The notes under the pieces: model-generated
Databases searched by the model: none
What the model was told of the DNA's origin: nothing
What the model saw: the letters and a program-made list of their open reading frames with translations, nothing else
Shown: piece by piece, positions 1-39,932 of the stretch
Layout of the letters: each line of letters opens with the position of its first letter
Position numbering within the stretch: position 1 is the first letter of the stretch
NCBI GenBank assembly: GCA_023150835.1
Contig: JAKLKB010000076.1
Location: 1 to 39,932, forward strand
Direction of reading: 5' to 3'
Source: Myxococcota bacterium
GTDB taxonomy: Bacteria > Myxococcota_C > UBA6777
Length of the DNA stretch: 39,932 bases
Translations under genes and position numbers: made by a program

Positions 1-60
1 GTTGAACATCTTCTCAAATGAGGCGGTGAACTCTTGTGCTTCGGCGCTTTGTGTGAACAT
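1..60 (-). CDS. 5' end of an unidentified CDS running off the left edge (MFTQSAEAQEFTASFEKMFN...)
   Basis: ATG at 60 preceded by GGGAATAGAG; open to the edge; only 20 codons visible. Confidence 0.35.
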   Translation of the reverse strand, partial: MFTQSAEAQEFTASFEKMFN

Positions 61-137
61 CTCTATTCCCCTTTCGCGTTTTGAGGTGCGCCATTATGCC
101 ACAAGAATCTGCTTTTACTTCTTAACCTGATGCCAAT

Positions 138-195
138 GGGCAGCCACAGGGGCTGCCCCTACGTTTTACGATCACGCAGAGGGCGGATCTCGTAT
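138..195. repeat. Repeat family A (GTAG-REP-containing MITE), partial copy
   Basis: GGGCAGCCACAGGGGCTGCCCCTAC hairpin followed by TTTACGATCAC...GGGCGGATCTCGTAT, as in copies at 7524, 16651, 22866, 25754. Confidence 0.85.
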
Positions 196-216
196 CACAT
201 GTTGCGCCTTGGTCTT

Positions 217-304
217 GTGTGCGTGAAACCGCGATATCGTGTGCGTGAAACCCCGGTATCATGTGCGTGAAACCTCGATATCGTGTGCGTGAAACCTCGG
301 TATC
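217..304 (+). repeat. 4 x 22-bp tandem direct repeat (RTGTGCGTGAAACCNCGRTATC)
   Basis: Units at 217, 239, 261, 283 with no spacers. Confidence 0.95.
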
Positions 305-393
305 GCTTGCGTTCAACATGGCGCGCTTCTGTATTGTGAGAGCCGTGTCATCGTGGGTCAAGAAATGTCCACAAAAGCCCAAAAGGAGTCGTT

Positions 394-1179
394 ATGTTCG
401 GGATATTACGTCGTTGGCGACGAAGCCGTCTGCTCAAAGAGCCTTTTCCTGCCGAGTGGATCGCGATCCTGCAAGAAAAAGTGCCGTTTTATGTCTCGAT
501 GAAACCGAGCCTCACTCCCCGCTTCTTGGGGCAGTTGCAGATCTTTCTCGATGAAAAGCACTTTGAAGGCGCACAAGGCTTTGTGATCACCGATGAAGTG
601 CGCGTTGTGATCGCCGCGATCGCTGTCCGACTCACCACCTACCTTGATATCTCGATGTATGATCGCTTGACGGAGATCGTCGTTTATCAAGAAGATTACC
701 GCCACCCAAACCAAAAAAATGCACTCGATGGCCCCGAACAGCCCGGCATCGTGTACGGTGAAGCCCATCGCTTCGGAACAGTCGTGCTTTCGTGGAAAGC
801 CGTCATTCGAGGATTACGACACGAAGACGATGGACAAGACACCGCAACCCACGAGTTTGCCCACGTCTTGGATATCGCCGATGGCTCGTTTGATGGCACT
901 CCGATCTTGCCCTCCATGCGCGATTATCGGCCTTGGGCCGAAGTCATGAGCCAGCACTTTTTCGCCCTCCGCGATGGCAAACGCCCCGAACGCAAAGTCC
1001 TTGATGATTATGGCGCAAAAAACGAGGCCGAGTTCTTTGCCGTTGCTTCCGAAGTCTTTTTTGAAAAGCCCGAAAAACTTCAGAAACTTCTCCCTGATCT
1101 GTACGCTTGCCTCCGAAGCTTCTATCGTTGGGATCCCGCCCTACCCACCGAGCAACAACCCGATCCTCCTACTTCTTGA
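394..1179 (+). CDS. MtfA/M90-family zinc-dependent peptidase
   Basis: HEFAHVLD zincin motif, YGAKNEAEFFAVASEVFFEKP, VVLSW; AAAGGAG RBS. Confidence 0.88.
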   Translation: MFGILRRWRRSRLLKEPFPAEWIAILQEKVPFYVSMKPSLTPRFLGQLQIFLDEKHFEGAQGFVITDEVRVVIAAIAVRLTTYLDISMYDRLTEIVVYQEDYRHPNQKNALDGPEQPGIVYGEAHRFGTVVLSWKAVIRGLRHEDDGQDTATHEFAHVLDIADGSFDGTPILPSMRDYRPWAEVMSQHFFALRDGKRPERKVLDDYGAKNEAEFFAVASEVFFEKPEKLQKLLPDLYACLRSFYRWDPALPTEQQPDPPTS

Positions 1180-1208
1180 ACCCTTGTTTTTTTTCACAAA
1201 CAAATGCC

Positions 1209-1237
1209 TTGACAACACAGATATCGCAGCGTATGTT
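1209..1237 (+). promoter_or_regulatory. sigma70-type promoter for the lipoprotein gene
   Basis: TTGACA-17 nt-TATGTT. Confidence 0.55.
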
Positions 1238-1414
1238 CTCGCCGCCAAACCAACAAAGAACCCAATTCCTTTGTGTTTCCAAAGACAAAGGACCATTTTT
1301 TCTGAATCGCGATTCATTATGCAAAGCCGCTGTCCCGAAGGCGGTAAGATCTAGCCCGAACAGGCGTTGCTTGTGGGCGAACGGATAGAGAGAAGAAAGC
1401 TAGAGGGTGTGTGC

Positions 1415-2956
1415 ATGATTTCTTATTCAAAAAGCCGATGGATGCTTGTGTTGTTGTTGTCGTTGTGGGGGGTCGCGTGTTCGACCGAGATCACAACGCC
1501 CAAGACCGAACCGACAAAAGAGACCGCAAAGCCTGATCCTTTGAAGCAGCCCCCACCTTCGGTCGTCACCAGCGGCGAAGTGAAGATCCCCGAAGCCTCG
1601 GTTCAATCGCCTAATACGCCACCAGAATCCCCCTCGGCAGGCGAAGTCAAGTCTTCGTCGGCCCCGTTGGAAGCTTCCAAAGACCGCTCGGATCGGGCTT
1701 GTCAGATCGTGTTGCGTACGTTTCATCGTGTTGTCGAGCCGACAGGAACCCCGAAGCATCACTGCCAAGATGGCCTATGCTGGTGGGTTTTCCGCGCAAC
1801 GGTGGACGTCGCACAAGCCGCGCTGGATGGGCAATGGCAACCCCGTTTGTTGTATCGTTCGACCAACACACCCGATACATGGTACGAACTGGTCGGACAG
1901 CCCGAAACTGGCGCAGCAACGGGTTTTCAGCGTTATTCATTCACTCTCCAAAACAACACCATCCGCGACGGCATCAGCGCCACCGCCATCCAACGCTCCG
2001 AAGTCGGAGCCATCCCTTTTCTCAAGCATTACGCCGAAGGCCGCTTGTTTGATCACAACCGCCTCAACGACGATTTCGCCCATTATCAGGTCAATCTCGC
2101 CAACCAATGGGCGATCCAAGAACAGGCTTCCGTCTGTGGTCAGCGCCCCGAAGCCACGCTGGTCTTTGATGCAGGTTGGCAAAATACCCAACACGGCGCG
2201 ATCCTCGCAGGTGGCGATCTTGTGGTCGATTACAACCTCTATCGTCTGACCCAATGCCACGGCTCGACTTATATGGGCCAACCCACATGGAATACGCTGG
2301 CCTATGTCCGCTTTCTTCCAAGCAACCAAGTGGTCAATGCCCCGCTGTTCGACCGTGTCGACGCTAACGGTGCATTTGTCGCCAAAAAAGCCCGATTCAC
2401 CGTCCCCACAGGCACCAACGCTGTCGAGCTTTGGTTTATGACTTCGGGCCGCACTTGTAGTCCTGCATGGGACAGCAACTTCGGCAACAACTACCGCTTT
2501 TCCGTACGTTCGACTCCTCCCGCTGCGGTGAAATGGGCAGGAGATTGGGGCAACGGCTTGTGGCGTGGATGTTCCCATCGCCCCGGCCTTTCCGAACCCG
2601 TCAACGTCGATAGCTACATCCTTAGCCGCGCTTGTCACTTCATTTACGCCGATGTCTATGTCCCCGGTCTCACCGATGGTTCAGCGCTCAGCCCCCAAGA
2701 TATCCAAGCCCAAGTCCAATATCGTACCGACGATGGCGAACTTCGCACCGCATGGCTGAGTTTTGTCGAGCGCGTCGGCAACAACTATCGCTACGTCTGG
2801 ACTTTCCCTGCTGCCGAGATGATCCACGTCTATCCCAACTGGCAACGCTATTCCTTCGCCTTCCGTTTCTCCACCAACGGCCTCACATGGTTCCGCATCG
2901 CTCAATCCGACGGCCCCGACGGTGGCGCTTTCCGTACCATCATCCGTCAGTATTAG
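1415..2956 (+). CDS. Lipoprotein with DUF6209-like domain
   Basis: Signal peptide with lipobox (LWGVAC), Pro-rich linker, GGDLVVDYNLYRLTQC...VELWF...C..AWDSNFGNNYRF motif; ATG 1415 after GAGGG. Confidence 0.7.
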   Translation: MISYSKSRWMLVLLLSLWGVACSTEITTPKTEPTKETAKPDPLKQPPPSVVTSGEVKIPEASVQSPNTPPESPSAGEVKSSSAPLEASKDRSDRACQIVLRTFHRVVEPTGTPKHHCQDGLCWWVFRATVDVAQAALDGQWQPRLLYRSTNTPDTWYELVGQPETGAATGFQRYSFTLQNNTIRDGISATAIQRSEVGAIPFLKHYAEGRLFDHNRLNDDFAHYQVNLANQWAIQEQASVCGQRPEATLVFDAGWQNTQHGAILAGGDLVVDYNLYRLTQCHGSTYMGQPTWNTLAYVRFLPSNQVVNAPLFDRVDANGAFVAKKARFTVPTGTNAVELWFMTSGRTCSPAWDSNFGNNYRFSVRSTPPAAVKWAGDWGNGLWRGCSHRPGLSEPVNVDSYILSRACHFIYADVYVPGLTDGSALSPQDIQAQVQYRTDDGELRTAWLSFVERVGNNYRYVWTFPAAEMIHVYPNWQRYSFAFRFSTNGLTWFRIAQSDGPDGGAFRTIIRQY

Positions 2957-3015
2957 TCTCCTTCGATGTGGGGGATTTTGTGGGGGATTTTGGATGGGGG
3001 ATTGAGTTTGTTTGA

Positions 3016-3135
3016 TGGGGCGCTGCCCCATGCCCCGCAAGGGACTGTCGCCCCTTGACCCCGTGTTGGCGAAGAGATCACAGGTTTTTCAAACAAACGA
3101 CGCTCTCGCTTGAGGTGCCGCGAACACGGCTTTTT
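3016..3135 (+). repeat. Repeat family B (double-hairpin REP-like element), long copy
   Basis: TGGGG..CCCCA / CAAGGG..CCCTTGACCCCGTG..GGCG core plus tail ending CGAACACGGCTTTTT, closely matching 22993-23118. Confidence 0.85.
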
Positions 3136-3340
3136 CTTGAATGCCCTTCTCGAAAACAGAGTCCACTTGCACCCATCGTGTGCTCGTAAAACCCAGGGCA
3201 GCCACAGCGGGCTGCCCAAGAATAGGGCAGTTCCAGCGGATCGAATCGCCATCGCTCTTCAACGAAAGCTAGACAACGCCGCAGATCGTGTGCGATAGAC
3301 ACAGAACGCTTCAACTACTTTGCTTGCAAGGAGTGTTCTG

Positions 3341-6300
3341 ATGGCCAAGAAAAAGTCGCAGCCCAAGCAGCCACCCAAGGAAAAGCAGCCACAGCCGCCA
3401 CCCGTGCATGGTGGAGATGCTCACCAAACGACGTTTTCGGATGCAACACGCCCACGTCGCCAACGCCGTGGAGATGCTCACCAAACGACGTTTTCGGATG
3501 CAACACGCCCACGTCGCCAACGCCGTGGAGATGCCCACCAAACGACGTTTTCGGATGCAAAGCCGCTTTCTTCCGTACACGGCGGAGATGTCCTGTCGAC
3601 GGGCCTTGCTGATGATCCATTGCGCTTGTCGGTTCATGGTGGGGATGCTTTGCTGACGGGGGGATCTTCTGCGGGGCGTACCTACCAAGCGCCTGCGGAG
3701 GTGTTGTTTGGCCGATACGAGTTGCTTGATAAGCTCGGTCATGGGGGGATGGCCGAAGTGTGGCGCGTACATGATCGCCATACCAAGCGATCCGTGGCGT
3801 TAAAGCGGATCAGCGGGCATCTGCAAGCCAATGAAGAAGCGCAGCGCCGCTTTTTCCGAGAGATCCAGTTGTTGCAGGATCTCAAACACCCGCACATTAT
3901 CGCGATCTACGAAGCTTCTCCCGAAGGATTCTTTTTCACGATGGAGTTATTGGCAGGGCGGGATCTGCGACAATATCTCTTAGAGCGTAAGCGATTGCCG
4001 CTGCATCTGGCCTTGGATATCTTTGGACAAGTGGGGCGAGCCTTGCTTGCAGCCCATCAATCGGGGATCGTACACCGTGATCTCAAACCTGAAAATATCT
4101 TCTTGCTCGACAATCCGCCGTTATTTGTCAAGCTGCTCGACTTCGGGATCGCCGTAGCACTCGAAGGGACGCGCATGACCATGACCCAACAGATGCAGTT
4201 GGGGACGGCGTATTACATGGCTCCTGAGCAGCTACACGGCGATACCCATGCCATCGGCCCCGCAGCCGATGTGTATAGCTGCGGTGTGCTGTTGTACGAG
4301 ATCGTCACGGGACGCATCCCACAGATCGGCGCACCGTCGATCTCCAAGCATCTCGGAAAGCTCGAAGAAAAGGGGCTTCTTGGGCGAGAAGAGATCCCCT
4401 CCGAACTGCGCGACGCTTTTTTTTCGCACCTTGCAGAGATCGAAAAGGCGTACCAACGGGCGCTTCCCAGTGAACCCGAAGACCGTTGCTCTTTGCAGGA
4501 ACTCACTTCTTCGGTGGATGCGCGCCTTCTGATGTGGATGCGCCAACGCGAACAAGCCGCAGCGCAGCGCATCTCTGCGATCAAGCAATCGATCGAAAAA
4601 GGCCAAGAGCAGCAAGTTTTCGCGTCGCTTCTACCTGAACTCGTGGCGGTGTTTTCAGAACAAAAGGTGGTGAGGAAGTTTGCAGAGTCTCTCGTGGAGG
4701 CCCGAAAAGAGCGCGATATCTTGGTGGCCTCTCTAAGTGCGAAAGAGGCTGAAGGGGCACCCTTTTGGGAAGGACGGGCCGCGAAGTGGCAGTCCGCGCT
4801 GCAACGCTCGTCGTACGGGGGGCTGTATCGGCATCATGCGTTTGCGGCGACGCTGCTGGAGAAACGGCGTCGTTTCGATGCAGCCAAGCACGAAAGTCAT
4901 GCGCTGGCTGAAACCAAAGGCCCGATCATAGCGAGCGTAGCATGGGCGAAGACAGCCCATCACTTCCAAGCCGCGCAAGCATGGAAGGCTGTATTGGCAG
5001 AAGAAAGCACGCGTCAGCAACGTTGCGAAGAAGCCACCGAAGCGTTGTTGCAGACCTTGAAGGAGCCTTGGCCCTTGGAGGCGTTGCAAAAAAATCTTGC
5101 GATGTGGGATGAAGCCGCGAAAGAGAGCGCCGTCGCACGGTATTTTAAGGAAGCGCAAAATCAAGCTTTCATAGAAGCTGTCGAAGAAGATCGACAATTG
5201 CGAAAACTTCAAAAAAAGAGAATCCTTCATCAAAAAATGCTCGAAAATTTGCAAACATTCGAGGTCTCTCCTGAAAAAGCAATCGATGAGTGGGCCGTTT
5301 TTTCTCAAAAAAATTTTCTTTTTGATGAAGAGAAAATCTTCGTTGAAGCGCACGAAACAAATTTACGGGTACTTCGCAAATCGCAACCAACTTCTATTTT
5401 TTCGAATCCGTTGGTTTTTATTCGGAGCTTTCAGGATACCTTGCGCTTTATGAGTGGGCAGCAAGAGCAAAAGCCTTTGCTCTTTAATCCTGTTGTCCTC
5501 TTGCTTTGGCTTGTTTTGGTGGGTGTACCGATTGGAGCCATGGTTCTTCCTATGGCCGACTACGCTTTAAGTCCTGCGCCTTTTTGGCTTGCTTTCTGGG
5601 TGGCTGCTTTCTTTTTGCTGCTGTTTGCTTTGTTTTTTCCGTTTTCATGGGGGGGAACATTTGGCCGACAAATCAAGTTTTTGCGAGAAGCTTATCGAAA
5701 AATCGTTCAAGATCCTGCTATCGCGATGCCGATATTTGAAAAGGGTTCTTTCATTTCGATCGAGAAATCTTCACGGCAGAAGGATTTTGAAACACTTTCT
5801 CGTGCAGGTAATCTTGCGAAGAAGGGAAACACCTCCTCAAACACCGAGATGACGACACAGCCAGTTCAAAAAGAGGTGAAAAAGACTTCTCTCACAACGA
5901 ACAACGCAACCGTGCAAAACTCAAAGAAGGCAGAGCATCAGAGCGTACCAAAACCACAGATCGCGCATCAAGCTGGATTTCTAAAGGTGTTTCACGTCGG
6001 TGGGGTAGATTTTCCGATGCGCTGGGTCCCTGCTGGATCGTTTTCGATGGGAGCACCAAAAGACGACGGTGAGGCGTTTGAAAATGAAAAACCTCATCGC
6101 CATGTCACGATTACGCAAGGATATTGGATGATGGAAACACCCGTCACGCAAAGGCAATACCTCGCAGTGATGGGCAAGAATCCATCGCGTTTCAAAAAGG
6201 CAGGGTTGGAAGCGCCTGTCGAGAACGTGAGTTGGGTCGATGCAGCGGTGTTTGCAAACAAACTGTCAGAGTTGGAGGGGCTATCGCCTTGTTTTGCAGG

Positions 6301-6745
6301 AAGCGGCGAACAGATGGACGGTGTAGGGAACAAGGGAAGCGATTACGTCGGGTGTAAGGGCTGGCGGTTGCCGACGGAAGCGGAGTGGGAATACGCTTGT
6401 CGTGCGGGTACGACGACACCGCGTTACGGGAAGTTGCGCCAGAGCGCATGGTACGAAAAGAACAGCGGCAAGACAACGCATACTGTGGGACAGAAGCAAG
6501 CCAACGCGTGGGGGCTACACGATACGCTGGGCAATGTCTGGGAGTGGTGCTATGACTGGTATGGTGACTATCCGGCACAAGCTGCAACGGATCCGATCGG
6601 AGCAGCTACAGGCAGCTCGCGCGTCGGTCGGGGTGGCGGTTGGGACAGCCACGCCAACTACGTGCGGGCGGCGCTGCGTAGCAACGGCGCGCCGACGTAC
6701 CGCTACGACGGCCTCGGTTTCCGTGTTGTCAGGTCGAGCCCCTAA
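3341..6745 (+). CDS. Ser/Thr protein kinase - helical linker - 2 TM - C-terminal FGE-sulfatase (SUMF1/CLec-fold) domain protein; probable DGR target
   Basis: LGHGGMAEV, VALK, HRDLKPEN, DFG, GTAYYMAPE; two hydrophobic segments at ~5485-5655; FSMG, RLPTEAEWEYACRAG, NAWGLHDTLGNVWEWC, RGGGW, GFR; AAGGAG RBS before ATG 3341. Confidence 0.92.
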   Translation: MAKKKSQPKQPPKEKQPQPPPVHGGDAHQTTFSDATRPRRQRRGDAHQTTFSDATRPRRQRRGDAHQTTFSDAKPLSSVHGGDVLSTGLADDPLRLSVHGGDALLTGGSSAGRTYQAPAEVLFGRYELLDKLGHGGMAEVWRVHDRHTKRSVALKRISGHLQANEEAQRRFFREIQLLQDLKHPHIIAIYEASPEGFFFTMELLAGRDLRQYLLERKRLPLHLALDIFGQVGRALLAAHQSGIVHRDLKPENIFLLDNPPLFVKLLDFGIAVALEGTRMTMTQQMQLGTAYYMAPEQLHGDTHAIGPAADVYSCGVLLYEIVTGRIPQIGAPSISKHLGKLEEKGLLGREEIPSELRDAFFSHLAEIEKAYQRALPSEPEDRCSLQELTSSVDARLLMWMRQREQAAAQRISAIKQSIEKGQEQQVFASLLPELVAVFSEQKVVRKFAESLVEARKERDILVASLSAKEAEGAPFWEGRAAKWQSALQRSSYGGLYRHHAFAATLLEKRRRFDAAKHESHALAETKGPIIASVAWAKTAHHFQAAQAWKAVLAEESTRQQRCEEATEALLQTLKEPWPLEALQKNLAMWDEAAKESAVARYFKEAQNQAFIEAVEEDRQLRKLQKKRILHQKMLENLQTFEVSPEKAIDEWAVFSQKNFLFDEEKIFVEAHETNLRVLRKSQPTSIFSNPLVFIRSFQDTLRFMSGQQEQKPLLFNPVVLLLWLVLVGVPIGAMVLPMADYALSPAPFWLAFWVAAFFLLLFALFFPFSWGGTFGRQIKFLREAYRKIVQDPAIAMPIFEKGSFISIEKSSRQKDFETLSRAGNLAKKGNTSSNTEMTTQPVQKEVKKTSLTTNNATVQNSKKAEHQSVPKPQIAHQAGFLKVFHVGGVDFPMRWVPAGSFSMGAPKDDGEAFENEKPHRHVTITQGYWMMETPVTQRQYLAVMGKNPSRFKKAGLEAPVENVSWVDAAVFANKLSELEGLSPCFAGSGEQMDGVGNKGSDYVGCKGWRLPTEAEWEYACRAGTTTPRYGKLRQSAWYEKNSGKTTHTVGQKQANAWGLHDTLGNVWEWCYDWYGDYPAQAATDPIGAATGSSRVGRGGGWDSHANYVRAALRSNGAPTYRYDGLGFRVVRSSP
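3411..3560 (+). repeat. In-frame 57-bp tandem repeat (~2.6 copies) encoding GDAHQTTFSDATRPRRQRR
   Basis: Units start at 3411, 3468, 3525. Confidence 0.95.
6611..6745 (+). other. Putative DGR variable region (VR)
   Basis: Scaffold codons almost adenine-free; 12 NNC codons at the positions where CLec DGR templates carry AAC. Confidence 0.7.
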
Positions 6746-6792
6746 TTACGGTTTGCCGTTTTACCGTTTTACCGTTTTACCGTTTGCGGTCC
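6746..6792 (+). repeat. 8-bp tandem repeat (TTTACCGT-like, ~5 units) directly after the putative VR
   Basis: TTACGGTTTGCCGTTTTACCGTTTTACCGTTTTACCGTTTGCGG. Confidence 0.85.
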
Positions 6793-6993
6793 GCACTATC
6801 GGGTAGAAAAGAGGGTGGTCGTTTGGTGAACGGATCGCTCGTCCTTCGGCAGTGTAGTGGTGTGTGCAGTATAGAGCGTAGCGGGTTCTGATGGGCGTGG
6901 CGCTTCAGGACGCAAGGCAGCGAGCTCCGCCGCGCCGCGTCGTGAAGTGTCGCGCTTGGCTCGAAGCGAGGCGCAAGTTTCGGCGCACAGCGT

Positions 6994-7524
6994 GTGGCAT
7001 GGAAAACCAAGCGGCGGGTTCGTGCTTGGGATGAGACGCATGGGTTGGTGTTTTGTGAACACTTGAACTTGTACTTGTTTGAATTGCCGAAGTTTTCGCT
7101 GGATGGTTTGCCGCAGACTCCGAACAAGCGGGAACAATGGCTGCATTTCTTAAAGGAGGGTCATGTTATGCGACCAGAGATCGCTGAAGCATGGAAGACA
7201 CCAGAGATCGAAGAAGCGATCAAGGAGCTTCAAAAGCTGTCGAAAGATCGGTCTTGGCGTGAAGCCTATAACGATCGAGAAAAAGCCTTGCGCGATTATA
7301 TCTCGATCATGCACGAGCGTTTCGAGGAAGGTCTTGAAAAAGGTATCGAGAAAGGTATCGAGAAAGGTATCGAGAAAGGGTTGAGATTGTCTGCACAGCG
7401 TTTGTTGGAGAGCGGGATGGAAGCGGAGCGCGTGGTATTGGGGATGTCGCTGGACGTGGTGGCGGAGATCGAGGCCCACCGAATGCCTCTTCATACGGAT
7501 GTTGCAGAGAAATCGAAGACGTAA
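6994..7524 (+). pseudogene. C-terminal part of an Rpn/PD-(D/E)XK_2 family nuclease; N-terminal catalytic region absent
   Basis: LYLFELPKF, EQWLHFLK, AYNDREKALRD, EEGLEKGIEKGIEKGIEKG (12-bp repeats), terminal HTH-like segment; no D...(D/E)xK region upstream. Confidence 0.75.
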
Positions 7525-7636
7525 TACGAGATCCGCCCGTTGCGTGCGTAAAGATGTAGGGGCAGCCCCCCGTGGCTGCCCTATTACAGGGCGTCTACGC
7601 ACGACCCTTCGTGTACACTTCACTCGGATATCGTAC
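7524..7636. mobile_element. Repeat family A full copy: ~112-bp MITE-like element with 12-bp terminal inverted repeats
   Basis: ATACGAGATCCG ... CGGATATCGTAC; internal GTAGGGGCAGCCCCCCGTGGCTGCCC hairpin. Confidence 0.75.
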
Positions 7637-7686
7637 AAGCGGCCTTTTGGGAGGCGATTGGGAGCGCGAAGGGAAGGGGCATTCAC

Positions 7687-7810
7687 AAAAAAGCCCGTGT
7701 TCGCACCCCTTCAAGCGGTGCAGTCGTTGATTTGAAAAGCGTCTGTGTACCCCGCCAACACGGGGTCAAGGGGCGACAGTCTATGGCGGGGTGTGGTACC
7801 TCGCCCCACA
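7687..7810 (-). repeat. Repeat family B long copy (inverted)
   Basis: AAAAAAGCCCGTGTTCGC...CGCCAACACGGGGTCAAGGGGC...GCCCCACA. Confidence 0.8.
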
Positions 7811-7858
7811 AAAGCAAAGGAACAGACAACACCCCACAAAAGAAAGACTGAAAACGAA

Positions 7859-8713
7859 TCAGGATTCTTCGAGGGAATCAATGGGATCGAGAGGAACGAG
7901 AGGGGCGCTGGAATCGACGGAAGTATCGGGATTGACGGAAGGATGGGGAACGACGGCGGGATCTTCGTTGGCGAGAAGGGCGTGGAGATCGGCGGGGCGG
8001 AGTGCATCGACCCATGCGGGATCGGAAGCAAAGAGCGTTGCGGGCCAATCGTCGGGGGTGATGCTCATTTTTGCGATGGGTTCGAGCATATCGAGTGGGA
8101 CAGGAGCGAAGAGATCGATGATCTCTTGGGTGACGGGGTGTGGAAACCGCAGACGGAAGGCATGAAGGGCCATGCGCTTGAGGTCGAAGGTGTCGTGATG
8201 GAGGTGGTTTTGTTTGTTGTCGCCGCGCTTGCGGTCGCCGATGATGGGATGGTTGATCCCGCCGAGGTGACGGCGCAATTGGTGAAGGCGTCCTGTGAAG
8301 GGGACGGCTTCGACGATGCTGCGGTGCGGGCCGCGTGCAAGACGGCGGTAGGCTGTAAAAGAAGGGACACGGGGGCCGTTTTCATCGCGGGTGAGGGGGC
8401 GGTCGATCAGTCCTTGTTCGGGGGCGACACCACGGACGAGGGCGACGTAATGTTTTTGAAGCTGGCGTTGCATAAAAAGCTGATTGAGAAGTTGCGCAGC
8501 TTCTTTGTGTCGGGCGACAAGCAAGATGCCGCTGGTGGCGCGGTCGAGACGATGGGCGAGATAGACGGTTTGCTTGAGGCGCTTGCGTAGGAGATCGGTG
8601 AGTGTCACGCGATCACGCCCGATGCCTCGGTGTACAAGGAGTCCTGAGGGTTTGTACACGGCGATCAAGTCGTCGTCTTCGTAAAGAATGGCGATATCTT
8701 CTTGTGGAAACAT
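7859..8713 (-). CDS. RluA-family pseudouridine synthase (TruC-like, no S4 domain)
   Basis: YKPSGLLVH, HRLDRATSG catalytic motif, TGRLHQLRRH, HPIIGD, LHA. Confidence 0.92.
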   Translation of the reverse strand: MFPQEDIAILYEDDDLIAVYKPSGLLVHRGIGRDRVTLTDLLRKRLKQTVYLAHRLDRATSGILLVARHKEAAQLLNQLFMQRQLQKHYVALVRGVAPEQGLIDRPLTRDENGPRVPSFTAYRRLARGPHRSIVEAVPFTGRLHQLRRHLGGINHPIIGDRKRGDNKQNHLHHDTFDLKRMALHAFRLRFPHPVTQEIIDLFAPVPLDMLEPIAKMSITPDDWPATLFASDPAWVDALRPADLHALLANEDPAVVPHPSVNPDTSVDSSAPLVPLDPIDSLEES

Positions 8714-8772
8714 GGGGCCTTTCTGAGGCTACACGAGCGTCTTGGGTGGATGGTTGAATAGCTGTGCTTGTT

Positions 8773-8832
8773 CCGCCGATACGGGGTCAAGGGGACGAAG
8801 TTCCCTTGCGGGGTGTGGGGTAGAACCCCATA
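8773..8832 (-). repeat. Repeat family B core copy
   Basis: CCGCCGATACGGGGTCAAGGGGACGAAGTTCCCTTGCGGGGTGTGGGGTAGAACCCCA. Confidence 0.8.
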
Positions 8833-8888
8833 CGCGCCTTGTTAAGGTGGAAACCTCGTAGAGTTGGTCTTGATCGCCTTTTTTTTTT

Positions 8889-9032
8889 CTCCCCCCCCCT
8901 CAATCCCCCCGTGAACGGGGGGAAGTTGGAACGGGCAGCGTCTGCATTTCGTGCATACAGCGTGCGTCATGAAAAAACAAAATCCCCGATGCTTCCGACT
9001 TTCGCTCCCTCCCCTGTTCACGGGGGAGGGCG
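8889..9032. repeat. Repeat family C (REPIN-like; two inverted CCCCC-GTGAAC-GGGGG hairpins flanking a core)
   Basis: 8926-9032 is the reverse complement of 39826-39932 with one mismatch seen. Confidence 0.9.
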
Positions 9033-9080
9033 AGCAGACAAATACGTAAAGACCGTTATCAGAAAAGTGCGTAAAGACCG

Positions 9081-9809
9081 TCAAACAGCACTACGACTGC
9101 TGCTTGCGTGTGGGCCGTAAGTCGCGAGCAGATAACGCATGATGGCTTGCGGATCGCTGAGGGAGGTCGCGGTGTTGGTGTCGATGAAATAAGGGATGTG
9201 GACTTCTCCGCTGACACGCAAAAGCTCGGCGCGGCGCATACTTCCGTGTGCAACGTTCTTGATCCAGCAGGGCAGATCGAGCGAATGGAGGACTTCGCGG
9301 ATCATGCGGCAAGAGGGAGAGCCTTCGTATTGGTACAGCACCAACATCTCGCGGGGAAGGGGCCGTTGTTCGATACCGCGTTCAACAGACGCCCCTTTTT
9401 GTCGGATGGATGAAGATATCAGCGCGTTGATGGTTTGAAACGGAGCACGAAGATGGCTGAAAAGGCCGCGCCCTCGGCCATATTGTTCGCAGAGATAAGT
9501 GATGATCTCTTCGGATTCGTAGATCCTGCGGCCTGTGTTGGGATCGAGTAGGAACGGGAAGAGCTTTTTTCCCCCCAGTTCTTTGAGTTTTTCGCGGTGT
9601 TGGGAGCCGCGAGCGGTGGGATAACTGATGTAGTCGATATCGAATTCGCTGAGGAACTCACGAACTTTGCGACTAAAGGGACAGACTTCGGACTCAAACA
9701 ACTGCAAAGGCCGCACAGGCGGGGCAGCAGGGTGATACAACACAAAGATGCCTCGCCCGGGGCGGGTGATAGAAACCCCCAAGTGACTGAGATGATCGAA
9801 AAGGCCCAT
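9081..9809 (-). CDS. Tandem glutaredoxin/GST N-terminal domain protein
   Basis: LFESEVCPFSRKVRE...GGKKLFPFLLDPNTG...YESEEII, then LYQYEGSPSCRMIRE...IPYFID; AGGAG RBS before ATG 9809. Confidence 0.82.
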   Translation of the reverse strand: MGLFDHLSHLGVSITRPGRGIFVLYHPAAPPVRPLQLFESEVCPFSRKVREFLSEFDIDYISYPTARGSQHREKLKELGGKKLFPFLLDPNTGRRIYESEEIITYLCEQYGRGRGLFSHLRAPFQTINALISSSIRQKGASVERGIEQRPLPREMLVLYQYEGSPSCRMIREVLHSLDLPCWIKNVAHGSMRRAELLRVSGEVHIPYFIDTNTATSLSDPQAIMRYLLATYGPHASSSRSAV

Positions 9810-10030
9810 AGCCGCTCCTGTATGGATGCTGACGTTGCGCACAGCGTACCGCCCTGTTTGGAAGACGTGATGGCGTCGGTGTGCCAGAGGCGTGTCACTG
9901 CGAAGGCGGAGTCTCCCACGCCTTGCAAAAAGGCGCAAGAGTCGGCTTTGAACGAGAGCCGTTGTGTTCGCTTGGCACAAGCCAGACAGAAAGCAGGGCC
10001 GATGCTGTCTCTTTTTGAGATGGACTGCTT

Positions 10031-10072
10031 GCTTAAATCATCTTGTTTTGAGCTTAAATCATCTTGTTTTGA
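10031..10072. repeat. 2 x 21-bp tandem repeat (GCTTAAATCATCTTGTTTTGA); possible enhancer for the sigma54 promoter
   Basis: Exact tandem duplication ~90-130 bp upstream of the -24 element. Confidence 0.7.
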
Positions 10073-10163
10073 GACGGTGATCTTTTTGCGAGAGAGTTGT
10101 TTCGGGCTTGGGAAGCGGAGGACAACCTTGTGGGGGTGGGTAGAGAGCAGTCATGGCAAGGGG

Positions 10164-10178
10164 TGGCACACGGCTTGC
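10164..10178 (+). promoter_or_regulatory. sigma54 (-24/-12) promoter
   Basis: TGGCAC-ACGGC-TTGC matches the consensus TGGCAC-N5-TTGC. Confidence 0.75.
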
Positions 10179-10189
10179 CCTACAAGCCA

Positions 10190-10315
10190 CCAACGTCACA
10201 AGACACCCTTGATGGATTCCATCTTTGAGTTTCTTCCGTTTTTTCCGGTTATCGAGAGTCCCGTCCCCCCTCGGTAACCAAGAAAGGCTCTGCGTCTCGC
10301 AGGGCCTTTTTTTTT
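10190..10315 (+). ncRNA. Putative sigma54-dependent small RNA, Pxr-like
   Basis: Lies between promoter and terminator; 10-bp stem 10247-10256/10270-10279 with C-rich loop; no long ORF with an RBS. Confidence 0.6.
10283..10315 (+). terminator. Intrinsic terminator (may also serve the convergent operon ending at 10326)
   Basis: AAAGGCTCTGCG-TCT-CGCAGGGCCTTT followed by a T-run. Confidence 0.85.
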
Positions 10316-10325
10316 GAAAGATTTT

Positions 10326-11975
10326 TCAAGAGCCGCTGACCAAGGCAGCGATGAGTTGTGTGCGCGATGCAGCGATGCTTTCCATGCTGCTGCCTTCGAT
10401 CGGCAAGTAAAAAGAAAAGCTGTGTAGGTCTTGTTCTCGGGCGTAGGAAGTGGGTGGACGTTGGGCGTCAAGGATGTCCTCTGAAGAGTCGATACCTGCT
10501 CGTGATTTTTGTTTTTTGGCGCGTCTTTTTTCGAGAGAGGGTTTTCGTTTTGGGGGCGGTGTGGTGGAGGGGATTTCTTGTGGGGCGAACGGGGCGGTGT
10601 TTGGGGAGGTGGGTTGGAGGATGGGAAAAAGGATACCGTGGATCGCGGGGAGATGATCGTTGTATTGCGTAAAGATATCTTGCCAGTGGCGGATATTTTG
10701 GTAACACAGGGCGATGGCGTAGACCTTGCGTTGTGGGTCAAGGCAGTCGCGGGGATCGAGGGTGCGGGAGAGATGGAGATGGACGCTGCCGTGTTGGATC
10801 TCGTCGTAGAGTCGGAGCTTGAGCAGATCGAGGTCTTGTTGAAAGGCGGCGGGATCGAGGCGACCATGTAAGCAATGGATGTGAAATTGAAGCGCGTCAT
10901 GCTCGAAGTATCGGGTGAGATCGCGGATCAAGCGTAGGCAGAGTCCGAGCAAGAGGATGGAGAACTGATAATCGTAGCCGCTGGATTTGAGGGAGAAGAT
11001 CTCGCCGAGATCGAGGATCAGGTGGACGGTTCGGCGTTTTCGGCGAAGTTGCCCAGCATCGCGGGTGTAGAACAACAACTCACCTTCGACAAAGCGCAGA
11101 TCGAAGAGATCGATCTCTTCTTTGGATTCCATGTAGATAAGCTCGGAGAGAACGAGGTTTTCGAAGGCTCCGCGTGTGGTGATCTCGGAGATCCCGCCTG
11201 TCGGGTAGTAGGTTTCGTCGACAAAAGCGGTGTCGCTGTCGGCGGATTCGTCTTGGATCGGGAGTTCGCGTAAGTCGATCTCGCCCAAGCGTCGCTCGAT
11301 CTCGATCAGTTGGCGACAGCCGATGCGTAAGGCTTCGGTCTTGAGCTTTTCAAAATGGGTCAGTTCAAAGAGATCTTCTTCGTGCAAGAGGTCGGACCAT
11401 CGGACTTTTTGCGATGTATTTTGAAGGAATCGCAAAAGCTGTTGTGCAAACGAAGGGAGCTTTGGCAGGGCTTCGGTGATGCGTTGGTGGGCTGCATCGA
11501 TCTGGTCGTAGGAAGTCGCAGAAAGCATGCTCCCGCGCAACTGGGAGGGATGCAACAAGATATCTCGTGGCGCATTCGCCGCAAGAGGACGCCACAGCAG
11601 TTCAAGTAAGCGAAGATGAAGCTGTTTTTTGTCTGGGGCGGTTTGCAGCATCTCGAAGGCTGTTTGGAGATGGAAGTTTTGAAGAAAGCGAGACAGCCAC
11701 TCATTTTCGTAGCGCAAGCGCAAGGTGCGTTCTTCTTCGGGCCAATCTTGGAAGCCTTTGAGCGAAGCAAAGCGGGTGTTGTGGCCTTCGTAAAGCAGCG
11801 CACCAAGGTCCACGATCAAGAAAAACGGGAGATGGTAATGCCCCAGCCCAGCAAGGTGGCGATACCAGACGAAGGCGGGCGAAAGGTAAGCGCGCAAGAG
11901 ATCTTCGGAGAGCGCGCTGTAGCGCAGGCTTGCGAGCAGATAAGAAGTGGTTTGGGCTTCGGGGATGGTGTGCAT
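10326..11975 (-). CDS. ViaA-like / degenerate vWA partner of MoxR (FtsH ternary system)
   Basis: YPTGGISEITTRGAFENLVLSEL...LFDLRFVEGELLFYTR motif of MoxR-associated vWA proteins, followed by strand VHLILD without DxSxS; directly downstream of MoxR; start moved to ATG 11975 to avoid overlap. Confidence 0.7.
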   Translation of the reverse strand: MHTIPEAQTTSYLLASLRYSALSEDLLRAYLSPAFVWYRHLAGLGHYHLPFFLIVDLGALLYEGHNTRFASLKGFQDWPEEERTLRLRYENEWLSRFLQNFHLQTAFEMLQTAPDKKQLHLRLLELLWRPLAANAPRDILLHPSQLRGSMLSATSYDQIDAAHQRITEALPKLPSFAQQLLRFLQNTSQKVRWSDLLHEEDLFELTHFEKLKTEALRIGCRQLIEIERRLGEIDLRELPIQDESADSDTAFVDETYYPTGGISEITTRGAFENLVLSELIYMESKEEIDLFDLRFVEGELLFYTRDAGQLRRKRRTVHLILDLGEIFSLKSSGYDYQFSILLLGLCLRLIRDLTRYFEHDALQFHIHCLHGRLDPAAFQQDLDLLKLRLYDEIQHGSVHLHLSRTLDPRDCLDPQRKVYAIALCYQNIRHWQDIFTQYNDHLPAIHGILFPILQPTSPNTAPFAPQEIPSTTPPPKRKPSLEKRRAKKQKSRAGIDSSEDILDAQRPPTSYAREQDLHSFSFYLPIEGSSMESIAASRTQLIAALVSGS

Positions 11976-12003
11976 GGCGCTCTCGTTTTGGAGATCTGTT
12001 GCG

Positions 12004-12999
12004 TTAATGAAGACGGAGAAGCGTATCGACTTTTTCTCGAACGGGAGCAAAGTCTTGGATGCGATCGGCGACATAGCGCAACAAAACGAGGTCTTCTTTG
12101 GTGACGACGCCTCCGTGAATTAAGAAGGCGCGTGTACGGATCAGTTTATAGAGTTTGATCACTTTGCGGTCGCTGATCTCGATGCGGTCTTCTTTTTCGA
12201 GTGTTTTGAGGATGCGTTTGAACAGAGCGTAGACATCGCTTGGGAAAAAGCGGTCGCGATCTGTTCTGCCTTCTTTGTCTTCGGTGCGAGACATCGTGTG
12301 ATCGAGATAGGCTTTGAGTTTGAGAAAGTCTTCAAGGCGGCAAAGGTCGGCCCAAGGGCGCTGTTGGAAGGCTTTGTACGTCTCGTTGCGCAAGCCTTTT
12401 TCGAGAAGTTCATCGAAGTGTGTTTCGCGCACACTTTCGCTTTCGACTTTGAGTGTGAAGCGGTCGCGCAAGGCTCCAAGCTCAGAGAACTCAGGGATCT
12501 CATTCGTTGCTCCAAAAAGCATGACCAGATCGATCGAGATCGGCTTACCATCTTGGTAATATTTTCGCTCATTGATGATCGTAAGAAGCGTATTTAAGAT
12601 CGCGGAGTTTGATTTAAAGATCTCATCCAAGAAGGCGACGCGAGATTGAGGAAGTTTACCTTCGGCGCGTCGGAGGTAGCGACCTTCTTTTAATTGGTTG
12701 ATATCGATGGGGCCGATGATCTCGCTTGGTTCGGTGAATTTGGTGAGCATATACTCAAAGTATTCTTCACCTTCAAGGCCGATGGCTTGGGCGAATTTGA
12801 CGATCAGATCGGACTTGGCGGTACCGGGTTTTCCGACGAGCAAGAGGGGTTCTTGGGCGAGGGTGCAGAGGACCATCAAGTCGACGATATCTTCTTTGTT
12901 GACGAAGTACTGCGCGAGGTGTTTTCGGACTTGGTTGACGCGCTTGCGGAGGTTTTCGACTTGGGGTTTGAGATCTTCGAAGGCGTATGTAGGAAGCAA
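12004..12999 (-). CDS. MoxR/RavA-family AAA+ ATPase
   Basis: GKPGTAKS Walker A, YFEYMLTKFTEPSEIIGP, FLDEIFKSNSAILNTLLTIINER, ALRDRF; TTG start with GGAGA RBS next to the upstream stop. Confidence 0.92.
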   Translation of the reverse strand: MLPTYAFEDLKPQVENLRKRVNQVRKHLAQYFVNKEDIVDLMVLCTLAQEPLLLVGKPGTAKSDLIVKFAQAIGLEGEEYFEYMLTKFTEPSEIIGPIDINQLKEGRYLRRAEGKLPQSRVAFLDEIFKSNSAILNTLLTIINERKYYQDGKPISIDLVMLFGATNEIPEFSELGALRDRFTLKVESESVRETHFDELLEKGLRNETYKAFQQRPWADLCRLEDFLKLKAYLDHTMSRTEDKEGRTDRDRFFPSDVYALFKRILKTLEKEDRIEISDRKVIKLYKLIRTRAFLIHGGVVTKEDLVLLRYVADRIQDFAPVREKVDTLLRLH

Positions 13000-13001
13000 G
13001 G

Positions 13002-16000
13002 TTATTCTCCCATCGGTTGAGTGAGGTCTTCGTGAAGGATACGTTCGCGCAGAGCCATCTCATCGCGATCCATGTATTGTTTCATTTGTCCGAGAGCGAG
13101 TTGTTCTTTGCTCGCAGCGATGCGTACGAGTTGCAGTTGAAGAAGATAACCGAGGCGCTGTAGGGCGCTTCCCTCATAGTACACGCGCATCGTGCTATCC
13201 GGGGCGTTGATCTGTTGAACGAATTGATCGGTGATGCTTTGAAGAAGTTGATTTCGTTCTTGGAGTGGTAGCTCTTCGATGGCTTGGAGAGCGACACCGC
13301 AAAAGTCGAGGAAGTCGATGGGGTTGTCGATCCAGCGGTAAAGCCACATCAGACATTGTTGGATGATCTCGATGGCTTGGGGCAAACGCTCAAGAGAAAC
13401 CAGACCTTGGGCGATGTGCAGGCGCATCAACATAAAGAACAGCCCACGCACGGAGTCCGATTCATCAGGAGGGCGGGAGGGGGCTACGCGAACAAAGTCC
13501 AAGAAATGCGCGAGCAAGACGTGGCCGGAGCCGCCCCATCGGAGCTTTCCAAGCAGATCGACAAAGCGCGAGATGGCTTTGGCGACTTCGTTGTAATCGA
13601 CGGGCGCACGGGAAAAATCGCCTTCACCCCGTATCGCATCGCGTAGTACCGACAGAAAGGTTTGGGTGAGGTGTTCGATGTGATCGGCTTTTCCCTGTTT
13701 GTGGGCTTCTTGGAGTGCTGCAAAGGCTTCTTGGAGGCGGGGCGCATGGATCGGAGCGTCCGTGTAGAGACGGCGGACATTGGAGGCGGCGAAGGCGGAT
13801 TGTAGCTCTTTTTCTTTGGCAGGTTGTAAAAGGCGAGAGCATTCTTCTATTTTTTCTTTAAGAAAAGGCTGCTTTTCAAGAAGGGAGGTGTGGTGTTGAA
13901 GCCGAGAGGCTGTGCGGATCTCGAAGGCTTCGTCTGCGTAAGAGGCTACGCTGTGGCTGATCGCAGCGACCCACAGATCCAATTCTTGATCGTCTTTGGC
14001 GTATTGTTGGGCTTCTTGGAGCAGATCGACGCCTGTTGGAAGGACTCCGACTTGGAGATGTCCTGCACCGACAAGGGCTTGCCCGACGATGCGAAAAGGA
14101 GGCAATTGCAGTTGAGCGAATTGGTTGCGCAGGTAATGGAGATGGTGAAGAGCGAGATGCTGATCGTTTTGTTCTGCTTGGGTTTCGGCGAAGAGTTGGC
14201 GGTTGTTTGCGAAGGCGCGTTGGAGAAATGTGGGGATATCGGTGATCGAAAGGCCATATTCATTGAGTTCGCGCAGCATGGATTCGCGCACACGGGCTGC
14301 TTCGCGCTGGTCGCGGTTGCATCGAAGGACTTCACGCCATGCAAGCCAACGTAGCTTTTTGCGTAAGAGAGCTTCGCTCTGATGTAGCCACTGGATATGT
14401 GTCTGCAACCACCCAGTACGGACACCCGTCGGTGCTGTAAAGAGGCTGGACAAAAACGCATCGCGTCTTGTATAGATCTGTGCGTTTTCGGTGGGTACGT
14501 TTGTGTGCTTTGTATGGGCTGTTTTAAAGAATATTTCTTGAAGCTGTTTTTTTAGCAGAGCTTCGTTTGGAGGGGAGGCGAGCCAAAGGGCCTCGATCAG
14601 GCATTCTTGGGCTTCGTCGAGTTTTTGCATCTCTTGTTTGAGTTGAGCGAGCATAAAAAAATCGTCGCTTTGTGGGTCTTGAAGGAGCTGAGCTTCAAGG
14701 GTGCGTTCTTCTTCTTCGAGCGCGCTGCGGCGGTGCTCGGAGGTGGCGGTGGGGTTGGTTTTGGAGCGTGGTGTGGGAGGGCGTTGCGTGGGCGATGTCT
14801 GCGGCTCATTCGTTTCTTTGGGAGAAGTTTCTTGTGCGGATTTTTCTCGATCTTTGGGTGTGTGGGTGTCTCGCGATGAAGTGGACTGGCGTGTGTTGAG
14901 GAGTTCAGGACGGTAAGGAGCGCGGGTGTAGCGGCCTAGGTCAAAAACACTTTGTTGCTGGATGGATTGGAGATGTTCGATGTTTTGGGTGATCAAATAG
15001 TCGATGTATTGGCGCAGCGGAGCGAAAGCGTCTTCGCGGATGCGTGTCAGGGTGGCTTCTTCCATGCGGTGAGTGGACGCGGAAGGGAGGGTGACGAAAG
15101 TCAAGATGCCAGCGCGCAGATCAAAGAGGGGAGTGTATTGGTCGCGGCGGAGTTGGGGCTGAAGCTCGATATCCACAGGAAGCAGCAGTTGATGGATCCC
15201 TTTGTAACAAGCAAAGCGCTGACCGCCAAAGTCCAGCCATGCCCGACCTTTTCCGATCTGTTTTTCACGTAAGAAAAAGCGATGCTTTCCATCTTGATCT
15301 TTCTGGATATTGATCAGCAAAAGAGAAAGATCGTCTTCGTCCATCAAAGACAACTGGCGTTCAAGTTGAGGGCGATGTTGCTCTTCAAGCAGCCAGATCT
15401 CGGGTTCCAACGGGCGATTTCGCGGTTCAAAGCGCAGAGGCAAGGAAAAGCGAGGGGTTTGTTCTTTGCTTTCTTCCCAGTCTTGTTCGGTGTGGAGTTG
15501 GAGGACGAATTGCGCGGCTTTGTAGATATCTTGCCATTGGACGGGGGCGATGGTTTGCGGAGGAGCGCCCTGTGGAACAAAGGTCCATCGGGGTTCACGC
15601 GGCATCTCGGACAAGCGCCACAGATCGATCAAGGGGTGTCGATAGCCCCAAGGCGTAAAAAAATCGGTAGCTTCTTCTGTGTAAAGAGTGATCTGTTTTG
15701 AGTATTGTTCTTTACAGATCTGTAAGAGGTAGAAGGATGGAGCTTCGATCCGCAACAACAAGCCATTGTGGGGTGGATTGTGGAGAGGAGCGTATTGGAT
15801 GCGATCGTTTTGCAGGCGCATACTGATCTCGACGAGGGGACCGAGCTGATCGGGATCATGAAGCCAAAAGATCACATGTTCTTTTGGGGCAGAAAGCGGA
15901 AGAGCGGGGACGAGGTCGACGAGAGAAAGCAAGTCTTGCGCATCGCGGCGCTGGAGGACGAGCAGATCTTGTTGAGATCTATCTGGGAGAAAAAGTCGGA

Positions 16001-16235
16001 GAGAGGACTGGTTTTCTTCGATATGGTAAGTATTTTCAAAAAAATGAGAAAACAGTTTACCGAGCAGGCTTTTTTTACGAACAAAGCCGACGAGCAAAAG
16101 CAAAGGGCGGGTGGGTGGGGTTTGGGGTTGGGCGAGGTAAAGCGAGTAGCCGCGTGCGTTGTGACCTTCCGATCCGTGAAGTCGAATAAAGTCCCAAAAG
16201 GCGTCTATCTCGCGAAAGATCAGGGCGTTGCGCAT
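13002..16235 (-). CDS. Large (1077 aa) uncharacterised protein of the FtsH ternary operon; helical/TPR-like C-terminal half
   Basis: Long ORF coupled to MoxR; FFTPWGYRHP and LLLPVDIELQPQLRRD motifs; low-complexity central linker. Confidence 0.75.
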   Translation of the reverse strand: MRNALIFREIDAFWDFIRLHGSEGHNARGYSLYLAQPQTPPTRPLLLLVGFVRKKSLLGKLFSHFFENTYHIEENQSSLRLFLPDRSQQDLLVLQRRDAQDLLSLVDLVPALPLSAPKEHVIFWLHDPDQLGPLVEISMRLQNDRIQYAPLHNPPHNGLLLRIEAPSFYLLQICKEQYSKQITLYTEEATDFFTPWGYRHPLIDLWRLSEMPREPRWTFVPQGAPPQTIAPVQWQDIYKAAQFVLQLHTEQDWEESKEQTPRFSLPLRFEPRNRPLEPEIWLLEEQHRPQLERQLSLMDEDDLSLLLINIQKDQDGKHRFFLREKQIGKGRAWLDFGGQRFACYKGIHQLLLPVDIELQPQLRRDQYTPLFDLRAGILTFVTLPSASTHRMEEATLTRIREDAFAPLRQYIDYLITQNIEHLQSIQQQSVFDLGRYTRAPYRPELLNTRQSTSSRDTHTPKDREKSAQETSPKETNEPQTSPTQRPPTPRSKTNPTATSEHRRSALEEEERTLEAQLLQDPQSDDFFMLAQLKQEMQKLDEAQECLIEALWLASPPNEALLKKQLQEIFFKTAHTKHTNVPTENAQIYTRRDAFLSSLFTAPTGVRTGWLQTHIQWLHQSEALLRKKLRWLAWREVLRCNRDQREAARVRESMLRELNEYGLSITDIPTFLQRAFANNRQLFAETQAEQNDQHLALHHLHYLRNQFAQLQLPPFRIVGQALVGAGHLQVGVLPTGVDLLQEAQQYAKDDQELDLWVAAISHSVASYADEAFEIRTASRLQHHTSLLEKQPFLKEKIEECSRLLQPAKEKELQSAFAASNVRRLYTDAPIHAPRLQEAFAALQEAHKQGKADHIEHLTQTFLSVLRDAIRGEGDFSRAPVDYNEVAKAISRFVDLLGKLRWGGSGHVLLAHFLDFVRVAPSRPPDESDSVRGLFFMLMRLHIAQGLVSLERLPQAIEIIQQCLMWLYRWIDNPIDFLDFCGVALQAIEELPLQERNQLLQSITDQFVQQINAPDSTMRVYYEGSALQRLGYLLQLQLVRIAASKEQLALGQMKQYMDRDEMALRERILHEDLTQPMGE

Positions 16236-16288
16236 GGGAGAGGAACTCGCTTTCTTGCTGGGTGTTGGGGGACGATGCGCGGCTTGGG

Positions 16289-16555
16289 TTAACTGGATTT
16301 GGCGGCTTGTTGCGCGTCATGGGGTTGCTCGTTTTGTGTGGTCGAAGCGGCTTGTGGTGTGAGGCGTCGAACTTTGAGATCGCCGACTTCATCAGGACGC
16401 AACACACCTTTGCCGAGCAATTGAGCCATGATCTCGCGGTGTTGCTGCTCATGTTCGATGGGTAGCGCATCGTCATCAGAAGTAAAGTCTACATAGATAT
16501 CTTTTTTTCCCGTTTCAAGGTTGTAGCGAAGATGGATCACGATCTCTTCAGACAT
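16289..16555 (-). CDS. Small conserved protein of the FtsH ternary operon
   Basis: MSEEIVIHLRYNLETGKKDIYVDFTSDDDALPIEHEQQHRE; AAAGGTG RBS; position within the operon. Confidence 0.75.
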   Translation of the reverse strand: MSEEIVIHLRYNLETGKKDIYVDFTSDDDALPIEHEQQHREIMAQLLGKGVLRPDEVGDLKVRRLTPQAASTTQNEQPHDAQQAAKSS

Positions 16556-16650
16556 GAATGCACCTTTCTTTCTTTTCTGATAGTGAATCTTCTTTTTTAT
16601 GGCACACGATATCTAGCAGATGCGTGGGCGGAAGATGAAGAGTGATCCGC

Positions 16651-16784
16651 TGTAGCCGCCTAATGGTTGGGCAGCCACAGGGGGCTGCCTCTATATCTTT
16701 CGCTCACACAATGGGCGGATTTTCCGCCGAAATGGGGTCAAGGGGGCAAAGTTCCCTTGTGGGGCGTGGGGCAATGCCCCACAC
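16651..16784. repeat. Composite of family A partial (16651-16722) and family B core (16723-16784) inside the operon
   Basis: GGGCAGCCACAGGGGGCTGCC...GGGCGGATTT abutting CCGCCGAAATGGGGTCAAGGGG...GCCCCACA. Confidence 0.8.
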
Positions 16785-16810
16785 AATTATCCAATCCAAT
16801 CGCATAAGCT

Positions 16811-18982
16811 CTAAGAAGATTTGAAAGTTCGGCCTCCGAAGATATCTTTGAGTTCATGGAGTTGGAGCGTCTTTTTTTCGAGCAGCAGATCCACCAAGGT
16901 TTGAAGCTCGGTGCGGTAGTCAGCGAGAAGCTGTTCGGTGCGTTGGCGCTGCGTTTCGAGTAATTGGGCGATCTCTTGATCGATGCGGGCGGCTGCGTGT
17001 TCAGAGATAGCGCGACGGGGTCCACCTAACTCTGCGGTGTGTTCTGTGTTTGCGGCGACTGTACGCAGGCCGATGGCTTCTCCGCCCATACCCAGTTCTT
17101 CGACCATCATCCGACAAATCTCACTTGCACGCTGGAGATCGTCGTACGAACCGACGGAGATATCTCCAATCAAAAGTTGTTCGGCTAAGCGCCCTGCGAG
17201 CAGGACGCAGATATCGTCCACGAGTTCGGCGCGTGTGATGACATACTTGTTTTCTCGGACGGCTTGCATGACGTACCCGAGGACTTGGTCTTCGCCTGTC
17301 GAGATCGTCACTTTTTCGAGGGTGGGGCATTTGGGTAAAACGTAAGCGCAGAGGGCGTGTCCGGCTTCGTGGACGGCGATGGTACGTTGCTCTTTGGCGG
17401 TTAGTTTTACAGGCTTTTTCTGTTTTTGTTGTAAGATTCGATCGACGTCTTCTTCTGTAATGATATCGCTGGGATTTCCGCGCCGAAGGATCTCGCGTTT
17501 GAGTCCGCGCATGATGGCGTACAAGTGGTCACCGCTGTAGCGGATACCGTATTTTTGATCGACGAATCCGCCTGTTTTTTGTACCATGATCTGCAAGAGT
17601 TCATCGGAGATCTGGAGTGCAAAGTTCTTGCGATAGATATCCAAGATCGCTTTTCGATCATCGTCTTGGGGGTAAGGGATCTCGATTTGAAGCTCAAAAC
17701 GTCCCGGGCGCAACAGCGCGGTGTCAAGGGACTCAAGGAAGTTGGTGGTTCCGACCACAAAGACAAGTTCTTCTTTGCGAAAGCCGTCCATCTCGGTGAG
17801 TAGCTGGTTAACCATGGAGTGTTCAACGCCGCTGCCTGTGTAGGTTCCGCGTGCCGAAGCGAAGGAGTCGAGTTCGTCAAACACGATGATGGAGGGGGCA
17901 GATTTGCGTGCTTGAGAAAAAACACGACGTAGATTTTCTTCGGAATCGCCAACCCACTTGGACTTGAGTTCTGGCCCAGAGACGATAAAGAGAGTGGCAT
18001 CAAGCGCGGTGGCGATGGCTTTGGCGAAGTAGGTTTTGCCCGTTCCGGGGGGTCCGTGAAAGATCATACCTTTAGGGACAAGCTGTTCGATCTGTTTGAT
18101 CTGTTCGGGATTTTGACTGCGATCTTTGAGCAAGAGCAGATCAAGGATCTCGGAGCGGATCTTGTCTTTGACAGCGTTGTATCCGCCGAGATCGCGTTGC
18201 AGATCGACGTTGGGCAGTTCGCAATCGGAGACGAGAGTCATCTGGCGGATCTCGTGATAGATGGCTTTGGTGGCTTCGGGGTGCGCGGGGTCAAAGTCAA
18301 GGCGTTGTGCGAGGTGACCGAGGATCTGGCGACAACGGACAGCATTGACTCCTGAGAGGTATTTGTAAAGTGCAAAGGGGTTAAAGGTTTCCGTCCCGAA
18401 TTTGCGGGCTTCGCGTTGCAGGATGATGGTGGGGAGCTGATCGCGAGGGATGCCGATCAGGGCGTGGCGGACGGCAAAAACATTTTCGATCACCTTGGGG
18501 AGTTCAAAGCTGGGGTCTTTGAAGCCAAGGAAGACGAGATCGGGATTTTCGTAAAAAAGCGTAGCGGCTTCGCGGGTTTCCATATTGAGTCCGCTGCGTG
18601 TGGTGGTGGTCAGGACGTCGAGGTGCGGGAGGACGATGATCTGTTCGTTGTCGCCAGAAAAGACGACCTCTTGGAGTTCGCGCAAGATGCGCTGCATACG
18701 GGTGGTGTTGGCGGTGAGTGCGCTTTCTTCTTCTTCGCCTCCTGCGTGTCCAGAGATCAAGCGACAGCGCAAGCGCGGTTCGGCGTTGCTGCGGCGCAAG
18801 CGTGCGCGTAAAGCTTTGTAAAGGTAAAGCGTCAGTTGTTTATCGCATTCGATTAGAACAGAAAGTCCGAGGCGTAGCTTCTCTTCAATCCAATCCAGTT
18901 CATCGCGGTAGATGGCTTCGGTGGCTTCGTCATAGGTCAGGGCTTGGGGGAGCGAAGAGATGGCGATCTGGTGGTTGGACAT
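16811..18982 (-). CDS. Soluble FtsH-like AAA+ ATPase / M41 zinc metalloprotease
   Basis: GPPGTGKT, IVFDELD, VNQLLTEMDGF, LDTALLRPGRF, HEAGH, LLAGRLAE, SVGSYDDL; no N-terminal TM segments, replaced by a ~250-aa extra domain. Confidence 0.92.
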   Translation of the reverse strand: MSNHQIAISSLPQALTYDEATEAIYRDELDWIEEKLRLGLSVLIECDKQLTLYLYKALRARLRRSNAEPRLRCRLISGHAGGEEEESALTANTTRMQRILRELQEVVFSGDNEQIIVLPHLDVLTTTTRSGLNMETREAATLFYENPDLVFLGFKDPSFELPKVIENVFAVRHALIGIPRDQLPTIILQREARKFGTETFNPFALYKYLSGVNAVRCRQILGHLAQRLDFDPAHPEATKAIYHEIRQMTLVSDCELPNVDLQRDLGGYNAVKDKIRSEILDLLLLKDRSQNPEQIKQIEQLVPKGMIFHGPPGTGKTYFAKAIATALDATLFIVSGPELKSKWVGDSEENLRRVFSQARKSAPSIIVFDELDSFASARGTYTGSGVEHSMVNQLLTEMDGFRKEELVFVVGTTNFLESLDTALLRPGRFELQIEIPYPQDDDRKAILDIYRKNFALQISDELLQIMVQKTGGFVDQKYGIRYSGDHLYAIMRGLKREILRRGNPSDIITEEDVDRILQQKQKKPVKLTAKEQRTIAVHEAGHALCAYVLPKCPTLEKVTISTGEDQVLGYVMQAVRENKYVITRAELVDDICVLLAGRLAEQLLIGDISVGSYDDLQRASEICRMMVEELGMGGEAIGLRTVAANTEHTAELGGPRRAISEHAAARIDQEIAQLLETQRQRTEQLLADYRTELQTLVDLLLEKKTLQLHELKDIFGGRTFKSS

Positions 18983-19029
18983 GTCTCTTCCTTTGCTTTT
19001 GGAGGGGAGTTGGCTTGGGATGAGAATCT

Positions 19030-19608
19030 CTATCGTGCAACGCGGATCACGAGTTCGTACTGGCCTTGCGAAGTAGATTCGCGGATATCCAAGACCTCGC
19101 CGAGTTGTCGGGCTTTGCGTTTCAGACTTTCGGCATAAACTTCTTGGAGAATCTGATGGGCATTTTGTAAGCGTTCTTGTTCTGCATCAAGCAGGCTTTG
19201 CGTGATTTGCCTTTGGATTGTTTCGGCTTCGCGTTTCAGATTATCACGTGCTTTGGCTTCTTCAAGGAGAAGGGCTTGTCGGGCATTTTCTTGGGCATTG
19301 CTTTTTCTGTCATAGGCATAGCCTGTGGCTTGGACATCCGTTTTTAGGATTTTTTCTTGTTCGAGCGAGGCTTGCATCTCCATTTTTTCGAGATCGTAGG
19401 TGATGGTTTCGCCTTGATTTCCTTGGGCGGTCCATTGGTTGGGGGCGGTTTCTTGGAAGCCGCGTTGTTGGAGGACGGTTGCCATGATATCGCGCATCTC
19501 GCTTTCGCTGAGGATGGGAGTAAGAGCGATAGGGCGAACTAACCGATCGGATAGCGAAAAGCGTTCTTTGACGGAGGACTTGACTTCGACGTGGTAGACT
19601 TGGCTCAC
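19030..19608 (-). CDS. Uncharacterised coiled-coil-containing protein of the FtsH ternary operon
   Basis: GTG start after AAGGAG; LTPILSESEM..L..RGF and ESLKRKARQLGEV..I.E motifs. Confidence 0.75.
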   Translation of the reverse strand: MSQVYHVEVKSSVKERFSLSDRLVRPIALTPILSESEMRDIMATVLQQRGFQETAPNQWTAQGNQGETITYDLEKMEMQASLEQEKILKTDVQATGYAYDRKSNAQENARQALLLEEAKARDNLKREAETIQRQITQSLLDAEQERLQNAHQILQEVYAESLKRKARQLGEVLDIRESTSQGQYELVIRVAR

Positions 19609-19670
19609 GGACGGCTCCTTTTGGAGAGGCATGATACGCTTGTTGGCGTGGCCTCTGGTGGTGTGAAGAT

Positions 19671-20966
19671 TCAGCCGAGGGTGGGCTGGAGTGTACGTTT
19701 GAGTTCCTTGTAGGTTTGGAAAACCTCCGCAAAGCGTGTTTCTGCGTAGGTTTGGAGAAAGAGGCGATGTGCAGCGTCGCGCTCTGTCGGGTGTAGCGAG
19801 CGGATATCTTCGGCGATATCTTGGATCTGTGCGATCAATCCGATGGCTTGGAGTAGTTCGTCAGTTAGCGTCTGTCGGTCGTTCATGCGTAGGGAGTGGC
19901 TGGCTTCATGAAGCCAGCGCGGCCAATGGACGGTGAGTTGGTCTTGAGCGAGCCAGAGAGAAAAGATCTCTAACCAAGGGGCGAGCAAGTCGTAGCGCTC
20001 GGCTTGTTGAAAGAGATCGATCGCAGAAGACCAGATGCGGTGCATCTGATCGAAATAGTGCAGAAAGGCTTCGGAAGTTGGGTTGGTTTTGGGTGGGGTG
20101 TGTTTTTGGAGCCATGCGTTGCGCAGAAGGGAACCGATCCAAGGCATGAGCGGGGCGACGGATGGATCGAGAAGAAGACGGAGGGCGTCCAGTCCTTGTT
20201 GTTTGGCGCGTTGGTCTTGATGAAAAGAGACAAGCAGGATCAATGGGTTGTTTCGCCACGCGGGATGGGTTGAGCATTCAGGGGGGAGGTGTTGCTGCAC
20301 AAAAGTATAAAGAAAAAAGTGAAGAAGGAGATCGCCATTTTGTCTTGGGTAGAGTGTTGAAAGATGCCGCCATTGTGCATCGAGTACACGTCGCTTGCGC
20401 TGTTCAGAGAGGATGTCTTTTTGGGGAGAGGCCTGATCTTTTCGGGAAGAAGCCGCAGGCTGGGATATCTTGGGGGCATCGGGTGAAGGGAGTGGCTCGT
20501 GGGGGGTGTGCTTTTTTTGGGGGGGGTAAAGTTGGAAGAGATTGAACAGGATGATCAGGGTATCGATGCTGACGTTGCCAAAATTGAGAGGATGGGTAGG
20601 CCAATGGGGGGCATTCCAGAGGCGCGATGTTTGGGGTTTTTCGTGTCCTTTTTTTGCAAAGGAGCGGAGCTGCCAGCCTGTTTGGTTGCACAGAGTTTTG
20701 AGCGTGCCGCAGACGAAGATATCGTGTAGTGCTTCGAGAGCTTCGCGACTGGCGATGTGTTCGTCTTTGAGCGGGAGGATAGAGGTAAGAAAAGGACGCG
20801 GTGGGCGTTCTGGATCGTCGAAGAGATGGGCAGCGAAGGGGATAAGCGCGTGGAAAAAGGCTTTTTGTTCGGGGGTGGGTTCGTCGTGAGAGATGGGGAT
20901 GCCGTTGTGTTCGTGTTGAGAAGAAGGGAAGACTTGGGGGAGAGAAGGTGTGAGCATGGTGGTCAT
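19671..20966 (-). CDS. Uncharacterised protein (~431 aa) of the FtsH ternary operon
   Basis: ATG 20966 overlaps the radical SAM stop (ATGA); protein-like composition only from this start. Confidence 0.72.
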   Translation of the reverse strand: MTTMLTPSLPQVFPSSQHEHNGIPISHDEPTPEQKAFFHALIPFAAHLFDDPERPPRPFLTSILPLKDEHIASREALEALHDIFVCGTLKTLCNQTGWQLRSFAKKGHEKPQTSRLWNAPHWPTHPLNFGNVSIDTLIILFNLFQLYPPQKKHTPHEPLPSPDAPKISQPAASSRKDQASPQKDILSEQRKRRVLDAQWRHLSTLYPRQNGDLLLHFFLYTFVQQHLPPECSTHPAWRNNPLILLVSFHQDQRAKQQGLDALRLLLDPSVAPLMPWIGSLLRNAWLQKHTPPKTNPTSEAFLHYFDQMHRIWSSAIDLFQQAERYDLLAPWLEIFSLWLAQDQLTVHWPRWLHEASHSLRMNDRQTLTDELLQAIGLIAQIQDIAEDIRSLHPTERDAAHRLFLQTYAETRFAEVFQTYKELKRTLQPTLG

Positions 20967-21634
20967 TTCCCTGTAGGTTGGAGAAGAAGGCGGGTGAGGT
21001 CTTGGTGTGGGAAACCGTTGATGGATATCTGGCCGTTGTGAAGGCGGATCTCGATGGTGTTGTTTGCAGCGGGCCAGCCCGCTTGTTCGTCGCGGAGGTG
21101 GGCGTAATGTGGGGAGAGGAAGTGGATCTGTTGGTTGTCTGAGCCGATCCATCGGCGTTTGTGGCTGTGTTGTGCGGGAAGATAAGGCCCATCGATCAGG
21201 AGATCCGTGTGGGCGAGCAAGGCATCCCACGCGGGGCGTTTGGCTTGTTGGAGAGATCGCAGGGTGTAGCCCGTGAAGACCATGACGGAAAGCCCGTGCT
21301 CTTGGGCGGCTTGGGCAAGGCGAGCCAGACCGACGGCTTGGGCGAAGGGTTCGCCTCCGAGCAGCGTGATCCCTTCGATCCCTTCGGTCGAGAGAGTTTT
21401 TTGGATGACGTCTTGTGTGGTTTGTAGCTGTCGGGGCTGGAAGGCCAGCATGTGAGGATTGCAACATCCGATGCAGCGAAAGGGACATCCTTGTACCCAA
21501 AGAGCCATGCGTTTTCCCGGTCCTTCGGCCTCGGTGCATTGGACAACAGCGGCGACGTTGATCAGGTGGCCTGTGTCGATTTGGGCCTGTAGGTCGGCCT
21601 CTTCGAGGGAGAACTTGGGGTTTGTGGGGATCAT
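20963..21634 (-). CDS. Radical SAM protein, NrdG/organic-radical-activase-like (single 4Fe-4S cluster)
   Basis: TEAEGPGKR, WVQGCPFRCIGCCN (CxxxCxxC), GITLLGGEPF, DLLIDGPY, WIGSDNQ; GGAG RBS before ATG 21634. Confidence 0.9.
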   Translation of the reverse strand: MIPTNPKFSLEEADLQAQIDTGHLINVAAVVQCTEAEGPGKRMALWVQGCPFRCIGCCNPHMLAFQPRQLQTTQDVIQKTLSTEGIEGITLLGGEPFAQAVGLARLAQAAQEHGLSVMVFTGYTLRSLQQAKRPAWDALLAHTDLLIDGPYLPAQHSHKRRWIGSDNQQIHFLSPHYAHLRDEQAGWPAANNTIEIRLHNGQISINGFPHQDLTRLLLQPTGK

Positions 21635-21847
21635 CAAGACTCCGTGTGGTGTTTCCTCTTTCGAGCCGTTGCGACAAAGGCGGAAGGCGTTTTGTCGGGT
21701 CGCTTGTTTGGAGACGTTGTTCAAGGTAGTCGGTCGATAGGGGGCTGACAAGTGCGTACAAGCGCAAAGCATACGCAAAAGCCATAGAGAGGTTCGTTGC
21801 GAAGGAAAGCGCGGGGCGTTGTGAGCGAGAAGGTGGAGTGGCGGGAG

Positions 21848-21940
21848 GTTGAGAAGGCGAAGTCGCGGTAAGCCGAGAAGGCGAAAGTTGAGAAGGCGAA
21901 GTCGCGGTAAGCCGAGAAGGCGAAAGTTGAGAAGGCGAAA
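21848..21940. repeat. 39-bp tandem repeat (2.4 copies) containing five GAGAAGGCGAA sub-units, in the divergent promoter region
   Basis: Units at 21848, 21887, 21926. Confidence 0.92.
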
Positions 21941-22130
21941 GATCGGGAGGATAGGTGAATTAAAAAAAAGATGCAAGGAGGGTGTGACAGGGGGGGAAAT
22001 TGTGTTATGGAGGGGCGGGTCTTGGCGTTGCGGTGGTGGATCATGCCGCTGTATCGGCGAGGATCGCCGTGTCGTTTGCGGGTAGAGGTGGTCTCTATGT
22101 GTGAGCGGCGCATCAGATCGAGGTGAGGAT

Positions 22131-22835
22131 ATGTCTGCTTTGGTGTTGGTCGTTGAGGATGAGCAGGATCTGGTACGCGCACTGGAGTATAACCTCAAAC
22201 GTGAGGGGTATCAGGTGCGTAGCGCGTTGACAGGAGAGGAAGCGTTGGCCCAAGCCGCACGAGAACCTGTGCCGGATCTGGTGTTGTTGGACTTGATGTT
22301 GCCCGATATGTCGGGGGTTGAAGTGTGCCGTCAGTTGCGGCGCAACGAAGCAACGTGCGAAGTTCCGATCGTGATGATCACCGCAAAAGGCGAAGAGATC
22401 GACCGTGTAGTGGGTTTTGAGGTGGGGGCGGATGATTATGTGGTGAAGCCGTTTAGTGTGCGTGAGTTGATGTTGCGGGTGCGTGCGATCTTGCGGCGTG
22501 CGCAACCAGAAACGCCCGAGACACGGGATTTGCGGTTTGGCTGTTTGCGGATCGATACCGAAGCGCATCGGGTGTGGGTGGATGAAGAAGAGCGGCGTTT
22601 GACGGCATTGGAGTTTCGGTTGTTGCACACGTTTTTAACGCGGCGTGGACGGGTGCAGACGCGGGAGATGTTGTTGCAGGATGTTTGGGGGATCGATGCG
22701 GATGTATCGACTCGGACGGTGGATACGCATGTAAAGCGGCTGCGTGAAAAACTCGGTGAAGCGGGCGCGTACGTCAAAACGCTGCGTGGTGTGGGGTATC
22801 GTTTCCGAACCCAACCAGACAGCGACGATCTTTGA
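22131..22835 (+). CDS. phoB: PhoB-like OmpR-family response regulator
   Basis: VEDE, LLDLMLP, ITAKGEEIDRVVGFEVGADDYVVKPFS, TRTVDTHVKRLREKL, TLRGVGY; upstream of a PhoR-like kinase. Confidence 0.8.
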   Translation: MSALVLVVEDEQDLVRALEYNLKREGYQVRSALTGEEALAQAAREPVPDLVLLDLMLPDMSGVEVCRQLRRNEATCEVPIVMITAKGEEIDRVVGFEVGADDYVVKPFSVRELMLRVRAILRRAQPETPETRDLRFGCLRIDTEAHRVWVDEEERRLTALEFRLLHTFLTRRGRVQTREMLLQDVWGIDADVSTRTVDTHVKRLREKLGEAGAYVKTLRGVGYRFRTQPDSDDL

Positions 22836-22865
22836 TCTTTGTCTGTTTGGTTTGAGAGGACTTAG

Positions 22866-22974
22866 ACGAAATCCGAGTACACAGCAAAGGAGAGTACGTG
22901 GACGCCCGATTATAGGGCAGCCACAGGGGGCTACCCCTACATCTTTACGATCACACAACGGGCGGATTTCGTAT
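22866..22974. mobile_element. Repeat family A full copy between phoB and phoR
   Basis: ACGAAATCCG ... CGGATTTCGTAT ends; internal GGGCAGCCACAGGGGGCTACCCCTAC. Confidence 0.8.
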
Positions 22975-22992
22975 GGCGCATTTGGATGATTT

Positions 22993-23118
22993 TGTGGGGT
23001 GTCACCCCACGCCCCACAAGGGAGCAAAGCTCCCTTGACCCCGTGTTTGGCGAAGAGATCACAGGTTTCAAAACAACAGCTTTGTCGCTTGAAGTGTCGC
23101 GAACACGGCTTTTTTTGG
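22993..23118 (+). repeat. Repeat family B long copy between phoB and phoR
   Basis: Matches 3016-3135 including GGCGAAGAGATCACAGGTTT and CGCGAACACGGCTTTTT. Confidence 0.85.
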
Positions 23119-23192
23119 TAACAAGTCACTTCTATTTGATAGGGCTTTTGAGGGGCGAGAGAAAACAGCAAAAAGGCCGAGAAGCGGTCGGG

Positions 23193-25148
23193 ATGGGATG
23201 GATGAGTGTTCGTTGGAAGATCTTTTTTAGTTCGATGCTGTTGATTGTGGTGTTTGTGGGGACGACAGGTTGGATTTTTCAGCGGGCTTTGCAGGGTTGG
23301 CTGCGCGATCACACGCAACAGGAGATGCAGCGGCAGGCGGAGGTGTTGGGCCTGTGGTTGGCGCGATCTCCCGATATCTCGATGCAAGAGCGAGCAAGCG
23401 TTTTGCAAGAGATGGCGTTGCGGGCGGGCCTGCGGATCACGTTGATCGACGAAAAGGGCGTTGTGTGGGCGGATTCGCATCGTACGGCGCAACAGATTCG
23501 GCAGATGGAGAATCATCTTCAACGGCCTGAGATTCAAGAAATTCTTCAAAAGAAGATGGGAACTGCGATCCGTCGTAGTATGACTTTAGAGCGCAAGATG
23601 TGGTATCTTGCGTTACCTTATGCTTGGGAAAAAAGTACATCTCGCCCTGCGGGGCGAGGGTTTCTGCGGGTGGCGAAGATCCAGCGCGAGGTCGAGATGG
23701 TGGTGGGCCGCTTGGGGGTGGCGTTGTTGTTGGCGACGTTGGTGGGGTTGGTGCTGTCGCTGTTGATTAGCATGGGGACTTCGCACATCGTTTCGCGCAC
23801 GCTGCGTCCGATCGTGGCGAATGCAAGGGCGATAGCGCGGGGTCAAGGCGAGAGTGAAGAGAAGATCGCGGATGAAGAGGGCGTCGATATCCCGTTGCAC
23901 CAGTCTTTTAATCCGATGTCCAAAACAGGCGGACTGGCGGGTTCTTTGCGCTATGTTGCGCAAGAGTTGGCCTTGACAGTTGAGACGTTGGCCAGCGAAC
24001 GCGATCGATTTGCAGCGGTACTTGAAAGCATGAATGCGGCGGTGGTTGCGGTGAATCGGGAATGTCGGATCTCTTGGGTGAATCGGGCGGCGTACACGCT
24101 TTTGGGCCTGAAACAAAGCCCTGTTGGAAAAGCTTTGTTTGAGGTGATCCCGTCGGTGGAGTTGCAAGAGTTGGTCGAACAAGCCCATGCAGGGGTGTCT
24201 TGCGACGCGGAGTTCGATCTGCCCGAGCCACAGGCATTGCGCGTACAGGCGCGTGCCACACCGCTTGCCGCGACGGGCGGAAGCGTCGTCTTGTTGCACG
24301 ATATCACCGAACTACGGCGGTTAGAGACGATCCGCCGTGACTTTGTGGCCAATGTTTCTCACGAACTTCGCACGCCGCTGAGCATCATCCGCGCCAATGC
24401 GGAGACGCTGTTGGACGGAGCGTTAGAGGAACCCGAGATCGCAAGGGAGTTTGTGGGGGCGTTGTTGAACCACGCAGAGCGGCTTTCGCTGTTGGTCAAC
24501 GATCTTTTGGAACTCTCGCGTATCGAGGCCAATCGTTATCCGCTACGTTCGCAGGCGTTGTCGCTCGCGCCGTTGATCCGTCGATCGATCGAATCCATTC
24601 AGTCAGCGGCAGAAAAGAAACGCTTGATGCTTCGCGAAGAACTCGCGGAGGGTTTGGAGGCCCAAGCAGACAAACAAGCACTCGAGCAGATCCTGTTGAA
24701 TCTGATCGACAATGCTGTGAAGTATACACCGACAGGTGGAAAGATTATCTTACGCACGTATGCCAAAGAAGAGGACGCGATGATCGAGGTAGAAGATGAC
24801 GGGCCGGGGATCGATGCAGAACATCGCCATCGGATCTTTGAGCGATTCTATCGGATCGATCCCGGTCGATCGCGCCAACAAGGCGGAACGGGCTTGGGTT
24901 TGGCGATCGTGCGCAACCTTGTCGAGGTCTTGGGGGGGCGCGTTGGTGTAAGGCCGGCCTCTCCGCATGGTTCGATCTTTTGGGTGCGCCTTCCTGCGGT
25001 CGCTTTGCAAGCAGACAGCGAAGAGGACGATCCTTTTTCCGATGAACCAGCCGAAGATCACGACCACGAAGACGATCCTCAAGGGCATTCTTCGACAGAT
25101 GCCACGATCGAAAGGCTCAAGAAGCCTCCGACAGGTGCCGCGATTTAA
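23193..25148 (+). CDS. phoR: PhoR-like sensor histidine kinase (2 TM, sensor domain, HAMP-like, PAS, HisKA, HATPase)
   Basis: RRDFVANVSHELRTPL, NLIDNAVKYT, DDGPGI, IFERFYRID..RSR..GGTGLGLAIV; start 23193 or 23202. Confidence 0.82.
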   Translation: MGWMSVRWKIFFSSMLLIVVFVGTTGWIFQRALQGWLRDHTQQEMQRQAEVLGLWLARSPDISMQERASVLQEMALRAGLRITLIDEKGVVWADSHRTAQQIRQMENHLQRPEIQEILQKKMGTAIRRSMTLERKMWYLALPYAWEKSTSRPAGRGFLRVAKIQREVEMVVGRLGVALLLATLVGLVLSLLISMGTSHIVSRTLRPIVANARAIARGQGESEEKIADEEGVDIPLHQSFNPMSKTGGLAGSLRYVAQELALTVETLASERDRFAAVLESMNAAVVAVNRECRISWVNRAAYTLLGLKQSPVGKALFEVIPSVELQELVEQAHAGVSCDAEFDLPEPQALRVQARATPLAATGGSVVLLHDITELRRLETIRRDFVANVSHELRTPLSIIRANAETLLDGALEEPEIAREFVGALLNHAERLSLLVNDLLELSRIEANRYPLRSQALSLAPLIRRSIESIQSAAEKKRLMLREELAEGLEAQADKQALEQILLNLIDNAVKYTPTGGKIILRTYAKEEDAMIEVEDDGPGIDAEHRHRIFERFYRIDPGRSRQQGGTGLGLAIVRNLVEVLGGRVGVRPASPHGSIFWVRLPAVALQADSEEDDPFSDEPAEDHDHEDDPQGHSSTDATIERLKKPPTGAAI

Positions 25149-25579
25149 AGGATCAAGAAGCCAGCGAGTGTTGAGAAGGTGTTGGCAGAGAGGGCAGCCA
25201 CGAAGGCCAAGAGCCATCGGGCCTGTTGGGGAGAGAGCGAAGAGAGCGGAGGATGGGGGGTCGTGGAGAGGGTGGTGCGGATCTCCAAAAGGCGCTCTTG
25301 TGCGGCGTTTGGAGCAAGAAACAGCCCAAGCAGGAGTGTTTCTGTCAAGGTCACCCATGCTTCAGCGACCCATATCCACAACCAAGTAGGCTGAAAGCGT
25401 GGGAAAAGATACCAAAGAAAAGGATGTGTTGCGAGATTAATGAGAAAAAGAACGAAGACATGCCGTCTTGTTTTGCCAAGAGAAGACCACAAAACAAACG
25501 TATAGACGGGCCACTCAAGAGCCAAAGTCCAGAGGAAAGCGTAAAACCAAAGCGAAAAGGGGTAAGAATAAACGGTCAA
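25145..25579 (-). CDS. Small integral membrane protein (~4 TM)
   Basis: Hydrophobic helices with TLALE, INLATHP, AEAWV..TE, SAN motifs; TTG start after AAGGA. Confidence 0.65.
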   Translation of the reverse strand: MTVYSYPFSLWFYAFLWTLALEWPVYTFVLWSSLGKTRRHVFVLFLINLATHPFLWYLFPRFQPTWLWIWVAEAWVTLTETLLLGLFLAPNAAQERLLEIRTTLSTTPHPPLSSLSPQQARWLLAFVAALSANTFSTLAGFLIL

Positions 25580-25616
25580 GGAGTTTCCTTTTTGTGGGGA
25601 GGTATCGTTTGTTGGC

Positions 25617-25863
25617 AAAAAAGCCGTGTTCGTGAGCTTTTTTGCGGTAGAGTCGTTTGTTTGAAAAACATCGGATCACCCCGCCAATACGGGGGCAAGG
25701 GGGCCGCGCTAAGGAAGTGGGGCGTGGGGCAAAGCCCCATACGCGCTAGATTAATACGATATCCAAGTGATGTGTTCTCGTAGGATAGTGTGTAGACGCC
25801 CGATTGTTGGGCAGCCACACCTGTCTGCCCCTACGTTTTACGATCACACAATGGGCGGATTTC
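25617..25863. repeat. Composite of family B long copy (25617-25742, inverted) and family A copy (25754-25863)
   Basis: AAAAAAGCCGTGTTCG...GGGGCAAAGCCCCA, then ATACGATATCC...GGGCAGCCACACCTGTCTGCCCCTAC...GGGCGGATTTC. Confidence 0.8.
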
Positions 25864-25905
25864 ACCTGACGCCTATGGGGCAAAGCCCCGCAAAAAATTA
25901 TTCAA

Positions 25906-27126
25906 TTACGCTGATTTGATTGGGGTTGGGAGAGATGCTGCGGGCGGGGGATCGGAAGAGCGCGCAGCGTTGCAGAGGACGTGGGCGATAAAGGCCAGTT
26001 CAAGCCACCCGTGGAAGGCGATCAAGGTGAGGTAGGCGTTGCGTGTGTGAACGGCTTGAAAAAGGCCGATGAATGGGACGGCAAGACACCCAAGGATCAC
26101 CAACCACAGGCCGAGAGAGCCAAAGTCTTCACGCAAAGACTCGATATTGCGGCGAAAGGTTGAGGGGCCTTTGCGTGCGTAGAAGTGGTGATTGTTGGGG
26201 ACAAGGCGCAGCCAGATGCTGTAGTGGACGGATTGAGCGAAGGTGTAGATCAAGACGATGCGTAGGCCCCAGACAGGCTCGACGCCGGGAGCCAAGAGGC
26301 GGACCATACCGTTGAGTTCGAAACCGTTGGAGAGATCGCGGTAGGCACCCATCGAGGCAGCCAAGGGTTCCAGCCATCCAGAGGCCAAGAGGCCGATGGC
26401 ACCGAGATAAAAGACCACTACACCTGCATAACGAGGCCAAGGCCCATCGCCGCGTGACCACCACAGCCAGATGCCGACAGCGACGAGGTTATGCAAGTGC
26501 CCAAGCGCAAGGATCGTCTGCCAAGGCCGACCGATCAGCCACATCGAGCACACAGCAAGGAACACCAAAAGGCCCATTCGTAGGCGCAGATCAGCGCGAC
26601 TGGTCGCCACAGCGCCTAAGATCGCCGCACTCCCGCAAGCGATCTCAGCCGCAGGCCAAAACAACAATCCCCCCATCATACCGATCCGCAAAGCCGTCAT
26701 CAGCGCGAGCGGCAACAAGATACCCCATACCGCCCATCGTTCGACCTTTTTGGGAGGGCGTATCAACAAGTAGCGGATATCCGAAACGATGTGCGGCGTC
26801 CCCAACAACAGCGGCCCGATCAACAACAACCACAACGGAACAAACAGCGTACACAACAACGCAACACTCATCCCAAAGATCGCGTACGCCACCACACGCG
26901 CCGAACGATCCGCGATCAGCATCCCGCCCAAGCGCAACCGCACAAACCATCGCCAAAATGCGCGCCGTATGCCATCCAAAAAAGACAGCGCCAAAGAAAG
27001 CGCAGGAGGCAGCGGAGAAAAGGCTTCCGAAGTATGCGGATCTTCGATCGGTGTATGAGAAGAAGGAGGTGATGGATAGGGCGATTGCGGAGAAGGTGTG
27101 GGCAAAGGAGCGATGGGTGGCATCAT
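25906..27126 (-). CDS. Polytopic membrane protein with several His motifs
   Basis: About 10 hydrophobic segments; GTPHIVSD, GHLHN, QSVHY, FHGWLE. Confidence 0.75.
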   Translation of the reverse strand: MMPPIAPLPTPSPQSPYPSPPSSHTPIEDPHTSEAFSPLPPALSLALSFLDGIRRAFWRWFVRLRLGGMLIADRSARVVAYAIFGMSVALLCTLFVPLWLLLIGPLLLGTPHIVSDIRYLLIRPPKKVERWAVWGILLPLALMTALRIGMMGGLLFWPAAEIACGSAAILGAVATSRADLRLRMGLLVFLAVCSMWLIGRPWQTILALGHLHNLVAVGIWLWWSRGDGPWPRYAGVVVFYLGAIGLLASGWLEPLAASMGAYRDLSNGFELNGMVRLLAPGVEPVWGLRIVLIYTFAQSVHYSIWLRLVPNNHHFYARKGPSTFRRNIESLREDFGSLGLWLVILGCLAVPFIGLFQAVHTRNAYLTLIAFHGWLELAFIAHVLCNAARSSDPPPAASLPTPIKSA

Positions 27127-27213
27127 GAGGCCCTTTATGGTGGGTGCGGAGGGTGGCGTGAGGTTCGCTCTGGAGGCGCAGCGAACGCCAAAGAGGCGAG
27201 AATGAGGGATGAT

Positions 27214-27663
27214 CTAGGTGTTGCGGCGGGAACGTCGCGTCAGCCAGATGCCGAACAACACAAAGCAAGCGAGAAAAAAGCTGGCGTTGCTCGAACCCGG
27301 CCACGAAAACGCGCTGCATCCGCCTGTTTTTGGGGGCGTGGTTTCTGTGACGCTACCATCCGAAGGGGCAGATTCTTGTTGGGGGGCACCTTCGGATGGA
27401 GCGGGTTCTTGTGTGGTTCCTGTGATGCACTTGACGCAGTCATACTCTTTGCTCGTCGGTGGGGTTCCGTCCGAATAGTCGAGCTTTGTGCATTTGCTCT
27501 GTTGACAAGTGCCTGTTTTGCTGTCGGCAGTACAAGTGTCTCCAGCAGCTTTTTTGTCACAAGCCGCAACTTCGGGGGGGATCACGTCGGCGTGGGTGTT
27601 TCCTGCACAAAAGAAACAGGCCATCGAGATCAGCCATCCAAGCCATCGTTTGTTGTGTCGCAT
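27214..27663 (-). CDS. Secreted Cys-rich protein with MYXO-CTERM-like sorting signal
   Basis: Signal peptide ending THA|DV; 6-Cys domain; P/S/T linker; GGCS + hydrophobic helix + RRSRR; GAGGA RBS. Confidence 0.8.
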   Translation of the reverse strand: MRHNKRWLGWLISMACFFCAGNTHADVIPPEVAACDKKAAGDTCTADSKTGTCQQSKCTKLDYSDGTPPTSKEYDCVKCITGTTQEPAPSEGAPQQESAPSDGSVTETTPPKTGGCSAFSWPGSSNASFFLACFVLFGIWLTRRSRRNT

Positions 27664-27846
27664 CGGGTATCCTCGTTGTGGGGGTGGGTTGTTTGGTCTG
27701 CATCGGCGCAGAAGTCTTACAGGCCTCTTCGCGATGTATCGGGTCGAGCGGTGGCTCGGATCGCGTTGATGCAGAAGCCATGCAAAATGCCTCTGTAGCT
27801 TGCCTGAAACAGTTGTAGATGGCAATAGCGTTGTGGGGGGGAGTGT

Positions 27847-28764
27847 CTAGGGGCGGGGAGCAACAGCGTACGCGGTATCGTAGATGTCGGCAGGAAGGGG
27901 TTCTCGGCGGATGCGCCATTCTTCGGGGAGTCCGTTGCGGTCGGCCAAGATCACGATCCCACCGACGATCGCGCAGGTGGTGTCACGATCACCCAAGCAT
28001 CGGACGGTGGCCCAAAAAGCTTCTTCGTAGTTGTGGAGGTAGTGTGCAGCGCACCAGACACAAAAAGGAACCGTGTCTTGGCAAGAGATGCGTTGGCCGG
28101 AACCCACCCACTCAGCGACTTTTTCGGAGCCGTCTTGGAGGTCGAAACGCAAGGTCGTCTCGATGTTTTGGCGAACCTGACTTTCGGGCGTGTGGCGCAA
28201 GACTTCTCGAATGAGTTCGGCAGGGGTGGCTTTCCAACCATCACCCACACGCCACGCCAAGGCCGCCATCACAGCGGTGGCAACGGCTCCTGCGATGCCT
28301 TCGGGGTTGGTATGTGTGGGAAGTGCAGAGCGGCGGGCATGTTCGCAGACCGCGTCGATATCTTCCGCAAAATACGCACCCAAGGGCGGAATGCGCATCG
28401 CCGAACCGTTGCCAAAAGAACCCGTTCCACCGAACATCTGCGGAGCGACTTGATCCCACCGTTGCCCTGCGCGCAACTGCGTCAACAAGATATGCGCGCC
28501 GCCGCCGTAGCCACGTCGGGAGTTGTAGCGCGCTGCGAATCGTTTGGCGAGCGCATCAGCATCGATGCCTCCGTCCTCAAGAAGGCTTTCCACGATGCTC
28601 AACGCCATCTCCGTGTCATCGGTATAAGGCCACGGCCCTTCGGGGATCTTGCGCCATGCCATCGCAGGCATGATTTCCGAGGGGAGGCCGAAAAAGCGTT
28701 CCCCCAAAGCGTCCGCAACAGAAAGACCTTCCAAAGACAAAAGCGCCCGTTCGATGGGTTGCAT
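27847..28764 (-). CDS. ADP-ribosylglycohydrolase (DraG/ARH family)
   Basis: ADALG, YTDDTEMA, RGYG, SFGNGSAMR, PTH, GDRDTTCAIVG; AGGAG RBS. Confidence 0.92.
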   Translation of the reverse strand: MQPIERALLSLEGLSVADALGERFFGLPSEIMPAMAWRKIPEGPWPYTDDTEMALSIVESLLEDGGIDADALAKRFAARYNSRRGYGGGAHILLTQLRAGQRWDQVAPQMFGGTGSFGNGSAMRIPPLGAYFAEDIDAVCEHARRSALPTHTNPEGIAGAVATAVMAALAWRVGDGWKATPAELIREVLRHTPESQVRQNIETTLRFDLQDGSEKVAEWVGSGQRISCQDTVPFCVWCAAHYLHNYEEAFWATVRCLGDRDTTCAIVGGIVILADRNGLPEEWRIRREPLPADIYDTAYAVAPRP

Positions 28765-28817
28765 CGGTTTCTCCTATTGAGTGGTGGCGAGTGCATCGGG
28801 AATTCGGGGCGGTCTCT

Positions 28818-30362
28818 TTACCTCACCCGCTGCATCGGTTCCTCTTTTGGGGTGGTGGCGGAGGCTGTAGGAGGCGCAGAGGGCGGATGGATCGTCTTTT
28901 TCCACAGCGGTATCGACACATAGAGCGCAACCATCCCCGTGATGATCTGCGCCAAGGCGAGCGCCCAAAAGACGCCTTGTGGTCCGAACCAGTTCATCCC
29001 AAGCCACGCCAGCGGTAGTGAAAGGATCGGCATACGCAATAGGGCCAATGCAGCGGCCTTCATCGGTTGGTTGGTGGCGTTAAAGGTTGCGCTGCAAGCC
29101 ATGACCACTCCCGTTAAGGGATAACCAAACGCGACAATCCAGAGATATCTTGTGATCCACGGGACGACCTTGGGATCGTTGGAAAAGAACCGTGCGATCG
29201 GATCCGCCATGACGAAGATCACAAGATAAGCCAACGTCCCGCCCACGAGCGAAAGCATGAAGCTAAAACGCAAGGCCCCCGTCACACGGTCTTTTCGTTG
29301 CGCACCCCAGTTTTGCCCAACAAAGGGAGCCAACGCTGCGCTTACAGCCATCGGCACCATCAAAAACAACATCTCCAAACGCCCGCCTGCTCCAAATGCT
29401 GCAACCGTTTCTTTGCCATAACCCGCAAGCATCCCAGTCAAGATGCCCAAAGACAGGGGCGTTGCGATCTGTGTCGCAGCGGAGGGCAGGCCGATCGCCA
29501 AAACCGCCCGCCACGAGGCGAAGATCCCTTGTAAGCATCGTGAAGAAAAGTCCAGCATTTTTTCTCGTCGTGACAACACCCACAAAGCCACCAACAACGT
29601 TAACGCACGTGAAAAGATCGTCGTAAGCGCTGCACCCGCCATCTCCATTCGTGGGATCGGACCCCAGCCAAAGATAAAGATCGGGTCCAAGACGATGTTG
29701 ACCAAGGCCGCAAAGAACATCACCACCGCAGGCGTGCGTGTGTCGCCCGAGGCTCGGATCGCTCCGTTGCCCACCATCGGGACCACCAAAAACACCACGC
29801 CGATATACCAGATCACCATGTAGTCATGGATCCAAGGCAGCGCGCTTTCTTTGGCCCCCAAAGCCCGAAACAACGGATCGATCGTGAGCAAACCCACCAC
29901 CGCAAAACACGCCACCACCAGCATCGAAAGCAACATCGCGTGTGTCGTGAGCTTTTGCACTTCTTCCCATCGTCCCGCCCCGATCGCCCGTGAGACCACC
30001 GAAGTGGTTCCCGCAGCCAGCCCCAATGCGATACTTCCAACAAATGCCACCACGGGAAAAGTAAACGATATCGCAGCGAGTTGGGCCGTCCCAAGCTTCC
30101 CCACAAAATACGTGTCGATCAGGTTCATCAACATGATCGAAAGGATGCCAAAGACCATCGGCCCTGCAAGCCCCAACACCGTCGTTGCGATCGGTCCTTC
30201 GGTCAGTTTGGCGCGTGGAGGCTGTCTCGCAGACGCCGAAGACGTCGGAGCGATTAACGCGGGTTCAGGTGCAAACGTTTCGATGAGGGGGGGATCGGGC
30301 GAGAGCGATGCGTTGTTTTCTTCGGATATTTGGGCCTCTTTGTTTGTCATCCAGATCTCCAT
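28818..30362 (-). CDS. MATE-family efflux transporter
   Basis: LTEGPI, NLIDTYFVGKLG, IRASGDTRTP, NIVLDPIFIFG, GQNWGA; ~12 TM; start could be 30350. Confidence 0.92.
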   Translation of the reverse strand: MEIWMTNKEAQISEENNASLSPDPPLIETFAPEPALIAPTSSASARQPPRAKLTEGPIATTVLGLAGPMVFGILSIMLMNLIDTYFVGKLGTAQLAAISFTFPVVAFVGSIALGLAAGTTSVVSRAIGAGRWEEVQKLTTHAMLLSMLVVACFAVVGLLTIDPLFRALGAKESALPWIHDYMVIWYIGVVFLVVPMVGNGAIRASGDTRTPAVVMFFAALVNIVLDPIFIFGWGPIPRMEMAGAALTTIFSRALTLLVALWVLSRREKMLDFSSRCLQGIFASWRAVLAIGLPSAATQIATPLSLGILTGMLAGYGKETVAAFGAGGRLEMLFLMVPMAVSAALAPFVGQNWGAQRKDRVTGALRFSFMLSLVGGTLAYLVIFVMADPIARFFSNDPKVVPWITRYLWIVAFGYPLTGVVMACSATFNATNQPMKAAALALLRMPILSLPLAWLGMNWFGPQGVFWALALAQIITGMVALYVSIPLWKKTIHPPSAPPTASATTPKEEPMQRVR

Positions 30363-30474
30363 CTGTAGGCTGTTTTAAGCGCCTGCACAATCTAGGCGAT
30401 CTGGCCGTTTCCCCCAAGAGTCCCACAAGGAGACGCTGCGTTTCGATTCTGGAACATCCGCTGCCGACTTGATA

Positions 30475-31509
30475 TCAGGGGTTGGCTTGGCCTTGGGAGG
30501 GGTCGGTCGTTTTCCAAGTTCCGCTTGGATCGCCGTTGGGCGAGCGGCTGTAGGACTTTCCGCTAGGGAGTTCCTTCCATTCGACCTTTGCGACTTCGTT
30601 GCCTTGGGGGTCGTAGATCGCGAGTGCTTCGGAGGAACCGAATTTGAACGCAAAGTCGTTGCCGTCCAATTGGAAGACCATGTAGGTTTTGGGGGGGATT
30701 TTCTTCGCGGTGGGAAAGGCGAGGCGCGTTGCAGGATCGGTGGGGGTGTCGGTGGCTGTGTAGTTTGTGAGGTCGAGTTCACCGTCGCCTGCGTTGTAGA
30801 TCTCGAACCAGTCGGGAGTTCCCGAAGCAAAGATCTCGTTGAGTACAAGTTTTCCTTGGGGGGGCGGGGTCGAGCCGTTGTCTTTGTTGGTGGCGGCGGG
30901 GGTTGGGGTGTCAAGTGTTTTGAATGGGCCTGTTGCGTCAGGGATACGGCCAAAACTTTTTCCTGTTGGAGAGTCGCCGTCTTTCCATTTGACAAGGGCG
31001 ATCAGTTCCCCTTTTGGGTTAAAAATAGCCAATTCTTCTTCGCTTCCGAGCTTGAACCCGGGCCACGCATCGGTCATCTCGAAGACTTTGTATTCGCCTG
31101 CCTTGATCGTGGTTCCTGCGGGAAACTTGGTGCGTTTTTGCGGGTTGGTGGGTTCATCAGAGATCGTGTATTCGGACAGGTCGATGACTTGACTTCCACG
31201 ATTGGATATCTCGCACCAGTCGTTGGGTTCGCCTTTGGCGTTGATCTCGTTGATGGTGAGGTCGCTTGCGACGGGCGTGAGATCGGCAACGACTTCGGGC
31301 GTGGATTCGGTCTTTGTTTCGGCAGTACTTTCAGGTAGAAGGTTATCGGCAAGGGTCTGGTCTGGTTGGCCGTCGGGGATGATTGAACTTCCGTCGGTGG
31401 TTTGTTCGGTCAGGGTTTCGGGGGTGACTTCTTCGTGCTTGGCTCCGCTACAATTAAGCTGATGAATCAAGAGAGTTCCAAAGAAAAAGCACAAAAACAA
31501 TCGTCGCAT
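30475..31509 (-). CDS. Exported (probable lipo)protein with two lamin-tail domains
   Basis: Signal peptide ending in Cys; twice (I/L)NEI.A.G..DW.EI.N.G....DL..YT..D...F..G; GGAGG RBS. Confidence 0.85.
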   Translation of the reverse strand: MRRLFLCFFFGTLLIHQLNCSGAKHEEVTPETLTEQTTDGSSIIPDGQPDQTLADNLLPESTAETKTESTPEVVADLTPVASDLTINEINAKGEPNDWCEISNRGSQVIDLSEYTISDEPTNPQKRTKFPAGTTIKAGEYKVFEMTDAWPGFKLGSEEELAIFNPKGELIALVKWKDGDSPTGKSFGRIPDATGPFKTLDTPTPAATNKDNGSTPPPQGKLVLNEIFASGTPDWFEIYNAGDGELDLTNYTATDTPTDPATRLAFPTAKKIPPKTYMVFQLDGNDFAFKFGSSEALAIYDPQGNEVAKVEWKELPSGKSYSRSPNGDPSGTWKTTDPSQGQANP

Positions 31510-31556
31510 TTTACCTCCAAAGAGTTTCTAGGAGTTTGGAAAAAAAGAGAGATTGA

Positions 31557-32699
31557 TTAAGAATGAGGCAAAGGTTGTTGTTGAAAGCGCGCATCAAGGT
31601 AAATGGACAGCAGCACCATGACACGGTGGGCCTGTGCAAGCAGGGGGATACCGGGGAGTGGCATCGTGTTTTTGTCTTGGGTTTCGTATTGGTAGGCAAG
31701 ATAAAGTCGGAAGCGCTGGGTTCCTTCGAGTAGATGGGCGTCAAGCAGATCGGAGTACAGCCCAACGGAGATGCGCTGGCGAGTCGCGTCAGGGAGCGCG
31801 GTGTTGGTATTTTGGCGATCATATCGACAAAAAGCGCCGATCCATCGGGTTGCAAAGGCTGCGCGCAACCACGCACTGATCCCGTCGGCGTTGCGATCTG
31901 CGATCTGCGCCCATCCCATCGCGTAAATGTATTCGATCCCGATATCGACAAAGCGGCTCGTCAACGTAAGGGCCGCAGCGATGCGGTGGTTGCTTGCGCT
32001 GCTGATGCCGATCGATCCGTCGCGATAGGTCGCATGAAGACCGACTTCGACCGTTTCTCCCCATAATCGAGGCTGATGTTTGAGGAAGCGAAGCGGTAAA
32101 AGGCTGAGAACCACAGTTGAATTTTTGCCTGTGTTTTGTTCTGCGCGGTTGAGTCCTTCGCCGTTGGTGAGGGCAAAGGCCACAGACAAAGCACCCTTCC
32201 ATGCGCGAAAATGGACGGATGCACCCAGATCCGACTGCTCGAAGAAGTCGCCGCTTTCGCTTAGCAAGGCGCGTAGCCCGCGCATCCGATAATGTGGGCG
32301 CACAGCATCCAACCAAGGATCAGGGATGAGTCCAAATCGGCCTTCTATCCAGCCGATCCATAGAAAATAACGTCCATAACCCCATGCTCTTTGCAGACGC
32401 ATGATGTACGAATCACCGTCGATCCCAAACAGGCTTTGTGGCTGTGCCGAACGCAGGATCTCCACGCGAAGGCTGACGCCAAGAAAATGCGACCAACCCG
32501 CATCCAAACCCAAAACCGACTCGTGGACCTCAAACTCATTGAAGTCTTGGTTGGGTAGCCATGTTGCGTGAAAGCTAGGAAAAGTCCGACTCATCAGGCG
32601 CAAGTGCAGCTTTTTGAAAAACGCCTCTTCGACAGGAGAAGCAGACCACGCCATACAAGGAAAAAAAACGAAGAGTACCGAAAAAAGTACGATACGCAT
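31557..32699 (-). CDS. Exported beta-rich protein, probable outer-membrane porin
   Basis: Signal peptide; alternating aromatic strands; SDLGA..., NGEG.N..E.NTGK motif typical of porin-like barrels. Confidence 0.55.
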   Translation of the reverse strand: MRIVLFSVLFVFFPCMAWSASPVEEAFFKKLHLRLMSRTFPSFHATWLPNQDFNEFEVHESVLGLDAGWSHFLGVSLRVEILRSAQPQSLFGIDGDSYIMRLQRAWGYGRYFLWIGWIEGRFGLIPDPWLDAVRPHYRMRGLRALLSESGDFFEQSDLGASVHFRAWKGALSVAFALTNGEGLNRAEQNTGKNSTVVLSLLPLRFLKHQPRLWGETVEVGLHATYRDGSIGISSASNHRIAAALTLTSRFVDIGIEYIYAMGWAQIADRNADGISAWLRAAFATRWIGAFCRYDRQNTNTALPDATRQRISVGLYSDLLDAHLLEGTQRFRLYLAYQYETQDKNTMPLPGIPLLAQAHRVMVLLSIYLDARFQQQPLPHS

Positions 32700-32851
32700 A
32701 CCATGATCCGTTCGGTTGTTGATCGATGTCACTTGTAGGCAAACACTCCGTGTTCGTGTGATACGATATCCGAGAGCAGCGTGATCGCCACTTTGACCCT
32801 CTGACAGAGAGCTTTGCTCTTCTGCCCCTCGCGGCAGCAGCGAGGTTTTGC

Positions 32852-32930
32852 GAGCGTCGCAGGGAGAGGGGTGGCGCGCAGCGACGGGGTGAGGGTCGTG
32901 AGGGTCGAACCGCGAAGGGGTGAGGGCCAC
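32852..32930. repeat. Degenerate GGGAGAGGG/GGGGTGAGGG REP-like remnant
   Basis: GGGAGAGGGGTGGCGCGCAGCGACGGGGTGAGGG...GGGGTGAGGG; a family-A end (ATACGATATCCGAG) sits at 32761. Confidence 0.5.
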
Positions 32931-32997
32931 ACGATTTGTACCACTTGACGAAAAACATTCGGTGGCTCTAAGAGGATAGCCGATGTGTTTGAGTATC

Positions 32998-33052
32998 ACG
33001 GGGTCAAGGGAGCCGCGCCCTTGGCAGCGGGGTTTGGGGCAGCGCCCCACAA
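32998..33052 (-). repeat. Repeat family B core copy
   Basis: CACGGGGTCAAGGGAGCCGCGCCCTTG...TGGGGCAGCGCCCCACA. Confidence 0.8.
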
Positions 33053-33083
33053 AAGCCATTCAACTGTGTAACTCCTATCCAAT

Positions 33084-34601
33084 TTAAAAGCGCCACGGGG
33101 CCGCCCGATAGCCAAGAGACGGGCCGTAGGTGTCAAGCATATTTCTGAGCGACAAAAAATCATTGTACGTTCGGGGGCCGTAGGCGTTGATGAAGGCCCG
33201 TTGTTCTTGGACAAAGGCGTCACGTTTGTTTTCGAGCGTGCTGGCGATGGAGGAAAGCCCTTTTTCGCCTTGGAGAGTCGGAGCAAGAGCGTGGGAGCGC
33301 GCAAGCAAACGCCCGGCCTCGATCGAAAAAGCGAGCAAGTCTTCGGTGCTCCACTTTTTTTCGCTATATTTTTCGCGAAAACGTGCAACGCTAAAGTTCT
33401 TTTGGTATTTGGTGCGTTGTCGGATCCGAAAGACCATCGGGGACAGCGCGACAAAGCCGAGATAAGGGTCATTTTGGGTGTCTTCTTGGAGATGCTTTTG
33501 CATCCAGACGACCCGTTCGGCGTTATCGCGGAAGGTCTGCTTGGGAAAAAGCACAAAGCCGGGTAGGGCGGGTGGCTCTGCGATCTCTTTGACTTCAAGA
33601 AGGATATCGTCTTCGAGAGCTTTTGAGGGGCCTTCAACGAGGATGTAGTAACGCAGACGCGGATAACTGCTGACGCCCGCTCCAAACCGCTGTGAAGCAG
33701 CTTTCCATGTAAAAAATCCTTCTGAAAAACGTTTGGGTTCGCTCAATGTGAGCGGATAAGTGCGTAAGACTTCCCGAAGCAAGCGTTGTTCTTCTGCGTC
33801 GATGGGGCCTGTGCGATCTTGGATGATGCCGTTGCTATCGGCTTCAACGGTGCCATGAAACATGACGCGTTGGTTTCCCTCGATGCGCGTGTATTCAAGC
33901 AGATCTTCGTTGGCGTCACCGTCGCGTTTGGCGCGGTTCCATAGATCTTCGACGACGGTGCTTTGGGTACCGTCTCTGCGGGGCTTGTACGGGGGGCCTC
34001 CTGCCTTGAGCCGCATGATCTCGTCGAAGTAAGCCCCCGCGATGCTGGATGCGATCTGGTCTTGTGCCGCTTTTTCGCGCTCGGTGATGCCGATGCTTTG
34101 GGCGGCGATCCAATACCCCAAGATTAAACGGCGGACATCAAAGAGAAAAGGGGCATACATCGAAGCGTCGAAGTCGTTAAAGTCGATGCGTAATGTTCCA
34201 TCTGTTGCGTAATATGTTCCGATATTTTCGGGGTGTGGATCGATCACCGCGCTGATGTAACCGCTTTCTGCGCTACCAAAAGCCGTGGGTGTCGTATCGC
34301 CAGAAAGCATCGTTTGATCGCGCAGATAGATGATCACGCTTCCTCGAAAGTAGGCGTAAAGATCCTGTGCCATCAAGCGGAGTTTCTCTTCGGTAAGTTT
34401 GCGATGTTGCCCTTCGATCGGCTCACTCGGACGGCGCAAGAGCATCCAGTTGTCTTCGATCAGAAGTTGTCGAATGTAAGCTTCCCGAGGCGAGGGGGTG
34501 CTTCCTGAGCAGCCTGTGGAGGTGATGCTCGCGAAAAGAAGCAGGCAACAAAGCCGCCTTCGCAAAAAAGCAGGTGGATAAAAAAAACAGGAGTACATCA
34601 T
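33084..34601 (-). CDS. DUF2252-family (kinase-like fold) lipoprotein
   Basis: YAYFRGS, DPHPENIG, IDFNDFDA, FDVRRL, GVSSYPRLRYY, LLEVKE, LARSHA; hydrophobic N-terminus ending STGC. Confidence 0.8.
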   Translation of the reverse strand: MMYSCFFYPPAFLRRRLCCLLLFASITSTGCSGSTPSPREAYIRQLLIEDNWMLLRRPSEPIEGQHRKLTEEKLRLMAQDLYAYFRGSVIIYLRDQTMLSGDTTPTAFGSAESGYISAVIDPHPENIGTYYATDGTLRIDFNDFDASMYAPFLFDVRRLILGYWIAAQSIGITEREKAAQDQIASSIAGAYFDEIMRLKAGGPPYKPRRDGTQSTVVEDLWNRAKRDGDANEDLLEYTRIEGNQRVMFHGTVEADSNGIIQDRTGPIDAEEQRLLREVLRTYPLTLSEPKRFSEGFFTWKAASQRFGAGVSSYPRLRYYILVEGPSKALEDDILLEVKEIAEPPALPGFVLFPKQTFRDNAERVVWMQKHLQEDTQNDPYLGFVALSPMVFRIRQRTKYQKNFSVARFREKYSEKKWSTEDLLAFSIEAGRLLARSHALAPTLQGEKGLSSIASTLENKRDAFVQEQRAFINAYGPRTYNDFLSLRNMLDTYGPSLGYRAAPWRF

Positions 34602-34734
34602 CGCGCTTTGCAGATCTTTCGACGCAGGTTTGGGCCGCAGGAAGACGTGCGCTGTGTAGCCGACGTCTGTTTTGATGTCAAGATGTTTTTGTCTTTTGAA
34701 ATCAGATGGTTAAGTTATGTTTGTTGTTTCTTTT

Positions 34735-34767
34735 TTGTCAAACATCTGTCACATCGTTGTCACGATA
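34735..34767. promoter_or_regulatory. Pho-box-like triple direct repeat
   Basis: TGTCA at 34736, 34747, 34758 (exact 11-bp period) in AT-rich DNA upstream of the DUF2252 gene. Confidence 0.6.
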
Positions 34768-34860
34768 GAGGAGGGCGACGGGTGACGATCGAGAGGGTTC
34801 GCGACTTTTGGCGGATCCGGGGTTCGACGGCTTAGCGCGGGCGGGCGACGACGGCGGGGC

Positions 34861-37800
34861 TTAGCGGGTGCCTTTGCGGGTGAGTAGGACGAGATCACGG
34901 GCGATCTCGCTGAAGACGGCAGGAGGAAGTTCTCGCCAAGCGATCTTTGCTTTTTCGTCGGAGACTTCGACACTACGGATATCGACGTCGCTGTCATCGT
35001 CCATGATCTCGGGATACCAACCGCCGTGGCGAAGGGTCACAAAGTAGGGTCCGATCTTGGTGTTGCAAGAAAAGATAAGCCCGGCATCTTCGCGGTCTCC
35101 GCGCTCGTATCCGCATTTTTGAAGCGCGCTGATGAAGGACAGCGAACCCACCGCAGGCAGTTGAACAAGCCACGCGGCATCGGTTTCGGGGAAGTCTGCG
35201 AGGTGGAAGACTTCGCGTTGGAGTTGGGGAAAAAGTGGTTTGCGGCCCATCGCATCGAGCCGATCGATCCATGCTTGGCGTTCTTTGTCGGTCAGGGAGA
35301 TCGGGTGAAGCAGGCGTACAAAGCCTTGGGTCGGCAGTTTGTAGGTTTTGCTGTTGGTTTGGATGAGGCGGAAATCATCTTGGAGCACAAACGTGCCGAT
35401 GGGCTGGTCGCTTGGATCGAGGGCTTCCCAGACGAGTGTTTTTCCAAGGCGATAGAAGAGTGGATGTTCGAGGAAGCGTGCGCGCCACTCTGCAACGGGC
35501 CAGCGTCGTTGTGCGCGCAAGGCGTCTTCGAGGCGCAGGCCGAGAGATTTGTAGAGAGGAGGAAGATGTTTTTTGACGGAGGCAAAGTGTTTTTGACTGG
35601 CTTCGGCTTGGGCGGCGTCGTCGTCTTTGCGGGGGGCAGGAAGGGCCTTGAGTGCCTTGCCGAGGTGGTCGGAGAGGGTCATCGAAAAGTCATCGGCCAA
35701 AACGACGCGGAAGGCGCGAGGACCATAAGACAAAGTCATCTGGCCATCGATCGAAAAGCCCATATCGGAGATGGCGCTTTCGATCAGTTCTTCGGTGGTC
35801 ATGCCGCGTTCTTGAGCCATCTTTCGGAGTCCACGACCTGCACGAGACTTGAGAGCTTCGCGTTTGCCCTTGCGGTGGGCATGATCGAGGTGGCGGATCG
35901 CTTCGGCAGAGCCGTGTCGTGCGAGAGCTTCGACGCCATCATCGCCCCAACGGGTACTTCGGGAGCTTGCGAGTTTGTCAAGCTGGGCAGCGATGGCATC
36001 GATCTGTTGGGGGCTTCCAAAGATCGACTGTGTGTAAAGCGGCCAGCCATCGTCAAAACGGGAGCCTTTGGCGACGATGGCTTCGGAGAGCGCGTGGCAG
36101 CTTGTGTCGCTAAGGCGAGGCCGCAAAGCGCGCAGCAAAGGTGAGCGGCGCTGGAAGTTTTCTTGGGTGACCTCGGCGACGATCCATTGTTGGGCGGCGG
36201 AAGCGACGGAGCTTCCAGTTTTCCAGAGCAAGGTGGGCAGAGGTGCTCTAAGGAGCGTGGCGGGGAGGGGTTGGAGAGGCAATCGCGCAAGGGCTTGTTC
36301 GAGGGCTTTGTGGCCCTCGGAGGTTTCGGGAAAAGCAGAGATATCGAAGTGTTCCGTTTCAAGCTTTGCGATGGCTGTTTGGAAGGCTTGTTGGACGCGG
36401 GGATGTTTTTCGGAGGGCGCGGCTTTTTGAAGTGCTGCGAGGGCTTTTGCGCCACCGAAAGAGGCCATCCACTCGGCAGCTTCGCAGCGTGTGTCGATGT
36501 TTTTGTTTTCGATCAGAGGAAGAACGACATCAACGACCGACTCACCGAGGTTTGCGAGTTTGTCAAAGGCAGCGCGCCGCGTGGTCTTGCGTTTGTCTTG
36601 TGTGCGTTCGATCAGGGCGTCGATCATCTCGGTTGGACGGTGTTCGATGAACCAGTCGAGCGTGGAAGTGTCGTCAAATCCAGAGGCATAATGGCCCATG
36701 CTTTTGGGGCGGTGGAATCGGCCTTGTTGGATCAGGGACTTGATCGCCTCAAGCAGCTCGGGAAAGTCATCCGCGACGGCGCTCAAGAAGGTTCGACCGT
36801 CCCATCGATCAAAGGCGGGGATACAGAGCGCGGCGTGTTGGAGGGCTTCGGGGGTGTGCTTCAGTTGTTCGAGCAGCGCAAGCCAATTTTCATAAGGCGA
36901 GCCGTAAGCCGAAAGGTATGTTCCAAAGAATTCTTTTTCTAAGAATCGCCAGTAGAGCGAGATCAGTGTGGGGCCGATGTGCAGATGCTGCGCCCATGTT
37001 TCGCCTTTGCTGGAGATGAGATCGTCGAGGATCTGTGATTCGTCGGTGGAGAGGGTCGTGGTGGTGGGGGCTTGGATGGTTTCAAGGAGTGCGAGGATCT
37101 CTTTGGCTTTTTCGGTGGCGCGCTGCGTTTGTGCGAGAGCGAACACCTCGGGATGTGGCGGATATTCGGCCAATAAACTGGCGACTGTGAGGCGCGTTTC
37201 TTTGCGTTTGGAACAAAGCAAGGGCGCAAGATAGGGCAATGTGGTTTGGGGGGGGAGGCGGCGCAAGGCTTCGGAAGCGATGTGGCGGATGCTTTTGGAC
37301 TGATCCTGAAGGACAAAAGCCAAACCTTCGATGGCTTCGGCGTCTTGGTTGAGTGCGAGGATCTCAACAAAGAGATAGCGTTGTGGACAGGACCCAGTTT
37401 GGAGCGCGTGTTTGGCGTAGGGAACGAGCGCTTGGGCGATGGGTCCAAGCAGGCCCCCTTTGTGTTCAAAGGTGTAGTAGGAACGGGTGAGCGATTGGAG
37501 GATCTCTTGGGTTTCGTAGTCTGGACTTACGGAGATGGCGGAGAGGCGATCGGTGATGTGTTGGAGGACGGGAGGTGTTGGGCAGGCGGGGAGCCAATAC
37601 CAGTGGGGGTTTTGCTGTTGGAGAAAGATTTTTTCAAGGCGGTCTTGCGGGATCTGTTGCATCAGCTCTTGGGTTTCAAGGATGAACTTTCCAATATTGG
37701 TTCCTCCCCATCCGATGCGAAATGTTTTGAGAAAATCTTGAAAGAAGATATCAAAAAAGGTAGGAGGCGTATGTGAAAGCAGCTTACAAAGCCGCAAGTA

Positions 37801-38667
37801 GATCGCAACATAAGCGAAATAAGGCCATCGAACGCGGTTGTCGTCGGGGTAAGGTTCGACCTTGAGTGTCTGGAGGTGTGCTTCGAGGTGAGGCAGAAAG
37901 CTGTGTGGGAAGATATCGCCAAGCGTAGGCAGGTGTTGGTTGGAGAAAGTATTGCGGCATCTTGCGATGAGTGCGATCTGGTCTTGTGGAGAAGGGCAAA
38001 AAGGGATCAGATCCCGAAGGACGTGTGCTTGTTCAAAGGTGATATCGGGATCTTGGAGGGCCGTTTGAACGAGCAACGGCCCCCACACATCGGGAGGAAA
38101 GGCGTGAGGGCGAGACCAATAGCGCTCTTCCCCTGCGCTGTGGCGGAGATGGGTTTCGGCGATCTTTTCGGCGATTTTTTCTGGGATATCTTTATAAGAG
38201 ATCATTTGAAATTGAGCCAGAGTGTATCCGATTGCAATACGGAAAGGGTCGGGCAAATCGAGCCATTCTTCTTGGAGAGTCTGCGCAAAGTCTTTGTCTT
38301 GTTGTTTGGCCTCGATCAGATCGCGCAAACCGTAGAAGTGGCCGGGAAGATCCTCCTCTGAGTGGATGCTGTAGCGGTTGCCGTAGTTGGTTGCGTGGGT
38401 TGCGTCAGGGAAGTGTTTGTTGATGCTCTTGATCAAGCGGATGAAGTCGTCGCCTGAATAGGCGTCTTTGTCTTGAAAGAGCCGTTGCCAAAGTTCGCGG
38501 TGTTCGCCGAGATCGATGTGATAATCGCGAAAGTTCTCCCACAAGATTTTTGTAAGATAAGCAGGTTCTTTGTTGGTAAGGACAGCGCGTAATTTTTCAT
38601 CGAGGCGATAGTCGCCTTTGAAGCGTTCGATCACGGAAAGGATCTTGCTGTGTTCTTCGTTCATCAT
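34861..38667 (-). CDS. HEAT-repeat and DUF4132-domain protein (~1268 aa)
   Basis: HEAT-like repeats; C-terminal MGFSIDG..LSYGPR.F, GKALKALP, RLEDA....RRW....W...F..HP......LVW, LLHPI, FPQLQRE; TGATG coupling to meaB. Confidence 0.85.
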   Translation of the reverse strand: MMNEEHSKILSVIERFKGDYRLDEKLRAVLTNKEPAYLTKILWENFRDYHIDLGEHRELWQRLFQDKDAYSGDDFIRLIKSINKHFPDATHATNYGNRYSIHSEEDLPGHFYGLRDLIEAKQQDKDFAQTLQEEWLDLPDPFRIAIGYTLAQFQMISYKDIPEKIAEKIAETHLRHSAGEERYWSRPHAFPPDVWGPLLVQTALQDPDITFEQAHVLRDLIPFCPSPQDQIALIARCRNTFSNQHLPTLGDIFPHSFLPHLEAHLQTLKVEPYPDDNRVRWPYFAYVAIYLRLCKLLSHTPPTFFDIFFQDFLKTFRIGWGGTNIGKFILETQELMQQIPQDRLEKIFLQQQNPHWYWLPACPTPPVLQHITDRLSAISVSPDYETQEILQSLTRSYYTFEHKGGLLGPIAQALVPYAKHALQTGSCPQRYLFVEILALNQDAEAIEGLAFVLQDQSKSIRHIASEALRRLPPQTTLPYLAPLLCSKRKETRLTVASLLAEYPPHPEVFALAQTQRATEKAKEILALLETIQAPTTTTLSTDESQILDDLISSKGETWAQHLHIGPTLISLYWRFLEKEFFGTYLSAYGSPYENWLALLEQLKHTPEALQHAALCIPAFDRWDGRTFLSAVADDFPELLEAIKSLIQQGRFHRPKSMGHYASGFDDTSTLDWFIEHRPTEMIDALIERTQDKRKTTRRAAFDKLANLGESVVDVVLPLIENKNIDTRCEAAEWMASFGGAKALAALQKAAPSEKHPRVQQAFQTAIAKLETEHFDISAFPETSEGHKALEQALARLPLQPLPATLLRAPLPTLLWKTGSSVASAAQQWIVAEVTQENFQRRSPLLRALRPRLSDTSCHALSEAIVAKGSRFDDGWPLYTQSIFGSPQQIDAIAAQLDKLASSRSTRWGDDGVEALARHGSAEAIRHLDHAHRKGKREALKSRAGRGLRKMAQERGMTTEELIESAISDMGFSIDGQMTLSYGPRAFRVVLADDFSMTLSDHLGKALKALPAPRKDDDAAQAEASQKHFASVKKHLPPLYKSLGLRLEDALRAQRRWPVAEWRARFLEHPLFYRLGKTLVWEALDPSDQPIGTFVLQDDFRLIQTNSKTYKLPTQGFVRLLHPISLTDKERQAWIDRLDAMGRKPLFPQLQREVFHLADFPETDAAWLVQLPAVGSLSFISALQKCGYERGDREDAGLIFSCNTKIGPYFVTLRHGGWYPEIMDDDSDVDIRSVEVSDEKAKIAWRELPPAVFSEIARDLVLLTRKGTR

Positions 38668-39725
38668 CAAGGCTCCGAGGTTTGGGGTGGAAGAGAGGTC
38701 GAAGGATGCGTTGGGGTATGGAGCGCGTGCGTGTCGTTGTGTGACACAGGAGTAGATGCGGCCCATGACCAAAATTGCGTATCAAAGGCGATCTGGGCGT
38801 GTTCAAAGGAGGGTTGGGTGCGTAAGTATGCGGTTGGGGTTGTTTTTTTTGCAGAGAGGCAACGCAGAGCTTGTTGGCCGTACTGATCGAGGAGCCAACG
38901 ATGGAAGGCGTAGGCTTCGCGCTGGTGCATGGACGCATGGAGCGGGGGTGGGCGGTAGGCGGCGATCTCGGCAGCAAGGGCATCAAGTCCTTCTTGGGTG
39001 TGGATGCTGGTGCGAACCAGCGCAGGAGAGGGGGCTTGTGGAGAGCGAAGCAGACCGAGGGCGGCTTGGAGGGCGTGGTAGGTTGCGTTTGCTGCGGGTG
39101 CATCGGCCTTGTGCAAGACAAAAGCGTCGGGGATCTCCATGATGCCTGCTTTGATGAATTGGAGTTCGTCACCCGCCAGCGGAGAAAGCAACAAGTACAC
39201 GCGATCCGCAGCGTGACGGATGGACACTTCGGACTGCCCGATGCCAACGGTCTCGATCAACACCAAGTCAAATAGCCAGTACAACAATCGGCAGACTTGG
39301 AATGTTTTTCGGCTTAATCCTCCCAGATCTTGATCCGAAGATTGGCTACGAAAAAAGCATCTTTTTTCGTGTAAAGGAAGTCGGACACGTGTGCGATCCC
39401 CCAAGATCGCTCCACCCGTCAAGGGGCTAGATGGATCGATGGCAAGTACCGCGATGTGCAGATGATTTGGGTGCGCCAGTAGTCGGGGAAGTAGGGCGGC
39501 GATCAATGAAGACTTGCCAGCGCCCGGGGTTCCTGTCAGCCCGATAAATGCGGCGCAACGGGCTTGGGCGGATTGGAGGGCAGAAAGCACGTCGTGTCGG
39601 TATTGCGCGGCTTGGGGGCGTGTGTCTTCAAATAGCGATATCAGCCTTGCGATGGACCATTTGTCGTGCTGTTGCGCTCCTTGGATCAGGCGTTCCGTGT
39701 CGTGTGCGGAGGGGTGGGTGTGCAA
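38667..39725 (-). CDS. meaB: MeaB/ArgK-family GTPase (B12-mutase chaperone)
   Basis: IGLTGTPGAGKSS, AIDPSSPLTGGAILGDRTR, IETVGIGQSE, GDELQFIKAGIMEIPD, HKAD; start uncertain (TTG 39725). Confidence 0.85.
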   Translation of the reverse strand: MHTHPSAHDTERLIQGAQQHDKWSIARLISLFEDTRPQAAQYRHDVLSALQSAQARCAAFIGLTGTPGAGKSSLIAALLPRLLAHPNHLHIAVLAIDPSSPLTGGAILGDRTRVRLPLHEKRCFFRSQSSDQDLGGLSRKTFQVCRLLYWLFDLVLIETVGIGQSEVSIRHAADRVYLLLSPLAGDELQFIKAGIMEIPDAFVLHKADAPAANATYHALQAALGLLRSPQAPSPALVRTSIHTQEGLDALAAEIAAYRPPPLHASMHQREAYAFHRWLLDQYGQQALRCLSAKKTTPTAYLRTQPSFEHAQIAFDTQFWSWAASTPVSHNDTHALHTPTHPSTSLPPQTSEP

Positions 39726-39825
39726 TGTTGTTCTCGTTGTGTGGCTGTTTGGGTTTGTGTTTGGGTTTGTGTTGTGGGGCATTGCCCCATACGCGCCTTG
39801 TGAAGCGGAGGAAAGCCCCCCACCC

Positions 39826-39932
39826 CGCCCTCCCCCGTGAACAGGGGAGGGAGCGAAAGTCGGAAGCATCGGGGATTTTGTTTTTTCATGACGCACGCTG
39901 TATGCACCAAATGCAGACGCTGCCCGTTCCAA
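39826..39932. repeat. Repeat family C second copy (inverted, runs off the right edge)
   Basis: Reverse complement of 8926-9032. Confidence 0.9.

Follow-up and report, generated by a model that had tools for sequence, protein, structure and literature searches.

Gene content of the operon

The window, a stretch of 39,932 nucleotides from contig JAKLKB010000076.1, carries eight co-oriented genes on the minus strand at positions 10326-21634, all of which were confirmed in the window as an earlier note on this DNA had described them. Six Pfam families of the FtsH-MoxR-vWA system (fvmX5, fvmX3-analog, fvmX7, bpMoxR, ivWA, and ivWA-helical_N) are matched, so that five of the eight proteins are recognized directly by FtsH-ternary-system models and a sixth, fvmX6, only through its relatives, in agreement with the family proposed in that note. 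Of the remaining two genes, one encodes an NrdG-like radical SAM enzyme and the other a soluble FtsH that looks active (AAA and M41 domains, HEAGH). The four components said earlier to have no assignable function remain so in substance, though each now carries a family name (fvmX3-analog, fvmX5, fvmX6, and fvmX7). Transmembrane segments are absent from all eight proteins, and no nuclease, TIR, caspase, or pore-former, the classical effectors, is found among the operon genes. Because the coding strand is C-rich, spurious long frames are abundant; one of these is a 704-aa ORF at 19671-21785 that traverses the radical SAM gene.

The FtsH-MoxR-vWA ternary system was predicted from genome comparisons by Kaur, Burroughs, Iyer, and Aravind (eLife 2020; PMC7159879), whose proposal of a conflict or defence role is likewise a prediction. 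The passages of that paper on the system describe a GxxxTAKS variant of the MoxR P-loop named for these systems, a highly divergent vWA domain that has a large all-alpha fusion partner at its N-terminus and has often lost its metal-binding residues, and an FtsH component in which an active FtsH-type AAA+ domain is joined to a second, N-terminal, inactive one. In the sub-type whose vWA protein has an N-terminal helical domain, a "distinctive radical SAM" serves as effector, and a stand-alone gene, radical SAM or NEFF1, is named in this capacity (PMC7159879). The window operon has the GxxxTAKS MoxR, the divergent helical-N vWA, the FtsH-type AAA+ protein, the helical fvmX proteins, and the stand-alone radical SAM gene; measured against those passages it shows no essential difference and is a member of the system. 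Beyond what they describe, its FtsH has a full M41 protease domain, its fvmX6 has diverged beyond recognition by the Pfam model, and neither NEFF1 nor a separate peptide gene is seen in the operon. As PF20005 (fvmX7) occurs in 0/14 control genomes and several system-specific families adjoin in one cluster, the association exceeds chance, and the genes almost certainly form, as judged from their sequences, a complete "simple-type" ternary system. The simple type, with its helical-N vWA and radical SAM, is therefore of a kind already known, though from computation only; the system and its radical SAM link are published and in Pfam, and the window adds little to the catalogue. A literature search covering titles and abstract openings found no experimental work on the system, as the earlier note had supposed.

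The FtsH-like protein (16811..18982, minus strand) is a soluble AAA+ zinc protease of 723 aa with strong Pfam matches to AAA (8.1e-42) and Peptidase_M41 (1.5e-42) and with intact Walker A (GPPGTGKT), Walker B (IIVFDELD), pore-loop (KWVG), and HEAGH motifs. Its solubility, claimed earlier, is borne out by a maximum 19-residue hydropathy of 1.44, with no transmembrane segment. It shares the AAA and M41 domains and the intact Walker A/B and HExxH motifs with canonical membrane FtsH, whereas the membrane and periplasmic part is replaced by a conserved 270-aa N-terminal domain and the KWVG pore loop is unlike the canonical loop as generally known. Assignment as a canonical FtsH was rejected, given the missing N-terminal membrane anchor and a score against TIGR01241 (FtsH_fam; 3.2e-92) of 310 bits, below the equivalog cut-off of 600. 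Residues 1-270 are conserved among 531 relatives and have no P-loop; they align with the protein's own AAA domain at an hhalign probability of 0.1, and a profile search of PDB sequences returned a best E of 1.2, neither of which identified in them the inactive AAA+ domain described in PMC7159879. The AAA domain also matches the IetA models (5.7e-32 in PADLOC; 8.1e-29 in NCBIfam). Like the window operon, the anti-plasmid and anti-phage system IetAS couples a classical-clade AAA+ ATPase to a protease, although only the AAA domain is common to both. IetAS lacks MoxR, vWA, radical SAM, and fvmX proteins, and its protease, IetS, is of another kind, a subtilase.

The MoxR-type AAA+ ATPase (12004..12999, minus strand; 331 aa) matches bpMoxR (5.6e-61), AAA_5 (1.3e-24), and AAA_lid_8 (1.9e-08), with Walker A and B present and the P-loop GKPGTAKS, of the GxxxTAKS form, at residue 56. 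It begins with a TTG at 12999 that follows the fvmX7 TAA (13004-13002) after two nucleotides (cc), with GGGAGAA just upstream, an arrangement already noticed as a stop and ribosome-binding-site overlap at 12999-13004. Its vWA partner (10326..12074, minus strand; 582 aa) consists of an N-terminal helical region (ivWA-helical_N, 2.7e-11) and a vWA domain (ivWA, 6.9e-25) with a degenerate MIDAS; DxSxS occurs in 0/35 aligned orthologues, and the start is ambiguous between 12074, which overlaps MoxR, and 11975. A MoxR gene adjoining a vWA adaptor gene is also found in RavA-ViaA, CbbQ-CbbO, and NorQ-NorD, and the closest NCBIfam match of the window MoxR is RavA (5e-39). This resemblance favors a housekeeping chaperone-protease for the maturation, cofactor insertion, or quality control of a specific cellular complex, with the radical SAM enzyme as part of the maturation, since the other pairs act in this way, as gathered from the relevant passages of PMC7159879 and from general knowledge. 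According to the same sources, those pairs have a vWA with a metal-binding MIDAS and a known client enzyme; the window vWA, in contrast, has no DxSxS and no known client, and six further proteins are attached to the pair.

The fvmX proteins make up the rest of the operon. fvmX7 (13002..16235, minus strand; 1077 aa) has an N-terminal X7 domain, matched by PF20005 over residues 103-415 (E 2.4e-15), and a long helical, TPR-like C-terminal part with a weak TPR_8 match; TPR-named look-alikes in the ESM Atlas at 0.90 are leads only. fvmX5 (19030..19632, minus strand; PF20003, E 2e-16) is 200 aa long when counted from the first ATG, which corrects an earlier length of 192 aa, and its nearest Atlas clusters are the fvmX5 families of Myxococcota and Planctomycetota (score 0.93). 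The 431-aa frame listed earlier without a family (19671..20966, minus strand) is present and proves to be a divergent, all-alpha fvmX6: its own Pfam search gave no match, while a profile search collected 79 relatives, and 31 of the 50 aligned match PF20004 (fvmX6). Its AF2 model is helical (pLDDT 89.6) and matched no PDB fold. Translation probably begins at the second ATG (20957), because the resulting 428 aa agree with the stored protein and with relatives. The overlap of the radical SAM stop with the first ATG (20966-20963), seen earlier as an ATGA at 20963-20966, was confirmed, and the two genes are still tightly coupled with the start at 20957.

The fvmX3-analog (16289..16555, minus strand; PF20002, E 3e-22) is an 88-aa protein with a small beta-beta-alpha-beta domain and a disordered tail (AF2 pLDDT 63 overall, below 50 for residues 66-88). 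Its site, D..LP.EHExxH[RK], lies in a fold weakly like the metal-binding domains of cation-diffusion transporters. The EHExxH motif is invariant in 27/27 orthologous frames, and the invariant residues are D29, L31, E34, H35, E36, H39, L46, and R64.

The radical SAM enzyme

The first gene of the operon (20963..21634, minus strand) encodes an NrdG-like radical SAM enzyme of 223 aa, matched by Fer4_12 (E 1.8e-32), with CxxxCxxC at residue 50 and GGEP at residue 93. Among NCBIfam models NrdG (TIGR02491; E 4e-26) scores best, at 91.8 bits against a cut-off of 126.1, and it also matches phrog_626 (E 2.5e-28). Its C-terminal extension is conserved and common to a family of at least 7719 proteins. Like the NrdG and PflA activases, it is a small Fer4_12 radical SAM protein with a GC...C..C.N cluster and GGEP; unlike them, it falls below the NrdG cut-off and has no cognate glycyl-radical enzyme, as no NrdD, PF13597, or PF01228 was detected in the 93%-complete genome. 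Assignment as an NrdG/PflA activase is not supported on these two grounds. The missing NrdD and glycyl-radical domain, along with weak matches to QueE models (4.4e-6) and to prokaryotic viperin (1.7e-3 in NCBIfam; 1e-4 in PADLOC), would also suit a viperin- or QueE-like enzyme acting on a small molecule or nucleotide to yield an antiviral or signalling product, the AAA+ machinery serving only to regulate it. This role is very improbable, as the NrdG-type matches are far stronger and the operon contains no nucleotide-handling partner gene.

The passages of PMC7159879 on these enzymes predict that the radical SAM modifies a separately encoded peptide, whose gene is to be expected as an accessory and does not count among the core parts that define the system. 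A related possibility is a RiPP-like module, in which the radical SAM enzyme modifies and the M41 domain of FtsH cuts an operon-encoded precursor, either the fvmX3-analog or the C-terminus of fvmX6, to yield a toxin or signal. In its favor, most fvmX6 relatives end in L-x-P-x-x-[G/S] at the extreme C-terminus. However, Pfam finds only Fer4_12 and Radical_SAM in the enzyme, with no peptide-binding extension of the SPASM or RRE type, the tail of the fvmX3-analog is polar, with no motif conserved among the tails aligned, and both candidate precursors occur at loci with no radical SAM gene. In the 1.2 kb preceding the radical SAM gene, no other small ORF is conserved across lineages, and a separate peptide gene was thus not found there as a conserved ORF. 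A RiPP-like module is accordingly regarded as improbable.

The radical SAM gene is present in 9/80 foreign loci. Across the 45 foreign loci with full flanks, it never occurs apart from fvmX6, fvmX5, FtsH, the fvmX3-analog, and fvmX7, and it is the first gene in eight of them as well as in the genomes G001 and G005. Of the non-self relatives listed for the radical SAM enzyme, 18 out of 119 have a longest contig of exactly the same length as that of a listed relative of the FtsH N-terminal domain, a figure that serves only as a proxy for a shared contig.

Distribution, divergence, and expression

The gene order of the operon recurs in the window's own small phylum, in Myxococcota, and in Planctomycetota, and thus forms a fixed eight-gene unit common to three phyla; cultured bacteria, Nannocystis exedens DSM 71 among them, carry it as well. 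The identical order is found in G001, G005, and 8/45 foreign loci with at least 9 kb upstream of MoxR, and a permuted order at one locus (L020). The earlier note had named as a refuting outcome that homologs fail to co-occur elsewhere; the same order in other phyla speaks otherwise. The system, as marked by fvmX7, is present in 6/6 genomes of the small phylum, a presence that looks vertical rather than patchy and that favors the housekeeping chaperone-protease introduced above. Against the latter stands its patchiness in the large class that holds Nannocystis, where fvmX7 occurs in 59/201 genomes, with a frame of at least 1000 aa in 25 of those.

Identities to G001 and G005, respectively, are 90 and 76% for MoxR, 81 and 68% for FtsH, 54 and 33% for fvmX7, and 49 and 25% for fvmX6. 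fvmX6 and fvmX7 are thus the fastest-evolving proteins of the operon, changing several times faster than the motors; within one genus, fvmX6 retains 49% identity against 90% for MoxR. Such rapid divergence of the scaffolds is consistent with an accessory or conflict role and argues against a housekeeping one. The genes flanking the operon in the window (GST/glutaredoxin, a pseudouridine synthase, and a two-component pair) are not defence genes, which suits a housekeeping role; none of them was found beside the operon in G001 (about 2.6 kb of flank) or G005 (1.4-4 kb), no client gene is conserved next to the operon, and the radical SAM gene is dispensable at many loci, all of which tell against it.

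Metatranscriptome contigs from a sludge RNA library (one sample, one study) bridge 5/7 gene junctions, so that the absence of co-transcription, named earlier as a further refuting outcome, is not what was observed. Presence in an ordinary sludge RNA library suggests expression without obvious attack, and it too is in keeping with a housekeeping role. Weighed as a whole, the housekeeping chaperone-protease is considered unlikely, though less so than the peptide-modifying and small-molecule alternatives.

Proposed mechanism, biological role, and non-coding sequences

The best explanation of the locus as a whole, which is judged likely, is that of an accessory, cytosolic, multi-protein ternary machine. 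The individual steps of the mechanism proposed for it, each of which is tentative, are inferred throughout and agree with the model already in print. As large helical proteins that evolve fastest, fvmX7 (TPR-like) and fvmX6 may act as scaffolds or sensors. Once a trigger is bound, the MoxR hexamer and its MIDAS-less vWA adaptor would remodel the assembly at the expense of ATP, after which the soluble FtsH-like hexamer would thread a client past its pore loop (KWVG) into the zinc-protease chamber (HEAGH). Among the components, the fvmX3-analog, small, probably metal-binding, and with a disordered tail, would most plausibly serve the protease as a labile brake or adaptor. The NrdG-like radical SAM enzyme could be an optional add-on that abstracts hydrogen from a complex-bound protein or peptide.

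NrdG-type activases act on proteins. The lack of a detectable glycyl-radical enzyme and the occurrence of the radical SAM gene only beside the full fvm set lead to the speculation that the enzyme radicalizes or modifies an operon protein and that the fvmX3-analog is a metal-dependent switch of FtsH, the output being gated radical chemistry and proteolysis. Although this is rather a long shot, it would, if true, mean that activase-type radical SAM enzymes have a further, novel class of protein substrates, and we know of no characterized defence system with such a mode of output.

Of the conflict machines predicted in bacteria, FtsH ternary systems are among the largest. A conflict role for the window operon, whether anti-phage, anti-plasmid, or kin-directed, is the leading reading and is held with moderate confidence. 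The likeness of the FtsH AAA domain to IetA, the patchy occurrence of fvmX7 in the large class, and the differing flanks are consistent with it, while its uniform presence in the small phylum, its non-defence neighbors, the lack of PADLOC models for the system-specific proteins, the lack of a classical effector, and its sludge RNA count against it. Confirmation of this role would bring radical chemistry together with AAA+ proteolysis and MoxR-vWA chaperones in immunity, and its refutation would instead reveal a housekeeping protease pathway not previously recognized in Myxococcota and Planctomycetota. The targets are sharpened to a fixed eight-gene unit, a radical SAM enzyme confined to full sets and lacking a classical partner in the genome, an invariant HExxH-type site in a tiny protein, and two fast-evolving scaffolds.

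The intergenic spacer between the FtsH and fvmX3-analog genes (16613..16810, no strand assigned) holds a copy, 198 nt in length, of a repeat that is dispersed between genes (repeat families D1, D4, D7, I4, and I15); in G001 and G005 the open frames of these two genes abut directly. The non-coding region upstream of the operon (21635..22100, no strand assigned) is shared with a divergent response-regulator gene and contains a 39-nt tandem repeat at 21824-21925 (repeat family D6). One RNA-library contig extends into this region, from within the radical SAM gene to 21696.

Gene content and system type

Eight co-oriented genes occupy the minus strand between positions 10326 and 21634, as an earlier note had read from the DNA and as the ORF listing confirmed. 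In operon order they encode a radical SAM enzyme (20963-21634; Pfam Fer4_12, E = 1.8e-32), a 431-aa protein with no Pfam match (19671-20966), fvmX5 (19030-19632; Pfam fvmX5, 2e-16), an FtsH-like protein (16811-18982; Pfam AAA, 8.1e-42, and Peptidase_M41, 1.5e-42), an fvmX3-analog (16289-16555; Pfam fvmX3-analog, 3e-22), fvmX7 (13002-16235; Pfam fvmX7, 2.4e-15), a MoxR ATPase (12004-12999; Pfam bpMoxR, 5.6e-61), and a vWA protein (10326-12074; Pfam ivWA, 6.9e-25, and ivWA-helical_N, 2.7e-11). The tight junctions described in that note are also present: the radical SAM gene and the next gene share an ATGA at 20966-20963, and only two bases (cc) separate the TAA stop of fvmX7 from the TTG with which MoxR begins at 12999, a start preceded by a Shine-Dalgarno-like GGGAGAA. 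The C-rich coding strand gives rise to many spurious long frames, such as one of 704 aa across the radical SAM gene. The reported 192-aa unknown is fvmX5, 200 aa long when counted from its first ATG, while the 431-aa protein more likely starts at its second ATG (20957, 428 aa), in agreement with the stored protein and its relatives. The vWA gene has two possible starts, at 12074 or 11975.

FtsH ternary systems have been described by comparative genomics, with the 'simpler' type making up about 30% of them (Kaur et al., 2020; PMC7159879). The operon is a member of this known, computationally defined kind and, judged by sequence, matches the simpler type: its MoxR P-loop, GKPGTAKS, is the GxxxTAKS variant given for ternary-system MoxR in the accessible text of that paper, and the DxSxS motif of the vWA domain is lost in 35/35 aligned orthologues. 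Together with the matches to the Pfam families of the system, these features bear out the proposal of an FtsH, vWA, and MoxR ternary system. The radical SAM step stressed in the same note has its gene in the operon, but the link is not new, having already appeared in print (PMC7159879). IetA and TRIP13, as modeled in PADLOC, resemble the operon in the AAA domain only, and PADLOC holds no models for the system-specific proteins. A full-text literature search, judged by titles and the starts of abstracts, found no experimental work on the ternary system. The assignment is unsurprising to a specialist, and the operon is of value as a clean and complete example whose cultured counterparts bring the question of function within reach of experiment.

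Components and possible mode of action

The FtsH-like protein retains intact Walker A (GPPGTGKT), Walker B (IIVFDELD), pore loop (KWVG), and HEAGH motifs, and both Walker motifs are intact in MoxR. No membrane-spanning hydrophobic segment was found in the eight proteins (highest 19-residue hydropathy 1.73), all of which are predicted to be soluble. The 270-residue N-terminal domain of the FtsH-like protein is strongly conserved (531 relatives, with 51-92% identity among the matches listed); examined as a candidate dead AAA+ fold, it gave no match to the protein's own AAA domain by hhalign, and its profile gave none against PDB sequences. Intein and homing-endonuclease domains (PF14890, PF14528) occur in 7 of 120 listed FtsH-like relatives, each ∼1180 aa long; in one of these, P0206, an insert of ∼455 aa lies within the pore-loop motif of the active AAA domain, between KWVG and ES.

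The fvmX3-analog carries the motif D-x-L-P-x-E-H-E-x-x-H-[RK] in 27/27 orthologous frames, the window's included, and no mention of this motif was found in the accessible text of PMC7159879, whose source data may hold it. An AF2 model (pLDDT 63) shows a beta-beta-alpha-beta arrangement, in which the helix begins with the motif, and a variable tail of ∼25 residues modeled as disordered. Its best Foldseek matches are the metal-binding C-terminal domains of cation-diffusion-facilitator transporters (E ∼0.03, TM ∼0.45), a likeness that offers a lead only.

The 431-aa protein, which had been listed as an unknown, is assigned here as a divergent fvmX6. A word-based search returned only four relatives, and a profile built from these and run against 1.84 billion representatives recovered 79 at E ≤ 0.001. 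PF20004 (fvmX6) was matched by 31 of 50 aligned sequences, a set that includes the window's own protein, which itself gave no match to PF20004; direct searches of its genome with Pfam fvmX1, fvmX2, and fvmX6 likewise gave nothing significant. It is this combination, in which the relatives match the family and the window protein does not do so directly, that indicates divergence. A further Pfam entry, PF20001, proved to be a DUF with no relation to the system. Most fvmX6 relatives end in L-x-P-x-x-G/S, with a common HP[IV][DE]RE motif ∼35 residues before it. No convincing solved structural relative emerged: the AF2 model (pLDDT 89.6, pTM 0.86) is nearly all helical and has no Foldseek match to solved structures at E ≤ 0.001, the best VIA-align result (Z 9.1) covers a helical segment and falls under the level that counts for helical proteins, and the profile found nothing below E 0.14 among PDB sequences. 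As a separate observation, the listed ESM Atlas look-alikes of fvmX5 include fvmX5 clusters and, at a score of 0.88, fvmX2 clusters from Actinobacteria that carry the automatic name 'DnaJ family', and fvmX2 is also found on 19% of members in one fvmX5 cluster; fvmX5 and fvmX2 may be related.

The radical SAM enzyme contains both CxxxCxxC and GGEP and belongs to a family of at least 7719 proteins (E ≤ 1e-10) with a conserved C-terminal extension. Its best named match, below cut-off, is NrdG, the class III ribonucleotide reductase activase (4e-26), and it also matches phage phrog_626 (2.5e-28). However, its genome has no detected NrdD or glycyl-radical domain, and no glycyl-radical-like R[VIL]xG[YFW] motif was found in the eight operon proteins. 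Small ORFs upstream of the gene have matches within the same genus only and none is kept across lineages, so the peptide gene that has been predicted to stand separately is not apparent at this operon. Complex prediction of the enzyme (with 4Fe-4S and SAM) and fvmX6 scored 0.00, 'no answer', which is uninformative either way. A paralogue, 49% identical, lies outside any ternary system on another contig of the same genome (C216; L106, 9682-10389 and 11403-14303), beside an unrelated membrane protein. SPFH/NfeD genes are also close by, and Major Vault Protein domains (shoulder and repeat) occur in a nearby 966-aa protein; this setting gave no clue to the radical SAM substrate.

The domain identities are clear, the catalytic motifs are intact, and the eight-gene unit is conserved. 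In a possible mode of action, fvmX7 and fvmX6 would form a scaffold or sensor, MoxR with ivWA an ATP-driven switch, and FtsH the proteolytic output; the fvmX3-analog might act as a metal-dependent brake or adaptor, and the radical SAM enzyme as an optional protein-directed modifier.

Distribution, divergence, and expression

The window's genome is 7.56 Mb in size and 93% complete. Its phylum is represented in the collection by no more than six species genomes, all of which have an fvmX7 match. The complete eight-gene order recurs in the relatives G001 and G005, and near-identical G002 has the same order as far as its contig end. With MoxR as anchor, a scan of 185,579 species genomes gave 586 related loci, the best 80 of which were classified with profiles from the window's own proteins, so that the counts are lower bounds. 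Of these 80 loci, 45 extended 9 kb or more beyond MoxR on its upstream side. All six upstream components, ordered as in the window, were found in 8/45, including three Nannocystis genomes (one being N. exedens DSM 71), a Nannocystaceae MAG, Limnoglobus, Rubripirellula, and Pirellulaceae. In three loci the radical SAM gene alone was not found. Elsewhere, fvmX5, FtsH, fvmX3-analog, and fvmX7 were found in three, FtsH, fvmX3-analog, and fvmX7 in three, fvmX3-analog and fvmX7 in two, fvmX6, FtsH, and fvmX7 in one, fvmX7 only in 10, and no upstream component in 15. The homologues therefore co-occur across genomes, the comparison that the earlier note had set as a test. An additional locus (L020) has the order fvmX7, MoxR, ivWA, radical SAM, fvmX6, fvmX5, FtsH. 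In the 45 full-flank loci the radical SAM gene was always accompanied by the full set, and for 18 of 119 listed non-self radical SAM relatives the longest contig equals in size that of a listed relative of the FtsH N-terminal domain, a proxy for a shared contig. Loci without the radical SAM gene showed no alternative effector; the genes upstream of their fvmX6 or fvmX5 are mutually unrelated (isochorismatase, FGE-sulfatase, methyltransferase).

A second, FtsH-less paralogous cluster is present in 5/6 genomes of the phylum (contig C73 of the window's genome, L017 9083-14485; also L013, L014, L015, and L016), ordered as a short fvmX7 (∼690 aa), MoxR (P-loop GPPG[TV][AG]KT), ivWA, and fvmX5. An fvmX6-profile match lies upstream in 3/5 loci and a GT2 glycosyltransferase directly upstream in both loci examined; the fetched flanks revealed neither FtsH nor an fvmX3-analog nor a radical SAM gene.

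The operon proteins evolve at unequal rates. Identity to G001 and G005, respectively, is 90 and 76% for MoxR, 81 and 68% for FtsH, 84 and 59% for the fvmX3-analog, 73 and 46% for fvmX5, 67 and 57% for the radical SAM enzyme, 60 and 52% for ivWA, 54 and 33% for fvmX7, and 49 and 25% for fvmX6. The flanking genes are common to the window and G002, and were not found beside the operon within ∼2.6 kb of flank in G001 or 1.4-4 kb in G005. In the class holding Nannocystis, fvmX7 occurs in 59/201 genomes, and in 25 of the 59 its frame is 1000 aa or longer. This protein divergence, the changing flanks, and the 59/201 distribution fit an accessory, fast-evolving system, whereas occurrence throughout the home phylum (6/6 genomes) and the ordinary character of the neighbouring genes fit a resident function.

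The operon is present in RNA libraries, where DNA carry-over is possible. Of the words sampled from a 6.2-kb stretch, 68-83% occur in four RNA-seq runs made on a single activated-sludge sample (one study), and the contigs of these runs are identical to the operon along segments of 326-1229 nt. Among the contigs listed, five of seven junctions are bridged (radical SAM/fvmX6, fvmX6/fvmX5, fvmX5/FtsH, fvmX7/MoxR, and MoxR/ivWA), which is consistent with the co-transcription raised previously, although such contigs cannot prove a single transcript. Contig cover is absent in bins 22068-22551 and slight in 21584-22067, a gap that can be taken neither as a transcript boundary nor as a DNA-contamination control. 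Promoter and terminator scans did not rise above shuffles (3 vs. 5.0; 21 vs. 15.1).

Repeats and neighbouring genes

HEAT repeats and DUF4132 mark a 1303-aa protein (34861-38772) encoded near DUF2252, lamin-tail-domain, ADP-ribosylglycohydrolase, and MatE genes, and no link between these and the operon was found in relatives. A dispersed, hairpin-rich, REP/MITE-like intergenic repeat family has one copy inside the operon, between FtsH and the fvmX3-analog (16651-16794), where the open frames abut directly in G001 and G005. Other copies lie at about 153-203, 3002-3135, 7516-7813, 8757-8846, 22887-23115, 25617-25863, 32982-33063, and 39773-39805; the copies have very high summed depth in RNA-library contigs, which link them together. 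A 39-nt tandem repeat at 21824-21925 (two perfect copies and one partial) has five copies of TTCGCCTTCTC on the operon strand. It lies in the gap that separates the operon from a divergent response regulator of the OmpR/PhoB type (22101-22835), which is accompanied by its PAS histidine kinase, and may serve as an array of regulator-binding sites; the regulator and kinase pair was not found adjoining the operon in G001 or G005. A 107-nt inverted repeat (8926-9032 and 39826-39932), 99% complementary, has arms 30.8 kb apart, one at the window's extreme end. A Peptidase_M90 gene has a tandem array of four 22-nt units upstream of it (211-320), and another array, at 3411-3581 (two perfect 57-nt copies and one diverged), lies in the 5' part of an ORF encoding a Ser/Thr kinase-FGE-sulfatase fusion.
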